Assembly (NCBI GenBank): GCA_003220265.1 | Contig: QHRW01000115.1 | Coordinates: 83,395-147,394 of the forward strand | DNA length: 64,000 nucleotides | DNA from: Candidatus Rokuibacteriota bacterium | GTDB taxonomy: Bacteria; Methylomirabilota; Methylomirabilia; Rokubacteriales; CSP1-6 | Reading direction: 5' to 3' | Shown: positions 1 to 64,000 of the stretch, in pieces | Numbering within the stretch: position 1 is the first letter of the stretch | How the letters are laid out: the number at the start of each line of letters is the position of its first letter | Notes under the pieces: model-generated | What the model was told of the DNA's origin: nothing | What the model saw: the letters and a program-made list of their open reading frames with translations, nothing else | The model's database searches: none | Translations under genes and position numbers: made by a program

Positions 1-37
1 CTACCTCTTGTTCGACCCGCGGGTGCGCTACCAGTGA
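1..37 (+). CDS. 3' end of ABC peptide-transporter permease (DppB/OppB-like), partial
   Basis: Reads ...YLLFDPRVRYQ* with TGA at 35-37. This tail is typical of BPD-type peptide permeases, and the DppC-type partner follows 8 nt later. Confidence 0.45.
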   Translation, partial: YLLFDPRVRYQ

Positions 38-44
38 GACGGTC

Positions 45-885
45 ATGAGCGTGATCGCGCTGCCGCGTGCGGAGCCGGTCGCGCGGCGCCGCGGACCGGG
101 CTGGCTCACGCTGCTCACGCGCCGCAAGACCACGCTGATCGGCGCCATGCTGATGCTGCTCATGCTGCTGGTCGGCACGCTCGCGCCGCTGATCGGCGGC
201 GACCCCGGGCACATGGACGTGGCCGACCGCCTCAAGGCGCCCAGCCGCGCGCACTGGCTCGGCACCGACGACGTCGGGCGCGACGTGTGGAGCCGCGTGA
301 TCTACGGCGCGCGGCTGTCGCTGCTGGTCGGCGCCGCCGTCGTCGTCTTCTCCTTTTCCGTGGGCGTCGTCTGCGGCATGGTGGCGGGCTACTACCGCCG
401 GCTCGACAACGTCGTCATGCGCGTGATGGACGGCCTCATGGCGTTCCCGGCCATCGTGCTGGCCATCGCGCTGATGGCCGCGCTCGGCGCCAGCGTGGTG
501 AACGTCATCGTGGCCATCGGCGTCGTCTACTCGCCGCGGGTGGCACGCGTGGTGCGCGGCTCGGTGCTGGTGATCCGCGAGACCTCGTACGTGGAGGCGG
601 CGCGCGCGCTCGGCGTGGCGGATCTCTCCGTGATGGCGCGCCACGTGCTGCCGAACTGCCTGTCGCCGGTCATCGTGCAGGCCTCGTTCGTGTTCGCGGC
701 CGCCGTGCTCACCGAGGCCGCGCTGTCGTTCCTCGGCGTCGGCGTGCCGCCGTACGTGCCGTCGTGGGGCGTGATCCTGGCCGAGGGCCGCCTCTTTCGG
801 CCTCAACCTCTTCGGCGATGGCCTGCGCGACCTGCTCGACCCCAAGATCCGCGGCCTCACGTCCGAACGGCAGTCACAGACATAA
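45..885 (+). pseudogene. ABC peptide-transporter permease (DppC/OppC-like) broken by an internal deletion/frameshift near nt 795
   Basis: ORF 45.. gives a permease core (DDVGRDVWSRVIYGAR, EAARALG) up to SWGVILAEGRLF. The expected tail GLNLFGDGLRDLLDPKIRGLTSERQSQT* continues only in the +1 frame (799-885). Roughly 20 conserved residues between the two parts are missing. Confidence 0.75.
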
Positions 886-899
886 CGGAGAAAATATCC

Positions 900-2485
900 A
901 TGCCGCCACATCGTCGCGCTTACCGTCCGACCGTCATGGGCACTCGCGGCGCCGTCGCCTCCGCGCACCCGCTGGCCTCGATGGCCGGCATCCAGACGCT
1001 GCTCGCGGGCGGCAACGCGGTGGACGCCGCCGTCGCCGTCGGCTCGACGCTCAACGTGGTGGAGCCGTTCATGTCCAGCATCGGCGGCATCGGCCTCATG
1101 CTGATCTCGCGGCCCGGCGGTGAGCGTCACGTGCTCGACTTCATCGGCCGCTCGCCGCGCGCGGCCGACCCGACCAGGTGCACCGAGGACGAGCAGGCCG
1201 GCGGGCCCAAGTCGTGCGCGACGCCCGGCAACCTCGGCTGCCGCGGGCCCGCGCGCTGGAGCCGGCCATCAGCCTCGCCGAGCGCGGCGTGCCGCTGTCG
1301 TTCAAGAACGTCGACTTCTTCACGCAGGCTCGCGCCACCCTGCAGCGCTCGAAGGAGGCCGAGCGCCTCTACTGGCCGCAGGGCGGACCGCGCGCGGGCG
1401 CCGTCGTGACGTACAAGGAGCTGGCGGGGACGCTGCGCCAGGTGGCCGAGGGCGGCGCCGAGGTGTTCTATCGCGGGCCCATCGCGAAGGCGATCGCCCG
1501 CTCGGTGCAGGAGGCGGGCGGCTGGCTGACCGAGCACGACCTGGCCGACTTCACGCCCGAGTGGCGCCAGCCGGCGACGATCACGTACCGCGGCCACGAC
1601 GTCTACACGGTGCCGCCGCCGTTTTCGGCCTTCCAGATGCTGGAGACGCTCAGCATCATGGAGGGCTTCGATCTCCGCGCGTGGGGGCACAACTCGGTGG
1701 AGTATCTCCATCACCTGATCGAGGCGATCAAGCTCGGCTCCGCCGACCGGCTGGCCTACGCCTACAGCGACGGCGTGCCGATCAATGGACTGCTCAGCAA
1801 GGCGTACGCCGCCTCGCAGCGCGCGCGCATCGACGCCAAGCGCGCCGCCGTCAGCGAGGGCGAGCGCTTCGATCGCGCCAAGCTCGCCGGCCAGATCATC
1901 GAGGGCCATCCGGCCAAGTTCGAGCACGAGCAGACCACGCACTTCGCGTGCGCGGACGGCGAGGGCACAGTGGTCTCCGTCACGCAGACGCTGGGCGTGC
2001 CGTTCGGCTCCGGCTTCGCCGTGCCCGGCACGGGTATCGTGCTCAACAACATCCTCAAGTGGATGGACCGCGACCCCGAATCCCCCAACGTGCTCCGGCC
2101 TGGGCGCAAGGCGGGCACGATGATGTCGCCCACGCAGGTCTTCCGCGACGGCGCCTTCCTGCTCTCGATCGGCACGCCGGGCTCCTACGGCATCTTGCAG
2201 ACGCAGCCGCAGATGCTGCTCAACCAGCTCGAGTTCGACATGAACGTGCAGGAGGCGATCGAGGCGCCGCGCGTGCGCGTCTATCGCGACCGGCTGGTGG
2301 ACGCCGAGGCGCGCATTGCCGAGGACGTGCGCGCGGGACTGGCCGAGCGCGGCCACCAGGTCAACGTGCTCGACGACTGGTCGTGGGTGGTCGGCGGTGG
2401 GCAGGGGATCCGCCGCGATCCGGAGTCCGGTGCGCTGATGGCCGGCGCCGATCCGCGGCGCGACGGCTACGCGCTGGCGATCTAG
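900..2485 (+). pseudogene. ggt: gamma-glutamyltranspeptidase with frame switch/internal deletion at 1241-1253
   Basis: The N-terminus (MPPHRRAYRPTVMGTRGAVASAHPLAS...PGNLGC) lies in the frame of ORF 45..1409. The rest (ALEPAISLAERGVPLS..., nucleophile region EQTTHFACAD, GTPGSYG) lies in ORF 1178..2485. About 15 aa of the conserved linker are absent. Confidence 0.8.
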
Positions 2486-2487
2486 CC

Positions 2488-3753
2488 ATGAAGTTCACCT
2501 GGTTCAACCTCATGCCGTGGCCGTACCTGCCGGACGACTTCCGGCAGCAGCACCGCTCCGTGTGGGTGGACATTCCCAACACGCTCTACGATCCGCGCAA
2601 GGGCCACCACGTCTATCACACGTATCTCGACCAGCTCGAGTACGCGGAGAGTCTCGGGTTCGATGGGATCGGCTGCAACGAGCATCATCAGAACGGCTAT
2701 GGGCTGATGCCGTCACCGAACCTGATCGCCGCCACGCTGTCACGCCGGACGTCGCGCGCGGCCCTGTGCGTCATCGGCAACTCGATCGCCGGCTACAACC
2801 CTCCGATCCGAGTGGCCGAGGAGTTCGCGATGCTCGACGTCATCTCGGGGGGCCGGCTCATCGCCGGCTTTCCGGTCGGGACGTCGATGGACACGAACTT
2901 CTGCTATGGCCAGATCCCGGCGCTCACACGCGACAAGTACCGCGAGGCGCACGACATGATCATGCAGGCATGGGCGGGCGAGGAGCCCTTCGCCTTCGAC
3001 GGCAAGTACAACCAGCTCCGCTGGGTGAACTGCTGGCCCAAGCCGATCCAGAAGCCGCACCCGCCCATCTACATCCCGGGCGGCGGCTCCATCGAGACGT
3101 GGGACTTCTGCCTCGACCACGACTACAACTATTCCTACCTGTCGTTCTTCGGCTACCTGCGCGGCAAGTCGCTGCTCGACGGCTACTGGGAGCGCGTGGC
3201 CAAGCGCGGCAAGGACGACTCGCCGTACCGCGCCGCCTTCGCCCAGATCATCTGCGTGGCCGACACCGACGCGCAGGCCGAGGAGCTCTACGCCGAGCAC
3301 TGCCTCTACTTCTTCAACCGCTGCCTGCACATCTTCCCGCCCTTCGCCGATCCGCCCGGCTACCGCACGATGGCCACGGTGAAGTACGGCGCGCTCTCGC
3401 AGCTCACGCAGGCGCGCCAGAAGATCCTCGAGAACCTCACGTGGAAGCAGCTGGTCGAGGAGCGCTTCGTGATCGCGGGCAGCCCGGAGACGGTGCGCCA
3501 GCAGCTCGAGGAGTGCATCAAGGGGCTGCGCATCGGCCATCTCTTCTGCCTCTTCCACAACGGCAACATGCCGGACTGGAAGACGCGCCACTCCAGCAAG
3601 CTCTTCGCCGAGAAGGTTATGCCGCGCCTGCGCGACCTCTGGCCCGAGTGGAAGCACGATGAGCGCTGGTGGATCCATCCCATGGACGAGCGCATCCGCC
3701 CCGAGGAGCGGCGCCCTGGCGCGGACAAGCCGCGCGAGGAGTGGCCACGATGA
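2488..3753 (+). CDS. LLM-class (luciferase-like) flavin-dependent oxidoreductase
   Basis: ATG 2488 inside ORF 1120..3753. MKFTWFNLMPWPY...GFDGIGCNEHHQNGYG...RLIAGFPVG is typical of luciferase-like monooxygenases. Confidence 0.85.
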   Translation: MKFTWFNLMPWPYLPDDFRQQHRSVWVDIPNTLYDPRKGHHVYHTYLDQLEYAESLGFDGIGCNEHHQNGYGLMPSPNLIAATLSRRTSRAALCVIGNSIAGYNPPIRVAEEFAMLDVISGGRLIAGFPVGTSMDTNFCYGQIPALTRDKYREAHDMIMQAWAGEEPFAFDGKYNQLRWVNCWPKPIQKPHPPIYIPGGGSIETWDFCLDHDYNYSYLSFFGYLRGKSLLDGYWERVAKRGKDDSPYRAAFAQIICVADTDAQAEELYAEHCLYFFNRCLHIFPPFADPPGYRTMATVKYGALSQLTQARQKILENLTWKQLVEERFVIAGSPETVRQQLEECIKGLRIGHLFCLFHNGNMPDWKTRHSSKLFAEKVMPRLRDLWPEWKHDERWWIHPMDERIRPEERRPGADKPREEWPR

Positions 3754-4532
3754 AGTACCAGACCATCGACACGCGCAAGGGCACGCGCTGCCGCGTCCTC
3801 GAGGGCGGCAGCGGCGCGCCCGTCGTCTTCTTCCACGGCGCCGGCGGCCTCCTGGCCGACAACCCGTTCCTCGACCAGCTCGCGCAGCGCTACCACGTGT
3901 TCGCGCCGGAGTGGCCAGGCTACGGCGAGTCCACGGGCGAGGAGCTGCTGGAGGACATGCTCGACTTCGCGCTCCACGGCTGGGACGTGATCGACGCGCT
4001 CGGTCTCAGCCGGCCACACCTGGTCGGCCACTCGATGGGCGGCATGATCGCCGCCGAGATGGCGTGCCTGGCGCCGCGCGACCTCGACAAGCTCGCGCTG
4101 GTCGCCGCCGCCGGACTCTGGATGGACGAGCACCCGATCCCCGACATTTTCGCGCTGCTGCCCTTCCAGCTCGCCGAGCTGCTCTTCGACGATCCGCAGA
4201 AGGGCCAGGCGCTGTTGACGGGCGGCGCCGATCTCGCCGACATGGAGGCCCTCAAGGAGTTCTATCTCGTCTCGCAGCGGCGGCTGGCGATGGCGGGCAA
4301 GATCTTGTTTCCGATCCCGAACCGCCGGCTGAGCAAGCGCCTCTATCGGCTGACCGCGCCGACGTTGATCCTCTGGGGCGCCGCCGACCGCCTGATCGTG
4401 CCGGCCTATGCCGCGCGCTGGAAGGCGCTCATCCCCTCGGCCCGCGTGGAGATGGTCGAGAGCGCCGCGCACATGCTGCCCTACGAGCGGCCGGAGGCGT
4501 TCGTCCGCGCCGTGGCGGGATTTCTGGGATAG
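3750..4532 (+). CDS. alpha/beta-fold hydrolase
   Basis: ATGA overlap with the upstream stop. Oxyanion region VVFFHGAGG and nucleophile elbow GHSMGG are present. Confidence 0.85.
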   Translation: MKYQTIDTRKGTRCRVLEGGSGAPVVFFHGAGGLLADNPFLDQLAQRYHVFAPEWPGYGESTGEELLEDMLDFALHGWDVIDALGLSRPHLVGHSMGGMIAAEMACLAPRDLDKLALVAAAGLWMDEHPIPDIFALLPFQLAELLFDDPQKGQALLTGGADLADMEALKEFYLVSQRRLAMAGKILFPIPNRRLSKRLYRLTAPTLILWGAADRLIVPAYAARWKALIPSARVEMVESAAHMLPYERPEAFVRAVAGFLG

Positions 4533-4553
4533 ACCTACGCGCCGGTCAGAAGC

Positions 4554-5225
4554 TCACCGTTTCTTGAGGAAGATCGCGCCCACGAACGACTCCGCCGTGG
4601 ACCTGGTGTCGTTGGAGTCGATGGCGATCGACACCGCGCCGGGGCTGTCCGCGTCGTCGTCGTAGACCTTCTTGAAGTCCTCGGCCACGTTGCGCCGCTC
4701 GGTGATCCACTTGCCGAGCTCGGCCGCGCCCGAGCGGAGCACGAAGTAGGTAACTGTCCCCGTCTTCTCGCTCTTGCAGATCTTTCCGACCGGCTCCGTG
4801 GTGTCCCAGACGTAGCCGATGACACGCGAGCGCACGGCCTCGGGGAACCGCGGCCACACGACGAAGACCTGCGCCGCCTGGTCGTCCAGCTCCTTCTTGC
4901 AGGAGTCGGCGCCCTTGGGCAGCACCGTGACCTTCCACGACCATTCCAGGATCGGCGTCTCCTTGAGGTTCACTTTGCCCTTGATGTCCTTGGCGATCGT
5001 CGAGCCTTCGTTGGCGCTCTTCATGTGGAGCACCTTGCGGCCGCCGTCGTTCTCGATCGTGAAGTCGTACTTGGGGCTGCCCCAGTTCTGCCCCTTCCAG
5101 CCGTCGAGAATGCCCTTGGCGCCGACGGCGTGCTTCGACCAGTCCTCCACGATGAATTGATCCGCCGCCCAGACCGTGGTGACGAGCGTCAGCAACAGGG
5201 CGACGGCGGTGAGGCGTACGCGCAT
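4554..5225 (-). CDS. secreted DUF3047-like protein
   Basis: ORF 4554..5495(-) trimmed to the Met at 5225, giving signal peptide MRVRLTAVALLLTLVTTVWA. The family call is from memory of DUF3047-type sequences. Confidence 0.65.
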   Translation of the reverse strand: MRVRLTAVALLLTLVTTVWAADQFIVEDWSKHAVGAKGILDGWKGQNWGSPKYDFTIENDGGRKVLHMKSANEGSTIAKDIKGKVNLKETPILEWSWKVTVLPKGADSCKKELDDQAAQVFVVWPRFPEAVRSRVIGYVWDTTEPVGKICKSEKTGTVTYFVLRSGAAELGKWITERRNVAEDFKKVYDDDADSPGAVSIAIDSNDTRSTAESFVGAIFLKKR

Positions 5226-5298
5226 GACGTGGCTCCTCGCGATCGTTGGTGTCCGGCCACGGGCCGGACGCGGGTGGTCCTCATGATACCGTCTGGCC

Positions 5299-5673
5299 GT
5301 GAGCGACGGGCAATCCGTGCGCCTCGACAAGTGGCTGTGGGCGGCGCGCGTGTTCAAGACGCGCAGCCTGGCCGCCGATGCTTGCGATGGCGGCAAGGTG
5401 GACGTGAACGAGCAGTCCGCCAAGCCGGCCAAGGCGCTGCGCCCCGGCGACCTCGTCCGCGTGACGCTGCCGCAGGGCCGCCGCCGCATCCTCAAGGTCG
5501 CCGTGCTCGACGATCGCCGCGGCTCGGCCGCCGTCGCCCGCGCCCTCTACGCGGACCTGACGCCGCCCGAGCCGCCCCGGCCGCGCTGGGGTGCGCTGCC
5601 GGCGCGCGTGCCGGGCGCCGGCCGGCCGACCAAGCGCGAGCGCCGCGCCATCGACCGGCTGCGCGGCTACTAG
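5299..5673 (+). CDS. S4-domain RNA-binding protein (Hsp15-like)
   Basis: GTG start. VRLDKWLWAARVFKTRSLAADACDGGKVDVN is a classical S4/Hsp15 N-terminus. Confidence 0.8.
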   Translation: MSDGQSVRLDKWLWAARVFKTRSLAADACDGGKVDVNEQSAKPAKALRPGDLVRVTLPQGRRRILKVAVLDDRRGSAAVARALYADLTPPEPPRPRWGALPARVPGAGRPTKRERRAIDRLRGY

Positions 5674-5854
5674 CGCCCCTTCCGCAGCGCGCGCGCCTAA
5701 TTGGCGACGCCGTTTCCCACTCCCGGTAACACTCTCGACTCGGACCCCGGTTCCCGCCCGCCGTTCGCGGTGTGCACGGGTTTGCGGTCGGGTATGAAGC
5801 TTGCTGCAACACTTCCCCCGACGGACGCTGTCACGCCGTGCCGGAGGCTGGTGC

Positions 5855-7021
5855 ATGGACGCCGAGGTGTCGTTCCTCTACGCCGATCTCTCCCTCTTCA
5901 CCCTCGCCGCCCGCGGTGTGCTGGAGGGCCTGCGGCGACGGGCCGAGCCCGAGCCCGAGCCCGAGCGCCCGGCGGCCCTCGCGCCCGTCGTGGGTCCGGC
6001 GGTGGGGAATACCACGCCGGCCCCCGCTGACGTCGCGACGCCGCGCGCCGTGCTGACGTCGGTGATCATCCCGACCTACAACCGCGCGGGAATCGTCGGC
6101 GAGGCCATGGACAGCGTGCTCGCCCAGACCGACGGTCGCTTCGAGCTCCTCGTCGTCGACGACGGCTCCGACGACGACACCGCGGCCACCGTCCACCGGC
6201 GCCGCGACCCGCGCGTGTCGTACGTGCGCATCGCGCACCAGGGCGTGTCGGCCGCGCGCAACGCCGGCATCGCGCTGGCGACGGGGCGCTACGTCTCGTT
6301 CCTCGACTCCGACGACCTGTGGAAGCCCGACAAGCTCGCCGCCGAGCTGGCCTTCTTCGAGCGGCATCCCGACGTGGGCGCCGTCTTCAGCGACCTCGAG
6401 AAGTGGGACGGGGCGACGTTCGTGCCGTCCTTCATGCGGGTGACGGAGGTCTTTTCGAAGTGGCTGATCGGCCTCGCGGGCAACACGCTGCTGCTCTCGC
6501 CGAAGGTGATGCGCTGGTGCCTGCTCCAGGAAGTGCCGGTCAAGATCCCGTCGCTCACCGTGCGCCGCGACGTCTTGCTGGGCGCCGGCGGCTTCGACGC
6601 CACGTGGACGTCGTCGGAGGACTGGGAGCTGCTCCTGCGCCTGGCCGCGAAGACGTCCTTCGGCTACATCGACCAGCCGCTGGCCACCATCCGCATCTCT
6701 TCCGACTCGCTGCACCGGCTCGACCAGGAGCGCGGCGAGAAAGCGATGATCGGCCTGCTCGCCCGCGAGTGCGAGGCGGCGACCGATACCAGCACGCGCG
6801 AGGCCGCGCGCCGCGGCCTGGCGGTGCGGACGAAGCACCTCGGCTGGCACTACGTCGATGCCGGGCGCCTGCTGGCGGGCTCGGCGGCGTACCTGCGCGG
6901 GTTCGCCAGGACCGGCGACCCGGCCTTGCTGGCCCGAGCCTTCCGGGCCCTGACCCCGCGTCGGGGGCCGGCGCCGCCCGGGCATCCCGCGCGACCCTGT
7001 TCATCGGAGGCTCGTGAATGA
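5855..7021 (+). CDS. family-2 glycosyltransferase
   Basis: GT-A motifs VIIPTYNR, VVDDGSDD and FLDSDD. The start is ambiguous (ATG 5855 chosen, 5801 is the alternative). ATGA-coupled to the next gene. Confidence 0.8.
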   Translation: MDAEVSFLYADLSLFTLAARGVLEGLRRRAEPEPEPERPAALAPVVGPAVGNTTPAPADVATPRAVLTSVIIPTYNRAGIVGEAMDSVLAQTDGRFELLVVDDGSDDDTAATVHRRRDPRVSYVRIAHQGVSAARNAGIALATGRYVSFLDSDDLWKPDKLAAELAFFERHPDVGAVFSDLEKWDGATFVPSFMRVTEVFSKWLIGLAGNTLLLSPKVMRWCLLQEVPVKIPSLTVRRDVLLGAGGFDATWTSSEDWELLLRLAAKTSFGYIDQPLATIRISSDSLHRLDQERGEKAMIGLLARECEAATDTSTREAARRGLAVRTKHLGWHYVDAGRLLAGSAAYLRGFARTGDPALLARAFRALTPRRGPAPPGHPARPCSSEARE

Positions 7022-7854
7022 ACGTCCTCGATTCGACGCTCTCGGTCTTCTCCTGCGTGCCGTGCGACCCGACCACGGTGCTGAACCGCATCGTGACGTT
7101 CCTGGCCGACGCCGAGCTGCTGAAGGGCGGCGTGCTGATGGCCGTCCTGTGGGGGCTCTGGCTGGCCGGTGGTGACGCGCGGCGGACGACGGAGATTCGC
7201 AGCCGGGTCCTGATGACGGTCGCCGGCGGCTTCGCCGCGCTGTTCGTGGCCCGCTCGCTGGCCCTGCTGCTGCCCTTTCGCTCGCGGCCGTTCGAGACGT
7301 CTGCCGCCGACGTGCCCGCCGCCGTGCGCGCGCTCGAGAGCTGGAGCGCCTTTCCCAGCGACCACGCGGCGCTGTTCTTCGCCCTCGCGACGGGGATCCT
7401 GCTGATCTCGCGCCCGCTGGGGCTCCTGGCCCTGGCCCACGCCGTGGTCGTGATCACGCTGCCGCGTCTCTACCTCGGCCTGCACCATCCGAGCGATCTC
7501 GTGGCCGGCGCCGCCATCGGCTCCGCGTGCGCGATGGTGGCGGGCTGGGCGCCGGTCCGGACCCGGTGCACGGCGCGCGTCCTCGCGTGGGGCTCGGCAC
7601 ACGGCCCGTGGCTGGCCGCGCTCGCGTTCGCGCTCAGCTTCGAGATCGCCACGCTCTTCGACACCGTCCGCAACGGCGCCCGCGTGGTGTGGAGCGTGGC
7701 GAAGCCCATCGTGCGGGCGTCGCCCGTGCGGGTGGCGGAGACCACCGGGCTGCTGGTGGTCGTCGCCCTCGTGGTCGCCATCGTCATGCTGGCCCGCTCG
7801 CGCCGCGTCCTCGACCGCCTGGCCGACGAGCAGGAGGCTCGCGACTCCACGTAA
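7018..7854 (+). CDS. PAP2-family membrane phosphatase
   Basis: Multi-TM protein carrying the three PAP2 motifs (FRSRP, FPSDH, GLHHPSDLVAG). Confidence 0.8.
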   Translation: MNVLDSTLSVFSCVPCDPTTVLNRIVTFLADAELLKGGVLMAVLWGLWLAGGDARRTTEIRSRVLMTVAGGFAALFVARSLALLLPFRSRPFETSAADVPAAVRALESWSAFPSDHAALFFALATGILLISRPLGLLALAHAVVVITLPRLYLGLHHPSDLVAGAAIGSACAMVAGWAPVRTRCTARVLAWGSAHGPWLAALAFALSFEIATLFDTVRNGARVVWSVAKPIVRASPVRVAETTGLLVVVALVVAIVMLARSRRVLDRLADEQEARDST

Positions 7855-7906
7855 GCCGGCCCGCGTCCGCGGCTCCGCGCGGGTATCATGACGCGCGGAG
7901 GGGGCC

Positions 7907-8689
7907 ATGACGGACGCCTACGACTGGAGCGCCATCGTCGACGATCTCAACCGCTATCTCCGCCTGCGCTCGATCCCCATCGGCATGAAGCTGTTCGAGA
8001 CAGTGGAAGAGATGGAGGCGATCCCCAAGATCCGCCGCCCCCGCGCGAAGCACACGACGGACCAGATCGTGGCCCAGGCCCGCCAGCTCGGCTGGACGGT
8101 CGGCATCACGATGAGCGACCTCATCGGCGCGCAGTGCGGCGCGGTCATCGGCCTGCACCCGCAAGACGAGGAGTGGCTGGCCGGCACGCGCCAGGCCGGC
8201 GTCTGGTACAAGACCGTCGAGGACTCCTCCGCCAAGCAGCACGCGATGGACTGCGTGCCCTACGGCCGCTACACGGCCATGGCGGTGTCGCCGCTCACCG
8301 CCAACCGGCTGAACCCGCCCGACATCTGCCTGATCTACGGCACGCCGGGCCAGATGATCTTCTTCATCAACGGCCTGCAGTGGACGGGCTACAAGAAGCT
8401 GTCGTTCACCTCCGTCGGCGAGTCCGCGTGCGCGGACTCGTGGGGCAAGGCGCTCAAGACGCGCGAGCCCGCCCTGACCATCCCGTGCTACGCCGAGCGC
8501 CGGTACGGCGGCGTCGCCGACGACGAGCTGCTGATGGCGATTCCGCCGCACTACCTGCCGAAGGTCATCGACGGCCTGGCGAATCTGGCGAAGAACGGCC
8601 TGCGCTACCCGGTGCCGCCCTACGGCATCCAGTCCGACGCGGGCGCCGGCCTCGCCGTCTCGTACGCCGACAAGGAGAAGAAAGCATGA
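7907..8689 (+). CDS. DUF169-like protein
   Basis: 260-aa ORF with GGAGGGGG upstream of the ATG. Overall resemblance to DUF169 (from memory). ATGA-coupled to cysK. Confidence 0.7.
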
Positions 8690-9618
8690 GGATCGCCGAG
8701 GACGTCACCAAGCTGATCGGCAACACCCCGCTCGTGCGGCTGCGCCGCGTGGTGGCCGGCGCGCGCGGCGAGGTGGTCGCCAAGCTCGAGTTCCAGAATC
8801 CCGCCCACAGCGTGAAGGACCGCATCGGCGTGTCGATGATCGACGCCGCCGAGCGCGCGGGCAAGATCAAGCCGGACACGATCATCCTGGAGCCGACCAG
8901 CGGCAACACCGGCATCGGCCTGGCCTTCGTGTGCGCCGCGCGCGGCTACAAGCTGACGCTGATCATGCCGGACACGATGAGCAAGGAGCGCCGCATGCTC
9001 CTGCGCGCCTACGGCGCCGAGCTCATCCTGACGCCGGGTCCCGAGGGCATGCCCGGCTGCATCAAGAAGGCCGAGGAGATGGCCAAGGCCGACCCGCGCT
9101 ACTTCATCCCCCAGCAGTTCGAGAATCCCGCGAACCCGGAGATCCACCGCAAGACCACGGCCGAGGAGATCTGGCGCGACACCGACGGGCGCGCCGACAT
9201 CCTGATCTCCGGCATCGGCACCGGCGGCACGATCACCGGTATCGGCGAGGTCATCAAGGCGCGCAAGCCGTCGTTCCGCTGCGTGGCGGTCGAGCCCGAC
9301 GCCTCGCCCGTGCTCTCCGGCGGCCAGCGCGGGCCGCACCCGATCCAGGGCATCGGCGCCGGCTTCGTGCCGGCCATCCTGAACACGAAGATCTACGACG
9401 AGATCATCCGCGTGAAGAACGACGACGCCATGTCGATGGCGCGGCGCATGGCCAAGGAGGAAGGTCTCCTGGTCGGCATCTCGTCGGGCGCGGCCGTGTG
9501 GGCCGCCGCGGAGGTCGCGCGACGCGCCGACAGCGCGGGCAAGCTCATCGTGGTCATCATCCCCTCCTTCGGCGAGCGCTACCTCAGTACGCCGCTCTTC
9601 GCCGATTTGGCCGACTGA
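8686..9618 (+). CDS. cysK: cysteine synthase A (O-acetylserine sulfhydrylase)
   Basis: PLP-lysine motif [11 protein letters not shown], plus [10 protein letters not shown] and [10 protein letters not shown]. Full-length, 310 aa. Confidence 0.95.
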
Positions 9619-9625
9619 TTGACAT

Positions 9626-9646
9626 GGGGGCCCCGAAATGGCCCCC
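9626..9646 (+). terminator. GC-clamp hairpin after cysK (no U tract)
   Basis: GGGGGCC-ccgaaat-GGCCCCC, a perfect 7-bp stem 8 nt after the cysK stop. Confidence 0.3.
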
Positions 9647-9769
9647 AATCCCCCCAACGTTCGGAGTGCCCCGGCAAAGCCGTGGCACTCCTCTGTATCA
9701 GCTGTATCAGCCCTTGCCGTTGTTGCGCTGGGCACAAGGCTCTGTTACCGTTTGGCCGCTGTTCGCGCC

Positions 9770-9920
9770 CGGGTCCCGAATTGGGCCCCAGGGAAGGCGG
9801 TGTGAATCCGCCGCGACCCCGTCACTGTAATCGGGGACGAAACCCGCGAGAGCCACTGGCCTAAGAGGCTGGGAAGGCGCGGGGAGTAGGACGATCCGAG
9901 AGCCAGGAGACCTGCTCGGG
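9770..9920 (+). promoter_or_regulatory. cobalamin riboswitch
   Basis: Core CAGGGAAGGCGGTGTGAATCCGCCGCGACCCCGTCACTGTAA, B12 box AGAGCCACTGG (9850-9860) and 3' GAGAGCCAGGAGACCTGC. Sits directly upstream of cobU. Confidence 0.85.
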
Positions 9921-9963
9921 CGCGCACTCTACGACCGGTCTTCGCGGGAGGATCCGGGGAACG

Positions 9964-10527
9964 TTGGCGGCTTCACTCTTCATTCTCGGCGGCGCGCGCA
10001 GCGGCAAGAGCCGGTTCGCGGTCTCGGGCCTCGCGGCGCGCGCGCGCGTCACGTACATCGCCACCGCGCAGGCCGGCGACGCCGACATGGCCGCGCGCAT
10101 CGCGCGCCACCAGGCCGAGCGCTCGCCGCACTGGGGCACGGTGGAGGCGCCGTACGATCTCGTCCCGCAGCTCGGCCGCGCGCTGGCGACGGCCGACACG
10201 GTCGTCGTCGATTGCCTCACCGTGTGGGTCGCCAACCTGATGCTGCGCGGCGACGCCGACGAGACGATCCTGAAGGACGCCGACGCCGTGGCCGAGCTGG
10301 CGGCGGCGCCGCATGTCGAGCTGCGCCTCGTCTCGAACGAGGCCGGGCTCGGCGTGCATCCGCCCACCGCCGACGGCCTTCGCTTCCGCGACGTGCTCGG
10401 TCTCGTCAACCAGCGCGTGGCCGCGGCCTCGTCGCGCGTCGTGCTGATGGTGGCCGGCCTGCCGCACATGCTCAAGGACACGCCGCCCGGGAGCCCCTTC
10501 GATGCGCCCTCTCACGAAGCTCCTTGA
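9964..10527 (+). CDS. cobU: adenosylcobinamide kinase / adenosylcobinamide-phosphate guanylyltransferase
   Basis: P-loop ILGGARSGKS, 187 aa. TTG start after GGGAGGA. First gene after the riboswitch. Confidence 0.85.
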   Translation: MAASLFILGGARSGKSRFAVSGLAARARVTYIATAQAGDADMAARIARHQAERSPHWGTVEAPYDLVPQLGRALATADTVVVDCLTVWVANLMLRGDADETILKDADAVAELAAAPHVELRLVSNEAGLGVHPPTADGLRFRDVLGLVNQRVAAASSRVVLMVAGLPHMLKDTPPGSPFDAPSHEAP

Positions 10528-11557
10528 CGCGATCGGCGGCCCGAACACGGCCGCCGCGGCGGAGGCGCAGCGCCATCTCGACACGCTGACGAAGCCGCCG
10601 CGCAGCCTCGGCCGGCTCGAGGAGCTGGCCGTGCGGCTGGCCGCGGTGAGCGGCCGCCCGCCGCGCGTGAGCGCGCCGGTGATCTTCACGTTCGCCGCCG
10701 ATCACGGCGTGGTGGCCGAGGGCGTGAGCGCCTACCCGCAGTCGGTCACGGCGCAGATGGTGGAGAACTTCCTGCGCGGCGGCGCGGCCGTCAACGTGCT
10801 GGCGCGCCAGGCCGGCGCCCGCGTGATCGTCGCCGACTTCGGCGTGGCCACGCTGCTCGGCGCGCCGGCCGGTCTCGTCTCGTGTCGCTTCGGCCCCGGC
10901 ACGCGCAACATGGCGCAGGGCTCCGCCATGACGCGTGAGCAGGCGACGGCGGCGATCGAGGCGGGCGCCGCGCTGGCCGACGGCGTCATCGCAACCGGCG
11001 CCGATCTGCTCGGCACCGGCGAGATGGGCATCGGCAACACGACCGCCGCCAGCGCGATCACGGCCGCCGTCACCGGCGCCGATCCCGACGCGGTGACGGG
11101 CTACGGCACCGGCGTGGGCGACGAGGGCCGCCGCCGCAAGGTGGCCGTCGTGCGCCGCGCGCTCGACGTGAACCGTCCCGATGGCGCCGACGGTCTCGAC
11201 GTGCTGGCGAAGGTGGGCGGCTTCGAGATCGCCGGCCTCACGGGCGTGATGCTGGCGGGCGCCGCGCGCCGGGTGCCGGTGGCCGTCGACGGCTTCATCG
11301 CGGGCGCCGCCGCGCTGATCGCGGCGACGCTGGCGCCGGCGGCGCGCCACGCGCTCTTCGCCGCGCATCGCTCCGCCGAGCCCGGCCACGCCGTCGCGCT
11401 CGCGCACCTCGGCCTCGCGCCGTACCTCGACCTCGACATGCGGCTGGGCGAGGGGACCGGCGCGGCGCTCTTCGTGCACCTCGCGCGCGCGGCGGCGGCG
11501 ATCCACGGCGAGATGGCCACGTTCAAGTCGGCCGGCGTCGACGGGCCCGTCCCGTGA
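10502..11557 (+). CDS. cobT: nicotinate-nucleotide--dimethylbenzimidazole phosphoribosyltransferase
   Basis: KPPRSLGRLEEL, GEMGIGNTT and MRLGEGTGA motifs. Confidence 0.9.
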   Translation: MRPLTKLLDAIGGPNTAAAAEAQRHLDTLTKPPRSLGRLEELAVRLAAVSGRPPRVSAPVIFTFAADHGVVAEGVSAYPQSVTAQMVENFLRGGAAVNVLARQAGARVIVADFGVATLLGAPAGLVSCRFGPGTRNMAQGSAMTREQATAAIEAGAALADGVIATGADLLGTGEMGIGNTTAASAITAAVTGADPDAVTGYGTGVGDEGRRRKVAVVRRALDVNRPDGADGLDVLAKVGGFEIAGLTGVMLAGAARRVPVAVDGFIAGAAALIAATLAPAARHALFAAHRSAEPGHAVALAHLGLAPYLDLDMRLGEGTGAALFVHLARAAAAIHGEMATFKSAGVDGPVP

Positions 11558-12933
11558 GCGCCCGCGCGATCGTCCTGGCCGGTGTCGCGAGCGGCGTGGG
11601 CAAGACGTCGATCACGCTGGGGCTGCTCGAAGCGCTGCGGCGTCGCGGGCTCGCCGTGCAGGCCTTCAAGGTCGGCCCCGACTTCATCGATCCCGGCCTG
11701 CACGCGGTCGTCACCGGCCGCCCCTCGTACAACCTGGACGGCTGGATGTGCGGGCGCGAGCGCGTGCTGGACGTGGTGGCGCGCGTGGCGGCCGGCGCCG
11801 ACGTGGCCGTCGTCGAAGGCGTCATGGGCTGCTTCGACGGCGTGGACGGCGCCACCGAGGAGGGCTCGACGGCACAGGTCGCCAAGTGGCTCGGCGCGCC
11901 CGTCGTGCTCGTGCTGGACGCCGGCGCGCTGGCGCGCAGCGCGGGCGCTGTCGCGCTCGGCTTCGAGCGCTTCGATCCGGCGCTGCGCGTGGCCGGCGTC
12001 ATCGCCAACCGCGTGGGCGGCCCGACGCACGCGCGCTGGATCTTCGACGCCATTCGCGGAGCCTGCCGCGCCGAGCCGCTCGGCGCGCTCGCGCATGCGG
12101 CCGAGCTCGCGATGCCGGAGCGGCACCTCGGCCTGCTCACGGCCGCGGACGGCGCGCTCAGCGCCGAGCTGATCGGCCGTCTGGGCGACGCGGTCGAGCA
12201 GGGCGTGGACCTCGATCGTCTGCTCGCGCTCGCGACGCCGCTCGCGGCTGCCGTCCAGCCGCGCCAGGCCGTGCGGCCGATGCGCGCGCGGATCGGCGTC
12301 GCGCGCGATGCCGCGTTCCAGTTCTACTACGAGGAGAATCTCGATCTCCTGCGCGCCGCGGGCGCCGAGCTCGTCGCGTGGAGCCCGGTGGCCGATCCGG
12401 ACGTGCCGGACGTCGAGGGCCTGTATCTCGGCGGCGGCTATCCGGAGCTCCACGGCGCCGCCCTCGGCGACAACGCCTCGCTCAAGAAGTCCGTGCGCCG
12501 ATTCGCCGAGGCCGGCCGTCCGATCTATGCCGAGTGCGGCGGCCTCATGTTCCTGGCCGAGTCGCTCGAGGATCTCGACGGCCGCGTGCATCCGATGGTC
12601 GGCCTGCTGCCGGCGGCCGTGCGCCTGCGCGAGCATGGGCTGACGCTGGGCTATGCCGAGGTCACGCTGGCGACGGCCGCGCCGCTGGGCCCCGCCGGCG
12701 TGCGGGCGCGCGGCCAGGAGTTCCACAAGTCCACGCTGGGTCCGGTGCCGCCGGCGATCACGCGCGCCTATCGCGTGCGCGCGCCGGCCATCGGCGTAAG
12801 CCGCTCGGACGGATGCGAGCGGCCGGAGGGCTACCTCGTCGGCGCCACCCTGATGAGCTACGTCCACCTGCACTTCGCCTCGAATCCCGGCCTGGCCGAC
12901 GCCTTCGTCGGTGCCTGCGCGGCGGCCCGATGA
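11554..12933 (+). CDS. cbiA: cobyrinate a,c-diamide synthase
   Basis: GVASGVGKTSITLGL and FKVGPDFIDP, with a C-terminal amidotransferase domain (YAECGGLMFL). GTGA overlap with cobT. Confidence 0.9.
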   Translation: MSARAIVLAGVASGVGKTSITLGLLEALRRRGLAVQAFKVGPDFIDPGLHAVVTGRPSYNLDGWMCGRERVLDVVARVAAGADVAVVEGVMGCFDGVDGATEEGSTAQVAKWLGAPVVLVLDAGALARSAGAVALGFERFDPALRVAGVIANRVGGPTHARWIFDAIRGACRAEPLGALAHAAELAMPERHLGLLTAADGALSAELIGRLGDAVEQGVDLDRLLALATPLAAAVQPRQAVRPMRARIGVARDAAFQFYYEENLDLLRAAGAELVAWSPVADPDVPDVEGLYLGGGYPELHGAALGDNASLKKSVRRFAEAGRPIYAECGGLMFLAESLEDLDGRVHPMVGLLPAAVRLREHGLTLGYAEVTLATAAPLGPAGVRARGQEFHKSTLGPVPPAITRAYRVRAPAIGVSRSDGCERPEGYLVGATLMSYVHLHFASNPGLADAFVGACAAAR

Positions 12934-13829
12934 GGCGCGCGCTCGGCGCCCTCCTCGTCCTGGTCGCCGCGCTCGCCGCCGCGCCGGCCGCCGCGCTGAC
13001 GGTGCGCGACATGATGGGGCGCGAGGTCACGCTGCCGGCGCCCCCGCGGCGGATCGTCTCGCTGGTGCCCAGCGTGACGGAGATCGTTTTCGCGCTCGGC
13101 GCCGAGGACCGCCTGGTCGGCCGCACGGACTTCTGCGAGTATCCGCCGGCGGCGCGAGGCAAGCCGAGTGTTGGGGGCATGGTGAACCCGAGCCTCGAGA
13201 CGCTCGTGGCGCTCAAGCCCGATCTCGTCATCGCCACCGACGAGGGCAACCGCGAGGAGACGTTCCAGCAGCTCGCGCGGCTGCGCATCCCGACGTACCT
13301 CGTCCACGCCACGCGCCTGAGCGCGCTGCTCGACCTGATCGAGCGCGTCGGCGAGCTGACCGGGCACGCGGCCGCCGTGGCGCCGCTGGCGGACGGGCTC
13401 ACGCGGCGGGTGGATGCCGTGCGCCGCGCGGTAGCACCGTTCCCGCGCCCGCGCGTGCTCTACGTGATCTGGCCGGAGCCGCTCATCGTGCCCGGACGCG
13501 CGTCGCTGCTGACCGAGCTGATCGACGTGGCCGGTGGCGAGTCGGTCACCGGGCAGGAGCGCCAGGCCTACGTGCGCTTCAGCGTGGAAGCGGCCGTCGC
13601 CCTGGCGCCGCAGGTCATCGTGCTCGCCGATCACGCCTCGGCCAACGGCGGCGGCTCGAGCGCCGGGCGGCCGGAGCCCGAGAAGTGGCGGCGCTTCACG
13701 AGCGTGCCGGCGATCCGCGCCGGACGGCTGCACTCCGTGGATCTCAGCATCCTGCATCGGTACGGGCCGACGGTGGTGGACGGCCTCGAGTCGCTGGCGC
13801 GCTTGATTCATCCCGAGGCGTTCCGATGA
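12930..13829 (+). CDS. periplasmic cobalamin/siderophore-type ABC substrate-binding protein (BtuF-like)
   Basis: Signal peptide followed by RIVSLVPSVTEIVFALGAEDRLVGRTDFCEYP. ATGA-coupled on both sides. Confidence 0.8.
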   Translation: MRRALGALLVLVAALAAAPAAALTVRDMMGREVTLPAPPRRIVSLVPSVTEIVFALGAEDRLVGRTDFCEYPPAARGKPSVGGMVNPSLETLVALKPDLVIATDEGNREETFQQLARLRIPTYLVHATRLSALLDLIERVGELTGHAAAVAPLADGLTRRVDAVRRAVAPFPRPRVLYVIWPEPLIVPGRASLLTELIDVAGGESVTGQERQAYVRFSVEAAVALAPQVIVLADHASANGGGSSAGRPEPEKWRRFTSVPAIRAGRLHSVDLSILHRYGPTVVDGLESLARLIHPEAFR

Positions 13830-14842
13830 GCGCCGGGCGGAGGCTGGCGCTGGCGCTGGCGCTCCTGGGCGGGGCGCTGGCGCTCGTGGCCGCGATCTCG
13901 CTGTTCGTCGGCAGCGCGGCGCTGTCTCCAGGCGCGGTCGTGCGCGCGCTGGCCGGGCGCGCCGGGGCCGAGTCCGTCGAGTCGATCGTGACGCTGCAGA
14001 TACGCCTGCCGCGCGTGGCGGCGGCGGCGCTGGCCGGCGGCGCGCTGGCGGTGGCGGGCGTGGCCTTTCAGGGGCTGACGCGCAACCCGCTGGCCGAGCC
14101 CGCCGTGCTCGGCGTGTCGAGCGGCGCCGCGTTCGGCGTCGTGGTCGCCCAGATCTTCGGTTTCGGGCTGTCGGTGCTGGAGGCGCTCGGCGTGGCCACG
14201 TTCGCGTTCGCCGGCGCGCTGCTGGCCGCGGCGGCCGTGTACCTCGTGGCCGTCGTGCCGGGCGGGCTCTCGATCCAGACGCTGCTGCTGGCCGGCGTCA
14301 TCGTCGGCATCTTCTTCACCTCGGCGATCACCGTGCTCATCTCGATCGTGGACTTCAACCGGCTGGGCGGCGTCGTGCACTGGCTGCTCGGGAACCTCGC
14401 GCCGATTCCCGCCGCCTCGCTGGCGCTCTTCGCGGCGCTCTCGCTGCTGGGCTTCTGGCTCGTGCTGCGCCACGCGCGCGAGCTCAACCTGCTGGCGCTC
14501 GGCGAGGAAGCCGCCGTGCAGCTCGGCGTGGACGCCGAGCGGCTCAAGCGCCGCATCTTCGTCGCGGCCGCGCTGCTGACGGGCACCGTCGTCGCGTTCA
14601 CGGGGCCGATCGGCTTCGTGGGTCTCGTCGTGCCGCACCTGCTGCGCGGCGTGCTGGGCCAGGACAACCGGTTGCTGGTGCCGACGGCGCTGCTGGGCGG
14701 GGGCATCTTCCTGCTCGCCGCCGACACGCTCGCGCGCAACCTGGTCTCGCCGGCCGAGCTCTCGGTGGGCGTCATCACGTCGTTCTGCGGCGCGCCGGTC
14801 TTCGTCTACCTGCTGCGCACGCGCTACCGGGTCAGCCTGTGA
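13826..14842 (+). CDS. FecCD/BtuC-family ABC permease
   Basis: Polytopic membrane protein with IRLPRV and GPIGFVGLVVPH. Confidence 0.85.
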   Translation: MSAGRRLALALALLGGALALVAAISLFVGSAALSPGAVVRALAGRAGAESVESIVTLQIRLPRVAAAALAGGALAVAGVAFQGLTRNPLAEPAVLGVSSGAAFGVVVAQIFGFGLSVLEALGVATFAFAGALLAAAAVYLVAVVPGGLSIQTLLLAGVIVGIFFTSAITVLISIVDFNRLGGVVHWLLGNLAPIPAASLALFAALSLLGFWLVLRHARELNLLALGEEAAVQLGVDAERLKRRIFVAAALLTGTVVAFTGPIGFVGLVVPHLLRGVLGQDNRLLVPTALLGGGIFLLAADTLARNLVSPAELSVGVITSFCGAPVFVYLLRTRYRVSL

Positions 14843-15672
14843 ACGCGCTCGTCGAGTTCGCGTCCGTGGGCTTCACGTATCCGCAGCCCGAGCGCACGCG
14901 CGAGGGCGGCTTCACGCTGACGGACGTGTCGTTCGGCATCGCCGACGGCGAGGTGTTCGGCGTGATCGGGCCCAACAGCGCCGGCAAGACGACGCTGCTG
15001 CGGCTGCTGACGCGCGTCGTCCCCGCCGAGCGCGGCGAGATCCGGCTGGAAGGCCGGCCCATCGCGCGGCTGGCGCACGCCGAGCTGGCGCGCCGGGTGG
15101 CGGTGGTGCCGCAGGACGCGCCGCGGCCGTTTCCGTTCAGCGTCGAGCAGCTCGTGCTGATGGGACGCTACCCGCACGGCCCCGGCCGCTTCTTCGAGAG
15201 CGACGACGACCGCGCCCTGGCTCGTGCCGCGATGGCGGCCACCGGCGTGCTCGAGCTGGCCGCGCTGCCGCTCGAGCAGCTCTCCGGCGGCGAGCGCCAG
15301 CGCGCGATGCTGGCCCGCGCGCTCGCCCAAGAGCCGAAGCTCCTCGTGCTCGACGAGCCGACCTCGCACCTGGACCTCCGCTACCAGGCGGAGACGGCGG
15401 CGCTCATCCGGCGCGTCAACGCCGAGCGCGGCATGACGGTGCTGCTCGTCTCGCACGATCTGAACCTGGCCGCCGAGGTGTGCGACCGGCTGCTGCTGCT
15501 CTCGCGCGGCCGCGTGGCGCGCGTGGGCCCGCCGGCGGCGGTGCTGGAGCGCGACACGCTCGAAGCGGTGTTCGGCTGTGCCGTGTCCGTGGAGGTCAAT
15601 CCGGTGAGCGGCCGCCCCGTCGTGCAGGTCGCCTGGCCGCAGGAGGTGAAGCGCAGCAGTCTCGCTCGTTGA
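14839..15672 (+). CDS. ABC transporter ATP-binding protein (BtuD/FecE-like)
   Basis: Walker A GPNSAGKTT, signature LSGGERQR, Walker B LLVLDEPTSHLD. GTGA overlap with the permease. Confidence 0.85.
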   Translation: MNALVEFASVGFTYPQPERTREGGFTLTDVSFGIADGEVFGVIGPNSAGKTTLLRLLTRVVPAERGEIRLEGRPIARLAHAELARRVAVVPQDAPRPFPFSVEQLVLMGRYPHGPGRFFESDDDRALARAAMAATGVLELAALPLEQLSGGERQRAMLARALAQEPKLLVLDEPTSHLDLRYQAETAALIRRVNAERGMTVLLVSHDLNLAAEVCDRLLLLSRGRVARVGPPAAVLERDTLEAVFGCAVSVEVNPVSGRPVVQVAWPQEVKRSSLAR

Positions 15673-15674
15673 CA

Positions 15675-15845
15675 GCTCCGGGTGCGAGGGAAGCCGGTCG
15701 AAGCCGGCACGGTCGCGCCACTGTAAGTGGGGAGCGCCGTCCAGGTCCCGCGCGTGCGCGGGAGCCACTGTTTTCCGCAGGGGAACGGGAAGGCATGGAC
15801 GGGTCGCGTCGATCCACGAGTCAGGAAACCTGCCCGGAGCCCGAG
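15675..15845 (+). promoter_or_regulatory. cobalamin riboswitch (second copy)
   Basis: GAGGGAAGCCGGTCGAAGCCGGCACGGTCGCGCCACTGTAAG, GGAGCCACTG (15771-15780) and AGTCAGGAAACCTGCC. Sits directly upstream of the TonB-dependent receptor. Confidence 0.85.
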
Positions 15846-15880
15846 GTTCCAACCCTTTCGCGAGAGAAGGAGTGGAGCAG

Positions 15881-17791
15881 ATGGGCCGTCGAATCGTCAT
15901 CGCCGTGTCGTTGTCGTGGGTGCTGGCCGCCTGGCCGGCGTGGGCGCAGGACACGAAGCCGGAAACAAAAATCGTGGATCCCGTCGTGGTCACCGCCACC
16001 AAGATCGAGACGCCGGCCGGTCAGCTCGGAGCCGCCGTCACCGTCATCGACGGCGAGGACTTCCAGACGTATCACTACCCGACGGTGGACGAGGCGCTGC
16101 GCCAGGTGCCCGGCGTGGAGATCCGGCGCTCGGGCAGCTTCGGCAAGACCACCAGCATCTCGATCCGCGGCGCCAATCCCAGCCAGGTCCAGGTGCTGGT
16201 GGACGGCATCCGCGTGAAGAGCCCCACGCTGGGCCAGGCCGAGCTGAGCGACATCTCGCCCGAGCTGATCGAGCGCGTGGAGATCATCCGGGGGCCCCAG
16301 TCCACGCTCTACGGCGCCGACGCCATCGGCGGCGTCGTCAACATCATCACCAAGAAGGGCAAGGGGCCGTTCTCCGCGCGGGTCGAGCAGGAGGTCGGCA
16401 ACTACAACACCTACGTGAGCCGGGCCAGCGTGAGCGGCGCCACCGGACCCTTCGACTACGCGCTGGGCGTCTTCCATCTCGAATCGGGCGGCCAGTTCGA
16501 GAACGACGACAGCCGCCAGACGGCCGTCAACCTGCGCCTGGGCCTCACGCTGCCGTACGACAGCGGCGTGACCTTCACGCTCCGCTGGAACGAGACCAAC
16601 ACCGGGCTGCCCGTGAAGTTCGTGACGGTGCCGCTGCCCATCCAGCCGATCATCGACAAGAACAACGAGAACCTCAGCGACACCCTGGTGACGGGCCTCG
16701 AGCTCCGGACCCATCCGGTCTCGTGGTGGGAGAGCGTCCTGCGCGGCGGGCGCTATTTCAACATCAACAAGTTCGTGGACCTGCCCGATCCCGGCTTCCC
16801 CTGCGCGTTCGCCGTCTGCGAGTTCCCCCAGCGCCTGGCCGTCGAGCGGTACGAGCTCGAGTGGCTCAATCACTTCCACGTCCAGAAGTGGTCCACGAGC
16901 ACGTTCGGGCTCGAGTACCGGCGCGAGACGGCGCGGAGCGAGAAGGCGACGATCTTCACGGCGGCGAGCGACACGTACTCCGGCTTCTTCCAGCAGACGT
17001 TCCGGTTCTTCGACCGGCTGTACATGACCGGCGGCGTGCGCGTGGAGGAGAACAGCGTGTTCGGCCGCAACACGACAGAGCGCGGCTCGCTCTCCTACCT
17101 GATCAAGGAGTGGGGCACGCGCATCCGTGGCGGCGCCGGCTCGGGCTTCCGCGCGCCGACCTTCAACGACCTCTTCTTCCCGGGGTTCTCGGACCTCACG
17201 CTCAAGCCGGAGACGAGCTTCTCGTACGACTTCGGCGTGGACCAGTCGCTCTGGCGCAACCGCATCCGGCTGGGGCTCACGTACTTCCAGAACGACGTAC
17301 GGAACCTGATCACGTTCGTCTTCATCAACACGCCGCCCTTCGTGAAGGGCGCCAACGTCGGCCACGCCCGCAGCGCCGGCATCGAGTTCACGTCGGACGT
17401 CGACCTGACAGACACGCTGACGCTGTCGGTGAATTACACGTACACCGACTCCGAGAACCTGGCGACCAACCAGCTGCTGGCGCGGGAGCCCCGCCATCGC
17501 TGGAACGGCACGCTGAGCTGGCAGGCGCTGCCGCGGCTGACGCTGTTCACCCAGGTCCACGCGGTCACCGAGCAGTTCGAGCCGACCGGCGGTGGCAGCG
17601 GGCTCTACAACAGCGGCCACACGCGGATCGACGTCGGCGGGACCTATCGCCTCCTCAACCGCTATGCGTTCCTGCAGGCGCTCGACCTCACGGCGCGCGT
17701 GCAGAACCTCCTCAACGAGGGCTACGCGGAGGTGCGCGGCTTTCCGGCGCTCGGCATCCAGGGGCTCGTCGGCTTGCGGGCCTCGTTCTAA
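15881..17791 (+). CDS. TonB-dependent outer-membrane receptor (BtuB-like)
   Basis: RBS GAAGGAG 9 nt before ATG 15881. Signal peptide, TonB-box-like DPVVVTATK, plug motif IEIIRGPQSTLYG, and C-terminal ...LRASF. Confidence 0.85.
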   Translation: MGRRIVIAVSLSWVLAAWPAWAQDTKPETKIVDPVVVTATKIETPAGQLGAAVTVIDGEDFQTYHYPTVDEALRQVPGVEIRRSGSFGKTTSISIRGANPSQVQVLVDGIRVKSPTLGQAELSDISPELIERVEIIRGPQSTLYGADAIGGVVNIITKKGKGPFSARVEQEVGNYNTYVSRASVSGATGPFDYALGVFHLESGGQFENDDSRQTAVNLRLGLTLPYDSGVTFTLRWNETNTGLPVKFVTVPLPIQPIIDKNNENLSDTLVTGLELRTHPVSWWESVLRGGRYFNINKFVDLPDPGFPCAFAVCEFPQRLAVERYELEWLNHFHVQKWSTSTFGLEYRRETARSEKATIFTAASDTYSGFFQQTFRFFDRLYMTGGVRVEENSVFGRNTTERGSLSYLIKEWGTRIRGGAGSGFRAPTFNDLFFPGFSDLTLKPETSFSYDFGVDQSLWRNRIRLGLTYFQNDVRNLITFVFINTPPFVKGANVGHARSAGIEFTSDVDLTDTLTLSVNYTYTDSENLATNQLLAREPRHRWNGTLSWQALPRLTLFTQVHAVTEQFEPTGGGSGLYNSGHTRIDVGGTYRLLNRYAFLQALDLTARVQNLLNEGYAEVRGFPALGIQGLVGLRASF

Positions 17792-17797
17792 CGCACG

Positions 17798-18454
17798 ATG
17801 GCGACGCTCGAGGGGGTCGAGGTGGAGATCTCCGCGGACGCGGTCGTGGTCTCGGCCGCGACGCCGCTGACGGTGCTGTCCTCGGCCGTCGCCGGCGGCG
17901 GCCTCGGCCGCGCGCGGACGCTGGTCAATCTCCACGTCGACAAGGACTGCCCGTGGCAGGACGCCGAGGTCCGCCTCGACGCCTTCGCCGGACAGCGGCG
18001 CCTGGCCGCGCCGTGGGTCGGCCTCTTGACGGCGGCGTGGACCGAGCGCGCGCGCGTCGCCGTCGAGAGCACCCACGGCCTCGCCGCCCTCGTCGCCGTC
18101 ACCGTCGGGCTCAGCAATCCCGTGGCGGCCGGCTGGAGCGCGGCGGCCGGCGTGGAGCCGGGGACGATCAACACGATCGCCGTGGTCGACGCCCACCTGG
18201 CGCCGGCCGCGCTCGTCAACCTGGTCGTCACGCTTACCGAGGTGAAGGCGCTTGTCCTCGCGGAGGCCGGCGTGGCGTGCGACGGCCACGCCGCCAGCGG
18301 CACCTCCACCGACGCCGTCGTGGTGGCGGCCACGGGGCGCGGCCGCACGCTGCGGTTCGGTGGGCCGATCAGCGATGCCGGCTGGGTCGTCGCGTGCGCG
18401 ACGCGCACGGCGCTGACCGCGGGCGTGCGTGACTGGCTGGAGGCGCGCGCGTGA
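17798..18454 (+). CDS. cbiZ: adenosylcobinamide amidohydrolase (CbiZ-like)
   Basis: 217-aa ORF. Called from overall resemblance to the CbiZ family and the B12 context. No catalytic motif verified. Confidence 0.7.
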   Translation: MATLEGVEVEISADAVVVSAATPLTVLSSAVAGGGLGRARTLVNLHVDKDCPWQDAEVRLDAFAGQRRLAAPWVGLLTAAWTERARVAVESTHGLAALVAVTVGLSNPVAAGWSAAAGVEPGTINTIAVVDAHLAPAALVNLVVTLTEVKALVLAEAGVACDGHAASGTSTDAVVVAATGRGRTLRFGGPISDAGWVVACATRTALTAGVRDWLEARA

Positions 18455-19491
18455 GACGGCTACCCGCCGGCCTCGTGCTCTCGACGGCGGTGCACGCGGC
18501 GCTGGTGCTGGGCGTGCTGGCCGCGTTCGGTGGCACGACGCCGCGCATGCTGTTCGTCGATCTCGTGGAGGGTATCGGCCTCGGCGGGGAGGGCTCGGGC
18601 GGAGGCGGCTCGTCCGGCGAGCCTGCGCCGGCAGACGCAAATCAGGTGGCGCGTCCGGCAGGCGAGCCGCGTCGATCGCCGCCTGCACGCAGGAGCTCGC
18701 CCGCGCCACGGCCGGCCCAGCCGAGCGCGGCGGCGTCGCAGCTGTCGAAAGAGCCGGCAGCTCCGCCGGCTGACGCCGTCGTGTCAGTGCCGCCGGCGTC
18801 GCCGGCGCCCGAGCGTGTCCCCACGCCTCCGCCCGCACCTGCCATGCCCGTGCCGGATGCGGTCGTGGCGGCGCCGCCCGCGCCGACGGTCACGCGTGAC
18901 TCCGTCGTGGCGGCGCCGCCAGCGCCGCGGACGTCCGCCGCGCAAGCGCCGTCGGTCGCGGTTGCTCCGTCACCGGAGCGCACGGCCGTCACGGGCCCGG
19001 CATCGGGCGACGGGGCCGGAGCAGAGTCATCGGCGCCGCGGAGTAGTGGTGCAGTCGGTATGGGCGGCGCGGGCGAAGCGGAGCCCGGGGCGCGTGCCGG
19101 GCAGGGCGGGAGCGGCAGCGGCGGCGGCCTCGGCTCCGGGGTCGGCGCGCGGCAGGGCAGCGCGGTGGCGCTCGCGGTGCCCGGCGACGGTGGAGGCGGC
19201 GCCGCCGAGTACGCCGGCTACTTCGAGCTGCTGCGAAGCCGCCTGCACGCGGCGCTGCGCTATCCCACCGCCGCGCGCCGCCGAGGGCTGACGGGCACCG
19301 TGCACGTGGACCTCGAGATTGCGCCCACCGGCGCGATCGGCAACGTCGTCCTCGCGAGGTCGTCGTCTCATCGCCTGCTCGACGAGGCGGCGCTGGAGGC
19401 GGTGCGCGCGCTCGATCGCGTGCCGTTTCCCGCCGGCGTCCGACCGCGGCACCTGCGCGTGCGGCTGCCCGTCGTCTTCGACCTGCGCTGA
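18451..19491 (+). CDS. TonB-family energy transducer
   Basis: N-terminal TM anchor, a ~200-aa Pro/Ala-rich linker, and a C-terminal TonB_C domain (YPTAARRRGLTGTVHVDLEI). Confidence 0.75.
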   Translation: MRRLPAGLVLSTAVHAALVLGVLAAFGGTTPRMLFVDLVEGIGLGGEGSGGGGSSGEPAPADANQVARPAGEPRRSPPARRSSPAPRPAQPSAAASQLSKEPAAPPADAVVSVPPASPAPERVPTPPPAPAMPVPDAVVAAPPAPTVTRDSVVAAPPAPRTSAAQAPSVAVAPSPERTAVTGPASGDGAGAESSAPRSSGAVGMGGAGEAEPGARAGQGGSGSGGGLGSGVGARQGSAVALAVPGDGGGGAAEYAGYFELLRSRLHAALRYPTAARRRGLTGTVHVDLEIAPTGAIGNVVLARSSSHRLLDEAALEAVRALDRVPFPAGVRPRHLRVRLPVVFDLR

Positions 19492-19516
19492 CTGTCGCGA
19501 GGTGTTTCGCGGTACG

Positions 19517-20041
19517 ATGCGCGCCATGGCCGAGGCCACCCGCGACGTCGTGCGCGAGCCCGACGGCAGCCTCACCGAGTACAGCGACGTCTCCGTGGCC
19601 GGCGACACCGTCGAGCGCCTCCTGATCGAGGTCTTCGGCGAGCACTGGGCGGCGATCTCCGCCGGGCCGATCATCGACGGCGCCGCCTACGAGATCCGTT
19701 TCACTGCACCGCCGAAGCTCTCCATGCTCGACGGCTACCTGACCGTCGATCCCGGCCCCTGGCACTTCCACCTGTGCGTCAACGACCACCGGGGCGCCGC
19801 CACGCCGGAGCTCGCGCGCGTGCGCCGCGTGGCGCGGGCCGCCTTCTTTCGCACGGACGGCGGCTCGTGCGTGCCCGGCGCGTGGGGGCTGCGGCTCTGG
19901 AACGGGCGCGGCGAGCAGATGATCACCGTGTACTTCCCCAATCCGTGGCTCGACGACGACCTCGAGCGCGTGCGCGAGCCGCGCTGGGAGCGGACGGCAT
20001 TGTGGGAGGATCTGCGCGCGCGCTACGCCGGCCGCGCATGA
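19517..20041 (+). CDS. hypothetical protein embedded in the B12 locus
   Basis: Coding-like composition and ATGA coupling to the next gene. No recognisable motif. Confidence 0.55.
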   Translation: MRAMAEATRDVVREPDGSLTEYSDVSVAGDTVERLLIEVFGEHWAAISAGPIIDGAAYEIRFTAPPKLSMLDGYLTVDPGPWHFHLCVNDHRGAATPELARVRRVARAAFFRTDGGSCVPGAWGLRLWNGRGEQMITVYFPNPWLDDDLERVREPRWERTALWEDLRARYAGRA

Positions 20042-20823
20042 CGGCGCTCGTCCTCGCCGCCGCGCTGCTCCTGTTGCCGCTGGCGGCGCGGGCAGACGAC
20101 GAGAAGGACAAGGTCCAGCCCGACCGCTCGGGCGCCGCGACGTCCACCAGCACGGTCGGCGCCGGCGCCGTCCAGATCGAGGCGGGATTCAACTATGGCC
20201 ACGAGCGCAGCGGCGGCGCCCCGACCGAGAAGCGCTTCGGGCTCGAGGCGGCCGTGCGCATCGGTCTCACCGAGGCCTTCGAAGTCGGCTTCATGGGCGA
20301 GCCGCTGGTGCGATTGCGCAACGAGGTGGACGACACCGGCCACGGCGACTTCATGCTCGTCGCCAAGTACCGGTTCTTCGATCCGCCGCAAGGCTCACCG
20401 TGGCCGTCGCTGGCCGTTCTGCCGTTCGTGACGCTGCCGGTGACGGAGGAGCCGTTCGGCTCCGGCAAGACCGACTTCGGCGCGATCCTGCTCGCCAGCT
20501 TCGAGCTGCCGTGGCAGTTCAGCCTCGATCTGAACGCCGGCGTGGCGGCGATCGGGCAGAACCGACCCTCGGGCTATCTCGCGCAGGCCATCGTCCGCGG
20601 CGGCCTGTCGCGCGCCATCATCGAGAGCGTCACGCTGTTCACCGACCTGGTCTACACCTCGCGCGAGGAGCGCGAGGGCCGCGACACGGTCATCCTCGAC
20701 GCCGGCGTCATCTGGTGGCCGGCGCGCCGGGTGGCCCTCGATGCCTCGGTCGTGACGTCGCTGGCCGGCAACGCGCCCGACTGGACGGTCCGCGCCGGCG
20801 TCAGCGTCCGCTTCGGCCGTTGA
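20038..20823 (+). CDS. outer-membrane beta-barrel protein (MetA-pathway 'transporter'-like)
   Basis: Signal peptide MTALVLAAALLLLPLAARA, alternating beta-strand pattern, C-terminal VSVRFGR. Family call from memory. Confidence 0.6.
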   Translation: MTALVLAAALLLLPLAARADDEKDKVQPDRSGAATSTSTVGAGAVQIEAGFNYGHERSGGAPTEKRFGLEAAVRIGLTEAFEVGFMGEPLVRLRNEVDDTGHGDFMLVAKYRFFDPPQGSPWPSLAVLPFVTLPVTEEPFGSGKTDFGAILLASFELPWQFSLDLNAGVAAIGQNRPSGYLAQAIVRGGLSRAIIESVTLFTDLVYTSREEREGRDTVILDAGVIWWPARRVALDASVVTSLAGNAPDWTVRAGVSVRFGR

Positions 20824-22343
20824 GCGCCACGCCCTGCCTGATGCTGCAGGGCACGGGGTCGGGCGTGGGCAAGAGCCTGCTCGCGACGGCCTTCTGTCGC
20901 CTCTTCGCGCGCGCCGGCTATCGGGTGGCGCCATTCAAGGCGCAGAACATGTCGCTCAACGCGGCGGTGACCGCCGACGGCGGTGAGATCGGCCGCGCGC
21001 AGGCCGCGCAGGCGGCGGCGGCCGGCGTCGAGCCGACGGTGGACATGAATCCGATCCTCTTGAAGCCGGAGGGCGACGATCGCTCGCAGCTCGTGGTGCG
21101 CGGGCGGGCGCTCGATCGCGTGACATTTCGTGAGTACCGCGCCCGCCAGGCCGCCTTGAAGCCCGTCGTCGCCGAGTCCCTGGCGCGCGTGCGCGCGGCC
21201 GCCGACCTCGTCGTCATCGAGGGGGCCGGCAGTCCGGCCGAGATCAACCTGCGCGACGCCGACCTCGTCAACATGCACGTGGCGCGCATCGCCGGGGCGC
21301 CCGTGCTGCTGGTCGGCGACATCGATCGCGGCGGGGTCTTCGCGGCGCTCGTCGGGACGCTGGCGCTGCTGGAACCCGCGGACCGTGCGCGCGTGGCAGG
21401 CCTGGTGATCAACCGTTTTCGCGGCGACGCGTCCGTGCTGACGCCCGGGCTCGAGGAGCTGCGCGCGCTGACCGGCGTGCCGGTGCTGGGCGTCGTGCCG
21501 TGGATCGCCGACCGGCTCGTTCCGGCCGAGGACTCGCTCGATCTCGAGGAGATGCCGGCGATCTCCGGCGACGTCCTTGTCGACGTCGCGGTGGTGCGCC
21601 TGCCGCGCATCGCCAATTTCGACGACTTCGACTGGCTGGCCGCCGAGCCGGGCGTGCGCGTGCGCTGGGTGACGACACCCGCGGCGCTCGACGGCGCGGA
21701 TCTCGTCGTCCTCCCCGGCAGCAAGAGCACCGTCGCCGACCTCGCCTGGCTCCGCGCCCGTGAGCTGGCGGACGCGATCGTCGGCGCGGCGGCCGCGGGG
21801 CGCGCCGTGCTCGGCGTCTGCGGCGGCTACCAGATGCTCGGCCGCACGCTGCGCGATCCCGACGGCGTGGAATCGCCGGTGGCCGAGGCGCCCGGCCTCG
21901 GCCTGCTGCCGATCGAGACGACGTTTGTGCGCGAGAAGACGACGGTCCGGGTGCGCGTGCGGGCCACGGCACATTCCGGGCCGTTCGCCGAGGCGTCCGG
22001 CATCGTCGGCGACGCGTACGAGATCCACGCCGGCCTCACGCGTGTTCTCACGCCGGAGGGAACGCCGCCGTTCGCGATCGTCGAGCGGGGCGGCGCTCCG
22101 GCCGATGGGTTCGACGGCGCCATGGTCGGCGCGGTCGCCGGTACGTACCTGCACGGCGTGCTCGCCAGCGGCGCCGTGCGTCGCGCGCTGCTTCGCTGGC
22201 TGGCCGCGCGCGCCGGCCGCGCACCGCACCTGGAGTGGGGGAGCGCGGCGTCACGCGTGACGCGCTGGGATCGTCTCGCCGATATTGTCGCGGGCGCGCT
22301 GGACGTCAGGGCCGTCGGCAAGCTCGTCGGCCGTCCGCTCTGA
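20820..22343 (+). CDS. cobQ: cobyric acid synthase
   Basis: GTGSGVGKS and FKAQNMSLNA, with a C-terminal GATase (GVCGGYQMLG). Start is TTG 20820 (TTGA overlap) or ATG 20841. Confidence 0.9.
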   Translation: MSATPCLMLQGTGSGVGKSLLATAFCRLFARAGYRVAPFKAQNMSLNAAVTADGGEIGRAQAAQAAAAGVEPTVDMNPILLKPEGDDRSQLVVRGRALDRVTFREYRARQAALKPVVAESLARVRAAADLVVIEGAGSPAEINLRDADLVNMHVARIAGAPVLLVGDIDRGGVFAALVGTLALLEPADRARVAGLVINRFRGDASVLTPGLEELRALTGVPVLGVVPWIADRLVPAEDSLDLEEMPAISGDVLVDVAVVRLPRIANFDDFDWLAAEPGVRVRWVTTPAALDGADLVVLPGSKSTVADLAWLRARELADAIVGAAAAGRAVLGVCGGYQMLGRTLRDPDGVESPVAEAPGLGLLPIETTFVREKTTVRVRVRATAHSGPFAEASGIVGDAYEIHAGLTRVLTPEGTPPFAIVERGGAPADGFDGAMVGAVAGTYLHGVLASGAVRRALLRWLAARAGRAPHLEWGSAASRVTRWDRLADIVAGALDVRAVGKLVGRPL

Positions 22344-22349
22344 GGGCTG

Positions 22350-23270
22350 GTGTCGCCGGCGCTCCACGCCGTCGGGGTCGTGCTGCTCGCGGTCGCCATC
22401 GACCTGGCCTTCGGGGATCCGCCCGATCGCTGGCACCCGGTCGCGTGGATCGGCCGCGCACTGTCGGCCGGGCGCGAGCGGCTCTGCGATGGTTCGCCGA
22501 CCGTGCTCTTCGTTTCGGGAGGCGCGCTGACGCTGGGCGTGATCGCGCTGGCCGCGCTGGCGGGTGGCCTCGTCGCACTGCTGGGGCACACGCTCGGCGT
22601 GGCCGGCGTGGTGGTCGAGGCCGCCGCGCTCAAATCGACCCTCGCGCTGCGCGACCTCGCGCGGGCCGCGCGCGGCGTGTCCACCGCGCTCGCCGCACAT
22701 GACCTCGCCGGCGCTCGCACGCAGCTCGGCTTCCACCTGGTGAGCCGTCCGACGGCCGCGCTGGACGCAAGCCAGGTGGCCTCGGGTGCGATCGAGTCGA
22801 TGGCCGAAAACCTCACCGACGCTTTCGTCGCGCCGCTGCTCTTCTATCTCGTCCTCGGCCTCCCGGGCGCGCTCGCCTATCGCGCGCTCAACACCGCCGA
22901 CACCATGCTCGGCTATCACGACGGCCCGCTCGAGTACTTCGGCAAGCTCGCCGCTAAACTCGACGACCTCGCGAATCTCATCCCCGCGCCGCTCGCCGCC
23001 GTCGCCATCGTCGCAGCCGCCGGCAATGCGGCTCGCGCCGCGTGGTGGGCGATGATCCGCGACCACGATCGCACCGCCAGCCCCAACGCCGGCTGGACCA
23101 TGTCCGCCACCGCCGGCGCCCTCGACCTCACGCTGGAGAAGCCCGGCGCCTACCGACTGGGCCACGGCCGCCCCCCAACCGCGTCCGACATCGACCAGTC
23201 GATTCGCCTCATCGCTACCGCCTCCGTGATCTTCCTGGCCGTGGTCATGCTAATACGACTGATCATCTAA
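22350..23270 (+). CDS. cbiB: adenosylcobinamide-phosphate synthase
   Basis: Polytopic protein with DPPDRWHPVAWIG, NTADTMLGY and SPNAGW motifs. Confidence 0.9.
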   Translation: MSPALHAVGVVLLAVAIDLAFGDPPDRWHPVAWIGRALSAGRERLCDGSPTVLFVSGGALTLGVIALAALAGGLVALLGHTLGVAGVVVEAAALKSTLALRDLARAARGVSTALAAHDLAGARTQLGFHLVSRPTAALDASQVASGAIESMAENLTDAFVAPLLFYLVLGLPGALAYRALNTADTMLGYHDGPLEYFGKLAAKLDDLANLIPAPLAAVAIVAAAGNAARAAWWAMIRDHDRTASPNAGWTMSATAGALDLTLEKPGAYRLGHGRPPTASDIDQSIRLIATASVIFLAVVMLIRLII

Positions 23271-23400
23271 TTAGTTTGAAACAACAGTTATTTAATAAAG
23301 ATCATCTGAGACTCGAAGCGAGCTTCCCTCGCTGTATGCGCCCGTGCCGACAGGCCGACGGCAGAACGGCGTCCGAGGCACACTCACACCACGCGGCAGT

Positions 23401-23553
23401 GGCGCGGGCCGCCGTGGCGGGGCCGCGGGGGTCCGCCGACCCGTTCCCGCTAACGTCGGCACGCGCGACGGTGGAAAGGAATCGCGTCAAACGATCTTCG
23501 CTCCGCGCTCGTGGTCGCCGGACCCCCGCGGCCCCGGCGCGGCGGCCCGCGCC
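23401..23553. repeat. 153-bp palindromic (MITE/REP-like) element, copy A
   Basis: 40-bp GC-rich arms GGCGCGGGCCGCCGTGGCGGGGCCGCGGGGGTCCGCCGAC (23401-23440) and GTCGCCGGACCCCCGCGGCCCCGGCGCGGCGGCCCGCGCC (23514-23553) are near-perfect reverse complements. The core is alignable with copy B at 28979-29133 in the opposite orientation. Confidence 0.8.
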
Positions 23554-23729
23554 ACGCCCGCCGCGCTGAGCAGTGTGCGTCTGAAGCGTGCGCGCCGCGA
23601 CGATGAACGAGCGGGCTCGTGACGAGTGCGGCACGATGCAGAGACAGCGCAGGTTTTTCTTGTGATGACTGCTGGAAGCGAGCCGTATGATGAGGCGGAT
23701 TCGCCGCCACCGTGCGGCGTTCTGTGTCT

Positions 23730-25427
23730 ATGAGCCTGACTGACCGCTTGACACAGGGAGTGCAGAGCGCGCTCGTCGCGGCCGGCCTGCCGCCGGCTCC
23801 GGACTGTGCCTGGGAAGTTCCGCGCCAGGCCGAGCACGGCGACTATGCGACCAACGTCGCCATGACGCACGCCAAGACCGCGCGGCGCGCGCCGCGCCAG
23901 ATCGCCGACGCGATCGTGAAGCACTTCCCGCCGCTGGATGCGGTCGCCCGCCTGGAGATCGCCGGCCCCGGCTTCCTCAACGTGTTCCTGTCGCCCGCGT
24001 GGGTGGCGGCGTCGCTGCGCGAGGTGCTGGCGGCGGGCGCCGAGTACGGCCGTGGCGCCGATCTCGCGGGCCAGCGCGTGCGGCTGGAGTTCGTCTCGGC
24101 GAATCCCACCGGCCCGCTCGTGATCGTCAACGCGCGCGCGGCGGCCATCGGCGACGCGATGGCGCGCATGCTGCGCGCGCGCGGTGCGCGTGTCACGACC
24201 GAGTACTACATCAACGATGCCGGCAATCAGTTCGAGGCGCTGGCGCGCTCGTTCGAAGCGCGTATCCGCCAGGCGGTCGGCGAGGCGGTCCCGTTCCCGG
24301 ACAACGGCTACCCCGGCGAGTACCTGATCGACCTCGCCGGCGAGTACGTGCGCGAGCACGGACTGGACGGGGCCGCGGCGCTGCAGGCGCATCTCGACCA
24401 GTGGACCAAGGAGGGCGGCGCGAGCGCAACCGAGCGACTGGGCCGCTGGGCGGTCGCGCGGATGGTCGAGGGCCAGCGCCGCGTGCTTGCGGACTACGGC
24501 GTGACGTTCGACGTGTGGTCCTCCGAGCAGCACGACGTCCGCGATCGTGGGCTGGCCGACAAGATCCTCGACGAGCTGAACACGCGCGGCCTCACGTACG
24601 AGCAGGACGGCGCGCTCTGGTTCCGCGCGACGGAGGCCGGCGAGGACGTGAGCGACGACAAGGACCGCGTGCTGCGACGGAGCGCGGGCGGTCCCACCTA
24701 CTTCGCCGTGGACATCGCCTATCACCACTACGTGAAGTTCGCGGGGGCCGACCGGCTGATCAACCTGCTCGGCCCGGACCACCACGGCTACGTGGCGCGG
24801 ATTCGCGCCGCCATGCAGGCGCTCGGCCATCCGCCGGAGGCCTTCGAGGTGCTGATCGTGCAGCTCGTGACGCTGCTGCGCGACGGCCAGCCGGTGCGCA
24901 TGTCCAAGCGGCGCGGCGAGTTCGTGCTGATGGAGGAGCTCCTGGAGGAGGTCGGCCGCGACGCCGCCCGCTTCACGTTCCTCACGCGACGCCACGACAG
25001 CCCGCTCGAGTTCGACCTCGCGGTGGCGACGCGCCAGTCGAGCGATAACCCCGTCTACTACGTGCAGTACGCGCACGCGCGCATCCGCTCCATCGCGCGG
25101 CAGATGGCCGAGCAGGGGATCGACGTCCCGGCCTGGGACGCGATCGACCTGGGGGCGCTGACCGAGCCCGAGGAGCAGGCGCTCATCAAGCGGCTGCTCG
25201 ACTATCCGGAAGTCGTGCGCGGCGCCGCCCGCGCGCGCGAGCCGCATCGGATCGCCTTCTGGCTGCAGGAGCTCGCGGGGGCGTTCCATCCTTATTACAA
25301 GGCCCACCGCGTGATCCAGGACGACCGCCGCCTGATGCTCGCGCGCTTCGCGCTGTGCACGGCGGTCGGCCGGGTGATCGCCAACGGCCTCGAGCTGCTC
25401 GGCGTCTCGGCGCCGGAGACGATGTGA
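23730..25427 (+). CDS. argS: arginine--tRNA ligase
   Basis: FVSANPTGPL..., INDAGNQF, RMSKRRGEF and a DALR-type C-terminus. 565 aa. The HIGH position reads VIVN (see findings). Confidence 0.93.
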   Translation: MSLTDRLTQGVQSALVAAGLPPAPDCAWEVPRQAEHGDYATNVAMTHAKTARRAPRQIADAIVKHFPPLDAVARLEIAGPGFLNVFLSPAWVAASLREVLAAGAEYGRGADLAGQRVRLEFVSANPTGPLVIVNARAAAIGDAMARMLRARGARVTTEYYINDAGNQFEALARSFEARIRQAVGEAVPFPDNGYPGEYLIDLAGEYVREHGLDGAAALQAHLDQWTKEGGASATERLGRWAVARMVEGQRRVLADYGVTFDVWSSEQHDVRDRGLADKILDELNTRGLTYEQDGALWFRATEAGEDVSDDKDRVLRRSAGGPTYFAVDIAYHHYVKFAGADRLINLLGPDHHGYVARIRAAMQALGHPPEAFEVLIVQLVTLLRDGQPVRMSKRRGEFVLMEELLEEVGRDAARFTFLTRRHDSPLEFDLAVATRQSSDNPVYYVQYAHARIRSIARQMAEQGIDVPAWDAIDLGALTEPEEQALIKRLLDYPEVVRGAARAREPHRIAFWLQELAGAFHPYYKAHRVIQDDRRLMLARFALCTAVGRVIANGLELLGVSAPETM

Positions 25428-26092
25428 TGGCGGCCCGGCGCCGCGGCGGCAGCCGGACGGGAACCTTCCTGGTGCTGATGGGCATCGTCGGCGTGCTGAC
25501 CGTGACGTTCGGCGTCGGCGTGTGGACGGGCCACAACTGGCCGGTGCTGTTCGGCGACGCCAAGGCGCCCGCCACCGCCCCCACGCCGTCGCGCCGGACC
25601 GCCGCTGAGCGGCCGAGACCCGCCGACGCGCTGCCCGCGCTGACCTTCTACGACGAGCTGAAGGCGCCGCTGACGGCGCCGCCCCCGCCGGCGAAGATCG
25701 CGAAACGTCCCAGGCCCGCAGAACCGGTCCGCCACGAGGCGGCCACCGAGGCGACATCCCCGGTCGACGCCGCCGCGCCGCCGGCATCGGTGGGTCCCGA
25801 ACCCATGGCGCCGAGCACCCCGGCGCCCGCCGCCGTCGCCACGCCCGTCAGCGACGGGCCGTCACGCTTCACCGTCCAGGTCGGCGCCTACAACGTGCGA
25901 ACGCCGGCCGACGCGCTGCGCTCGATGCTGGCCTCGGCCGGCCACGAGGCGCGCGTGGTGGAAGCGGTCACGCCCACCGGCGTCCGCTATCGCGTGCAGG
26001 TCGGCACGTTCGTGACGCGCCAGGCCGCGCAGGACGCGGCCGCCCGCCTCGGGGCCGAGCGGGCGCTGCAGACCTTCGTGACGACCCGCTGA
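25427..26092 (+). CDS. SPOR-domain membrane protein
   Basis: TM anchor, Pro/Ala-rich linker, and a C-terminal SPOR fold signature (FTVQVGAYNVRTPADAL...YRVQVGTF). Confidence 0.8.
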   Translation: MAARRRGGSRTGTFLVLMGIVGVLTVTFGVGVWTGHNWPVLFGDAKAPATAPTPSRRTAAERPRPADALPALTFYDELKAPLTAPPPPAKIAKRPRPAEPVRHEAATEATSPVDAAAPPASVGPEPMAPSTPAPAAVATPVSDGPSRFTVQVGAYNVRTPADALRSMLASAGHEARVVEAVTPTGVRYRVQVGTFVTRQAAQDAAARLGAERALQTFVTTR

Positions 26093-26096
26093 GCGC

Positions 26097-26624
26097 ATGG
26101 CGCGCCCGGGGCGGATCCTCATCAGCGAGCCCGAGCTGAAGGCGCGGATCGGCGAGCTGGGGGCCGACCTGGCCCGGGACTACGGCCGGGGCCCCAGCAG
26201 CCCCATCGTCGTCGGCGTGCTGCAGGGCGCCTTTCTCTTCATGGCCGACCTGGTCCGGGCCACGCAGATCGACCTCACGACCGACTTCATCGGCGTGGTG
26301 AGCTACGCCGGCGCCCAATCCTCCGGGCACGTCCGGATCGTGTCCGACCTGAGCATGTCGATCGAGGGGCGCGACGTCCTCGTGGTCGAGGACATCGTGG
26401 ACACCGGTCTCACCCTGACCTACCTGAAGCGGACGCTGGAGGCGCGGCATCCCCGGAGCCTGCGCGTGTGCGTCCTGGTCGACAAGGTCGAGCGTCGCAA
26501 GGTGGACGTGGGGCTCGACTACGTGGGGTTCACCATCCCCAACGTGTTCGTGGTCGGCTACGGGTTCGACTACGAGGGCCTCTACCGCAACCTGCCCTAC
26601 GTGGCGGCGCTGGAGGGCGAGTGA
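26097..26624 (+). CDS. hpt: hypoxanthine phosphoribosyltransferase
   Basis: PRPP motif [13 protein letters not shown]. 175 aa. Confidence 0.9.
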
Positions 26625-26664
26625 GGCGCGGGACGCCCCGCTGCAGTGCGTCGTTTCGACCCCG

Positions 26665-26673
26665 TGCTACAAT
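26665..26673 (+). promoter_or_regulatory. possible extended -10 promoter element for ftsH (near-leaderless)
   Basis: TGcTACAAT ends 9 nt before ATG 26683. No good -35 was seen. Confidence 0.3.
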
Positions 26674-26682
26674 CGAAATCGC

Positions 26683-28500
26683 ATGAATCAGGTTTACAAA
26701 AACCTTGCCCTGTTCATGGTGATCGGCCTCATCGTCATCCTGCTCTTCACCGTGTTCAGCACCTCCCAGCAGGGCGGCCAGGAATCGCCGAACTTCTCGG
26801 AATTCCTGCGCCATGTCGAGCTGGGCCGGGTAGAGTCGGTGACCATCCGGGACAAGCTGGTGACCTACACGCTGAAGGACGGCGGCCAGCCGATGCGCAC
26901 CTTCATCGTGGACTACCCCGACCTCATCAAGATGCTGCGCGAGCGCGGCGTCCGGATCGCGGTGAAGCCGCCGGACTCGAACCCCTGGTACACGATCGTG
27001 CTCCAGTGGTTCCCGATGCTGCTCTTCATCGGAGTCTGGATCTTCTTCATGCGCCAGATGCAGGGCGGCGGCGCCAAGGCCCTGAGTTTCGGAAAAGCAA
27101 GAGCACGTCTGATTTCGGAGAAACAAAACAAGATCACGTTCCAGGACGTCGCGGGTGTCGACGAGGCCAAGGAAGAGCTCCGCGAAATCATCGACTTCCT
27201 GAAAGATCCTCAGAAGTTCCAGAAGCTCGGCGGCAAGATCCCCAAGGGCGTGCTGCTAGTCGGCCCTCCCGGAACCGGGAAGACGCTTCTCGCAAAGGCG
27301 ATTGCGGGTGAAGCAAACGTTCCGTTCTTTTCGATTTCAGGGTCCGACTTCGTCGAGATGTTCGTGGGCGTCGGGGCGTCCCGCGTGCGCGACCTCTTCG
27401 AGCAAGGCAAGAAGCACGCCCCTTGTATCATCTTCATGGACGAGATCGACGCGGTCGGCCGGCATCGCGGCGCCGGTCTGGGCGGCGGCCACGACGAACG
27501 CGAGCAGACGCTGAACCAGCTCCTCGTCGAGATGGACGGCTTCGAGACCAACGAAGGCGTCATCCTGATCGCGGCGACGAACCGTCCGGACGTGCTCGAC
27601 CCGGCACTGCTCAGACCGGGACGATTCGATCGACAGGTCGTCGTGCCGAGACCAGACGTCAAGGGACGCGAAGAAATCTTGCGTGTGCACGCGCGCCGCA
27701 TCCCGCTGGCCCCTAATGTCGATCTCAAGGTGCTGGCGCGCGGCACGCCCGGGTTCTCTGGCGCGGATCTCGCCAACCTCGTCAACGAGGCGGCGCTGCT
27801 GGCGGCGCGGCAGAACAAGAAACTCGTCGAGATGCTCGACTTCGAGAACGCCAAGGACAAGGTCCTCATGGGCGTCGAGCGGCGCTCGATGATCATCTCC
27901 GACACCGAGAAGCGCACGATCGCCTATCACGAGGCGGGCCATGCCCTGGTTGCCGACTTTCTGCCGGGCGCCGACCCGCTGCACAAGGTGACGATCATCC
28001 CGCGCGGGCGCGCGCTCGGGCTCACCATGCAGCTGCCGATGGACGACAAGTACAACTACTCGCGCGAGTACCTGATCAACCGGATCACGATCCTGCTCGG
28101 CGGCCGCTCCGCGGAGGAGATCGTCCTCAAGCAGCAGACGACCGGTGCCGGCGACGACCTGGAGAAGGCCACCGAGATGGCCCGCAAGATGGTCTGCGAG
28201 TGGGGCATGTCGGACAAGCTGGGACCGCTCACCTTCGGCAAGAACGAGGAGCACATCTTCCTCGGTCGCGAGGTGGCGCGGGCCAAGGACTACAGCGAAG
28301 AGACCGCCCAGGCGATCGACGTCGAGATCAAGCGGCTCATCGTCGACTGCGCGACGCGGGCGCGCCAGATCCTCGAGGAGAACATCGAGAAGCTCCACGC
28401 CCTCGCGCGGGCCCTGCTGGAGCGTGAGTCCCTCGACTCCGAGGAGATTGCCCGGATCCTGCGCGCGCAGCCGTTCCAGGAAGCGCCAGCCCCGGCCTGA
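26683..28500 (+). CDS. ftsH: ATP-dependent zinc metalloprotease FtsH
   Basis: Two N-terminal TMs, Walker [12 protein letters not shown] region, zinc motif HEAGHA. Confidence 0.97.
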
Positions 28501-28534
28501 TCAGCAGGGGCCTGGCCGGCCTCTGTCATACGGT

Positions 28535-29524
28535 ATGCCTCAGTTCCGAGCGGACCTCGCAGGAGTCTCGGTGGGTGACGGCCTTCCGGTGGCTGTCATG
28601 GGCGTGATCAACGTGAGCCCGGAGTCCTTCCATGCCGGTTCCGTCCGCCGCCTGGACGATGTGCTCGCCACGGCGCAGGCCATGGTCGATGCCGGCGCCG
28701 CCCTGATCGACGTGGGGGCGCGCTCGACGGCGCCGTACCTGCCGACCGAGATCACGGAGTCCGAGGAAACTGCGCGCCTCGTGCCCGCCGTCGAGCTCCT
28801 TGCCGCCAAGCTCTCCGTGCCGGTCTCCGCGGACACCGCGCGGCCCGAGCCGGTCCGCGCCGCGCTCGAAGCCGGCGCGCGCGTGATCAACGACGTCTCC
28901 ACGCTGCGTGATCCCGCCGTCGCGCGACTCGTCGCCTCTCACGCCGTCTCGCTCATCCTCATGGCCGCGCCGACGGTCGGCGCGGGCCACCGCGGCGGGG
29001 CGGCGGGGGTCCGGCGACCACGAGCCCGGAACGTAGGCCGGTTGCCGCAAGGCCTTCAATCCGTGGCGCGTGCCAGCGTTGGGAGGGGAACGGGTCGGCG
29101 GACCCCCGCCGCCCCGCCACGGCGGCCCGCGCCAGCCCCCGGGGTGACCATCAGGAAGATTTTGGCGGAGGGGTTGCGACGGGCGCGCTCGGCGGGGATC
29201 TCACAATCCAGGATTGTCGTGGATCCGGGGATCGGGTTCTTCCGCGCCGAGCACCTCACCTGGGACGAGTGGGACGCGCGGGTGCTGGCGGGGCTCGCCT
29301 CGCTTCGCTCGCTCGCCAGGCCGATCTGTGTCGGTGTTTCGCGGAAGTCCTTTATCGGGGCGATCCTCGAGCGGCCGGAGACGGGCGATCGGCTTGCGGG
29401 GTCGATTGGGGCGACGGCGATTGCCGTTGTGAATGGGGCGGCGGTGATCAGGGCTCACGACGTCCGGGAGACGTGCGATGCGGTGCGGGTGGCGGAGCGC
29501 ATCCGACGGGTAGGGGCGCGATGA
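28535..29524 (+). CDS. folP: dihydropteroate synthase carrying an in-frame ~52-aa insertion
   Basis: VMGVINVSPESF, IDVGARST, INDVS and DPGIGF motifs, all in one frame. Residues encoded by ~28979-29133 are an Arg/Gly/Pro-rich segment specified by palindromic element copy B. Confidence 0.85.
   Translation: MPQFRADLAGVSVGDGLPVAVMGVINVSPESFHAGSVRRLDDVLATAQAMVDAGAALIDVGARSTAPYLPTEITESEETARLVPAVELLAAKLSVPVSADTARPEPVRAALEAGARVINDVSTLRDPAVARLVASHAVSLILMAAPTVGAGHRGGAAGVRRPRARNVGRLPQGLQSVARASVGRGTGRRTPAAPPRRPAPAPGVTIRKILAEGLRRARSAGISQSRIVVDPGIGFFRAEHLTWDEWDARVLAGLASLRSLARPICVGVSRKSFIGAILERPETGDRLAGSIGATAIAVVNGAAVIRAHDVRETCDAVRVAERIRRVGAR
28979..29133. repeat. 155-bp palindromic (MITE/REP-like) element, copy B, inside the folP reading frame
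   Basis: Arms GGCGCGGGCCACCGCGGCGGGGCGGCGGGGGTCCGGCGAC (28979-29018) and GTCGGCGGACCCCCGCCGCCCCGCCACGGCGGCCCGCGCC (29094-29133). The reverse complement aligns with copy A, including core blocks CCGTTCCC, GGCACGCGC and GCTCGTG. Confidence 0.8.
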
Positions 29525-30339
29525 GCGCGATGCTGGGAGCCCTGCGGTGGCGGGACGTGCTCGATATCGTGGTCGTGGCACTCATCATCTATCGCGTGCT
29601 GGCGCTGTTCCGCGGGACGCGCGCGGTGCAGATCACGATCGGGCTGGGTGTGCTCGGCGCGGCGGCGGTGGCGGCGCGGGCGCTGCAGCTCACGAGCCTG
29701 ACGTGGCTGCTCGACCACTTCTGGTCGTTCTGGGTCGTGGCGCTGATCGTCGTCTTCCAGCCCGAGCTGCGGCGCGCGCTGGGCTGGATCGGGCAGGCCT
29801 CGCTGCTCCAGCGCCTGACCGGCGGCGCCGAGCGCGCGCAGATGGTGGAGGAGATCGTGCGCGCGGTCGACTCGCTGGCTGCGCGCCGGATCGGCGCGCT
29901 CGTCGTGGTGGAGCGCGCGACGGGCCTGCGGCAGTACGCCGAGCTCGGCGTCGCGCTGGACGCCCTCGTGTCCTCCGACCTGCTGACGAGCGTGTTCCTG
30001 CCGTACTCGCCGCTCCACGACGGCGCGGTGATCGTGCAGGGCGGCCGCGTGGTGGCGGCCGGCTGCTTCCTGCCGCTGTCGCGCAACATGCAGCTTGGCC
30101 GGGCGCTCGGCACCCGGCACCGCGCCGCGCTGGGCATCGCGGAGGAGACGGACGCCGTCTCCATCGCCGTCTCCGAGGAGACGGGCGGACTCTCGATCGC
30201 CGTGTCGGGCCGCATCGAGCCCGTGGCCGAGCCCGATGCCCTCCGCCACCGCCTGAACGAGCTGCTGGGCGTGTCCGAGGTCCGCGCGGGTGAGGTGGTG
30301 GGGCTACGCGCGCTGCGGCGGCGCTGGAGCCGCGGCTGA
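29521..30339 (+). CDS. cdaA: diadenylate cyclase (c-di-AMP synthase)
   Basis: Three N-terminal TMs and a DAC domain with LHDGAVIV and GTRHRAALG. ATGA overlap with folP. Confidence 0.9.
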   Translation: MSAMLGALRWRDVLDIVVVALIIYRVLALFRGTRAVQITIGLGVLGAAAVAARALQLTSLTWLLDHFWSFWVVALIVVFQPELRRALGWIGQASLLQRLTGGAERAQMVEEIVRAVDSLAARRIGALVVVERATGLRQYAELGVALDALVSSDLLTSVFLPYSPLHDGAVIVQGGRVVAAGCFLPLSRNMQLGRALGTRHRAALGIAEETDAVSIAVSEETGGLSIAVSGRIEPVAEPDALRHRLNELLGVSEVRAGEVVGLRALRRRWSRG

Positions 30340-30341
30340 GG

Positions 30342-31019
30342 ATGCTGCGCGCGCTCGTCGAGTATTGGCAGCTCAAGCTCCTCGCGCTCTTCCTGGCCAT
30401 CGCGCTGTGGTTCTTCGTGGGCAGCGCGGAGCGCACCGAGATCGCCCTGGCCCTCCCCATCGAGTACGTCGGCCTCGAGGGCCCGCTGACCCTGGACGGC
30501 CCGCGGCGCGACATGGTGGACGTCCAGCTCCAGGCCACGCGGTGGGCCGCGGAGCGGGTCAGCCCGGCTACGGTCCGCGTCCGCGTGGACGTGAGCGGCC
30601 TGCGCGAGGGCGACAACGTGGTCCACATCGTCCCGGATGCCATCCAGACGCCGGCCGGCGTACGGGTGACCCGCGTGGCGCCGGCGTGGACGACGGTGCA
30701 CGCCACGCGCGCCGCCACGCGGACGGTGCAGGTGGTGCCTCAGGTCCTCGGCCGGCCCGCCGCCGATCACGTCGTGGGGCCCGTGGTGGTGGAGCCCACA
30801 ACTGTCCAGATCAAGGGCCCTCGCACTACAATCGAAGCGCGGACCGCCGTCGAGACCCTCCCGGTCGACGTCTCGGGCCTCCGCGGACCGGTGACCCAGA
30901 CCGTGGGGCTGGCCTTACCGGACTCGGTATACCCCGTCGACCGGCGTACGGTGAGCGTGACCGTGGAGATCCGACCGACGACAGCGCTGGAGCCGCGCGC
31001 AGCGGGCCCGCGGCGATGA
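30342..31019 (+). CDS. cdaR: YbbR-domain protein (CdaR-like regulator)
   Basis: N-terminal TM plus repeated YbbR-like beta modules. Conserved cdaA-cdaR-glmM order. Confidence 0.75.
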   Translation: MLRALVEYWQLKLLALFLAIALWFFVGSAERTEIALALPIEYVGLEGPLTLDGPRRDMVDVQLQATRWAAERVSPATVRVRVDVSGLREGDNVVHIVPDAIQTPAGVRVTRVAPAWTTVHATRAATRTVQVVPQVLGRPAADHVVGPVVVEPTTVQIKGPRTTIEARTAVETLPVDVSGLRGPVTQTVGLALPDSVYPVDRRTVSVTVEIRPTTALEPRAAGPRR

Positions 31020-32371
31020 ATCAACTGAGGCTGTTCGGGACCGACGGGATTCGTGGCGTCGCCAACGAGCCGCCGCTCACACCCGACCTCGCCTATCGCG
31101 TGGGGCGCGAGCTGGTGGTCACGCTGGCCGCCCAGCACGAGAGCGAGCACGTGCGCGTGGTGATCGGCCGCGATACGCGCCGCTCGGGGCCGCTGCTGGA
31201 GGCGGCCATGGTGGCCGGGCTCCTGTCGGCCGGCGCCGACTGCTTCTCGGTCGGCGTCCTGCCCACGCCCGGCATCGCGCTGCTCACCCGCGGGCTCGAC
31301 GCCCACGGCGGCATCGTGCTCTCGGCCTCCCACAATCCGTTCGAGGACAACGGCATCAAGCTCTTCTCCTCCAACAGCACGAAGTTTCCCGACGTATGGG
31401 AGGACCAGATCGAGGCGCGCGTGAAGGCGCCCGACGCCGCGCCCCGCGCGCGCGGCGCCGCCATCGGCCGCCTGGTGACGTACGAGCGCGCCGAGAAGTA
31501 CTATGTGGACTTCCTCTGCCGCTGCTTTCCGCTCGACCTGGCCGGCATCACGATCGCGCTCGACTGCGCCCACGGCGCGACGTACCGCGTGGCGCCCAGT
31601 GTCTTCCGCCGCCTCGGCGCGCGCGTGCTGGTCATCGCCGCCCAGCCCGACGGCACCAACATCAACGCCGGCTGCGGCGCGCTCCATCCGGACGGGTTGC
31701 GCAAGCGCCTGGTGGCGGCCAGCGCCGACGTGGGCTTCGCCTTCGACGGCGACGGCGACCGGCTGATCTCCGTCGATCACCTGGGCGAGATCCGCGACGG
31801 CGACTACGCGCTGGCCATCGCCGCCCGCCACATGGCCCAGCAGGGACGCCTGCAGACCAACACCGTCGTCACCACCGTGATGGCCAACCTCGGCCTCGAC
31901 GAGTGCTTGCGGGCGGCCGGCATCAAGATGGTGAAGACGCAGGTCGGGGACCGCTACGTGCACGAGGAGATGCAGCGCATGGGCGCCAATCTCGGCGGCG
32001 AGCAGTCCGGCCACCTGTTGTTCCCCGACTACTCGCCGACCGGCGATGGCATCCTCTCCGCGCTGGCCCTGCTGGCGGTGATGCGCGAGAGCGGCGAGGC
32101 GCTGGCCTCGCTGGCCACCTGCATGCGCAAGTTCCCCCAGGTGCTCGTCAACGTGCCGGTCGCTCGCAAGCCGCCCATCGAGTCGCTCACGGGCGTGATG
32201 GACCGCGTGCGCGCCTTCGAGAGCGAGATGAACGGCACCGGCCGCATCCTGCTCCGCTACTCGGGCACCGAGTCGCTGGCCCGCGTGATGATCGAGGGCT
32301 CCGACGAGGCGCGTATCCGCGCGATGGCCGACGAGCTCGCCTCGGCCATCCGCACGCAGCTGGGCCAATGA
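31016..32371 (+). CDS. glmM: phosphoglucosamine mutase
   Basis: FGTDGIRG, phosphoserine loop SASHNPFEDNGIK, and GDGDR. Confidence 0.95.
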   Translation: MNQLRLFGTDGIRGVANEPPLTPDLAYRVGRELVVTLAAQHESEHVRVVIGRDTRRSGPLLEAAMVAGLLSAGADCFSVGVLPTPGIALLTRGLDAHGGIVLSASHNPFEDNGIKLFSSNSTKFPDVWEDQIEARVKAPDAAPRARGAAIGRLVTYERAEKYYVDFLCRCFPLDLAGITIALDCAHGATYRVAPSVFRRLGARVLVIAAQPDGTNINAGCGALHPDGLRKRLVAASADVGFAFDGDGDRLISVDHLGEIRDGDYALAIAARHMAQQGRLQTNTVVTTVMANLGLDECLRAAGIKMVKTQVGDRYVHEEMQRMGANLGGEQSGHLLFPDYSPTGDGILSALALLAVMRESGEALASLATCMRKFPQVLVNVPVARKPPIESLTGVMDRVRAFESEMNGTGRILLRYSGTESLARVMIEGSDEARIRAMADELASAIRTQLGQ

Positions 32372-32430
32372 GCACGCGGGGAATCGAGGAGCGCCACGGG
32401 TTTCCCGAGGCGCTCCGAGCGCCGGGGGGC

Positions 32431-32457
32431 GTGGGGGGCCATGTCGGGGCCCCCCAC
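32431..32457 (+). terminator. GC-clamp hairpin after glmM (no U tract)
   Basis: GTGGGGGGCC-atgtcgg-GGCCCCCCAC, a perfect 10-bp stem. Confidence 0.35.
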
Positions 32458-32468
32458 CAGGTGAGCGC

Positions 32469-32885
32469 GTGAGCGTCTGCGGCGTCGGCGTGGACCTGGT
32501 GAAGATCCCGCGCATGCGCGAGGTCATCGCGCGCTGGGACGAACGGTTCCTCCGCCGCGTCTTCACCGAGCAGGAGATCGCCTACTGCCGCGCGCGGCGC
32601 GACCCAGTGCCGCACTTCGCCGCACGCTTCGCCGCCAAGGAGGCCGGCATGAAGGCCCTCGGCACAGGCTTGCGCCTGGGCGTGAAGTGGCGCGAGCTCG
32701 AGGTCCGGCGCGAGCGCGGCCAAGCGCCGACGCTCGTGCTACACGGCCGCTCGCGCGAGCTGGGCCTGGCGCGCGGCGGCCGCCGGATGCTGCTGGCCCT
32801 CACGCACGAGGGCGACTACGCGCTCGCGCACGCGCTCCTGGTGGACGATGACCCCGCGCTGGCGGCGGACCCGGCGCCTCACTAG
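32469..32885 (+). CDS. acpS: holo-[acyl-carrier-protein] synthase
   Basis: GTG start. GVGVDLVKI, FAAKEAGMKALG and a C-terminal THEGDYA motif. Confidence 0.9.
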   Translation: MSVCGVGVDLVKIPRMREVIARWDERFLRRVFTEQEIAYCRARRDPVPHFAARFAAKEAGMKALGTGLRLGVKWRELEVRRERGQAPTLVLHGRSRELGLARGGRRMLLALTHEGDYALAHALLVDDDPALAADPAPH

Positions 32886-33474
32886 CGTGGCCGCGGCCGT
32901 GCTGGTCCTCTACGGCTGTGCGGCGCAGTCCGTGGATCGCGCCGCCTCGCCCACGCGCGCTCACATCGCCGCCCGCCCGGGTCGCCCCGGCTTCGTCGTG
33001 GCCGCTCCGCACCCCGGCCGCGACGCCGACACCGACCGCATCGTGACCGAGATTGCCCGCCGCACGGGGTTCGGGCTCGTGGTGGCGACCGCCTCCGAGG
33101 CGCAAGCATACGAGCAGCGCGTCCTGGAGGCGGCGCAGGGGCCGCTCCACTTCTATGCCGAGATCCGCGGCATCGACCGGCCGGGATGCGCGGGCCAGCT
33201 CGAGATCGCCACCGTCGGCGTGGATCGCGAGCTCGCGCAGCGGCTGCGCGCGCTGGCCGAGCTGATCCGCGACGCCTACCTGCGCGCCAATCGCGACGTC
33301 CAGCGCCTCGACGTGCAGGTCGAGCCGGCCCCGCGCGACGGCATCCTGCGACTGCCCCAGCGCGCGCTCCACATCGAGCTGCCGCGCTGCGACCGCCGCG
33401 AGTGGCGCGAGACGTACACGTCGATTCTCGCCGACTTCCTCGCTCAGGCCGTCATCCTGCCGGCCGGCCGATGA
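32848..33474 (+). CDS. hypothetical lipoprotein
   Basis: Basic n-region, a hydrophobic stretch and ...VLVLYGC, a lipobox-like cysteine. No family recognised. Start uncertain (ATG 32848 or GTG 32887). Confidence 0.55.
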   Translation: MTPRWRRTRRLTSVAAAVLVLYGCAAQSVDRAASPTRAHIAARPGRPGFVVAAPHPGRDADTDRIVTEIARRTGFGLVVATASEAQAYEQRVLEAAQGPLHFYAEIRGIDRPGCAGQLEIATVGVDRELAQRLRALAELIRDAYLRANRDVQRLDVQVEPAPRDGILRLPQRALHIELPRCDRREWRETYTSILADFLAQAVILPAGR

Positions 33475-33511
33475 AACGCGCCCGCCGTCCGTCGCTCGAG
33501 CGAGCCTAGCC

Positions 33512-35071
33512 ATGCTGCCGGTGTTCACGGCCGAGGAGATGCGCCGGGTGGATCAGCGCGCCATCCGCGAGCTGGGGATTCCTGGCGCGACGCTCATGGA
33601 GAATGCCGGCCGTGGGGCGGCCGAGCAGATCCTGGCGGAGCTCTCGACCCTTGGCTTCAGTCGGCGCGGCGTGCGGGTCGCCATCCTGTGCGGCAAGGGC
33701 GGCAATGGCGGCGACGGCTTCGTCGTCGCGCGCTGGCTCAAGCGCGCCGGCCATCGCGTGGAGGTGTTTCTGCTCGCGCGCCCCGACGAGCTGCGCGGCG
33801 ACGCCGCGCTCAAGCACCGCGAGATGGAGCGCCGCGCCATCCGCACGCGCGTGGTGCAGGACGACACCGATCTCGCCCGTGCGCTGGCCGATGCCGACCT
33901 CGTGGTGGACGCGCTGCTCGGTACCGGCGCGCGCGGGGCGCCCGCGCCCGCCATCGCGCGCGCGATCGAGCAGATCAACGCCAGCGGCCGTCCCGTCGTG
34001 TCGCTCGACATCCCGTCCGGTCTGCCCGCCGACGGTGAGGCTCCGGCCGGCCCCGTCGTGCGCGCGCTGCTGACGACGACGTTCGCGGGCATCAAGCGCG
34101 GCTTGATCGGCGCCCACGGTCGCGATACGGCCGGCCGCGTGGAGGTGGTCGACATCGGCGTCCCGCCCGCCGAGGTCGCCCGCGGCATCGCCACGTTCCT
34201 TCTGCAGGCGGCCGACGTCGCCTGCCACTTTCCGCGGCGTCCGCGCGAGGCCCACAAGGGCAGCTACGGCCACCTGCTATTGGTGGCGGGCTCCGTCGGC
34301 AAGACCGGCGCCGCCGCGCTGGCGGCGCGCGCCGCGATGCGCGCCGGTGCCGGGCTGGTCACGGTCGCCACCGCGCACAGCGCCCAGCCGGTCGTCGCGT
34401 CGCTCATCGTGGAAGCCATGAGCGAGCCCGCGCCCGAGACGGAGGCGGGCTCGCTCGCGCTCAAGGCGCGCGAGCGGCTGGTCGAGCTGCTGGAGCAGCG
34501 CGACGCCCTCGCGGTGGGGCCCGGGCTGGGCCTCGACGAGGACACACAGACGCTGGCCCGCGCGCTCGTGTTCGAGGGCCGCCGTCCGTGCGCCGTGGAT
34601 GCCGACGCGCTGACCGCTCTCGTGGGTCACCTCGAGCGGCTGCGGAGCGCGCCGGCCCCGCGCTGCCTCACGCCGCATCCCGGCGAGATGGCGCGCCTGC
34701 TCGGTGTCAGCGTGGCCGACGTGCAGCGCGATCGCATCCAGACCGTCCGCGAGTTCGCCACCAGGTGGGGCGTGCACGTGGTCCTCAAGGGCGCCACCAG
34801 CGTGATCGGCACACCGTCGGGCGTGGTGCTGTTGAACCCGACCGGCAATCCCGGCATGGCCAGCGGCGGCACCGGCGACGTCCTCACCGGCGTGCTCGGC
34901 GCGTTCCTGGCGCGCGGGCTCGAGGCCATCGACGCGCTCGCCTGCGCCGTGTACCTGCACGGGCTCGCGGGCGACATCGCCGCCGCGCGCCACGGTCAGG
35001 AGTCGCTGATCGCGAGCGACGTCGTCGAGGCGCTGCCGTCCGCCTTCGCGGCCGTCAGTGGCCGCGACTAG
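33512..35071 (+). CDS. nnr: bifunctional NAD(P)H-hydrate repair enzyme (epimerase/dehydratase)
   Basis: YjeF_N (CGKGGNGGDG) fused to a carbohydrate-kinase-like C-terminal domain (GGTGDVLTG). Confidence 0.9.
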   Translation: MLPVFTAEEMRRVDQRAIRELGIPGATLMENAGRGAAEQILAELSTLGFSRRGVRVAILCGKGGNGGDGFVVARWLKRAGHRVEVFLLARPDELRGDAALKHREMERRAIRTRVVQDDTDLARALADADLVVDALLGTGARGAPAPAIARAIEQINASGRPVVSLDIPSGLPADGEAPAGPVVRALLTTTFAGIKRGLIGAHGRDTAGRVEVVDIGVPPAEVARGIATFLLQAADVACHFPRRPREAHKGSYGHLLLVAGSVGKTGAAALAARAAMRAGAGLVTVATAHSAQPVVASLIVEAMSEPAPETEAGSLALKARERLVELLEQRDALAVGPGLGLDEDTQTLARALVFEGRRPCAVDADALTALVGHLERLRSAPAPRCLTPHPGEMARLLGVSVADVQRDRIQTVREFATRWGVHVVLKGATSVIGTPSGVVLLNPTGNPGMASGGTGDVLTGVLGAFLARGLEAIDALACAVYLHGLAGDIAAARHGQESLIASDVVEALPSAFAAVSGRD

Positions 35072-35513
35072 CCTCCGCACGACGACGCCGGCCGAGACGG
35101 CCGCCGCCGGCGAGGCGCTCGGGCGCACGCTCGGAGCCGGCGACGTCGTCGCGCTCTACGGCGAGCTCGGCGCCGGCAAGACCTGTCTCATCCAGGGGCT
35201 CGTGCGCGGGCTCGGCGTCACCACGCACGCCACCAGCCCCACGTTCGTCCTCGTCAACGAATACCGCGGGCGCCTGCCGGTGCATCACGTGGACGCCTAT
35301 CGCACCGGCAGCCTCACCGAGCTCATGGACTTCGGCCTGCTGGATCTGATCGGCGGCGACGGCGTCACGCTCGTCGAGTGGGCCGACCGCGCCGAGCCGC
35401 TGATGCCACCGCGCACCGTGCGCGTGCGGATCGACGGGGTGGGGGACGAGCCCCGCGCGATCACGATCGACGACCCTCGTAAAGAGGGGGAGCGACCGCC
35501 GCTCCCCCTCTAG
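35058..35513 (+). CDS. tsaE: tRNA t6A37 biosynthesis ATPase TsaE
   Basis: P-loop GELGAGKT, SPTFVLVNEY and HVDAYR. Confidence 0.9.
   Translation: MAATSLRTTTPAETAAAGEALGRTLGAGDVVALYGELGAGKTCLIQGLVRGLGVTTHATSPTFVLVNEYRGRLPVHHVDAYRTGSLTELMDFGLLDLIGGDGVTLVEWADRAEPLMPPRTVRVRIDGVGDEPRAITIDDPRKEGERPPLPL
35483..35511 (+). terminator. 12-bp perfect hairpin spanning the tsaE stop
   Basis: AGAGGGGGAGCG-accgc-CGCTCCCCCTCT. No U tract. Confidence 0.35.
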
Positions 35514-35632
35514 ACTCCCCCAACGGGGACCCGCGAGGCGTTTCTACTGACGCTCGAACACCGGCCGCTCAGTGGGCGGCCGTATTCGATCTCGGACATT
35601 GACGGCGCGTGGCGATCGCCGTACGAAGCGGT

Positions 35633-36307
35633 ATGGCGATCGAGCGCTGGCCGGCCACGGAGCGCCCGCGCGAGCGGCTCTACTGGAACGGCGCCGACGC
35701 CCTGGCCGACGCCGAGCTGCTGGCGCTGCAGCTCGGCTCCGGACGGCGTGGCAAGACGGCCGTGGAAGTGGCGCGCGAGATGCTGGCGGCGTACGGCTCG
35801 CTGGCGGGCGTCGCGGGTCGCGAGGCGGCCGAGCTCGCGAAGCTGCCCGGCGTCGGCCCCGCCAAGGCCGCGCGCCTGGCCTCGGCATTCGAGCTCACGC
35901 GGCGCTTGCGCGCGCGCACGCCGGGCATACGCATCGCGCTGTCGTCACCGGCCGAGGTCTACGCGGCCTTCGGTCCGCTCATGGAAGATCTGCCGCGCGA
36001 GGTCTTCCGCGTGGCGCTGCTGGACGCCCAGAACGGGCTCCTGCGCGACCTGGTGATCTCCGAAGGCACGCTGTCGGCCAGCCTCGTGCACCCGCGCGAG
36101 GTCTTCAAGCCGGCCATCCTCGAGTCCGCGGCCTCGATCATCCTGCTCCACAACCATCCGAGCGGCGATCCCACGCCGAGCCGGGAAGACCTGCGTCTCA
36201 CGCGCCAGCTTGCCGAGGCGGCGCGCCTGATGGACCTGCGCATCCACGATCACGTCGTCATCGGCCGCGGCCGCTACGTCAGCCTGGCCGAGAAGGGTAT
36301 TATTTGA
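35633..36307 (+). CDS. radC: RadC-family JAB-domain protein
   Basis: ELLALQLGSG, an HhH region, and the JAMM motif LLHNHPSGDPTPS. Confidence 0.85.
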   Translation: MAIERWPATERPRERLYWNGADALADAELLALQLGSGRRGKTAVEVAREMLAAYGSLAGVAGREAAELAKLPGVGPAKAARLASAFELTRRLRARTPGIRIALSSPAEVYAAFGPLMEDLPREVFRVALLDAQNGLLRDLVISEGTLSASLVHPREVFKPAILESAASIILLHNHPSGDPTPSREDLRLTRQLAEAARLMDLRIHDHVVIGRGRYVSLAEKGII

Positions 36308-36323
36308 CGCGGAGGCTCACGCC

Positions 36324-36776
36324 ATGGGAATCAAGGTGCGCAACGTCGGGCACGTGGTGCTGAAGGTGCGGGACGCCGAGCGGTCGGCGCGCTTCTATCG
36401 CGACGTGCTGGGCCTCAAGGAGGTCGCGCGGGGCAACTTCGGGCGTCCGATGGTGTTCTTCTCCACGGGCGAGAACCACCACGACGTGGCGGTCATGGAA
36501 GTCGGGCCGCAGGCGCCGCTGCCGGAGGCCGGGGGCGTGGGGCTCTACCACGTCGCGCTTCGCATCGGCACCACGCTCGACGAGCTGCGCGCCGCCAAGG
36601 CGCACCTGGAGGCGCACGGCATCACGAAGCTGCGCATCACCGATCATCGCGTGAGCCAGTCGATCTATCTCGACGATCCGGACGGCAACGGCGTGGAGCT
36701 CTACGTGGATGCGGATCCGGCGATCTGGCGGGAAGATCCCAGCCGAGTAGCTTCGGTAGGACCGCTGACGCTCTGA
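36324..36776 (+). CDS. VOC-family (glyoxalase/dioxygenase-fold) protein
   Basis: NVGHVVLKVRDAERSARFYRDVLGL, HHDVAV, HVALRI and DPDGNGVELY. Confidence 0.85.
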   Translation: MGIKVRNVGHVVLKVRDAERSARFYRDVLGLKEVARGNFGRPMVFFSTGENHHDVAVMEVGPQAPLPEAGGVGLYHVALRIGTTLDELRAAKAHLEAHGITKLRITDHRVSQSIYLDDPDGNGVELYVDADPAIWREDPSRVASVGPLTL

Positions 36777-36783
36777 GCGGCGG

Positions 36784-37023
36784 CTAGTTCTTCGCGAGCT
36801 TCTCGATCTCCTTGCGCGTCATCGCCTGACAGCGCGTGAGGAGGCCCTTCACCTTCCGCTCCGAGGCGTGGTCGGCCAGGATCAGCTTCTTGGAGCGACT
36901 TCCGTTGGCGATATACGCCACCCAGTCGTCCAGGTTCGGGGTGCCACGGTATGCGACGGTGACCCCGCTCATTCGCATCCGCCGACGACCCTCGACCTTC
37001 GCGAGTGGCTTCCGACCTTCCAT
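36784..37023 (-). CDS. small basic hypothetical protein (79 aa)
   Basis: GAGAGGG lies 8 nt before the ATG, and a strong promoter-like element lies ~100 nt upstream. No family recognised. Confidence 0.5.
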   Translation of the reverse strand: MEGRKPLAKVEGRRRMRMSGVTVAYRGTPNLDDWVAYIANGSRSKKLILADHASERKVKGLLTRCQAMTRKEIEKLAKN

Positions 37024-37120
37024 CGCGTGTGGCCCTCTCGTCTCGAGATGTCAGAGTGTGCCGGTCGGCATCGACCGCCGTGCCCCCGTCTTGATGGGAG
37101 CGATGTCGAGCACGACGGAG

Positions 37121-37149
37121 AAATTACGAGCGTAAAGATTTCACGTCAA
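37121..37149 (-). promoter_or_regulatory. sigma70-like promoter (TTGACG-17 nt-TAATTT)
   Basis: The minus strand reads TTGACG (37149-37144), a 17-nt spacer, then TAATTT (37126-37121). It points at the 79-aa ORF. Confidence 0.4.
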
Positions 37150-37313
37150 GGTTTCGTTTGCACGCGCCAAATGCGCGCTTCGTGCGCGCGGCGAGGACTT
37201 CGACCAGTGATCATCGCGGAATTATCCTCACCGGTGCATTTAGTGGACGAACGACGCGGCAATGCTTTGGGCACGCCTCGGCAGCCCGCATCAGGCCGGT
37301 CGAATTAGTCACC

Positions 37314-37340
37314 TGTGGACAAGTGTGGACAAGTGGATAA
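37314..37340 (-). promoter_or_regulatory. three tandem DnaA-box-like 9-mers
   Basis: The minus strand reads TTATCCAC-TTGTCCACA-C-TTGTCCACA. TTGTCCACA is the high-GC DnaA-box variant and TTATCCACT is 8/9 to TTATCCACA. Confidence 0.45.
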
Positions 37341-37352
37341 CCTGTGAGCAAC

Positions 37353-38339
37353 TCACGGCTCTCGCACCAGGCGTTCCAAGATGCGACGCGCAAGGATCGG
37401 CCCGCGCGTGATGAATCCCGTGAAATATCCCACCGCGCGCGCTCCCGCGCGCAACAGCGCCACGGCCTTGTCGGGTGTGTCCACGCCCCCGGTGGCGATG
37501 ATCTCCACCGCGTCGCCGAAGCGCTTGCGGGTGCGCCGCACGTTCTCGAGCGTGGCGGGAAAGATGTCGGGCCCGCTGAGGCCGCCCGTGCGCTGGGACA
37601 GGCGCGGCTCGTCGATCCGGCGCGTGTTGCCGTAGTTGATCATCCGCACGCCGGCCTCGAGGGCGGCCGGGATAATATCGCGCTCGTTCACCTCGGCGAA
37701 ATCGGGCGAGAGCTTCACGCTGAGCGGCCGCGGCGACAGGCGGCCGAGCGTCTCCAGCACCGCGCGCAGCTCCTGCGGCCGCTCGCTCCACGCGTAGACG
37801 AGCTTGGTGTTGGGCGAGGAGACGTTCATCTCGACCAGGTCGCCCAGCGGCGCCAGCGCCTGCACGAGCGTGACGTAGTCCTGGACCGACTCGCCCGCCA
37901 CGCTGACGATGAGCGGCACGCGGTGCGCCAGCCCGGCCAGCGAGGCGCGGAAGGCTGTCAGCCCGGGATTCTGGAAGCCGTTGCAGTTGACGAGCCCCGG
38001 GCCCGCCGCCGAGCGCGTGCGCACGAGGTTCGGCTGGGGATGGCCGGGCCGCGGGTTCACCGTGATCGACTTCGCCGTCACCGCGCCGAAGCCCAGGCCC
38101 ATCGCGCGCCGCAGGATCGTCGGATCGTAGTACTGGGCTGCCAGGATCAGCGGATTGGGCAACCGCACACCGCCCAGGGTCGTGGCCAGCCGGGGATCCT
38201 CCAGGCGGAAGGCGCCGAGCCGGTCGAGCGGGAGCAGCTTGAGTGCCCCCTGGCCGAGGGCGATCGCCGTGGGCTCGGGAACCCGGCACAGCACGCCATC
38301 GTAGAGCAGTCGATAGAGCGCGGCGAGGGCGCGGGTCAT
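37353..38339 (-). CDS. pyrD: dihydroorotate dehydrogenase (class 2-like) or paralog
   Basis: Met at 38339 inside ORF 37353..38570(-). NCNGFQNPG, a catalytic-Ser-type NVSSPNT, GGLSG and ATGGV motifs. Confidence 0.65.
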   Translation of the reverse strand: MTRALAALYRLLYDGVLCRVPEPTAIALGQGALKLLPLDRLGAFRLEDPRLATTLGGVRLPNPLILAAQYYDPTILRRAMGLGFGAVTAKSITVNPRPGHPQPNLVRTRSAAGPGLVNCNGFQNPGLTAFRASLAGLAHRVPLIVSVAGESVQDYVTLVQALAPLGDLVEMNVSSPNTKLVYAWSERPQELRAVLETLGRLSPRPLSVKLSPDFAEVNERDIIPAALEAGVRMINYGNTRRIDEPRLSQRTGGLSGPDIFPATLENVRRTRKRFGDAVEIIATGGVDTPDKAVALLRAGARAVGYFTGFITRGPILARRILERLVREP

Positions 38340-38412
38340 CGGAGGGCGAAATGGAGGATAGCATGGGCCTGCGGTCTTGACCTGCGACGGCCGGTTCTTT
38401 ACGGTAGCCAGG

Positions 38413-39183
38413 ATGAGTCGCTGGCTGGCGCTCGGCGTGGCGCTCCTGCTCTCGGCGTGCGCCTCGGTCGCCCCGGCCCCCTCGGCGGTCCGGCCCGACT
38501 TCGCCGGCGTCGCCGGCTTCACCTTCACCACCGACACCTTCGCCTTTCCCAACGAGATCCGCGCCCGCAATCCCGACCGCGAGGATCTCTACGCCAACTA
38601 CTGCTTCGTCCTCGCGCGCGGGCTGCGGCAGTTCTTCCGCTTCGCGCGCTTCGATCCGGCGGCACCGCGCCTGGCGCCCGAAGCCTACGTCGAGCGCGTG
38701 CGGGCGGTGGCCGCGCACGCGCCGTGGGAGCCGCCGGCGCCGCCCGAGGCGCGCATCGTCATCCCGGGCTACGCGAACCTGCGCGACTTCTCGCGCGCCC
38801 AGGAGGCCGCCGTCAAGGAAGGCCTGGGGGGCCGCTTCTGGACGCTCGTGCACTGGACCAACTGGCGCGTGACCTTTCCCGTCACACGCGGCCATCAGGC
38901 CACGGTCGCCCGCGAAGTGATGGACGAGCTCGACGCCGGCCGCATGGTGCAGCTCCTCGTCACCAACTGGCCCAAGCCCGAGCTGAACCACACGGTCGTC
39001 GCCTTCGCTTATCGGCCCGGGGCCGACGGCGTGGAGTTCCTGGTGTGGGACCCGAACGATCCCGGCGAACCGGGCGTTATGACCTTTGATGCCGGCGCCA
39101 GCCGCTTCCGCGCGACGCACCTCTACGACACGGAGCCCGGCCTGATCCGGGCCTTCCGGATGTACTACTCGTGGCTGCTCTGA
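38413..39183 (+). CDS. hypothetical lipoprotein, first gene of the lipid cluster operon
   Basis: Signal peptide MSRWLALGVALLLSAC (lipobox). Overlaps the acyltransferase start by 13 nt. Confidence 0.65.
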   Translation: MSRWLALGVALLLSACASVAPAPSAVRPDFAGVAGFTFTTDTFAFPNEIRARNPDREDLYANYCFVLARGLRQFFRFARFDPAAPRLAPEAYVERVRAVAAHAPWEPPAPPEARIVIPGYANLRDFSRAQEAAVKEGLGGRFWTLVHWTNWRVTFPVTRGHQATVAREVMDELDAGRMVQLLVTNWPKPELNHTVVAFAYRPGADGVEFLVWDPNDPGEPGVMTFDAGASRFRATHLYDTEPGLIRAFRMYYSWLL

Positions 39184-40097
39184 GCGCCCCGCCGGCCGGG
39201 GCCGCCGCACCGGCGCCGCGCTGGTACACGCATCGCCTCAACCGTCCGGCGTTCTATCGCGCCGGCGCCGTGCTCGCGGGCGCGTTGCCGCGCCCCGTGC
39301 GCCTGGCGCTGGCCCGCGGGCTCGCGCGGCGCGCGGCCGAGTGGTTCCCCGCCGAGCGCGCTCGCGTGCGCGCCAACCTCGCGCGCGTCCGGCCGCTCGC
39401 GAGCCCGGCCGAGGGCGAGCGGCTGGTGGACGAGGTCTTCCGCCACTTCGCGATCTGCTTCGCGGATCTCATCAGCACCAATCGCCGCGAGGCGCGGCCG
39501 GACCGGCTGGTGGCGCGCATCGAGGGCGACGAGCACTTGATGGCCGCCGATGCCGAGGGCCGCGGCCTCGTGCTCGTCACCGCGCACTACGGCAACTGGG
39601 AGCTGGGCGGCCGTCTGCTCGCCACGCGGCTGCGCCGGCCCACGCACGTGGTCGTCGCCGCCGAGGCCGATCCCGGCGTGGAGCGCTTTCTGCGCGGCGG
39701 GCCGGCGCCCGTGCGCTTCGTGCGGCGCAGCGATCCCACGGCCATGGTGCCGCTGGTCGCCGCCCTGCGCCGCCACGAGGTCGTGGCCCTCCAGGGGGAT
39801 CGCGCGCTCGGCACGCGCGGCGATGCCCTCGTCGAGTTCTTCGGGGCGCCGGCGCCGTTTCCGCTCGGCCCCTTCGTGCTGGCCCGCGCGGCCGGCGCGC
39901 CCGTCGTGCCCGCCTTCTGCCTGCTCGACCGCGACCTGCGCTACACGGTGGCCATGGCGGCGCCGATTCACGTGAAGGCGGGCGAGGAGACGGCCGCGCT
40001 CGCGACGTGGGTCGGCGTGCTGGAGGCGATGGTGCAGCGCGCGCCCGAGCAGTGGTTCAACTTCTTCGATGTGTGGAGCGCGGCCTCTGCGTCCTGA
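39171..40097 (+). CDS. LpxL/HtrB-type lysophospholipid (lipid A-like) acyltransferase
   Basis: VLVTAHYGNWELGG (HX4E/D acyltransferase motif). Length and layout match the lauroyl/myristoyl acyltransferase family. Confidence 0.8.
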   Translation: MAALSAPPAGAAAPAPRWYTHRLNRPAFYRAGAVLAGALPRPVRLALARGLARRAAEWFPAERARVRANLARVRPLASPAEGERLVDEVFRHFAICFADLISTNRREARPDRLVARIEGDEHLMAADAEGRGLVLVTAHYGNWELGGRLLATRLRRPTHVVVAAEADPGVERFLRGGPAPVRFVRRSDPTAMVPLVAALRRHEVVALQGDRALGTRGDALVEFFGAPAPFPLGPFVLARAAGAPVVPAFCLLDRDLRYTVAMAAPIHVKAGEETAALATWVGVLEAMVQRAPEQWFNFFDVWSAASAS

Positions 40098-41247
40098 GCC
40101 CGTCTCGGTCCTCGCCGCCGGCGTCGTCACGCCGATCGGTCCCGACCTGGACGCGTTCTGGTCCGGTCTGCTCGGCGGCGCCGACGCGCTGACCGCCATC
40201 GAGCGCTTTCCCACCGACGACCTGCGCGTCGGGCGCGGCGGTGAGATCAAGAAGATCCCCGCGGTGGCGGCCGGGATCCGCTCGCGCGCGGCCGCGCTGC
40301 TGATCGCCGCCGGCGCCGATCTCCGCGGCCGGGCGCGCCTGGGTGCCGCCCCGGCGCGCATCGCCGTCGTCGTGGGCACCGCCCTCGGCGGTGTCGAGGA
40401 GCTCGAGCACGCGCTCGACCACGATCCCACGCCGCGGCGCGCCTTCGACGCGCTCTACGACGCGCCCGGGCACGCGCTGGCCGACTGGCTCGGCGCGCGC
40501 GGCCCCGTGCTGACGGTGTCCGCGGCGTGCGCCTCCGGCGCTACGGCGCTCGGCGTCGGCGCCGACCTGCTGCGCGAGGGCGCCGCCGATCTCGTCGTCG
40601 CCGGCGGCTACGACGTCCTCTGCCGCTTCGTGCTGCGGGGCTTCGACGCCCTGCGCTCGCTCACGCGCGAGCGCGTCCGCCCCTTCGACCGCCGGCGCAG
40701 CGGCCTGCTGCTCGGGGAGGCCGCCGGCCTCGTGCTGCTCGCGCGCGAGCGTGACGTGCGCGGGCCGCGCCTGGGCCGCCTGCTGGGCCACGGCAGCGCC
40801 AGCGACGCCTCCCACGTGGCGGCTCCGGATCCCAACGGGCGCGGGCTCGAGGCGGCGATCCGCGCGGCGCTGGCCGCCGCCGACGTCGCGCCCGGCGATC
40901 TCGACTTCGTCAGCGCGCACGGCACCGGGACGCCGCTCAACGACCGGATCGAGACGGCCGTCCTCCGCCGGGTGCTCGGCGCGCGGGCGGAGGCGATTCC
41001 GGTGAACTCGATCAAGGGCGCGCTCGGGCACACGATGGGCGCCGCCGCCGCGCTGGAGGCGATCATGTGCCTGCTGGCGGCGCGCGAAGGGCTCATCCCG
41101 CCCACGGCGGGCTTCGAGGAGCCGGACCCGTCCTGCGGGCTCGACTACGTCCCGGGCACCTGCCGCGCCGTCCGGCCCCGCCTGATGCTGAGCACCTCCC
41201 TCGGCTTCGGGGGCTGCAACGCGGCGCTCGTCCTGGAGCGTGCCTGA
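40069..41247 (+). CDS. beta-ketoacyl-ACP synthase (active Cys-His-His)
   Basis: SAACASGATA (Cys), SAHGTGTPLND (His) and GALGHTMGAAAALE (His). Confidence 0.85.
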   Translation: MCGARPLRPEPVSVLAAGVVTPIGPDLDAFWSGLLGGADALTAIERFPTDDLRVGRGGEIKKIPAVAAGIRSRAAALLIAAGADLRGRARLGAAPARIAVVVGTALGGVEELEHALDHDPTPRRAFDALYDAPGHALADWLGARGPVLTVSAACASGATALGVGADLLREGAADLVVAGGYDVLCRFVLRGFDALRSLTRERVRPFDRRRSGLLLGEAAGLVLLARERDVRGPRLGRLLGHGSASDASHVAAPDPNGRGLEAAIRAALAAADVAPGDLDFVSAHGTGTPLNDRIETAVLRRVLGARAEAIPVNSIKGALGHTMGAAAALEAIMCLLAAREGLIPPTAGFEEPDPSCGLDYVPGTCRAVRPRLMLSTSLGFGGCNAALVLERA

Positions 41248-41250
41248 ACC

Positions 41251-42054
41251 TTGGGCGCCCGGGTGGCCGGCGTGGGAATATTGACGGGTTGGGGCGAGGG
41301 CCCCGCGGCCTTGCCGGCCGAGGCGCGCACCGCGGCGGCCGGCCGCGCGGTGCTGCCGATCGACCGGCCGGCGCTGGACGGCGAGCGATTTCGCCGGGCC
41401 ACGCGCGAGTGCCTGCTGGGCGTGGCCGCGGTGCAGGCCATGCTGGCCGACGCCGGGCTGGACCGCGCGGCGATCCGCGGCGAGCGGACGGCGCTGCTGT
41501 TCGTGACCGCGGCGGCCTACGGCGCCTCCAATGCCGAGTTCCTGGCGGGGCGGGCGGGGACGCTGCACTTCCCGTACACGGCGCCCAGCGCGCTCTCGGG
41601 CGAGGTCGCGATCGAGTTCGGTCTGACGGGCGCCTATGTCATTCTGATTGGCGGCGCCCCGGCCACGATCGACGCGCTCTGGCAGGCGAGTCGGCTGCTG
41701 GCCGAGGGACGGTGCGACCGCGCGCTGGTCCTGGTCGTCGAGACCTTCGAGGAATGCGAGGCGCTCTGGCGCCGCGCGCGCTGGACGCTGCCGCTGCCGC
41801 TGGTCGAGACGGCCGCCTGCGCGCTGCTGGCCCAGTCTGACGGCGCGCCCGCGGCCTATCGCGCGGCCGCCGCGCCGGCAGCGCTCGAGACCGCGGCGGA
41901 GACCCGCGCGGGGCGGACGCTGGCGGGCGCGCCGCTGATCGCGCTGGGGCTGGCGCGCGCCGCGGGCGAGAGCGTGGCGCGCGTCACCGGTACCTGGCGC
42001 GGACGCACGGCGGGGATCGACCTGGCCGTGGCACGCGAGGCGGCGCGAGTCTGA
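41251..42054 (+). CDS. short KS-like protein lacking the active-site Cys (chain-length-factor-like)
   Basis: 267 aa. GGAPATIDA occupies the position of the KS Cys motif, and there is no HGTGT/GH pair. TTG start (GTG 41263 is the alternative). Confidence 0.65.
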   Translation: MGARVAGVGILTGWGEGPAALPAEARTAAAGRAVLPIDRPALDGERFRRATRECLLGVAAVQAMLADAGLDRAAIRGERTALLFVTAAAYGASNAEFLAGRAGTLHFPYTAPSALSGEVAIEFGLTGAYVILIGGAPATIDALWQASRLLAEGRCDRALVLVVETFEECEALWRRARWTLPLPLVETAACALLAQSDGAPAAYRAAAAPAALETAAETRAGRTLAGAPLIALGLARAAGESVARVTGTWRGRTAGIDLAVAREAARV

Positions 42055-42073
42055 GGCGACGGGCAGGAGGATC

Positions 42074-42349
42074 ATGGAAGCCAAGGAAGTCATCGACGAG
42101 CTGAAGACGATCCTGGTGGCGCGGCTGAAGTTCGATCCGCGCCGCGCCGCCGAGGTCGCCGAGACGACGCCGCTGCCGAAGGGCGTCGAGGGCTCCATCG
42201 GTCTGGACTCGCTGGACTTCATCGAGCTGTCCATCGCCATCGAGGAGAAGTTCGACGTGGTCATGGACGAGTCGGAGGACCTGAGCGCGCACTTTGCCTC
42301 GTTCGACACGCTCTCGCGCTTCATCGTGGGCCGGCGCGGCCCCGCATGA
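42074..42349 (+). CDS. acyl carrier protein
   Basis: RBS GGCAGGAGG. Phosphopantetheine Ser in GLDSLDFIEL. Confidence 0.85.
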   Translation: MEAKEVIDELKTILVARLKFDPRRAAEVAETTPLPKGVEGSIGLDSLDFIELSIAIEEKFDVVMDESEDLSAHFASFDTLSRFIVGRRGPA

Positions 42350-43530
42350 GGCGCGTCGTCGTCACGGGCCTCGGCGCCGTCACCCCGTTCGGCGCCGGCA
42401 TCAAGCCCTACTGGGCCGGCCTTGCGGGCGGTGCCTGCGCCATCCGGCCGCTCACGCTGATCGACGCCGGCGGCTTTCGCTGTCGCATCGCCGCCGAGGT
42501 GCCGGGGGCCACCGGTGGCTCGCCGCGCCGCTCGCGCGCCGACCGTCTGGCGCTCGGCGCCGCGCTGGAGGCGCTCGAGGACGCCGGGCTCACCGCGGCC
42601 GACCGCGCGGACACCGCGCTCGTCACCGGCGCCGTCGGCGGCGGCATGCTCGAAGCCGAGGCGTGGTACTGGGCGCGCGCGCGGGGCGAGCGGCCGCCGG
42701 GCTGGGCCGCCGCGCTGCGCGCGATCCTCCCGGGCTCGCACGCCGAGACGCTCGGCCACCGCTTGGGCCTCGGCGGCCCGCGCCACACCGTGGTCACCGC
42801 GTGCTCGTCGGGCGCGGTCGCGCTGGCCGAGGCCGCCGATCTCATCGCCGACGGCGTGGTCGACGTCGCCCTCGCGGGCGGCGTGGATGCCATGACGCGG
42901 ATGTGCTTCATGGGCTTCAACGCGCTCAAGCTGCTCGATCCCGAGCCCTGCCGTCCCTTCGATCGCGACCGCCGCGGCATGTCGATCGGCGAGGGCGCGG
43001 CCTTCGTCGTGCTGGAGACCGCCGAGCGCGCCCGCGCGCGCGGGGTGCGCGTCTACGCCGAGCTGGCCGGCCACGGGATGACGACCGACGCCTTCCACGT
43101 CACGGCGCCGGAGCCGGAGGGCGACGGCATGGTGCGCGCGATGCGCGCCGCGCTGGCCGCGGCCGGCGAGAGCGCGGCGGCCGTGGGCTACGTCAACGCA
43201 CACGGCACGGCGACGTCGCAGAACGATCGTATCGAGGCGCGGGCCATCGCGCGCGTGTTCGGCGAGGGCCGGCTGCTCGTCAGCTCGATCAAGTCGATGA
43301 TCGGCCACACGATGGCGGCGGCCGGCGGGCTGGAAGCCGTGGCGACCATCCTCACGCTGACCGAGGCGCTCATCCCGCCGACGGCGACGCTGGTGACGCC
43401 CGACCCCGAGGTGGCCTTCGACTGCGTCCCCGGCGTGGCGCGCGAGGCGGCGGTCGAGTGCGCCATCTCCAACTCCTTCGGCTTCGGCGGACAGAACGTC
43501 ACGCTCCTCTTCAGGCACGCCGCCTCGTGA
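42346..43530 (+). CDS. beta-ketoacyl-ACP synthase II-like (active Cys-His-His)
   Basis: VTACSSGAVA, NAHGTATSQND, IGHTMAAAGGLE and a C-terminal SNSFGFGGQN. Confidence 0.9.
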   Translation: MRRVVVTGLGAVTPFGAGIKPYWAGLAGGACAIRPLTLIDAGGFRCRIAAEVPGATGGSPRRSRADRLALGAALEALEDAGLTAADRADTALVTGAVGGGMLEAEAWYWARARGERPPGWAAALRAILPGSHAETLGHRLGLGGPRHTVVTACSSGAVALAEAADLIADGVVDVALAGGVDAMTRMCFMGFNALKLLDPEPCRPFDRDRRGMSIGEGAAFVVLETAERARARGVRVYAELAGHGMTTDAFHVTAPEPEGDGMVRAMRAALAAAGESAAAVGYVNAHGTATSQNDRIEARAIARVFGEGRLLVSSIKSMIGHTMAAAGGLEAVATILTLTEALIPPTATLVTPDPEVAFDCVPGVAREAAVECAISNSFGFGGQNVTLLFRHAAS

Positions 43531-44609
43531 TGGACCGGCGGGCCGTCGTCGTCACGGGCGTGGGCGTGGTGAACTCCGTCGTCGTGGGTGCCTCGCCGGC
43601 GCTGGGCGCGTGGCTGGCGCAGCCGCGCGCCGCGGCGCGCGTGGCGGTGGGCCACGGGCGGCCGGCCGCGCGGCTGCCGGAGGCGACGCTGGCCGGCCTC
43701 GTCGATCCCGCCGAGGGCCGGCGGCTCTCGCGCGTGTGCCAGCTCACCATCGCCGCCGCGCGGCTGGCGGTGGCGGAGTCCGGGGTCGATCCCGCGTGCG
43801 GCCTCGGGCTCGTCGTGGGCACCGAGCTTGGCGATTTCACCTCCACCATCGCGTTCGCCGACGGGTATCTCGCGCGCGGCGCCGCCGGGCTCTCGGCGCT
43901 GCTGTTCCCCAACACGGTGATGAACACCATGGCGGCGACGACCGCCATCGCCGTGGCCGCCCGCGAGCTGGCGCTGACGCTCAACGTGCCGACCGTGGCC
44001 GGCGAGCTGGCCGTCGCGCGTGGCTTCGCCGCGGTGGCGAGCGGGCGCGTGGACGCCGTGCTGGCCGGAGGCGTGGACGAGCTGGATCCGCTGGTGGCCG
44101 AGATGCTCGACGCCCTCGGCGACGACGCCGTGCGGGGCGAGGGGGCGACGTTTCTCGTGCTCGAGGCCGAGGCCGTCGCGCGCGCGCGTGGCGCCGCAGT
44201 GCTCGGCCGTATTGACGGCGCGGCGTGGCGCTCGCTGGCAGCGCGGCCGTGGGGCGTGGGGCGGCGCGCGGAGTCGCGGGCCATCGACGAGGCGCGCCGG
44301 CGTGCCGGCGGGCGCGTGCCGGGCTTCGTGTATGCCTCGGCGAGCGGCGACGCCGAGCGTGACGGCTGGGAGTCGCGCGTGCTGGCGGCGGCGCTCGGTG
44401 ACGTCCCGCCCGCGGCGTCGCTCGGCGCGCTGCTCGGGCAGCACGGCGGGCTCGGCGCCCTGCGCGTCGCGGCGGCCGCGTGGACCGCGCGCTCGGGCCT
44501 GCTGCCGGACGACGCGGGCGGTCCCCCGGCGCGTGTGAGCGGGCCGGGCCTCGTGCACGGCCTCGCGCGCGGCGGCGGCCACGTCGCCTTGATGGTGAGC
44601 GCGGCATGA
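43530..44609 (+). CDS. KS-like protein without catalytic triad (second CLF-like partner)
   Basis: 359 aa. PTVAGELAV replaces the Cys motif, ASASGDAERD replaces HGTGT, and LGQHGGLGAL replaces GHT. Its ATG (43530-43532) shares one nt with the upstream TGA stop (43528-43530), GTGATGG. Confidence 0.7.
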   Translation: MDRRAVVVTGVGVVNSVVVGASPALGAWLAQPRAAARVAVGHGRPAARLPEATLAGLVDPAEGRRLSRVCQLTIAAARLAVAESGVDPACGLGLVVGTELGDFTSTIAFADGYLARGAAGLSALLFPNTVMNTMAATTAIAVAARELALTLNVPTVAGELAVARGFAAVASGRVDAVLAGGVDELDPLVAEMLDALGDDAVRGEGATFLVLEAEAVARARGAAVLGRIDGAAWRSLAARPWGVGRRAESRAIDEARRRAGGRVPGFVYASASGDAERDGWESRVLAAALGDVPPAASLGALLGQHGGLGALRVAAAAWTARSGLLPDDAGGPPARVSGPGLVHGLARGGGHVALMVSAA

Positions 44610-45673
44610 GCGTGTTGATCGTCATCCCCGTGCTCGACGAGGCGCACACGGTCGGCCGCGTCGTCGAGGCGGCGCGCGTCTACGGTCCGGTCCTGGTCGT
44701 GGACGACGGCTCGCAGGACGGCAGCGGCGCCGTGGCGACGGCGGCCGGCGCCGAGGTGCTGCGCCATCCGCGCCCGCTCGGCAAGGCGCAGGCGCTCTTC
44801 ACCGGCGTGGCCGCCGCTCGCCGCCGCGGCGTCCGCCGCGTCGTCACGCTCGACGGCGACGGCCAGCACGATCCCGACGCGATTCCTGTGCTGCTCGCCG
44901 CGGCCGCGGCGGCCGAGCGCACGATCGTGGTGGGCAACCGCCTGGACGGGCGGGGCACGCTGCCCCCGATGCGGCGCAACGCCATCCGCATCGCCAGCTT
45001 CTTCGCGGGCTGGACGTGCGGGCGTGCGGTGTCCGACAGCCAGTCGGGCTTCCGCGTCTATCCGCTGGCGCTCTTCGACGAGGTGCGCACGCGCCACGGA
45101 GGCTTCGTGTTCGAGACGGAGATCCTCCTGGCGGCGACCGCGCGCGGCTGGAGGATCGAGGAGGTCGGCGTACCCGCGCTGCCGCGCACCGTGGCGCGCA
45201 GCCACTTCCGTCCCATCCGTGACGGCATTGCCATCGGCTCGTTCCTGGCCGGGCGCGTGCTGGCGCGCTGGGCCGGCGAGGCCCGGGCCGTCGCGGGGGA
45301 GGTGCTTGGCGTCTTCGATCCCGAGCGGATGTCGGCGCGGCACGCCGAGATGCTGGAGGCGGCCTCGCGCTACACGGATTCGCCCGCGCGCTGGAGCGCG
45401 GCCGTCGGCGCCGTGGCGCTCCGGCGGGCGGGCGCGCGCGTCGTCTCCGTGTGCGACGGCGTACGGCGGCGCGGCACGCCGGCGGCGGCGCTCGCCACGC
45501 TGGCCGCACCGCTGACGCTGCCCCTGCTGCTCGTGCAGGCGCTGACGGGAGAGCGCGTGCCCGACGTCGTGACGCCGCTCGTCGAGGCGGTCTACGGCGG
45601 TGGACGCGCCGGGCGCGCGGCCGTCCGGATGGACGTCGACGTGGCCGACACGGTGGCCGAGGGGCACTCGTGA
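44606..45673 (+). CDS. family-2 glycosyltransferase (Dpm1-like) with C-terminal extension
   Basis: VIPVLDE, VVDDGSQDGS and LDGDGQHDP, with a C-terminal ~120-aa hydrophobic/Ala-rich tail. Confidence 0.8.
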   Translation: MSVLIVIPVLDEAHTVGRVVEAARVYGPVLVVDDGSQDGSGAVATAAGAEVLRHPRPLGKAQALFTGVAAARRRGVRRVVTLDGDGQHDPDAIPVLLAAAAAAERTIVVGNRLDGRGTLPPMRRNAIRIASFFAGWTCGRAVSDSQSGFRVYPLALFDEVRTRHGGFVFETEILLAATARGWRIEEVGVPALPRTVARSHFRPIRDGIAIGSFLAGRVLARWAGEARAVAGEVLGVFDPERMSARHAEMLEAASRYTDSPARWSAAVGAVALRRAGARVVSVCDGVRRRGTPAAALATLAAPLTLPLLLVQALTGERVPDVVTPLVEAVYGGGRAGRAAVRMDVDVADTVAEGHS

Positions 45674-46941
45674 CCCCGATGACCTCCGACGTCGCCGTCA
45701 TCGGCGGCGGCCCCGGCGGCTCGAGCGCCGCCACGCACCTGGCGCGCGGCGGGTTGAGCGTGGCGCTGTTCGAGCGCGAGGTGTTTCCGCGCTTCAAGGT
45801 CGGCGAGTCGCTGGTGCCCGCCACGATGCTGATGCTGGAGCGGCTCGGCGTCCTCGAGCGTGTCGAGCGCGGCGGCTACCAGATCAAGTACGGGGCGACC
45901 TTCCACGACCAGGAGACGGGCCTCGGCCACACGTTCTACTTCCTCGAGGGCATGCCGTGGCCCAACTGGACCTACAACGTCCCCCGCGCCGACTTCGACG
46001 CGCTGCTGCTCGATCACTCCCGCAAGCAGGGCGTGGTCGTGCACCAGCCGGCCACCGTGAGCGGGGTGGCCTTCGACGCCGACGGCGTCACGCTGGACGT
46101 GGACAGCGGCGGCGATCGCCTCACGCACCGCGCGCGCTTCCTGGTCGACGCCAGCGGGCGCGACGCGTTCCTGGCCGCGCGCCGCGGCCGCCGCTCGCGC
46201 GTGCCGAATCTCGGCAAGGTGGCGCTCTTCGCCCATTACAAGGGCGGCGCGCGCTTCCCCGGCCGCGAGGAGGGCAACGTCCGCATCTACCTGTTCGAGG
46301 GCGGCTGGTTCTGGTGGATCCCGATGGCGAACGACCTCACCAGCGTGGGCGCGGTCGTCCACGCGCGCGTCGTGCGCGAGCACGCCGGCACGCCGGAGGC
46401 GCTGTTTGCGGAGATGGTGCAGCGCTGCCGCGCGGTGGCCGAGAACCTCGCGGGCGCCCAGCCCGTGACGCCGATCCATCGCGCCGCCAACTTCGCCTAT
46501 ACCAACGCGCCGGTGGTGGGGAGCCGCTTCCTGACCGTGGGCGACGCCATCGCCTTCGTGGACCCGATCTTCTCGAGCGGCGTGTTCATCGCGATGCGCT
46601 CGGGCGAGCTGGCCGCGCAGGCCATCCTGGCCGCGTTCGCCGACGGCCGCTTCACCGCGCGCCGCTTCGCCGCCTACGAGCGGAAGGTCTGGCGCGGCGT
46701 GGCGCCGTTCTTCAAGTTCATCCACAAGTACTACGAGCCGTCCTTCCTCGATCTCTTCCTGCAGCCGCGCGACAAGCTCGGCATGGTGCGCGCCGTCCTC
46801 AACGTCCTCTCCGGCGGCGCTTTCATCCGCATGCCGTGGCGCGTCCGCGCCTCCCTCGCCCTCCTCTTCGGCATCGCCCGCATCAACACCTGGGTCCGCC
46901 GGAGAGCCGGCAAACCCGTCGAGTCGCGACTCGAATGGTAG
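45670..46941 (+). CDS. FAD-dependent halogenase-like oxidoreductase
   Basis: GTGA overlap with the GT2 stop. Dinucleotide motif VIGGGPGGS, FPRFKVGESL, and the WxWxIP-type motif GGWFWWIPM. Confidence 0.75.
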   Translation: MTPMTSDVAVIGGGPGGSSAATHLARGGLSVALFEREVFPRFKVGESLVPATMLMLERLGVLERVERGGYQIKYGATFHDQETGLGHTFYFLEGMPWPNWTYNVPRADFDALLLDHSRKQGVVVHQPATVSGVAFDADGVTLDVDSGGDRLTHRARFLVDASGRDAFLAARRGRRSRVPNLGKVALFAHYKGGARFPGREEGNVRIYLFEGGWFWWIPMANDLTSVGAVVHARVVREHAGTPEALFAEMVQRCRAVAENLAGAQPVTPIHRAANFAYTNAPVVGSRFLTVGDAIAFVDPIFSSGVFIAMRSGELAAQAILAAFADGRFTARRFAAYERKVWRGVAPFFKFIHKYYEPSFLDLFLQPRDKLGMVRAVLNVLSGGAFIRMPWRVRASLALLFGIARINTWVRRRAGKPVESRLEW

Positions 46942-47111
46942 TGCGAGCCGCAGGACGTCGGCCGAGCCGCAGGCGAGGCCCGTGCGAGGCGAGCCTGAGT
47001 AAAGAATGGGAGGCCGCACGCAGCGCCCGTCGCGGGTCGGAACGGGCAGCCGCCGTGCGAGCCGCAGGACGTCGGCCGAGCCGCAGGCGAGGCCCGTGCG
47101 AGGCGAGCCTG
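46941..47111 (+). repeat. 57-bp perfect direct repeat x2 (114-bp period) between halogenase-like gene and ABC permease
   Basis: GTGCGAGCCGCAGGACGTCGGCCGAGCCGCAGGCGAGGCCCGTGCGAGGCGAGCCTG occurs at 46941-46997 and 47055-47111. Each copy is followed by a ...TAAA..GAATGGGA.. block. Confidence 0.85.
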
Positions 47112-47120
47112 TAAACAAGA

Positions 47121-48294
47121 ATGGGAAGAATCACGCGACGCTACGGCTTCACGATCGCCGGGATCGCGATCGGCGTGGCGGGGATCGTGGCGCTGGGCGC
47201 GATGGGCGAGCGGATCGTGCGCTTCATCGAGGGCGGCGATCGCTTCGTGCTCGGGCAGATCTCGGTGGCCGGCAAGGGCATGGGCATGGGCGCGGGCTTC
47301 ACGGCGGGCGGGATGCTGCCCGCCTCGGCCATCCGCGCGATCGCCGCGGTGCCCGGTGTCTCGGGCGTGCAGGCCCAGGTGATGCTGCCGCTGAACCCAT
47401 CCACCTCGCAGTTCATGACGCTGACGCAGGAGCTGATCCTGGGCGTCGATCTCTCGGTGCCCTCGCCGAATCGCCAGTTCCCCACGCTGCCCATTCGTGA
47501 GGGGCGCCAGCTGCGCGCGGGCGATCGTGGCGTGGCGGTGGTGGGCGCCTCGTTCGCGACCTCGCACGGCCTCCGCGTGGGCAGTGCGCTGACGCTGGAG
47601 GGCGAGGCCTACCGCGTCGTCGGCGTGCTCGAGCGCACGCTGACCGCGCCCGACCGCTTCGTGATGGTGGCGATCGAGGACGCGCGCCGGCAGTGGGTGG
47701 CCAAGGACCGCATGCTGCGCACGATCATCGCCTCGGGGGCGGCGGCGGTGAACGCGGCCGATCTCAACACGGGCGCCGCCGTCGGCTGGCGTGACGGCGA
47801 GGATCCCGACGCGGTCGCACGCCGAATCACCGAGCGGGTCGAGGGCGTCAACGTCCAGATCCCGAGCGAGCTGAGCGCGCTGCTGCGCTCGTCGACGGCG
47901 TTCTTCTCGGCGCTGCTGGGCGGCATCGGCGCGCTGGCCTTCGTCATCGGCGGGCTCTCGCTGGCCAACACGATCGCGGCGGCCGTCTTCGAGCGGCTGC
48001 GCGACTTCGGCGTCAAGCGCGCGCTGGGCGCCACCGACTGGCAGCTCGGGCGCGAGGTGCTGGCCGAGGCCCTGGCCGTCACGCTCTCCGGCGGCGCCGT
48101 CGGCGTGGCGCTGGCGATCCTGCTGGGGGCCTCCGTCGACCGCTGGGCGGCGCGCAGCGGCCAGCAGCTCTTCCTCTTCTCCGGCCGCCTGCTCGGCGGC
48201 GCGCTGGTCTTCTCGGTGCTGCTCGGCGCGGCAGCGGCGGCGTACGCGACGCTCCGCGTGGTGCGGCTGTCGCCGGCCGAGGCGATCCGGCGCG

Positions 48295-48302
<8 letters not shown>
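47121..48302 (+). CDS. MacB/FtsX-type ABC transporter permease
   Basis: N-terminal TM, a large periplasmic domain, and a C-terminal FtsX 3-TM bundle (GGLSLANTIAAAVFERLRDFGVKRALGA). Confidence 0.85.
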
Positions 48303-48989
<687 letters not shown>

Positions 48990-48993
<4 letters not shown>

Positions 48994-49403
48994 GGCACGT
49001 GCTGCGGGCCGTCGTTCTCGCCCTGCTCCTGAGCGTGCCGGCGGCCGCCGCCGGACCGGTGCAGTTCACGTTCAACGCGCCGGTGGACCGCGCGTGGGAC
49101 AGGACGATGGCGGTCCTGAAGGTGCTCGGCTGGGACATCGATCGCTCCGACCAGAGCATCGGGATCATCGTCACCGGCTCGCGCCGGCTCGACGGCGACA
49201 ACTTCGGCGTGTACGAGAAGGCGCTACGCCACCGCCTGCAGCTCAACCTGCGCCGCGCCACCGACACGCGCACCACCATCAGCATCGAGCGCAGCGTGTT
49301 CAAGCGCGAGCGCATCCTGTTCGTCGACAAGGATGAGCCGATCACGGACCCGCGCACGGACACCGAGAAATCCATCCTCGACGCCATCGGCAAGGCCCTG
49401 TGA
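48990..49403 (+). CDS. secreted hypothetical protein
   Basis: Signal peptide MRHVLRAVVLALLLSVPAAAA. ATGA- and GTGA-coupled within the operon. Confidence 0.6.
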
Positions 49404-49771
49404 TCAAGACCCTCGTGCTGGTGCTCATCGCCGGGCTGCTCGGGGGCACCGGCCATGTCCTGCTGTCCAAGGGCATGAAGACCGTCGGCGATCTCACCGA
49501 GGCGCCGGCCGCGCACGTGGGCGGCATGGTGACGCGGGCCGTCAGCAACCCGTGGCTGCTGCTCGGCGTCGTGCTGCAGGCGTCGTTCTTCTTTCTCTAC
49601 CTCACGCTGCTCTCGCGCGCCGACGTCAGCAAGATCCTGCCGATGACCGCGTTCGACTACATCGTGGTCGCCGTCCTCGCGCACCTGATCCTGGCCGAGC
49701 CGGTGACGCCGGCGCGGTGGACGGGCATCGGCTTCATCGTGGCCGGCGTCTTCCTGGTGTCGCGCACCTGA
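49400..49771 (+). CDS. small EamA/ArnE-like 4-TM membrane protein
   Basis: 123 aa, four hydrophobic helices, EamA-like C-terminus (ARWTGIGFIVAGVFLV). Sits immediately upstream of the ArnT-like gene. Confidence 0.7.
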   Translation: MIKTLVLVLIAGLLGGTGHVLLSKGMKTVGDLTEAPAAHVGGMVTRAVSNPWLLLGVVLQASFFFLYLTLLSRADVSKILPMTAFDYIVVAVLAHLILAEPVTPARWTGIGFIVAGVFLVSRT

Positions 49772-51483
49772 ACGGCTGGCGCGCGCAGTCGATCGCCGTC
49801 GCGCTGGCGGTTGCGGCGGCGGCGCCGTTCCTGCTGGCCGGGCTGGGCGGGGCCCCGTTCGACGATCCCGGCGAGGGCATGCACGCGGAGATCGCCCGCG
49901 AGCTGATGCAGCATCCGTCGCTGCCGCTGACCCTCGGCGGCGTCGCCTACGTGGACAAGCCGCCGCTGTTCTACGTGCTCCTGGCGTCGGCCTTCCATCT
50001 CTTCGGGCCCGGCGAGGGGCCGGCGCGGCTGATCGCCGCGCTCGCGGCGCTGGTCGCCATCGGCGCCACGGCGTGGCTCGGTGCGCGCCTGCTCGACGGG
50101 CGGGCCGGCGTCGTGGCCGGCCTCGCGCTCGGCACCTCGCTGGGCTTCTTCGTCTACGGGCGCTACGTGCGGCCCGAGACGCTGTTCGTGGCCGCCATCG
50201 CGCTGGGTTTCGCGCTGCTGCTGATCGGCGTGCGCGAGGAGCGGCGGGTGCTCGCCGCCGCCGGGCTCGTGGCATTCGCGCTGGCCGCGCTCGCCAAGGA
50301 TCCGCTCGGAGCGCTGGCGCCGCCGCTCGCCGTCGGGCTCGCCCTCGCGCTCACCGGGCGCGCGCAGCCGGTCGGGCGCTGGCTGCCGTGGCCCGGCATC
50401 GTCCTCGCGGTGCTCGTGGCCTTCGGCTGGTGGATCGCGGCCGAGCGCGCCACGCCGGGCTTCACCTGGTACACGGTGATCGACAACCACGTCCTCAACG
50501 TGGTGCGCGCGCGCAACTTTCCCGACGAGGACGTGCCGCTGGGTCCCGGCGAGTTCCTCGCCGTCGCGCTGTTCGGCATCGTGCCCTGGGTGGTGCCGGC
50601 GCTGGTCGTCGTCGCCCGTCTGGTCCGCCGGCGCGCGTGGCGCGATCCGACCGAGACCGTGTGGGTGGCGCTGGCGCTGTGGACGCTCGGCGTCCTCGGG
50701 CTCACGGCGGCCACGCCGTTCCGCCTGCCCCATTACGGCCTGCCGGCCTATCCCGCCATCGCGCTGCTGGCCGCGCGGGGGTGGAGCGAGCTCGGCGCCC
50801 GGCGGCTGGCGATTCTCCACGCGGTCCTCTTTGCGATGCTGGCGGTGGCGTGCGTGCTGGCGTGGAGCAGCGACGGCTCGACGTTCTTTGCCGAGGTGAT
50901 GGGCGCGACGGACGTGGCCACGCGCAAGAGCGGCGTGGCGGGCGTGCCGCCGCCGATCCCGCCGTGGTTCGCGCTGCGGCCGCTCATCGGCGCCACCGCG
51001 CTCGCGCTGGCCGGCGGCGCCGCCGCCCTCACGGTGACGGCGATCGTCCGCGCGCGCACCGCGGCCGCCTACGCGACCATCGCCACGCTGCTCTTCGTGC
51101 TGCCGAGCGCCGCCGGGGCGCTGGGGCTCGTCGCCGCCCACCGCGCGGTGAAGGGGCTCGCCGAGGAGATCGGCCGGCGCGCGGGGCCCGCCGACGTGCT
51201 CGCCCTGGAGGGCCCGCTGGAGAATGCCGGCGCGCTCGAGTGGTACAGCGGCCGGCGTCCGGTGATCGTGGAGGGGCGCCAGAGCGTGCTGGGCTTCGGC
51301 GCCACCCAGGCGGACGCGCCCGACGTCTTCTGGGACGCCGAGAAACTGGAGCGCGAGTGGGCGGGGCCGCGGCGCATCTGGCTCGTCACCGGCCGGCCGG
51401 CCGAGCGCAGCGTGGTCGCGCGCCTGCCGGAACCCACGATTGCCGCCGCCGGCGGCGGTCGCCGCCTGTACGTCAACCGATGA
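49768..51483 (+). CDS. ArnT/PMT-like (GT39/GT83) lipid-linked-sugar glycosyltransferase
   Basis: N-terminal TM followed by the loop DDPGEGMHAEIARELM, YVDKPPLFY and >10 TMs. The start is unresolved: CTG 49768 (CTGA overlap with the upstream stop) or GTG 49717. Confidence 0.75.
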   Translation: MNGWRAQSIAVALAVAAAAPFLLAGLGGAPFDDPGEGMHAEIARELMQHPSLPLTLGGVAYVDKPPLFYVLLASAFHLFGPGEGPARLIAALAALVAIGATAWLGARLLDGRAGVVAGLALGTSLGFFVYGRYVRPETLFVAAIALGFALLLIGVREERRVLAAAGLVAFALAALAKDPLGALAPPLAVGLALALTGRAQPVGRWLPWPGIVLAVLVAFGWWIAAERATPGFTWYTVIDNHVLNVVRARNFPDEDVPLGPGEFLAVALFGIVPWVVPALVVVARLVRRRAWRDPTETVWVALALWTLGVLGLTAATPFRLPHYGLPAYPAIALLAARGWSELGARRLAILHAVLFAMLAVACVLAWSSDGSTFFAEVMGATDVATRKSGVAGVPPPIPPWFALRPLIGATALALAGGAAALTVTAIVRARTAAAYATIATLLFVLPSAAGALGLVAAHRAVKGLAEEIGRRAGPADVLALEGPLENAGALEWYSGRRPVIVEGRQSVLGFGATQADAPDVFWDAEKLEREWAGPRRIWLVTGRPAERSVVARLPEPTIAAAGGGRRLYVNR

Positions 51484-51499
51484 TTCGCGATCAAGTAAT

Positions 51500-52939
51500 A
51501 TGACCGGGATGTCCGGCTACCTTCGCACGCTGTTCCTGCATCCGCCCTCGTTCGAAGGGTTCGACGGCGGGGCCGGCAGCCGCTACCAGGCCCGCCGCGA
51601 GGTGCGCTCCTTCTGGTATCCGACCTGGCTCGCCCAGCCGGCGGCGCTCGTGCCGGGCTCACGCCTGATCGACGCGCCCCCGGCCGACCTCTCGCTGGGC
51701 GACGTCGTGCCGCTGGCCCGCGACTACGACCTGGCCGTTCTGCACACGAGCGCGCCGTCCTTCGCGCACGACGTGAAGGTGGCCGAGGCGCTGCGCGAGG
51801 CGAATCCGAAGATCCGCGTCGGCTTCGTGGGCGCCCACGTGGCCGTGGCGCGCGAGACGGCGCTCGAGGCCTCGCCGGCGATCGAGTTCGTGACGGGCAA
51901 CGAGTTCGACTTCACCATCCAGGAGATCGCGCAGGGCCGGCCCATCGACCGGGTGACGGGCGTCTCGTATCGCACGAACGGCCACGTGCACCGCACGCCC
52001 GAGCGCGCGCCCCTCGAGGACATGGACCGGCTGCCCTACGTGGTCGACGTCTACAAGCGCGACCTCGACGTGGAGCGTTACTTCATCGGTTACCTGCTGC
52101 ATCCCTACCTGTCGCTCTACACGGGCCGCGGCTGCCGCTCGAAGTGCACGTTCTGCCTGTGGCCGCAGACGGTGGGCGGCCAGCGGTACCGCACGCGCTC
52201 GGTGGACAACGTGGTGGCGGAGATCGAGCGGGCCACGCGGCTCTTTCCGCAGGTCAAGGAGTACTTCTTCGACGACGACACCTTCACCGACGACTTGCCG
52301 CGCGCCGAGGCGATCGCGCGCGGGCTGGGCCGGCTGGGCGTCACGTGGTCGTGCAACGCCAAGGCCGACGTGCCCTACGCCACGCTGAAGATCCTCAAGG
52401 ACAACGGGCTGCGCCTGCTGCTGGTCGGCTACGAGTCGGGTAGCCAGGCCATCCTCAACAACGTCAAGAAGGGCATCCGCCTCGATCGCGCGCGCGAGTT
52501 CACCCGCCACGCCAAGGCGCTCGGCATCACCATCCACGGCACGTTCGTCATGGGCCTGCCGGGCGAGACGCGCGAGACCATCGAGGCCACCATCAAGTTC
52601 GCGCTCGAGATCGATCCGCACACGATCCAGGTCTCGCTGGCGGCGCCGTATCCCGGCACCGCGCTCTACCGCGAGGCGCAGGCGCGCGGCTGGCTGGAAA
52701 CCGAGTCGCTGGTGGACGCCGGCGGCGTGCAGACCAGCGTGCTCGGCTACCCGCACCTCGGCCGCACCGAGATCTTCGCCTCGCTCGAGCAGTTCTACCG
52801 CCGCTTCTACTTCCGCCCGCGCAAGATCTTCGCCATCGGCGCCGAGATGCTCCGCGACCGCGCGGTGCTGCGGCGCCGCCTCGGCGAGGGCGCGGACTTT
52901 CTGCGCTTCCTGGCGCGCCGGCGCCGAGAACGTCATTGA
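51500..52939 (+). CDS. B12-binding radical SAM protein, HpnJ-like
   Basis: 479 aa. LFLHPPSFEGFDGGAGSRYQARREVRSFWYPTWLAQPAAL and CRSKCTFC (CX3CX2C). The N-terminal signature matches my memory of the HpnJ (TIGR03471-type) family. Confidence 0.8.
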   Translation: MTGMSGYLRTLFLHPPSFEGFDGGAGSRYQARREVRSFWYPTWLAQPAALVPGSRLIDAPPADLSLGDVVPLARDYDLAVLHTSAPSFAHDVKVAEALREANPKIRVGFVGAHVAVARETALEASPAIEFVTGNEFDFTIQEIAQGRPIDRVTGVSYRTNGHVHRTPERAPLEDMDRLPYVVDVYKRDLDVERYFIGYLLHPYLSLYTGRGCRSKCTFCLWPQTVGGQRYRTRSVDNVVAEIERATRLFPQVKEYFFDDDTFTDDLPRAEAIARGLGRLGVTWSCNAKADVPYATLKILKDNGLRLLLVGYESGSQAILNNVKKGIRLDRAREFTRHAKALGITIHGTFVMGLPGETRETIEATIKFALEIDPHTIQVSLAAPYPGTALYREAQARGWLETESLVDAGGVQTSVLGYPHLGRTEIFASLEQFYRRFYFRPRKIFAIGAEMLRDRAVLRRRLGEGADFLRFLARRRRERH

Positions 52940-52950
52940 GGGAGACGGTC

Positions 52951-53997
52951 GTGAGCTCGTCTCGTCCCATCGTCGCCATCGCTGCGCTCATCGCGCTGCT
53001 CGCGGGCGCCTGCGCGGCGCCGCGGCCGGCGCCGCCGCGTCCGGCCGCGCTCGCCGCCAGCCTGCGCGGCCATCATCACTCGGTCACCAGCCTGGTGCTC
53101 TCGCCCGACGGCGGCCGGCTGATCTCCGGCAGCCGCGACGGCCGGCTGCGTCTGTGGAACACCGCCACCGACACGCCGGAGGCGACGCTGTCACCCAACT
53201 GGTGGCCCTCGAGCATGTGGACCGTGGCGGTGTCGCCCGATGGCGCGCTCGTCGCCGGGGGCGCGGACGACTTCCTCGTGCACATCTGGGACGTCAAGAC
53301 GCGAAAGCTCCGCGTGGTCCTCGAGGGCCACACGCAGTCGATCCGCGTGCTCGGCTGGAGCTCCGACGGCCGCCTCTTCGCGTCCGGCGGGCGGGACACG
53401 ACGGTGCGGCTCTGGGACACGGCCACGTGGAAGGAGATCGCGCGGCTCCCCCATCTCAACACCGTGCGAGGCCTGGCGTGGGCGCCGGACGGCGCGCGCC
53501 TGTTCAGTGGCACCGCGGACGACGTGATCTACGCGTGGGAGGTGCGCAGCGGCACGCTCCTGGCCACGCTGCGCGGCCACCGCAACACCGTGCACGCGCT
53601 CGCCATCACGCCGGACGGCCGCACCCTCGTGTCCGGCGCCGCCGATCAGACGCTGCGCCTGTGGAGCCTGGCCGCGAGCACGTCGAGCAACGTCCTGTCA
53701 CTCGACCGCAGCGACGAGCCGCCGACGCGCTGGGAGAGCTACGGCATCCACCCGGGGCCCGAGGTGATGGCAGTCGCGGCCAGCCCCGACGGCCACCTCG
53801 TCGCCTCCGCGCACCGCGACTCGGCCATTCGCCTGTGGTCGCTGCCGAGCGGGCACGAGCTCACGCGGCTGCCGTCGCCGGCGGCTACGACGTACGCGGT
53901 CGTCTTCTCGCGCGATGGACGCTACCTCTACTCCGGCGGGGATGACGACGCGATCCATCGCTGGGACCTCGCGCGCGTCCTCTCCGTCGCGCGCTAA
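52951..53997 (+). CDS. WD40-repeat protein with signal/lipoprotein-like N-terminus
   Basis: GAGGGAG RBS before GTG 52951 (TTG 52936 is the alternative). Repeated ...GH...V..L..SPDG..L.SG..D..LRLW modules. Confidence 0.85.
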   Translation: MSSSRPIVAIAALIALLAGACAAPRPAPPRPAALAASLRGHHHSVTSLVLSPDGGRLISGSRDGRLRLWNTATDTPEATLSPNWWPSSMWTVAVSPDGALVAGGADDFLVHIWDVKTRKLRVVLEGHTQSIRVLGWSSDGRLFASGGRDTTVRLWDTATWKEIARLPHLNTVRGLAWAPDGARLFSGTADDVIYAWEVRSGTLLATLRGHRNTVHALAITPDGRTLVSGAADQTLRLWSLAASTSSNVLSLDRSDEPPTRWESYGIHPGPEVMAVAASPDGHLVASAHRDSAIRLWSLPSGHELTRLPSPAATTYAVVFSRDGRYLYSGGDDDAIHRWDLARVLSVAR

Positions 53998-53999
53998 CG

Positions 54000-54229
54000 C
54001 TTCTGAGAATTCGCGGCGCGTACGCGATCGCCGCGTGAGGCGGCCGGGCCGAGGCTGGGTCTGACGACCACGTGGTGGCCGCCCGCATCGACGTCGCTCG
54101 GCTGGATTCCATCGACGCGGTGCGCCCGGTCTGGCGCGGGCTCGACGCCGGCGGGGAACGGGTTGCTCAGACCCAGCCCCGGCCCGGCCACCTCACGCTG
54201 CGTGGCGTATGGGCCGCAATTCTTAGAAG
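54000..54229. repeat. 230-bp imperfect palindrome filling the convergent intergenic gap
   Basis: The left arm (54000-54064, CTTCTGAGAATTCGCGG...GGCTGGGTCTGA) is ~80% complementary to the right arm (54167-54229, TCAGACCCAGCC...GCAATTCTTAGAAG). It lies between stops at 53995-53997 and 54231-54233. Confidence 0.75.
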
Positions 54230-54230
54230 C

Positions 54231-54920
54231 CTACGTTCGGGGAGTCAGGAGGTCCGTCACCGTGCTCAGTGCATAGCCCTGGGTGCGTAGGCCGTTGATC
54301 ATTGGGGGTAGGGCTTCGACCAATCTTTGAGGGGCTTGCTTCGTTCCCTCGGCATCATGCAAGTCGATGATGGCGCCGGGGTGGGCGCGGTGGAGGACGT
54401 AGGTTACTTGCTGGTCGGCTGGAGTGGGGCGTTGGCCTTCGGGTTGGATCGACCAGAAGACGCAGCGTTCGCCGGCTTTGTGGACGGCGGAGAACATCGC
54501 GGCGTTGACCATGCCCCACGGCGGTCGGAACAGACGCGGCGGCGTGCCGGTGATCTCGGCGATCGTGTCGTGGGTGCGACGGATCTGTTCGGTGGTGGTG
54601 CGGGGGCCGCAGAACCAGAGGTTGGGGTGGGACCAGGAGTGGTTGGCGAGCTCGTGACCCTCGGCGGCGATGCGCTTCACGACGGCGGCGGCGCGGGCGG
54701 CGCGCTCGCCGATGAGGAAGAACGTGGCGTGGACGCCGGCGGCAGCGAGGAGGTCGAGGACGCGGGGCGTCCACTCGGGGTCGGGGCCGTCGTCGAAGGT
54801 GAGCGCGACGTGGCGGCGCGCGCGAGGGCCGCGCCAGGTGCAGGTGGGCGTCGCCAGGTGAGGGAGCCAGGCCCAGCCGATCCAGGCGGCGGCGCCGAGG
54901 GCGAGGGCGCCGGCGATCAC
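54231..54920 (-). CDS. polysaccharide deacetylase (CE4) with N-terminal TM
   Basis: GTG 54920 (GTGA overlap with the upstream stop). NodB motifs ALTFDDGPD, HELANHSWSH and LFRPPWG. Confidence 0.8.
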   Translation of the reverse strand: MIAGALALGAAAWIGWAWLPHLATPTCTWRGPRARRHVALTFDDGPDPEWTPRVLDLLAAAGVHATFFLIGERAARAAAVVKRIAAEGHELANHSWSHPNLWFCGPRTTTEQIRRTHDTIAEITGTPPRLFRPPWGMVNAAMFSAVHKAGERCVFWSIQPEGQRPTPADQQVTYVLHRAHPGAIIDLHDAEGTKQAPQRLVEALPPMINGLRTQGYALSTVTDLLTPRT

Positions 54921-56032
54921 GCGCGCTGCCGGGCGCCGGCGACGACCTCGTCGACGATGCGGCGCGTGGCGTCGGGCCGGCGCAGGTGGCGCATGCGCGC
55001 GCGCAGGTGCTCGAGCAGCTCGGGCTCGGCGAGCGCGCGCTCGAGCAGCCGGCCGAGATCGCGGGGCGAGCGCGCGGCCAGCGCGATGCCCGCGCGCGCG
55101 GCGAACCGTTCGTTGCGGTGCTCCTGGCCGGGCAGCGAGCCGTAGAGCAGCAGCGGGATCTCGGCGGCCAGCGCCTCGGCCAGCGTCATGCCACCGGCCT
55201 TGGTGACGAGCACGTCGGCGGCGGCCATCAGCGTGCGCACGTCGTCGACATACCCCAGCACGCGGATCGACGGGCCGGCGACGAGACGGCGCAGCCGCTC
55301 GGCGAAGGCGGCGTCGTGACCCGCCACGACCACGGCCTGGATCGGCGCGGGCAGTCGGCCGAGCGCGCGGACGATCTCCGGCAGGCGGCCGATGCTGCCG
55401 TGCGAGCCGGCCATCGCCAGCACGACGGGAAAGTCCCGATGCAGGCCGAGCGCGGCCCGAGCGGCCGCGGGGTCGATCGTACGCTCGAACTCGGCGCGGA
55501 TGGGCACACCCGTCACGCGCACGCGCTCGCGCGCGATGCCGCGGGCCACGAACTCGTGGCCGACCTCCTCGGCCGCCACGCAGTAGCGGTCGATGCCGCG
55601 GGCGATCCACTGGCTGTGGGCGACGAAGTCCGTGACCACCGTGGTGTGCGGCGGCAGCCGCCGGCCGTCGGCCGCCAGCGCCGACATCGCCACGGCGGGC
55701 GTGGCGTGCACGGACACCACCGCGTCCGGCCGCAGCTCGTCCAGCAGGGCGGCGAGCCGCGACGAGCCCACGCGCGTCATGCCGAACGTGAAGGCGGACT
55801 CGCTCGACATCCAGTCGCCGAGCGCGTAGGCCGCGCCCCACGCGGCCGGCACGTGCTTGAGCAACGCCATGTAGAGCCTGCGCGTCGTCGGCTCGAAGAG
55901 CGGGTGCGCCAGCTCGCGGAAGTGATCGACGACCGTCACGCCGACTCCGCGCGCGGCGAAGCCCGCGGCCAGGCTACGCGCGGCCTCGTTGTGGCCGGAG
56001 CCGTAGCTGGCGGTGAGGATGAGGACGTGCAT
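54917..56032 (-). CDS. MGDG-synthase/MurG-like (GT28) glycosyltransferase
   Basis: MHVLILTASYGSGHNEAARSL (MGDG_synth N-domain) and a C-terminal VLVTKAGGMTLAEALA...PGQE. Confidence 0.8.
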   Translation of the reverse strand: MHVLILTASYGSGHNEAARSLAAGFAARGVGVTVVDHFRELAHPLFEPTTRRLYMALLKHVPAAWGAAYALGDWMSSESAFTFGMTRVGSSRLAALLDELRPDAVVSVHATPAVAMSALAADGRRLPPHTTVVTDFVAHSQWIARGIDRYCVAAEEVGHEFVARGIARERVRVTGVPIRAEFERTIDPAAARAALGLHRDFPVVLAMAGSHGSIGRLPEIVRALGRLPAPIQAVVVAGHDAAFAERLRRLVAGPSIRVLGYVDDVRTLMAAADVLVTKAGGMTLAEALAAEIPLLLYGSLPGQEHRNERFAARAGIALAARSPRDLGRLLERALAEPELLEHLRARMRHLRRPDATRRIVDEVVAGARQRA

Positions 56033-57060
56033 CAGCCCGTCCCCGCGTGGCGGATGAAGTAACGCGCGACCTCGCCTCGCCGCGCCGGCCCCGCCGCTTT
56101 CAGCACCACCTCCAGCACCAGCTTCACGAGCCCGCCACCAAGCCGGCTGTCGAGTGCCGCCAGCGCGATGCGTGCCGGCGCCGTGGACCGAGCGGCGAGC
56201 CAGAAGCGCACGCTGCGGATGATCCAGCGCGGCTTGGACCAGTGCCACTCGTCGACCACGCGGCCGCCGCAGCGCTCGACCAGCGCGCGCATGGTGGCCG
56301 GCGTGAAGTGGATCAGGTGACGGGGGAAGTCGAGGCCCGACCAGAAGCGCCCGAAGGTGGCGCCGCCCCAGCCGCCGACGTTCGGCACCTCCACGATCAG
56401 CAAGCCGCCGGGCGCCAGCCACGCGAGCATGTTGCGCAGCGCGGTGGCGGGATCGGGCAGGTGCTCGACGACGTGGAACGCCGTGACGACGTCGAAGCTC
56501 TTCGCCGGCAGCGTGAGCTCGGCCGGATCACCGATCGCGATGTCGGGCGTCACGGTGCGCGCCTTGGCCGCGGCCACGGGGTCGAGCTCGATGCCGCTCA
56601 CGCGCCATCCGACGCTCGCCATCTGCTGCAGGAAGCGGCCGGTCGCGCAGCCGACGTCCAGCAGGCGCCCGCGCCCCAGCCACGGCGGAAAGTTCTTGCG
56701 CACGCGCCGGCGCCGCAGGGGCGCGCGCAGGCGGTCGAGCGCACCGACGTCGCGCGTCTCCACGTGGGCGTAGCCGAGCGTGCCGGCCAGCAGCCAGCGC
56801 ACCGCGGGCGAGCGGTCGTGCAGCACGCGGCCGAGATCGGGATCGCGCGCGTGGGGCGGATAGTCGGCCGGGTACATCCGGTCGAGCTGATCGCGGCGCA
56901 CGCGGGGGTTCTGGTAGAGCAGGCCGCACGCCTCGCAGCGCGCAAGCGGAAAGCGCCCCGGCACGCCCAGCGCCAGGTCGCGCTCGGCGCAGAGCTCGGT
57001 GGCGCGCGGCGCTCCGCAGAGCGGGCAGACGATGGCCTCCAGCTCGAGCGCGGCCGTCAT
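56032..57060 (-). CDS. class I SAM-dependent methyltransferase with N-terminal zinc ribbon
   Basis: CPLCG...CEACG, then SAM motif LLDVGCATGRF. ATGA-coupled on both sides. Confidence 0.8.
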   Translation of the reverse strand: MTAALELEAIVCPLCGAPRATELCAERDLALGVPGRFPLARCEACGLLYQNPRVRRDQLDRMYPADYPPHARDPDLGRVLHDRSPAVRWLLAGTLGYAHVETRDVGALDRLRAPLRRRRVRKNFPPWLGRGRLLDVGCATGRFLQQMASVGWRVSGIELDPVAAAKARTVTPDIAIGDPAELTLPAKSFDVVTAFHVVEHLPDPATALRNMLAWLAPGGLLIVEVPNVGGWGGATFGRFWSGLDFPRHLIHFTPATMRALVERCGGRVVDEWHWSKPRWIIRSVRFWLAARSTAPARIALAALDSRLGGGLVKLVLEVVLKAAGPARRGEVARYFIRHAGTG

Positions 57061-57476
57061 GCCGGCGCCGCCGAGCCCGTCTGGATGACCGTGAAGGTCT
57101 TGCTCGACACGAACCGGTCGTCGGCGTAGAGCCGGAACTCGTAACGGCCCGGGCGCTCGAGGCCCAGGTTCTCCAGGTTGAAGATCAGCTCGCCCGGTGA
57201 CATGCGATCGGCAAACGTGGCCTTGAGCGCGCCCTGCGCCACCATGTGGCTGTCCTCGAGCCGCACCAGCTCGAGGCGGATCGTGTAGTCGCCCTCGGCG
57301 TCGGTGAGCTTGGCGTAGACGGAGAGCGCACGATGGACGACCGGGAAGCGCGCCGCGCTGATGTTCTCGAACACCCCGATGAGGCTGATCTTGCCGGTGC
57401 CGTGCTCGCGGATCGTGAGATCGCAGAGCAGCATCGCGTTCAGGCTCGGGTGGGCGCGGGCGGCGGAGGACGGCAC
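57057..57476 (-). CDS. hypothetical protein (first gene of minus-strand glycolipid operon)
   Basis: 139-aa ORF, ATGA-coupled to the methyltransferase. No motif recognised. An internal Met at 57434 is an alternative start. Confidence 0.6.
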   Translation of the reverse strand: MPSSAARAHPSLNAMLLCDLTIREHGTGKISLIGVFENISAARFPVVHRALSVYAKLTDAEGDYTIRLELVRLEDSHMVAQGALKATFADRMSPGELIFNLENLGLERPGRYEFRLYADDRFVSSKTFTVIQTGSAAPA

Positions 57477-57573
57477 GCCCCATCCTAGCGTCCCCGGCCG
57501 TCGGGGCCAAGTCTCGCGGCGCCGCGGCGCCGGTGGCAGACTGGAGGGAACGCGGCTCTAGGGGAGGGGCATC

Positions 57574-57777
57574 ATGAGGCTGTTCCGACGAACCTCTCGC
57601 AAGGCGGCGGCCGTCGAGGTCATCCCGGAGTTCGGTGTGCGCGTGACCCTGCGCAAGGGGGACAAGATCGTCCGCCGCGACGCTCGCGGCGCCATCCACG
57701 TGACGCGAGTCACGGAGGAGCACGTCGACCTCCGGCACATCCACGCGGCACGCCCGGCCCGACCCGCGCGCGGTTGA
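57574..57777 (+). CDS. small hypothetical protein (67 aa)
   Basis: GGGGAGGGG lies 5 nt before the ATG. No similarity recognised. Confidence 0.35.
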   Translation: MRLFRRTSRKAAAVEVIPEFGVRVTLRKGDKIVRRDARGAIHVTRVTEEHVDLRHIHAARPARPARG

Positions 57778-57812
57778 CGCCGCCCCGGACTGCCGCTAGA
57801 TTGAGCCGTCAC

Positions 57813-57888
57813 GGTCGATTAGCTCAGTTGGCAGAGCACCGGCCTCACATGCCGGGGGTCGCTGGTTCAAGTCCAGCATCGACCACCA
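57813..57888 (+). tRNA. tRNA-Val (anticodon CAC), CCA encoded
   Basis: Cloverleaf read by eye: acceptor GGTCGAT/ATCGACC, D arm GCTC/GAGC, anticodon stem CCGGC/GCCGG with loop CTCACAT, T arm GCTGG-TTCAAGT-CCAGC, discriminator A plus CCA. Confidence 0.92.
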
Positions 57889-57897
57889 TTTGAGAAC

Positions 57898-57930
57898 GCG
57901 GGGTTGTACGACACCCCGCGTTTCGCATTT
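57898..57930 (+). terminator. intrinsic terminator after tRNA-Val
   Basis: GCGGGGT-tgtacgac-ACCCCGC followed by GTTTCGCATTT. Confidence 0.6.
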
Positions 57931-58229
57931 ATCGGCCGGTGCCCAAATAGTGCCTACGGAGGTTGGAACAAGTGGGGTCCGCGGACTTGGTCTACGCCTT
58001 CGCCGACGACAGTGTTACAGACGAGCTGGTGTCTTGCCGCGTGGTGATCCTCAGGGAAGGAGCGCTCCGGCTTGCCTCCCGACGCCGTACTACATTGCCG
58101 CGTTATGTTCGCGAGCGACGCGCGCCGCGGCACCCCATGGGAAATACTCACACCCGACCAGATCCAAGACTCCGTCCGTTTGTTGAGAGCCGATGCAGGC
58201 GCGGACTCCGTCACCGGCTCAGCGGCTCG

Positions 58230-58355
58230 CTATAGCGCCTGCATTGCGTCGCGGAGGTGGCCCGGCGCCAGGCGCTGATAGCGCACACTCATCCTTGGAT
58301 CACGGTGGCCGAGTAGCTCCATGACTGCGCGCTGCCGAAAGGTCGGCGCATCGTG
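58230..58355 (-). pseudogene. tyrosine-recombinase (phage integrase) C-terminal fragment
   Basis: The minus strand reads HDAPTFRQRAVMELLGHRDPRMSVRYQRLAPGHLRDAMQAL*. This matches the LLGH....T.RY.HL tail containing the catalytic Tyr. The upstream part is not integrase-like. Confidence 0.65.
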
Positions 58356-58398
58356 GCTGCCGGCAGGAAAAGGCGGCTGGGGAAGGAGGGGGAATAGC

Positions 58399-58608
58399 AT
58401 GGCCGAGCAGCCGAAGACCTCGGAGTACTACGCGATGGTCGAAGTGGCGAAGGTCCACCTGGTCCGGGCGTTCGCCTCGTTCAAGACCGACAAGAGGATC
58501 CCCTGGGACGAAATGGTTGGCAACGTCCCGAAGGTCAGCGAGCAGGTGTGGGTCGACGCGCTGAAGGAGACGCTGAAGCATCACGAGCACCGGGAGCGGC
58601 AGTTCTGA
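58399..58608 (+). CDS. hypothetical protein (69 aa) inside the island remnant
   Basis: GGAAGGAGGGGG RBS before ATG 58399. No family recognised. Confidence 0.4.
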   Translation: MAEQPKTSEYYAMVEVAKVHLVRAFASFKTDKRIPWDEMVGNVPKVSEQVWVDALKETLKHHEHRERQF

Positions 58609-58626
58609 CTGCGGAGTCGATCAGCG

Positions 58627-58917
58627 TTATCTCGCGCCGCGTTCCTGCTTCAGCATCAAGATGAGCACCGCGAGCATCTTGTCTCGACTGGTCTCGTCTC
58701 GGGCTGCCTCTCGACTGGTCTCGCCTCGTGCCACACCGGACGTGTCAACACGGGACCCCCGGCGAGGCGCCGGCGTCGTTTCGCTCCTGTCGAGCACCTC
58801 CGCTGTCCCGTCCTGGGTCACGTTCGCAGTCGTACGCCTGTAATCGCCGGCAGAAGAGCCCGCGACCAGGGAGAGGGCAACCATCAACGTGAGCACGCGA
58901 AGGCCGTAAACACCCAT
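58627..58917 (-). CDS. possible secreted low-complexity protein
   Basis: An internal Met gives signal-like MGVYGLRVLTLMVALSLVAGSSAG, followed by ETSR-type repeats. Weak support. Confidence 0.3.
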   Translation of the reverse strand: MGVYGLRVLTLMVALSLVAGSSAGDYRRTTANVTQDGTAEVLDRSETTPAPRRGSRVDTSGVARGETSREAARDETSRDKMLAVLILMLKQERGAR

Positions 58918-59159
58918 TGTCCGGAACCTCGGTTGCAGAGCGTTTGCATGAGTCGCGCCACCGGCAAGGCCGGCCGCGTGGGGACCTTCGAACGTGGCGA
59001 CGAGGGCCTGGTCGAGGAGGATGAAGCGAGCATCTTTCGGTGTTACGGGCGCTCGCCCGGTATCACTCGCAGCGCGGTCTAACTCGCCGAAACCTATCAC
59101 TCCTTGCCACGTACGCTCACTCCATGTAACCTACGCCCGGTCGCCTCTGGTGCGTGTCG

Positions 59160-59206
59160 CATGCCGGGGGTCGCTGGCTCGAGTCCAGCATCGGCCACCA
59201 TTTGAA
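59160..59206 (+). repeat. partial tRNA-Val 3' copy (attR-like)
   Basis: CATGCCGGGGGTCGCTGGCTCGAGTCCAGCATCGGCCACCATTTGA compared with tRNA 57848-57894. A degenerate copy of the terminator hairpin follows. Confidence 0.75.
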
Positions 59207-59252
59207 AGTCGACGATGCGGGGCGTTCTCACCCGCGTTTCGGAGCCACCGAG

Positions 59253-60179
59253 ATGAAGATCTGCATTTTCTTTGACGGGCAGAACTTCTATCGCTCGCTG
59301 CAGCGCTTCGACGACAGCCTGCGCGTCGACTACGATCGCCTCGCCGCCTGGATCACGCAGGCCGTGGGCGGGCCCAGCGCGATGTTCGGCGGCGCCTACT
59401 ACTACGTGGGCGTCTCGCCTGACGCCCCGCAGGTGGTCGAGGGCTTCCTCAAGGGGCTCGAGCTGCGGCCCGGCTACTTCGTGCGGCGCGAGCCGCGCGT
59501 GCGCCGCTCGGTGCGCTGCCCGCAGTGCGGCGAGGAGTACGAGTACACGACCGAGAAGCGCGTGGACACGCGCCTGGTGGCCGACCTCATCCATCACGCG
59601 GCCAACGACAACTTCGACGCCGCCGTGCTCGTCTCCGGCGACGACGACTTCGTGCCGGCCGTGGAGGCGGTGAACTCGCTCGGCAAGCAGGTGTGGGTGG
59701 CGACGTGGTCGGCCGACGAGCTGTCGACCGACCTGCGCGTGCGCTGCTTCGGTCACATCCACCTGAGCGACGGCGTCGGCGCCTTCCGCACCGACCGGCT
59801 CCCGCGCGACCGCGACCGCGGCGCGCCGCCGATGCGGGCCGATGGCCGCGCGCCGCGGCCGGTGAGCCGGCTGGTGCCGGGCGCGGGCGCGTCGTCGCGC
59901 GTGTCGAGCGCGACCGCGCTGGAGCGCGCGCTCACCGAGCTGCAGCGGGCGGAGGCGCGGCTGCCGCACGTGAGCCGCGGCTACTTCGTCATGCGCTGGA
60001 AGTCGCACCTGCTGCCGCCGGCCGGCCACGAGCGCGAGCAGCTCGTGCAGCAGATGCTCGACGCGGGCATCGTCGAGGAGTTCGAGGTCACCGACGGCGA
60101 GGGGCGCGTGGTCATCGCGCTCCGCAGCCGCGAGCGTGACGGCAACGTCGCCCTCCCCGGCGAGCGGGCGCCCGCGTGA
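59253..60179 (+). CDS. NYN/LabA-like domain protein with zinc ribbon and C-terminal extension
   Basis: MKICIFFDGQNF, CPQCG, EKRVDTRLVADL and VLVSGDDDFVPAV. The C-terminal ~110 aa are unassigned. Confidence 0.8.
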   Translation: MKICIFFDGQNFYRSLQRFDDSLRVDYDRLAAWITQAVGGPSAMFGGAYYYVGVSPDAPQVVEGFLKGLELRPGYFVRREPRVRRSVRCPQCGEEYEYTTEKRVDTRLVADLIHHAANDNFDAAVLVSGDDDFVPAVEAVNSLGKQVWVATWSADELSTDLRVRCFGHIHLSDGVGAFRTDRLPRDRDRGAPPMRADGRAPRPVSRLVPGAGASSRVSSATALERALTELQRAEARLPHVSRGYFVMRWKSHLLPPAGHEREQLVQQMLDAGIVEEFEVTDGEGRVVIALRSRERDGNVALPGERAPA

Positions 60180-61540
60180 CGCTGGCCCGCCGCCTCGCCG
60201 ACTTCACGGCGGGGCTCGACTTCCCCGCGCTCCCCGCCGACGTGGTGGCCAGCGTGAAGCTGCGCACGCTGGACATCGTGGGCATCGCGCTGGCGGCGAC
60301 CACCGCGGAGACGGCGCCCTCGGTGCTCGGCGCGCTCGAAGGCTGGGGCGCGGCCGGCGACTGCACGGTCTTCGGCGCCAAGCGCTCGGCCGCGGTACCG
60401 CTGGCGATCCTCGCCAACGGCGCGCTCGCCCACAGCCTCGACTTCGACGACACCCACGCGGCCTCCATCACCCACGCCTCCGCGGTCGTGGTGCCGGTGG
60501 CGCTCGCACTGGGCGAGGCGGGCGGCCTCGACGGCCGCGCGGTGATCACGGCCGCCGTGGCCGGGTACGAGTCGATCGCGCGGCTGGGCATGGCTGCCTC
60601 CGGTGTCTTCCATGCGCGCGGCTGGCACGCCACCGCCGTGTGCGGGGCGTTCGCCGCCGCGCTGACCGCCGGGCGCCTCGAGCGCCTCGACGCTGCGCGG
60701 CTCACCGCCGCGCTCGGCATCGCCGGCAGCTTCGCCTCCGGCGTGCTCGAGCACCTGGAGGACGGCTCGTGGGTCAAGCGCGTGCACCCGGGCTGGGCGG
60801 GCCACGCGGGTGCCGTCGCGGCGGCGCTCGCGCGCGGCGGCTTCACGGGGCCGGCGACGATCCTCGACGGGCGCTTCGGCTTCTACCGGACCTTCGTCGG
60901 CGCCGCGCCGGATCCGGCGCCGTTCGAGACGCTCGGGCGCGAGTGGGAGACGCTGGCCATCGGCTACAAGCCCTATCCCTGCTGCCACTACAACCACGCC
61001 TATCTCGACTGCGCGCTCGACCTGCGCCGGGCGCACGCGCTTGGCGCGGACGCGATCGAGAGCGTGGAGTGCCTGGTGCCGGCGGGCCAGGTGCCGATCG
61101 TGTGCGAGCCGCGCGCGGCGAAGGTGCGCCCGCGCACCGCCTACGACGCCCAGTTCAGCCTGCCGTTCTCCGTGGCCGCCGCGCTGCTGGACGGGCGCGT
61201 GGGTCTCGACACGTACGCGGCCGAGCGCCTGCGCGATCCCGCCCGCCTGGCCCTGGCCGACCGCGTCACGCACACGGTGGATCCCGACTCGCTGTTCCCT
61301 CGGGGCTTCCCGGGCTGGGTGCGGTTGCGCCTGAAGGACGGCCGCACGCTCGAGGCGCGCGCGCCCGACGGGCGGGGCAGCCGGGCGCGCCCGCTGCCGG
61401 CCGAGGTCATCGTCGAGAAGTTCCGCGACAATGCGGCGCGCGCCCTGCCGCCGCCGCGCGTGGCCGAGGTCGAGCGCGCGGTGCTCGCGCTGGACACGGT
61501 GGGCGACGTCCGCACGCTCACCGCGCTCTGGCGCGTCTGA
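60176..61540 (+). CDS. MmgE/PrpD-family protein
   Basis: GTGA overlap with the upstream stop. LAHSLDFDDTH, GWHATA and YKPYPCCHY motifs. Confidence 0.85.
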   Translation: MTLARRLADFTAGLDFPALPADVVASVKLRTLDIVGIALAATTAETAPSVLGALEGWGAAGDCTVFGAKRSAAVPLAILANGALAHSLDFDDTHAASITHASAVVVPVALALGEAGGLDGRAVITAAVAGYESIARLGMAASGVFHARGWHATAVCGAFAAALTAGRLERLDAARLTAALGIAGSFASGVLEHLEDGSWVKRVHPGWAGHAGAVAAALARGGFTGPATILDGRFGFYRTFVGAAPDPAPFETLGREWETLAIGYKPYPCCHYNHAYLDCALDLRRAHALGADAIESVECLVPAGQVPIVCEPRAAKVRPRTAYDAQFSLPFSVAAALLDGRVGLDTYAAERLRDPARLALADRVTHTVDPDSLFPRGFPGWVRLRLKDGRTLEARAPDGRGSRARPLPAEVIVEKFRDNAARALPPPRVAEVERAVLALDTVGDVRTLTALWRV

Positions 61541-61590
61541 GCCCGCAGCCTTTCCTCGCTCGCGCGCATGCCGTTCGGTACAATGGGTGC

Positions 61591-62022
61591 ATGCGAATCA
61601 CCATGGCCGTCCTGATCGTCGGGTTGGGATCGCTCGTCGCGCTGCCGGCCGCTGCCCAGCAGGCTCCCGTGCCGCAGGCCCCGCAACCGGGCGTGCAGAT
61701 CCAGTCCAAGCCTCCGGCGGCCCCGGAGCGCGAGGCCCGCGTGGTGCCGCCCCCGCTGCACTACGAGACCACGCGACCGCCTGATACCGACTTCTATCCG
61801 CAAGGCACCAAGGTCGAGCACGACCCCGCGTTCATCGAGCCGTTGGCCTCCCGGTACGAGACCGCGAACGGCTCTGGCTGGGTCGGCCTGTCCGGCTGGA
61901 CGGCACCCAATCCGCCGATCGGCACTGCGGTCAGCGGCTGGCGCGACGTGAGCGGTTGGTTCGCGCTGGGCTTCTCCGTGACGTGGGACGGCCCGCCCGC
62001 TCCGAAGTCGCGCCCGCGTTAA
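61591..62022 (+). CDS. secreted Pro-rich hypothetical protein
   Basis: Signal peptide MRITMAVLIVGLGSLVALPAAAQ. No family recognised. Confidence 0.5.
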   Translation: MRITMAVLIVGLGSLVALPAAAQQAPVPQAPQPGVQIQSKPPAAPEREARVVPPPLHYETTRPPDTDFYPQGTKVEHDPAFIEPLASRYETANGSGWVGLSGWTAPNPPIGTAVSGWRDVSGWFALGFSVTWDGPPAPKSRPR

Positions 62023-62029
62023 GTCCCCC

Positions 62030-62836
62030 ATGACCGCTCCCCGCTGGCCGCACGGGGCACGAGCGGCTTGCGCGTTCACCTTCGACCTCGACGCGGAAAC
62101 GCTCTGGCTGGCCCGCGGTGTCACCGAGGCCGTCACGCTTTCGCAGGGAACGTTCGGGGTCGTGGAGGCGCTGCCGCGCATCCTCGACCTCCTGCGCCAG
62201 GCCGAGATCCCCGCGTCCTTCTTCGTCCCCGCGTGGGTGGCGGAGCACCATCCCGACGCGGTGAAGGCGATCGTGGCCGGCGGCCACGAGGTGGGCTGCC
62301 ACGGCGACGTGCACGAGAAGGTGAGCGATCTCGAGCCCGCTCAGGAGGAGAAGATCCTGCTGCGCAGCCTGGAGGTGCTCACGCGGCAGGCCGGCCGGCG
62401 CCCCGTCGGCTATCGCGCGCCGGCCTGGCAGCTCTCGGCCAGCACGCTGACGCTGCTGGCCCGGCACGAATTCGAGTACTCGTCGAACATGATGGACCGC
62501 CTCCGGCCGTACCTGCACCCGGTGACCTCGGACACTGGGGGGCGCCTCGTGGAGATCCCGGTCGCGTGGGTGCTCGATGACGCGCCGTTCTTCATGTTCA
62601 CCGGGCAGCGCGCGATGCAGCCGCCGGGCCCGGTGCTGCAGGGCTGGCTCACGGAGCTGGACGGCATCACGGAGGTGGGCGGCGTCACCAACTTCACGTT
62701 CCACCCGCAGATCATCGGCCGCCCGTCGCGCTTCGCGTGCCTGCGCGAGCTGGTCGATCACGCGCGGCGCACGCCCAAGCTCTGGCTCGCGCGGCTCGAC
62801 GCCATCGCCGCCCACGCGCGACAGGCGCTGGCCTGA
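62030..62836 (+). CDS. polysaccharide deacetylase-family (CE4-like) protein
   Basis: CAFTFDLDAE, HEVGCHGDVH and GYRAPAW, NodB-like motifs. Confidence 0.8.
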   Translation: MTAPRWPHGARAACAFTFDLDAETLWLARGVTEAVTLSQGTFGVVEALPRILDLLRQAEIPASFFVPAWVAEHHPDAVKAIVAGGHEVGCHGDVHEKVSDLEPAQEEKILLRSLEVLTRQAGRRPVGYRAPAWQLSASTLTLLARHEFEYSSNMMDRLRPYLHPVTSDTGGRLVEIPVAWVLDDAPFFMFTGQRAMQPPGPVLQGWLTELDGITEVGGVTNFTFHPQIIGRPSRFACLRELVDHARRTPKLWLARLDAIAAHARQALA

Positions 62837-63402
62837 TGGCGCTGCTGCGCGGCAATCTCCACGCTCACACGACCTTCTCGGACGGCGTGCGCTCGCCGGC
62901 CGCGCTGGTGGCGGAGTACGAGTCGCGCGCCTACGACTTCCTGGCCATCACCGATCACGACGACCACGACAACTGGGTGGAGCCCGGCTACGCGCAGGCG
63001 CTGGCGCGCCTGAAGCCGCAGCTCCTGCTCTTCCGCGGCGTCGAGCTCAACTTCGACGGCTTCGCGCAGCACGTCGGCAAGGTGACGGGCGACCAGGAGA
63101 CGCTATGGGTGCTGAACCATCCCGCACGCTACAAGCTCAGCGTCGCGCAGACCGTCGAGCGCATCGCGTTCATGCGCAACGCGGGATGGTCGCTCGACGC
63201 CATCGAGGTGACGGACACCGGCCTCTACCGGCCGATCTACGACACCGAGGCCATCCCGCTGGTGAAGATCGCCACCGACGACGCGCACCGGCCGCCGCAC
63301 TTCGGGCGCGCCTGGGTCGAGGTCGAGGCCCCGCGCGATCGCGACAAGATCATCCGCGCGATCCGGGCGGGCGACGTGCGGCTCGGCTTCAGCGAGAGCT
63401 GA
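62836..63402 (+). CDS. PHP-domain-like metal-dependent phosphoesterase
   Basis: GNLHAHTTFSDG and LAITDHD motifs. Confidence 0.7.
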   Translation: MALLRGNLHAHTTFSDGVRSPAALVAEYESRAYDFLAITDHDDHDNWVEPGYAQALARLKPQLLLFRGVELNFDGFAQHVGKVTGDQETLWVLNHPARYKLSVAQTVERIAFMRNAGWSLDAIEVTDTGLYRPIYDTEAIPLVKIATDDAHRPPHFGRAWVEVEAPRDRDKIIRAIRAGDVRLGFSES

Positions 63403-64000
63403 GGTCGGGCGCCCACTGCCAGGCGAGCACCCGCGCGATGGGTCCATCGATCGCCAGCGCCGCCGCGTAGCCTGGGCCGGCGTCGAGGTCGCGCAGCGTC
63501 CAGCGTGCCGGGTCGTCGTCGGCGGCGGCCAGTAGCGTGGGCGCCGCGGGATCGGTGGAGACGGTGAACTCCTCGAACGGCAGGGCCAGTCCCAGCCCGC
63601 GCGCCTTGGCGTAGGCTTCCTTTCGCGTCCATACCGCGAAGAACGCGCGCTCGCGCGCGGGGGGCGCGAGCGCGCGCAGCGCCGTCACCTCGGCCGGCGA
63701 CAGCACGCGGCCGGCCACCACGTCTTCCACCACGCCGCGCATCATGCGCTCGACGTCCACGCCGATGTCGCGGCCGATCGCCACCGCGCAGAGCGCCAGG
63801 CCGGCCGAGCGCGACACGCTGAAGTGCAGGGCGCCGGCCAGCGCGCCGATCAGCGCCGGGCGGCCTTCGGGCGTGCGGCCGAGCGTGACGGCGCCGGGCT
63901 CGACGTCGAGGTAGCGCGCCAGGACCGAGCGGAGCGCCACGCGGCCGAGCGTGAAGCGACGGCGATCGGGCGGGAACACGAAGCTCGCGGCGCGTGCGCG
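63389..64000 (-). CDS. Sfp-type 4'-phosphopantetheinyl transferase, N-terminus beyond window
   Basis: IGVDVERM and WTRKEAYAKA motifs. The ORF continues past nt 64000 (the upstream ...ARAASFVFPPDRRRF is still in frame). Confidence 0.8.
   Translation of the reverse strand, partial: RARAASFVFPPDRRRFTLGRVALRSVLARYLDVEPGAVTLGRTPEGRPALIGALAGALHFSVSRSAGLALCAVAIGRDIGVDVERMMRGVVEDVVAGRVLSPAEVTALRALAPPARERAFFAVWTRKEAYAKARGLGLALPFEEFTVSTDPAAPTLLAAADDDPARWTLRDLDAGPGYAAALAIDGPIARVLAWQWAPDLSSR

Follow-up and report, generated by a model that had tools for sequence, protein, structure and literature searches.

An interspersed nested-hairpin DNA repeat family in Rokubacteria, with an ancestral in-frame copy inside folP

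How a long, GC-rich palindrome came to lie in frame within the gene for dihydropteroate synthase (DHPS), and what kind of element it represents, are the questions raised by the folP locus in a 64-kb stretch of Rokubacteria DNA (hereafter the window). A sequence-only reading of this locus had described a 155-bp palindromic element at positions 28979-29133, and the description stands: the arms are inverted, the centre spans 73 nt, the frame is open, and the stop-free translation given for the insert is exact. The ORF list shows a frame from 28145 to 29524 that runs across the insert without stops, and the ATG at 28535 is likely the start of folP. The folP stop codon overlaps the start of cdaA (ATGA, 29521-29524), within what is presumably an operon of the order ftsH-folP-cdaA-ybbR-glmM. 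The encoded protein matches Pfam Pterin_bind (PF00809) over residues 22-308 (1e-48), its catalytic-face residues are unchanged across 38 orthologues, and solved DHPS structures align on either side of the insert, with query residues 143 and 206 corresponding to E. coli residues 140 and 162. Coordinates of all features are collected in Table 1, where copy A denotes the element in folP.

Table 1. Features of the folP locus and of the repeat family in the window
Feature	Position	Strand	Product length	Basis
folP (dihydropteroate synthase), host gene	28535..29524	+	329 aa	ORF list, Pfam PF00809, PDB DHPS matches
Extra segment, 162 nt (54 codons)	28972..29133 (approx.)	+		DNA alignment with empty allele L001
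Copy A, outer 5' arm, G-rich, locus- and lineage-specific sequence	28975..29005	+		Pairing with 3' arm
Copy A, conserved inner 5' arm GGGGTCCGGCGACC, encodes GVRRP	29006..29019	+		Nearly invariant in 67 aligned copies
Copy A, 73-nt core	29020..29092	+		Core listing
Copy A, conserved inner 3' arm GGTCGGCGGACCCC, encodes GRRTP	29093..29106	+		Arm pattern and alignment
Copy A, outer 3' arm, C-rich	29107..29137	+		Pairing count and RNA fold
3' flank of copy A, AGCCCCCGGGGTG, codons PAPGV	29134..29146	+		Flank consensus, empty allele
Copy B, full element, cobD-argS spacer	23399..23555	-		blastn, covariance model
Copy C, diverged family member	54029..54202	+		Inverted repeat, covariance model

The extra segment is absent from an empty allele whose protein is 97% identical to the window FolP. 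Its boundary is uncertain by 1 nt, and it is flanked by direct GCGCC. An in-frame insert recurs in dozens of separately assembled FolP genes (JGI, ENA, NCBI, Logan), with identical junctions from independent assemblers and data sources, which excludes the chimeric assembly that had been raised as a possible artifact. AlphaFold places the insert where strand beta5 leads into helix alpha5 in the TIM barrel and predicts it to be a disordered loop there, in keeping with the loop position considered earlier: the barrel has pLDDT values above 90, residues 150-190 have values of 30-39, and residues 144-201 are without secondary structure. The open frame, together with conservation of the downstream half of the protein, suggests that the insert is translated. 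The loop varies continuously in length among FolP proteins, from 32 to 98 residues, and its sequence is unconserved. Conservation resides in the nucleotide palindrome and not in the peptide.

One could suppose instead that the segment is a native, lineage-specific loop of FolP held by selection on the protein, given that the insert is widespread among Rokubacteria FolPs. However, the element also occurs at non-coding sites and in another gene, the frames differ, and the peptide is variable in length, unconserved and predicted to be disordered. We regard a native loop, like an assembly chimera, as scarcely credible.

The element belongs to an interspersed, previously undescribed family of nested-hairpin DNA repeats, and in the literature we found no account of such repeats in Rokubacteria. 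We identified 45 full elements in 43 genome loci, all in metagenome-assembled genomes (MAGs) of Methylomirabilota/Rokubacteria and with at most seven per MAG, and more than 120 metagenome loci carry the element among the matches listed. In this search, the family was seen solely in Methylomirabilota/Rokubacteria assemblies. Elements are ~150-170 bp long with a GC content of ~80%, and truncated and half copies also exist.

Two further members lie in the window. The earlier claim that the same element sits in the opposite orientation at 23401-23553 is borne out by copy B, which blastn detects at 23400-23553 with 84% identity to copy A over 156 nt (E = 6e-44) and is antisense to both of its neighbours, cobD and argS. 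Copy C begins 31 nt past the stop codon (53997) of a co-oriented gene, and its inner stem (GGGTCTGACGACC/GGTTGCTCAGACCC) carries a bulge where canonical copies have a mismatch. The family covariance model scores copy A at 113 bits (+), copy B at 105 bits (-) and copy C at 39.8 bits (+, 54033-54198, E = 4e-7), and finds nothing beyond these three at E < 0.1 in the 64-kb window. A 42-nt arm pattern has three matches in the window versus none expected. The sequence-only reading had called the segment a mobile or repetitive element rather than native DHPS sequence. Its repetitive nature is confirmed by the non-coding copies B and C and by more than 100 copies on other Rokubacteria contigs, and its foreignness to DHPS by its presence in frame in an unrelated ABC-F ATPase, its use of different frames and its clean absence from the 97%-identical allele. 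Its active mobility, in contrast, is putative.

Each copy is built from a pair of inverted REP-like units (GGGGTCCGSCGACC / GGTCGSCGGACCCC) on either side of a spacer of ~73-83 nt; the units pair with each other, apart from a conserved mismatch, and are nested within a second, outer stem. The inner stem is 14 bp long with a G.G mismatch and is near-invariant, the position of the mismatch or bulge being kept even in diverged copies. Its arms contain mini-palindromes of their own (GGTC-CGGC-GACC and GGGTC-GGCG-GACCC) and are bordered by ACGAG or GAAACG on the inside and by variable sequence on the outside. They lie 71-83 nt apart (129 elements), and the spacer holds fixed sequence motifs, among them a GGAG(G) purine block. 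The outer stem, of 23-33 bp, is unrelated between copies and almost perfectly complementary within each. At the base, the consensus of the elements reads CC/GGGCG...CGCCC/TCCCC, where TCCCC is the tail.

Copy A conforms to this plan. Its inverted arms extend over 28953-29019 and 29093-29159 with 82% complementarity and 73 nt between them, and the best-paired part (28975-29019 with 29093-29137) forms ~45 bp. The 31 positions of the outer arms comprise 27 Watson-Crick pairs, one G:U pair and three mismatches, and most differences from the outer arms in the other folP copies are matched by a compensating change in the opposite arm. The inner 5' arm is by itself the first of the two mini-palindromes, the G.G mismatch sets a base of the inner 3' arm against position 29014, and the core carries ACGAG at its 5' end, CCTTC in the middle and GTTGGGAGGGGAACG at its 3' end. 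The 3' flank resembles the T/CCCCCGTGG tail that follows many copies, and the empty allele has this flank too. As had been anticipated, the folP mRNA would contain a very stable GC stem, with a predicted MFE of -135 kcal/mol (z = -7.4 versus dinucleotide shuffles).

The symmetry of the stems is maintained to a striking degree. Across 67 copies, 91.8% of cells in the stem alignment are paired, versus 40-49% when the pairing is slid, and double-sided changes number 496 versus 166 in shuffles (0/500). Every one of the 24 outer pairs covaries in these copies, and the helix-end G-C changes to A-U in 7/7 cases. The outer arms are dissimilar between copies even inside one genome (random arm identity is 46%). 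Among paralogous copies, common outer arms were found for A and B and otherwise in borderline pairs only. The inverted repeat noted earlier is real, but its arms do not behave as terminal repeats of the classical, conserved kind: conservation is confined to the inner 14 bp, whereas the outer 23-33 bp covary.

We considered several structured-RNA candidates. Rfam 15 gave no match in the window at the gathering threshold, and at the locus itself E values of up to 10 yielded chance-level miRNA matches only. No consistent or covarying helix emerged in the core with four approaches, namely RNAalifold on MAFFT alignments, a column-pair scan, averaged base-pair probabilities, and duplex energies (native versus cross-sequence, 28 region pairs). 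Hammerhead, HDV-like, k-turn and tRNA-like readings were weighed by eye and dropped. An inversion of the core in P0011-type FolP was also rejected, the DNA orientation there being unchanged and the inner stem diverged. Among 1093 outer-stem pairs, there are 13 G:U versus 27 A.C combinations, so that G:U is the rarer, and a strand test found no excess of G:U over A.C on the sense strand. Because G:U pairs are few, the core has no covarying helix and no Rfam family matches, we read the symmetry of the stems as a feature of the DNA rather than of the RNA.

The family has a usual site, which is the first few nucleotides past the stop codon of a co-oriented gene. Of 106 copies with sufficient upstream sequence, 77 have a co-oriented stop codon between -5 and +55 nt upstream (median ~7 nt), and a convergent stop lies on the other side in only 7/103 copies. 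The copies sit singly among syntenic housekeeping genes, such as cobD/argS and ftsH-folP-cdaA. An intrinsic (Rho-independent) terminator was rejected as an identity for the element: the TCCCC tail is not U-rich, the stem is ~40 bp and the loop exceeds 70 nt, and a terminator scan returned no site at the elements. Insertion into existing terminator hairpins was likewise dismissed, both because the window holds one naked hairpin only (63644-63676, 14 paired bases) and because the outer arms are missing from the empty folP allele.

Perhaps the elements are nonetheless functional cis-acting RNAs rather than mainly selfish or neutral DNA. A specific factor, such as RNase III or another double-stranded-RNA-binding protein, would bind or cut the hairpin and thereby fix the 3' ends of mRNAs or couple translation termination, and the folP copy would have been kept because it splits or attenuates expression inside its operon. 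The strict sense orientation and short distance to stop codons speak for this proposal, and it also finds encouragement in the long orthologous conservation at several loci (folP and the cobD-argS spacer among them), in the retention of the inner stem, the mismatch or bulge position and the core motifs, and in the extreme stability of the fold. However, the stems show no tolerance of G:U, the core shows no covariation, the hairpin is followed by TCCCC instead of a U-tract, copy B is antisense to both neighbouring genes, and in many lineages the folP element has been deleted or has decayed with the gene still in place. We consider such a cis-acting role possible but somewhat unlikely.

In-frame copies were seen in two host genes. 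Those in folP include the window and six further loci (L002, L048, L116, L138, L047 and L174), and those in the gene for an ABC-F ATPase (L037, L069 and L074) lie after the second ABC domain and before the C-terminal one. Across these hosts the element DNA is read in three frames (GVRRP..GRRTP, GSGDH..GSADP and GAPSTT), and the frame is kept without stops in the folP inserts (no fewer than 51 full and 63 partial ones) as well as in 3/3 ABC-F inserts. The lengths of non-coding copies show no bias toward multiples of three (36/38/43).

These observations bear on whether the RNA might be excised at the long helix and ligated, so that mature FolP would be free of the 54 residues. A perfect helix of ~45 bp would juxtapose the exon ends and offer a natural endonuclease substrate, and the peptide is unconserved in frame and sequence. 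Excision nevertheless leaves unaccounted for why every full, partial and ABC-F insert is open in frame while non-coding copies are indifferent to multiples of three, and why a decayed remnant that can no longer form the helix (L049) is still in frame. We know of no splicing system of this kind in bacteria, which also speaks against it, and we judge this explanation very improbable.

The history of the insert can be followed among the 118 closest FolP orthologues, of which 51 have the full insert, 63 have it partly deleted and 4 have lost it. Fitch parsimony assigns the state 'present' to the root and requires four independent complete losses, each nested among full copies. The folP insertion is thus the ancestral state for the 118 orthologues, many of which show it in decay, and the idea that the insert might be unique to the lineage of the window fails, since the common ancestor of these orthologues already had it. 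Intermediate states include the L049 remnant, whose frame remains open, and L046, a perfect hairpin without a core. All three relatives that we examined, whose CobD proteins are 99, 90 and 89% identical, have copy B at the corresponding position, and with no empty site in these close relatives there is no fresh insertion junction to inspect. Copies A and B are both old. Because copy B is old and orthologously conserved, its similarity to copy A is not evidence of recent transposition. With no recent insertion caught, the case for mobility comes only from the dispersal of the family and its insertion into two conserved genes.

An ordinary MITE would be the conventional explanation for such dispersal: a non-autonomous IS derivative whose ends are recognized by a transposase and which by chance landed in frame in folP. 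The family is indeed dispersed and multi-copy, its elements of ~155 bp have inverted arms, truncated and half copies occur, and in one MAG six copies have a common long core type, whereas other genomes are without it at the orthologous site. Yet we found no transposase, target-site duplication or conserved terminal repeats for the family. The terminal (outer) arms are unconserved between copies, even within one genome, and the flanks are complementary rather than direct repeats, with folP showing GCGCC microhomology only. No parent IS with matching ends appeared among 165 right-arm matches, which were fragments around elements, and 1.09 Mb of flanking DNA contained neither a copy with a long coding centre nor unit pairs enclosing a gene. 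Furthermore, the copies are orthologously stable, and insertion polymorphism was not seen. A MITE origin is accordingly quite unlikely in our estimation.

Comparison with known repeats places the family near several of them. ERIC, Correia (CREE) and other MITE-like repeats are imperfect palindromes of ~100-160 bp that are co-transcribed and sometimes form intragenic in-frame fusions (PMC10969869). The Rokubacteria element differs in having neither conserved terminal repeats nor target duplications. In families of the ERIC/Correia type the terminal repeats are conserved, and target duplications are frequent, those of Correia elements being TA. The attC sites of integrons are imperfect palindromes of 60-140 bp that lie right after an ORF stop in fixed orientation and have conserved unpaired bases in the stem. 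Our element resembles them in its fixed orientation after stop codons (77/106), in keeping its structure as its sequence varies, and in the conserved unpaired bases of its stem. Unlike attC, it has no RYYYAAC/GTTRRRY core sites at its base, its conserved part is the inner stem and not the base, and its copies are single and scattered rather than arrayed as cassettes beside an integrase.

A further comparison is with REP/BIME elements and their RAYT transposases, in particular with REPINs, which consist of two inverted REP units, are mostly extragenic, reach tens of copies per genome, persist vertically and often lie near stop codons. In both cases two short imperfect palindromes are inverted around a spacer (here ~70 nt) to give one long hairpin, and orthologous persistence and closeness to stop codons are common to the two. 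The Rokubacteria units have no GTAG or CGTC tag beside them, and the elements possess an extra locus-specific outer stem of 23-33 bp, unmatched in REPINs, and in-frame coding copies, which are atypical of REPINs. REPs of E. coli situated less than ~15 nt from a stop codon reportedly stall terminating ribosomes and stabilize the upstream mRNA.

For the coding copies, a close parallel is that proposed at the outset, the Rickettsia palindromic elements (RPEs). As summarized in one account (PMC10969869), RPEs are dispersed palindromic repeats of ~100-150 bp that occur between genes and in frame within unrelated housekeeping genes, where they are translated and tolerated if the protein fold permits. 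The likeness holds for the Rokubacteria family, a many-copy dispersed palindrome with in-frame copies in folP and the ABC-F gene, the former in a predicted disordered surface loop. There are also differences: the phylum is another one, GC content is ~80% as opposed to AT-rich Rickettsia, the element is read in at least three frames and has no conserved peptide, and two host genes were seen here versus dozens for RPEs. RPE families have been described as encoding a conserved peptide. A variable, covarying outer stem and a strong preference for sites after stop codons are, to our knowledge, not RPE features. Given the base composition and the unrelated phylum, homology with RPEs is implausible, and the family constitutes a second, independent case of Rickettsia-type in-frame palindromic element behaviour.

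Taken with these parallels, the folP copy is probably an old, translated passenger from an undescribed nested-hairpin DNA repeat family of REP/REPIN/RPE-like character. The copy would have entered folP before the divergence of all sampled Rokubacteria FolPs, would have happened to be open in frame, and would since have yielded, on translation, a disordered loop rich in Gly, Arg, Pro and Ala and tolerated by the enzyme. Copies after stop codons may be transcribed as REP-like 3'-end structures, perhaps serving as an exonuclease barrier, a terminator without a U-tract or a modulator of translation termination. It seems reasonable to propose that a process acting on the DNA, either template switching between the arms or gene conversion, preserves their complementarity, and that the inner module owes its uniformity to constraint or to conversion between copies. 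Lineages may then lose the insert through partial or precise deletion between short direct repeats.

The passenger reading leaves unexplained the tight spacing from stop codons, the fixed orientation, the preserved G.G mismatch and the very strong conservation of the inner module. All of these features hint that the element has a function under selection and is bound by a specific partner. Furthermore, the clade-wide persistence of a -135 kcal/mol hairpin in an essential gene could mean that the folP copy is itself useful. In its most ambitious form, this line of thought makes the element a sequence-specific hairpin module maintained by the host after stop codons, for which a dedicated, putative Rokubacteria protein would recognize either the folded single-stranded DNA or the double-stranded RNA. 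Precise placement past stop codons might then set mRNA 3' ends or translation-termination behaviour, and the folP and ABC-F copies would be intragenic regulators that have been retained, for instance as a ribosome-dependent switch uncoupling the expression of ftsH/folP from that of cdaA-glmM. The outer stems, locus-specific yet perfectly symmetric, would in that case be the work of a new mechanism that generates or homogenizes palindromes. We consider this scheme unlikely.

The setting of the element is of interest in several respects. In-frame translated palindromic repeats have so far been regarded as essentially a Rickettsia peculiarity, and the present case arises independently in a free-living, GC-rich, uncultured soil phylum, lies in the essential drug-target enzyme DHPS and has persisted while a whole clade diversified. 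The combination of an inner REP-like doublet, a covarying outer stem and placement at stop codons points to an uncharacterized mechanism, either of repeat installation or of mRNA 3'-end control. The folP genes also provide a natural allele series, comprising full inserts, a perfect hairpin without a core, decayed remnants, precise loss and frame-shifted readings, which should be useful for learning how selfish DNA comes to be absorbed into proteins and in what way long palindromes survive in genomes. On a practical level, the elements will be a source of error in Rokubacteria MAGs for gene callers, for protein family alignments and for RNA-motif screens.

The best-supported reading of these data is that the extra segment in folP belongs to a new phylum-restricted family of hairpin repeats resembling REP, REPIN and RPE elements, and that this ancient copy is translated as a tolerated disordered loop. 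The window FolP aligns with solved DHPS structures in two blocks, with query residues 143 and 206 equivalent to E. coli residues 140 and 162, and the stretch between the blocks measures 62 residues versus 21 in E. coli. There, in a window of ~72% GC, lies a long inverted repeat whose arms are 82% complementary and 73 nt apart. Its fold energy is -135 kcal/mol for RNA (z = -7.4) and -76.8 kcal/mol for DNA (z = -6.2). The sequence-only reading had described a palindromic element in frame at this location, and its coordinates and translation were both correct, as was the claim of a second copy in the opposite orientation (23400-23553, 84% identity over 156 nt). All retrieved FolP homologues come from Methylomirabilota/Rokubacteria metagenomes. 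One of these, P0006, is 97% identical to the window FolP outside the insert and lacks the insert itself. The DNA of this empty allele reads ...ATGGCCGCGCC|GGCCCCCGGGG... at the junction, relative to which the window gene has gained 162 bases (54 codons) with a direct GCGCC on both sides.

In the homologue alignment, every residue of the pterin and pABA sites to either side of the insert is invariant, which indicates that the window folP encodes a working DHPS. An AlphaFold model of FolP is a confident TIM barrel, in which the insertion maps onto a loop. The insert lies after strand 5 (139-143) and before helix 5 (202-220), and residues 150-190 have pLDDT values of 30-39 and are without secondary structure. 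The predicted model places this loop on the barrel's catalytic face, and its counterpart is very short in Rokubacteria FolPs without the insert. We infer that the insert is translated. The folP stop codon overlaps the cdaA start (ATGA, 29521-29524), and the gene order ftsH-folP-cdaA-ybbR-glmM-acpS is kept in relatives, except at locus L174, where cdaA and ybbR are absent between folP and glmM.

Numerous related elements exist elsewhere. A scan of one genome per species, using the two inner arms 55-85 nt apart as the query, returned 45 elements in 43 loci (at most 7 per MAG), all of them in Methylomirabilota/Rokubacteria MAGs, and a metagenome scan with one arm found at least 120 loci. Judged by these matches, the folP segment is a member of a repeat family. 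The copies share an inner 14-bp stem (GGGGTCCGSCGACC / GGTCGSCGGACCCC; position S is usually a G.G mismatch) and a centre of 71-83 nt with conserved motifs at its 5' end (ACGAG), middle (a CCAUAC or CCUUC block) and 3' end (GUUGGGAG[G/U]GAAACG). Each inner arm is a small palindrome in its own right, so that the complete element looks like a doublet built from REP-like units. The outer 23-33 bp are wholly different from copy to copy, even in one genome, and are complementary inside each copy, with the 5' arm G-rich and the 3' arm C-rich in the ACGAG orientation. Among 48 elements, 1033 outer-stem pairs are Watson-Crick and 13 are G:U, and 47 positions are mismatched. In a 67-sequence alignment, 91.8% of cells pair versus 40-49% when partners are slid, and double-sided changes number 496 versus 166 in shuffles, with the observed 496 reached by 0 of 500 shuffles. 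Furthermore, all 24 outer pairs covary in this alignment, and the last helix pair changes from G-C to A-U 7 times out of 7.

One MAG, CAVUPM01 (L004, L011, L030, L034, L043), carries six copies with a common longer core type (82-83 nt) and unrelated outer stems. A site orthologous to one of these has the short core type in other genomes, a pattern which suggests that copies within a genome evolve in concert or undergo gene conversion. Pairs of elements occur 200-300 nt apart in opposite orientation (L035:4630-5042 and L122:4406-4763) or on either side of a single ORF (L034:409-1964). At a contig end, a run of >25 C/G replaces an outer arm (L044:5986-6013); the hairpin probably caused an artefact of assembly or sequencing there.

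It is reasonable to ask whether such pairing reflects an RNA structure or a symmetry of the DNA. Rfam holds no match for the element, and neither RNAalifold, a column-pair scan and averaged base-pair probabilities nor a native-versus-cross-sequence duplex test of 28 region pairs revealed a core helix that is conserved or covaries. Stem G:U pairs are rarer than A.C mismatches (13 versus 27), which argues for unbiased transitions in a DNA palindrome rather than selection on an RNA helix. The outer arms have diverged by ~30% between orthologues yet are near-perfectly symmetric, and because a 40-bp GC helix loses little stability through one mismatch, this symmetry is better explained by DNA-level correction of one arm to the other. 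When folP copies are compared pairwise, a difference in one arm is mostly accompanied by a matching change in the other (13 of 15 for L002 versus L138). The arms appear to be homogenised at the DNA level, perhaps by template switching in quasi-palindromes, a process established in E. coli genetics.

In-frame folP copies are found in the window and in L002, L048, L116 and L138, with diverged versions in L047 and L174. An ABC-F ATPase (domains ABC_tran twice, ABC_tran_Xtn and ABC_tran_CTD) also carries the element in frame in three contigs (L037:5815-7551, L069:4142-6187 and the minus strand of L074), where it separates the C-terminal coiled-coil domain from the second ABC domain. The frame used there (GSGDHGAGLRDTGGR...) differs from that in folP, and in the P0048-type FolP a third frame (GAPSTT) is used for the left half and the canonical one for the right. 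Lengths of non-coding copies show no multiple-of-three bias (36/38/43), which indicates that the DNA, and not the peptide, is the conserved entity; conservation is accordingly nucleotide-level rather than peptide-level. The likeness to Rickettsia palindromic elements proposed earlier holds for the behaviour of the element. Those elements are in-frame, tolerated insertions (PMC10969869), as in folP and the ABC-F gene, but the conserved peptide of RPEs is missing in the Rokubacteria element.

The geometry is like that of REPINs, but the GTAG or CGTC tag of REP/REPIN is missing, as are the conserved termini and target duplication of classical MITEs and the core sites and cassette arrays of integron attC. 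No account of such hairpin repeats in Rokubacteria turned up in a literature search, and no transposase, target duplication or recent insertion was found in the flanks and relatives of the family copies examined.

Placement was surveyed for 117 unique elements using GC3-based coding calls. For 77 of the 106 copies with enough upstream sequence, the hairpin is preceded at -5 to +55 nt by a co-oriented gene's stop codon (median ~7 nt, many at 0-5), and a convergent gene's stop is near the other side in only 7 of 103. Several of the sites have orthologues in other genomes, and there the arms have diverged and are still complementary. The flank consensus is weak (..CC|GGGCG...CGCCC|TCCCC.., with tails such as TCCCCCGTGGCC), and the flank comparison revealed no U-tract after the hairpin. 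Typical copies may act at mRNA 3' ends in a REP-like manner. Because the after-stop placement is tight, the inner module invariant and the mismatch conserved, it is also possible that the hairpins are recognised by a dedicated protein and are functional, the folP copy among them.

The history of the insert was examined in the 118 closest FolPs, with the loop measured from the strand-5 motif to DPGIGF. Loop length is continuous from 32 to 98 residues, with 51 full-length inserts, 63 partial remnants and 4 essentially empty loops. When the insert is masked, a neighbour-joining tree places P0006 beside the window sequence. Fitch parsimony on this tree assigns 'present' to the root and needs four complete losses, which are independent of one another and all nested among full copies. 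The sequence-only reading had regarded the segment as foreign to folP, with residues that orthologues might reveal as lineage-unique; its presence at the root of 118 orthologues runs against a lineage-unique insertion. This reconstruction indicates that the insert in folP is of ancient origin and has been lost repeatedly. Various stages of change are seen: L046:3415-3494 (P0067) is a perfect hairpin of ~40 bp in which a 4-nt loop is all that is left of the core, the right arm is gone from L049, and the inner stems of L047 and L174 have diverged and are still recognised by the covariance model (39 and 25 bits). The L046 palindrome is still in frame (GVRRPRGRRTP). Long perfect palindromes with short loops are expected to be genetically unstable.

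The covariance model, built from aligned family copies, matches exactly three elements in the window, and a 42-nt arm pattern matches three arms versus 0 expected.

Features of the window, with hairpin-repeat copies A to C
Feature	Position	Strand	Detail
folP	28535-29524	+	from ATG; Pfam Pterin_bind, residues 22-308, 1e-48
folP inverted-repeat arms	28953-29019, 29093-29159		
Copy A (in folP)	28982-29130	+	covariance model 113 bits
Copy B (cobD-argS spacer)	23404-23550	-	covariance model 105 bits
Copy C (diverged)	54033-54198	+	covariance model 39.8 bits; inverted repeat 54029-54202
Gene before copy C	52936-53997	+	
Convergent gene after copy C	54231-55841		
Cobalamin riboswitch	9754-9933		111 bits
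Cobalamin riboswitch	15663-15851		71 bits
cobQ	20400-22343		
cobD	22350-23270		
AT-rich stretch	23250-23310		60 nt
argS leader	23590-23700		
GC palindrome	63644-63676		33 nt

Copy B, antisense to both cobD and argS, is an exception to the after-stop placement. It is kept at the same site in relatives with CobD 99, 90 and 89% identical, and two of these three have an 11-nt arm deletion. Copy C, first detected as an inverted repeat, has an inner stem altered by compensatory substitutions and retains a bulge where the canonical mismatch sits. It lies 31 nt past the stop of the preceding gene and ends 29 nt short of the convergent gene's end, and its flanks form an additional inverted repeat (GAGAATTCGCGGC / GCCGCAATTCT). 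We also considered that the outer stems are older terminators that took an insertion. This was rejected because the window holds only one short-loop naked hairpin with a stem of ~14 paired bases, an isolated GC palindrome (CGCGCGCTCGCGCGCGGGGGGCGCGAGCGCGCG).

The AT-rich stretch adjoining copy B, immediately after the cobD stop and set against 72% GC, contains a sigma-70-like TTGAAA-N18-GATCAT conserved in relatives (L170-L172) and may be the argS promoter region. The argS leader (CGTGACGAGTGCGGCACGATGCAG...GGTTTTT...CTGCTGGAAGCGAGCCGTATGATGAGGCG) has no Rfam match; it is near-invariant in relatives with CobD 89-99% identical, whereas the rest of the spacer is variable, and it could be a regulatory leader. 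Two cobalamin riboswitches lie upstream of the cob gene region.

Follow-up and report, generated by a model that had tools for sequence, protein, structure and literature searches.

A conserved Rokubacteria gene block with two ketosynthase/chain-length-factor pairs and a possible role in making and exporting an envelope glycolipid

Operons that carry genes for elongating ketosynthases (KSs) but no ketoreductase (KR) or ER are known from mycobacteria (acpM-kasA-kasB) and from anammox bacteria, where the FabF pair of the cluster is heterodimeric and primes by decarboxylation of malonyl-ACP. Aryl-polyene (APE) clusters are defined by a core set comprising the apeQ KR, the apeI/P dehydratase (DH) and the apeM MMPL protein. 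One of their proteins, ApeJ, is proposed to act twice, first joining GalNAc and a lipid phosphate, then esterifying the ACP-bound aryl polyene onto the sugar (bioRxiv 10.1101/2020.12.19.423268). Here we analyse a window, the whole 64-kb stretch of DNA under study, in which positions 38413-52939 form a single conserved block that may make and export an envelope glycolipid, its chain built on a dedicated acyl carrier protein (ACP) with reductive enzymes borrowed from FAS-II; we put this reading at slightly under an even chance. The source organism is an uncultured soil bacterium of the Rokubacteria. A TonB-dependent receptor encoded in the window shows it to be diderm.

Nine + strand genes, called by third-position GC and then translated, occupy 38413-46941. 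Overlapping start and stop codons at 39171, 40069, 42346, 43530, 44606 and 45670 were already reported in a preliminary description of this DNA, and the gene calls and a check of the sequence bear out the nine-gene operon. The operon end that it placed at 46941 is too short, however, because synteny carries the conserved unit to about 52939, adding a MacB-type ABC exporter, a periplasmic protein, ArnE-like and ArnT-like proteins and an HpnJ radical-SAM enzyme, all on the + strand. The sole sizeable intergenic gap of the block is the + strand spacer at 46941..47111, which contains two exact 57-bp direct repeats and measures 66, 180 or 280 bp among near-identical strains. The block is syntenic in 27 species genomes of Methylomirabilota/Rokubacteria (species-representative loci), with protein identities of about 40-88%, and since gene order is kept at identities down to ~40%, the juxtaposition is not due to chance. 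The families are also large in soil metagenomes, with 1188 protein clusters for CLF2, 1659 for the lipoprotein and 1321 for CLF1.

The two ketosynthases, KS1 (40069..41247) and KS2 (42346..43530), both match Pfam ketoacyl-synt N and C and align as active-type enzymes with a Cys-His-His triad; the motifs described earlier, AACASG/HGTGT/GHTMG in KS1 and TACSSG/AHGTAT/GHTMA in KS2, are present in the translations. Against the fabF model TIGR03150 (cut-off 493.75) they score only 260 and 352 bits, respectively. KS1 is 36% identical to ApeO and 30% to FabF by blastp, making ApeO its nearest relative among the E. coli references, and its top PDB match is 9s5h_B (255 bits), in our reading the amxFabF2 subunit of anammox bacteria. 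Both KSs nest among those of APE, 'ladderane' and rSAM-type clusters, in clades apart from E. coli FabF, and so do not fall within the housekeeping FabF/FabB clades.

Each KS has a catalytically dead partner of the KS fold, the two genes of a pair being translationally coupled or close to it. CLF1 (41251..42054) is a truncated protein of 267 aa that matches ketoacyl-synt N only (1.8e-8) and has Ala in place of the active-site Cys in the alignment. In its AF2 model (pLDDT 83), the CLF1 fold most closely resembles the chain-length factors of type II PKSs, with the ishigamide CLF 6kxe_B as top Foldseek match (E 2e-9), followed by the act CLF and the AntDE/AntF complex; sequence comparison found no similarity between CLF1 and ApeC. 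CLF2 (43530..44609; 359 aa) likewise matches only ketoacyl-synt N (1.3e-4), and in alignment to the act KS its triad columns read Thr for Cys, Ser for His and Gln for His. It groups with CLFs from clusters of Acidobacteriota, Verrucomicrobiia and Planctomycetota. The motifs by which these partners had been recognised as lacking catalytic residues (GGAPAT in CLF1, PTVAGE/ASASGD in CLF2) were confirmed in the translations.

The remaining biosynthetic genes resemble parts of the APE machinery. The single ACP of the operon (42074..42349; 91 aa) carries the LDSLDF motif noted before, within GLDSLDF, matches Pfam PP-binding, and by blastp is 32% identical to ApeE (8e-12), with AcpP at 3e-5. The acyltransferase at 39171..40097, of LpxL/PatA/ApeJ-C type, matches Pfam Lip_A_acyltrans (2e-35) and has the HX4E motif as HYGNWE. 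It had been designated LpxL-type, but the protein is nearer to PatA and the ApeJ C-terminus than to LpxL: it falls far under every LpxL/LpxM cut-off, the best NCBIfam model is a PIM acyltransferase (every model being under cut-off), blastp gives 28% identity to E. coli LpxL and 30% to ApeJ residues 289-550 (5e-15), and the nearest PDB relative is PatA, a sugar O-acyltransferase (1.5e-8), followed by LpxM. The GT2 at 44606..45673 (Pfam Glycos_transf_2) belongs to the sugar transferases that act on lipid phosphates (PpgS/ArnC/ApeJ-N-like) and has a C-terminal membrane segment by hydrophobic-segment analysis. It matches NCBIfam PpgS at 112 bits, under the cut-off, and ApeJ residues 5-224 (1.5e-13) and ArnC (1.6e-8) by blastp, with ArnC as nearest PDB relative. 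By these alignments, the GT2 and the acyltransferase each match one half of ApeJ, here split into separate proteins. The GT2 is similar to polyprenyl-phosphate sugar synthases as well, and for this reason may use a different lipid than the acyltransferase does.

The last of the nine genes (45670..46941) encodes a flavin-dependent halogenase that belongs to the 'variant B' enzymes, which depend on a carrier protein (Pfam Trp_halogenase, 3e-28). Its PDB relatives are ChlB4 (221 bits), 'Halogenase' 3e1t (presumably CndH), 'FADH2-dependent halogenase' 5buk (presumably Mpy16), PltA and CmlS, enzymes whose substrates are carrier-bound and either aromatic or enolisable. Besides the GGGPGG and GGWFWWIP motifs that had marked it as a halogenase-like flavoprotein, it has the Lys in QIKYGATF, WFWWIP and FVDPIFSSG, and the catalytic Lys is kept in orthologues; it is thus not a geranylgeranyl-reductase-type enzyme devoid of halogenase residues. 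Most lineages have a halogenase, but the number of copies ranges from 0 to 2 (none in loci L021, L024, L029 and L031, two in L026), and the gene is accessory rather than core.

The first gene of the operon (38413..39183), which the preliminary description left without comment, encodes a lipoprotein (lipobox LLSAC; DUF8321/DUF8322, PF26995/PF26997) and stands first in the operon across most of the Rokubacteria loci reaching this far upstream. Residues C64, H193 and D213 are invariant, and it could be a papain-like Cys-His-Asp protein, although Foldseek with the AF2 model (pLDDT 80) gave only weak papain-like matches (E >= 0.01). Downstream of the spacer, a MacB/FtsX-type ABC permease with a periplasmic core domain (47121..48302; Pfam MacB_PCD and FtsX), which comes after the GT2 or halogenase gene in nearly all related loci reaching there, is joined by a LolD/MacB/DevA-like ABC ATPase (48295..48993; Pfam and NCBIfam). 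The small secreted periplasmic protein at 48990..49403 has a signal peptide without a lipobox Cys in its translation and no match in Pfam or NCBIfam searches; its gene was detected in most loci of subclade A but in no locus of subclades B and C. Next come a small EamA-type membrane protein (49400..49771; Pfam EamA), an ArnE/ArnF-like putative lipid-linked sugar flippase (NCBIfam ArnE 32.5 bits, under cut-off; blastp ArnE 31%, 2e-8), and a GT-C glycosyltransferase (49717..51483; Pfam PMT_2) with ~12 hydrophobic segments that is a distant ArnT relative (NCBIfam ArnT 38 bits, under cut-off; blastp 21%, 1e-6). In subclade C other genes take the place of this pair. The B12-binding radical SAM enzyme at 51500..52939 is an HpnJ equivalog (TIGR03471, 755 bits; cut-off 577.6) whose gene occupies a downstream position in each of the three Rokubacteria subclades. 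Conserved adjacency is the only tie between the KS genes and either HpnJ or the ArnE/ArnT-like pair. A NodB-type deacetylase is encoded near the block, at 54231-54920.

No KR, DH, ER, thioesterase (TE), adenylating enzyme, ammonia-lyase or malonyl transferase was detectable in the 64 kb when Pfam was run on ~50 called ORFs and combined with recorded Pfam matches for 4 more, nor was a cyclase or aromatase found by Pfam in this window. Six-frame tblastn of the same 64 kb with FabG/FabZ/FabA/FabI/FabD and ApeQ/I/P/K/H/D/L/M/N gave nothing better than E = 0.04. Reductive, releasing and starter enzymes were also absent within 10 kb beyond the right edge of the window, and none of the 27 related loci with 10-kb flanks has KR, DH or ER in cis. 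The absence of KR, DH, TE, adenylating starter enzyme and ammonia-lyase reported earlier for the 64 kb thus holds, and the locus is not a standard APE cluster with KR and DH encoded just outside.

The product is probably a special fatty or polyketide chain, sometimes halogenated, that is placed on a membrane sugar-lipid and exported. KS1/CLF1 and KS2/CLF2 would form two heterodimers with differing chain-length windows, loaded with malonyl by housekeeping FabD and primed by decarboxylation of malonyl-ACP as in the anammox FabF pair. Housekeeping FabG/FabZ/FabI would process the beta-carbon in trans; this borrowing is an argument from absence plus precedent, and we consider it no less likely than an unreduced product. 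Where a halogenase exists, it would modify the ACP-bound chain. The GT2 would make a lipid-phosphate-HexNAc, to which the acyltransferase would shift the chain from the ACP. The ABC system and periplasmic proteins could then carry the lipid to the outer membrane, standing in for the LolA/MMPL/DUF3261 proteins of APE clusters, with the ArnE/ArnT-like pair and HpnJ perhaps acting in further processing or transfer of the sugar head group.

A flavin halogenase could not plausibly act on a saturated chain, and because the nearest halogenases use aromatic or enolisable carrier-bound substrates, this point favours an unreduced chain. In such a scheme, a non- or minimally reducing type II PKS would make a short poly-beta-keto chain that either remains a beta-keto acyl group or, while thioester-bound, folds into a small aromatic acid; this group would be chlorinated or brominated on the ACP and esterified by the acyltransferase to a lipid-linked sugar, much as ChlB4 halogenates the ACP-bound salicylate unit of chlorothricin before acyl transfer to a sugar. 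The lack of cis KR, DH and ER in 27/27 loci, the retained Lys and ChlB4 similarity of the halogenase, its variable copy number (as expected of an enzyme tailoring a reactive head group), and the KS/CLF heterodimer architecture with the modelled CLF1 fold are all consistent with this idea. However, cyclase, aromatase and TE are missing, several lineages dispense with the halogenase, and no type II KS/CLF is known to us to make a short aromatic acid. In addition, the nearest homologous clusters all have KR and DH, and therefore KS1 and KS2 descend from enzymes handling reduced intermediates. The unreduced or halogenated polyketide-lipid suggested earlier is thus backed by the halogenase and the missing cis KR/DH but opposed by these relatives, and we judge it unlikely, though deserving of serious consideration. 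Much harder to credit is that these are housekeeping fatty-acid synthesis genes, or unrelated genes brought together by chance: the top PDB match of KS2 is indeed Thermus FabF (286 bits), but both KSs score under the fabF equivalog cut-off beside inactive partners, fabH/fabD/fabG context is absent, and gene order and overlapping codons persist over 27 species, which effectively refutes this reading.

The KS pairs might instead elongate ordinary acyl-ACP to very long fatty acids destined for lipid A or for a lipid linked to hopanoids, a system with parallels in the rhizobial acpXL-fabF1XL-fabF2XL-lpxXL cluster and in Bradyrhizobium hopanoid-lipid A. The LpxL-type enzyme would add a secondary acyl chain, the GT2, deacetylase and ArnE/ArnT-like proteins an aminosugar, in the manner of the Arn, Lgm and Flm systems that act on lipid A, and HpnJ would act on a hopanoid sugar head group. 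The diderm envelope, the Lip_A_acyltrans match with its HX4E motif, the 91-aa ACP, the similarities to ArnC, ArnE and ArnT and the nearby deacetylase all fit. However, the acyltransferase scores point to PatA and ApeJ-C, the KS/CLF relatives are APE/'ladderane'-type rather than rhizobial (rhizobial sequences lay outside the comparison), the rhizobial cluster has its own FabZ and dehydrogenase, which this block lacks, and the halogenase is left unexplained. HpnJ, above its equivalog cut-off here, is confined to SHC+HpnH genomes, and Methylomirabilota carry HpnP (PMC12324291), which favours a hopanoid link. On balance we find the lipid A proposal improbable. Still less probable is that the locus represents a standard cluster of the aryl-polyene, flexirubin or xanthomonadin kind with its KR, DH, TE and aryl-starter ligase elsewhere in the genome. 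The similarities to ApeO, ApeE and ApeJ, and halogenases in the Caulobacter-type relatives L079 and L081, are in its favour, but apeQ, apeI/P and apeM are absent in cis from 27/27 loci (here from the 64 kb and a further 10 kb), an ApeH-like ligase, ApeK and ApeD are likewise missing, and it would be unusual for every species to keep a pathway-specific KR/DH set unlinked from an operon that is otherwise so tightly coupled.

The envelope glycolipid block that we favour does share the logic of aryl-polyene, flexirubin and xanthomonadin clusters, as proposed before, through the matches of KS1 to ApeO, the ACP to ApeE, and the GT2 and acyltransferase to ApeJ, and it is plausible that its product is other than known aryl polyenes. 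Outgroup clusters have a fuller enzyme set: a Desulfuromonadales cluster (L051) encodes KR, DH, TE, AT, LolA and MMPL, and an Acidobacteriota cluster (L036) an AMP-ligase, a KR and an ApeP-like DH, and the Rokubacteria block therefore reads as a derived, streamlined form. Its KS/CLF pairs group with those of APE/'ladderane'-type lipid clusters, which in contrast do encode KR, DH, TE, LolA and MMPL; and whereas aryl-polyene clusters have two ACPs and LolA/MMPL export, this block has one ACP and a MacB-type ABC exporter.

Because the window has a G+C content of ~72%, we called genes by third-position GC. The preliminary description had reported nine tightly or translationally coupled genes at 38413-46941, which lie on the plus strand, and this parts list was borne out: all the motifs it quoted were found in the translations and its start/stop overlaps at 39171, 40069, 42346, 43530, 44606 and 45670 are all real, which confirms the observation. 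The genes encode a lipoprotein (38413-39183) followed by products assigned by Pfam, namely a Lip_A_acyltrans protein (39171-40097), the ketosynthase KS1 (40069-41247), the KS-like CLF1 (267 aa, 41251-42054), an acyl carrier protein (ACP; 91 aa, 42074-42349), a second ketosynthase, KS2 (42346-43530), its KS-like partner CLF2 (359 aa, 43530-44609), a GT2 glycosyltransferase (44606-45673) and a Trp_halogenase-family flavoprotein (45670-46941). The reported end at 46941 is, however, too short, as the plus-strand unit resumes after a 180-bp spacer and runs to 52939. The products of this second part are, in order, a MacB/FtsX-type permease (47121-48302, Pfam) and an ABC ATPase (48295-48993), then a secreted protein of small size (48990-49403), an ArnE-like EamA protein, also small (49400-49771), a GT-C enzyme of the PMT_2 type with a distant likeness to ArnT (49717-51483; this, the ATPase and the EamA protein by Pfam and NCBIfam) and a B12 radical-SAM protein (51500-52939), which is an HpnJ equivalog (TIGR03471, 755.1 bits over its full length against a cut-off of 577.6). 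The genes at 47121-52939 overlap or abut each other.

The spacer (46941-47111) contains two exact 57-bp copies, at 46941-46997 and 47055-47111, where none would be expected by chance. In near-identical strains the halogenase-to-ABC spacer measures 66, 180 or 280 bp, so the number of repeats seems to vary by strain. Neither a sigma-70-like promoter nor any terminator above chance level turned up between 36700 and 54400, and Rfam gave no element within or adjoining the block. Upstream lie housekeeping genes (AcpS, YjeF, TsaE, RadC, glyoxalase) and a divergent DHODH-like gene (37353-38339, minus strand). We considered the latter as a cryptic enoyl reductase and rejected it: it shows the NVSSPN motif of class-2 DHODH and has a membrane segment at its N-terminus, it adjoins the block in close relatives only, being missing there in the two other subclades, B and C, and it is most likely pyrD. 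For the lipoprotein, Foldseek gave only weak papain-like matches (TM-scores 0.2-0.3), and its reading as a Cys-His-Asp protein is a hypothesis. Elsewhere in the window, one cobalamin riboswitch (9754-9933) precedes cobalamin salvage/biosynthesis genes (CobU, CobT, CobQ-like) and a BtuF/FecCD/ABC uptake set, and another (15663-15851) precedes a TonB-dependent receptor gene and then CbiZ, with a second CobQ-like gene and CobD further on (region to 23270). ARAGORN also called a permuted tmRNA at 61175-61580 (minus strand), where Rfam found nothing; since the call falls mostly inside an MmgE/PrpD coding region and has no Rfam match, it is probably a false positive.

The block is widely conserved. 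An NCBI protein from a Candidatus Rokuibacteriota MAG matches its lipoprotein with 100% identity, and KS2 occurs unchanged on several soil-metagenome contigs. A CLF2 alignment was used to scan one genome per species, and among the loci retained were 27 of Rokubacteria type; the block was found in every species-level genome that the search recovered. When the window proteins were compared with these loci by tblastn, the conserved order was lipoprotein, acyltransferase, KS1, CLF1, ACP, KS2, CLF2, GT2, halogenase, FtsX-type permease, ABC ATPase, small periplasmic protein, EamA, PMT_2 and HpnJ, within which the halogenase, the small periplasmic protein and EamA are not constant. The lowest identities across related loci are ~40% for CLF2 and 60-65% for the KSs, and the protein clusters of a metagenome database give family sizes of 1188 for CLF2, 1659 for the lipoprotein and 1321 for CLF1. 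Given this gene order, these identities and these family sizes, the block is real, selected and abundant. Rokubacteria are abundant in soils worldwide and among the most abundant uncultured soil phyla; to our knowledge, they have never been cultured. Our search of the literature on this cluster in Rokubacteria/Methylomirabilota returned only general BGC surveys and no paper describing the block.

Individual loci depart from this pattern. Two of the 27 are labelled Verrucomicrobiia, yet have 72% G+C and the same gene order. In L026, a locus with this label, two tandem halogenase paralogues (12214-14854) are 60% and 56% identical to the window enzyme; its Rokubacteria gene order and 72% G+C suggest that the bin label may be wrong. 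In another locus, L042, KS1, GT2, lipoprotein, FtsX and halogenase genes are split or truncated, either because this is a decaying copy of the cluster or through long-read frameshift errors. In the third subclade (L029, 14112-16354, and L031), the ArnE-like and ArnT-like genes are replaced, directly before HpnJ, by genes for a CDP-alcohol phosphatidyltransferase-like (PIP-synthase-like) protein and an HpnL-like LPG_synthase_TM protein, which suggests head-group variation between lineages.

Both ketosynthases have intact Cys-His-His triads, whereas the triad positions of CLF2 are Thr, Ser and Gln, and in CLF1 an Ala takes the place of the Cys and most of the C-terminal half is missing. On the TIGR03150 fabF equivalog model (cut-off 493.75), KS2 scored 352.5 bits and KS1 260.1 bits, both below the cut-off. 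Identities by blastp against E. coli references were 36% (ApeO) and 30% (FabF) for KS1, and 36% (FabF) and 34% (ApeO) for KS2. The best PDB match of KS1 is 9s5h_B (255 bits), which we take to be the anammox amxFabF2 of the amxFabF2/amxFabFmut heterodimer. In a rough neighbour-joining tree whose only references were from E. coli, with a single FabF among them, KS1, KS2 and CLF2 each form their own Rokubacteria clade apart from E. coli FabF/FabB, and these clades nest among cluster KS/CLFs of Desulfuromonadales, Acidobacteriota, Verrucomicrobiia, Planctomycetota and Methylomirabilis. The low equivalog scores and the separate clades, rough as the tree is, place the KSs outside the housekeeping FabF/FabB groups, which answers the earlier objection that they might fall inside them; of a fabH-fabD-fabG-acpP-fabF context, the window holds no FabD, FabG or FabH.

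The AlphaFold model of CLF1 (pLDDT 83) is most like the CLFs of the ishigamide (Iga12), actinorhodin and anthraquinone (Ant) type II PKSs. We rejected CLF1 as an ApeC orthologue, as blastp, the family HMM and a PDB profile search gave no support and only this match to CLFs at the level of the fold holds; CLF2 likewise has no relationship to ApeC detectable by blastp or profile. (We discarded one CLF2 profile, made from the full set of tblastn hits, because true KSs had contaminated it.) The block has one ACP, which is 32% identical to ApeE. The genes have a type II PKS-style arrangement, in which an active KS stands beside a homologous triad-less subunit, with which it would form a heterodimer that controls chain length, and is served by a dedicated ACP.

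The preliminary description had seen no reductive, starter or release enzymes in the window, and this held up. A Pfam scan of ~50 called ORFs, together with recorded hits for four more, gave no adh_short/KR, FabA/FabZ/MaoC, hot-dog, enoyl reductase, AMP-binding, ammonia-lyase or Acyl_transf_1 domain in these ~54 window ORFs. The sole thioesterase-like signal in the window is weak and belongs to an alpha/beta hydrolase (3669-4532) ~34 kb from the block. We took as references the E. coli fab, fabB, fabZ, fabI, fabA, arn and lpxL genes and the entire CFT073 ape cluster. Queries were FabG, FabZ, FabA, FabI and FabD, ApeQ, I, P, K, H, D, L, M and N, and the KR, DH and TE of related clusters, and six-frame tblastn of the 64-kb window gave nothing better than E = 0.04.

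Nor do a KR and DH lie in the 10 kb past its right edge, as might have been supposed. This stretch holds only a small NRPS (C-A-T-TE, P450, A-T) with its Sfp-type PPTase, and the AMP-binding domains of this NRPS are the only ones nearby. The PPTase gene (63389-63979, minus strand), at the right edge of the window, heads the NRPS, which lies just outside (L096, 6994-14943) and comprises a C-A-T-TE protein of 1376 aa, the P450 and an A-T protein of 604 aa; this cluster has no relation to the KS/CLF block. When the 27 Rokubacteria loci were searched by tblastn together with flanks of up to 10 kb, there was no DH, ER, TE, ligase, MCAT, LolA or MMPL. One qualification comes from the sister subclade B, where seven loci (L019, L020, L022, L024, L025, L026 and L042) have an SDR as the first operon gene, which in L022 (3968-4732) a single base pair separates from the lipoprotein gene; it is missing in the window and its close relatives. 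We asked whether this SDR could be the missing KR. The gene is real and belongs to the operon, but its product scores best as a KduD / glucose-1-dehydrogenase type and falls below the FabG cut-offs; its substrate may therefore be a sugar, and we did not count it as a ketoreductase, which it is not clearly.

The transferases point towards a sugar-bearing lipid. By blastp, the GT2 matches the N-terminal half of ApeJ at 1.5e-13, better than it matches ArnC, and the acyltransferase matches the C-terminal half at 5e-15, on par with LpxL. ApeJ itself, in the E. coli CFT073 ape locus (L087, 31213-32889), is a two-domain fusion of a GT2 (residues 5-224) and an LpxL-type acyltransferase (289-550), whereas relatives in Rokubacteria, Desulfuromonadales and Acidobacteriota encode its halves as separate genes. 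By models and structures the GT2 is nearest to two lipid-phosphate sugar synthases, PpgS and ArnC. The label 'LpxL-type' given earlier to the acyltransferase stands for its domain (PF03279, 122.8 bits) and for its HX4D/E motif, HYGNWE, which aligns with that of PatA; it does not stand at the equivalog level, as its best LpxL/LpxM/LpxP score is 70.6 bits against a cut-off of 297.8 and the PIM acyltransferase model scores higher (106 bits). Its nearest solved relative is PatA, then LpxM, and the best NCBIfam model agrees. PatA O-acylates a mannose of PIM. We found no equivalent of ApeD in the window by tblastn. In Xenorhabdus APEL, ApeJ has been proposed to join GalNAc to a glycerolipid phosphate and then to esterify the ACP-bound polyene onto the sugar (bioRxiv 10.1101/2020.12.19.423268).

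Beyond HpnJ (51500-57476 region), a WD40 lipoprotein gene is followed by four minus-strand genes, whose products are a deacetylase of the NodB type (54231-54920), a GT resembling MGDG synthase/diglucosyl-DAG synthase (54917-56032), a methyltransferase (56032-57060) and a protein with DUF6941 (57057-57476). In L024, a locus of subclade B, the MGDG-synthase-like GT gene is divergent from HpnJ and ~140 bp away. HpnJ and the 54231-57476 genes may form a non-orthologous HpnI/HpnK/HpnJ-like aminosugar-to-cyclitol module.

The flavoprotein aligns over ~350-380 residues, at 190-221 bits, with ChlB4 (221 bits), PltA, CmlS, 3e1t and 5buk, the last two presumably CndH and Mpy16. It contains GGGPGG (GxGxxG), the catalytic Lys in QIKYGATF, WFWWIP (WxWxIP) and FVDPIFSSG (FxDPxxSxG). 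Of 20 aligned relatives, 19 retain this Lys, and only the degraded L042 locus does not. Models of the non-halogenating QhpG and LodB also match, at 172 and 109 bits, below cut-off. From these alignments and motifs it is a predicted carrier-protein-dependent halogenase-type enzyme and not a geranylgeranyl reductase, the alternative that the earlier halogenase-like assignment had left standing. The enzyme is accessory: it is missing in four loci (L021, L024, L029 and L031) and present as two tandem copies in L026.

Taken together, the gene content supports a predicted APEL-type envelope-glycolipid pathway. The two KS/CLF pairs would build a chain on the dedicated ACP, where it could optionally be halogenated while on the carrier; the split ApeJ-like pair would then move it to a lipid-phosphate sugar, and the MacB-type ABC, the periplasmic proteins and the ArnE/ArnT-like pair would handle the product on the periplasmic side. 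How the chain is processed is where the readings diverge. We favour reduction by borrowed FabG/FabZ/FabI, tentatively and with a little less than even confidence, because these KSs descend from reducing systems, because an anammox cluster is also without its own KR/ER, and because the mycobacterial acpM-kasA-kasB operon is a precedent, in which elongating KS genes stand apart from their reductive partners. An unreduced or aromatic chain, for which the halogenase type and the complete lack of DH and ER speak, seems to us somewhat unlikely. In a fuller and rather unlikely version of this, the reductase-free KS/CLF would make a poly-beta-keto or small aromatic chain that is halogenated on the ACP and esterified to a lipid-linked aminosugar, with a head group possibly remodelled by HpnJ, perhaps on a hopanoid; if true, it would mean a new class of halogenated envelope glycolipids from an abundant uncultured soil phylum.

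We also considered that the block could be a lipid A or hopanoid-linked very-long-chain acyl system. The HpnJ equivalog and the Arn-like genes speak for this, as does the reported restriction of HpnJ to hopanoid producers (genomes with SHC and HpnH), with Methylomirabilota carrying HpnP (PMC12324291); we nevertheless regard it as distinctly improbable. The conserved adjacency of HpnJ hints at a link between the chemistry of the block and hopanoid head groups. The block is a natural test of how far a type II KS/CLF can lean on primary fatty-acid enzymes; should the chain prove unreduced and halogenated, it would represent a new class of lipid and might serve as a soil biomarker. A major, so far uncharacterised envelope lipid is probably specified by the block, whose chief interest lies in its abundance in an uncultured soil phylum and its clean loss of in-cluster chain-processing enzymes.

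Several known systems share parts of this logic. Like the APEL clusters of E. coli CFT073 (apeA-R) and Xenorhabdus doucetiae, the block has a type II KS and CLF on a dedicated ACP, a GT2 and an LpxL-type acyltransferase (fused as ApeJ in APEL and two genes here), dedicated outer-membrane export and a lipoprotein gene in first place, and the common product logic would be an ACP-built chain esterified onto a sugar-phosphate lipid. In contrast to APEL, it is without ApeQ (KR), ApeI/P (DH), ApeK (TE), ApeH (starter ligase), ApeD (PlsC-type), ApeB and ApeG, it exports through a MacB ABC and periplasmic proteins instead of LolA/MMPL/DUF3261, and it has two KS/CLF pairs with one ACP where APEL has a KS/CLF, a lone KS and two ACPs. 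The ape core set of Grammbitter et al. includes KS, CLF, ACP, KR, DH and an MMPL transporter (bioRxiv 10.1101/2020.12.19.423268). Of the core features, the block has a KS with Cys-His-His and an ACP (one, not two), but KR/DH, a tblastn match to ApeM/ApeL and ApeH starter activation are lacking. The aryl-polyene-type logic first proposed applies to the KS/CLF, ACP and ApeJ-like parts; without KR, DH and MMPL transporter, the block is not an ape cluster member.

The Arn/PpgS and HpnI-K-J systems match it in a lipid-phosphate GT2, a small EamA flippase-like protein, a GT-C enzyme, a nearby NodB-type deacetylase and the HpnJ equivalog; periplasmic aminosugar transfer of the Lgm, Flm and PpgS types is likewise comparable. 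All components except HpnJ are, however, far below equivalog cut-offs, KS/CLF and ABC genes lie in among these genes, and no orthologues of HpnI and HpnK were detected. The halogenase has motifs in common with ChlB4, CndH, PltA, Mpy16 and CmlS and shares its operon with an ACP. Known carrier-dependent halogenases belong to NRPS/PKS antibiotic pathways and act on pyrrolyl, tyrosyl and salicyl thioesters, whereas this one sits in a lipid operon with no evident aromatic substrate. In anammox 'Cluster I', amxFabF2/amxFabFmut form a KS/CLF-like pair primed by malonyl-ACP decarboxylation (bioRxiv 10.64898/2026.05.19.726425). That cluster and the block both have a FabF-like KS with a triad-less FabF-like partner (in the CLF role in anammox) and no KR/ER of their own. 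Only Cluster I brings a FabZ of its own, a flavoprotein like phytoene desaturase and a B12 rSAM of the ladderane type, and the block alone has the GT2, acyltransferase, halogenase and exporter; tblastn found no FabZ in the window, the halogenase is the only flavoprotein in the block by Pfam, and the block rSAM scores 77.9 bits on TIGR04072 rSAM_ladder_B12 against a cut-off of 360.

KS2/CLF2 and KS1 have their nearest homologues in 'ladderane-type', B12-rSAM-rich clusters of Desulfuromonadales/Geobacter, Acidobacteriota and Methylomirabilis (L051, L047, L036, L056 and L070), for which we found no characterising paper. Their GT2 and LpxL-type genes are separate, as in the block, but they also have a FabG-like KR, a FabA/ApeP-like DH, a 4HBT thioesterase, an MCAT-like acyltransferase, LolA, MMPL and, from another subfamily, two to three B12 rSAM enzymes, all of which the block lacks. 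L051 (Desulfuromonadales), which is the nearest locus outside Rokubacteria, encodes a DUF3473 deacetylase, GT2, SPASM rSAM, LpxL-type acyltransferase, three B12 rSAMs, MCAT-like acyltransferase, 4HBT thioesterase, FabG-like KR, KS, CLF, FabA-like DH, LolA and MMPL; L036 (Acidobacteriota) adds an AMP-ligase, a KR and an ApeP-like DH, and the same enzymes recur across the outgroup. With the full enzyme set carried by the outgroup clusters, the block reads as a streamlined APE/'ladderane-type' derivative that would have lost KR, DH, TE, AT and ligase and swapped LolA/MMPL for a MacB-type ABC, a case of the aryl-polyene/'ladderane' family shedding all its own beta-carbon-processing, starter and release enzymes and exchanging its export machinery.
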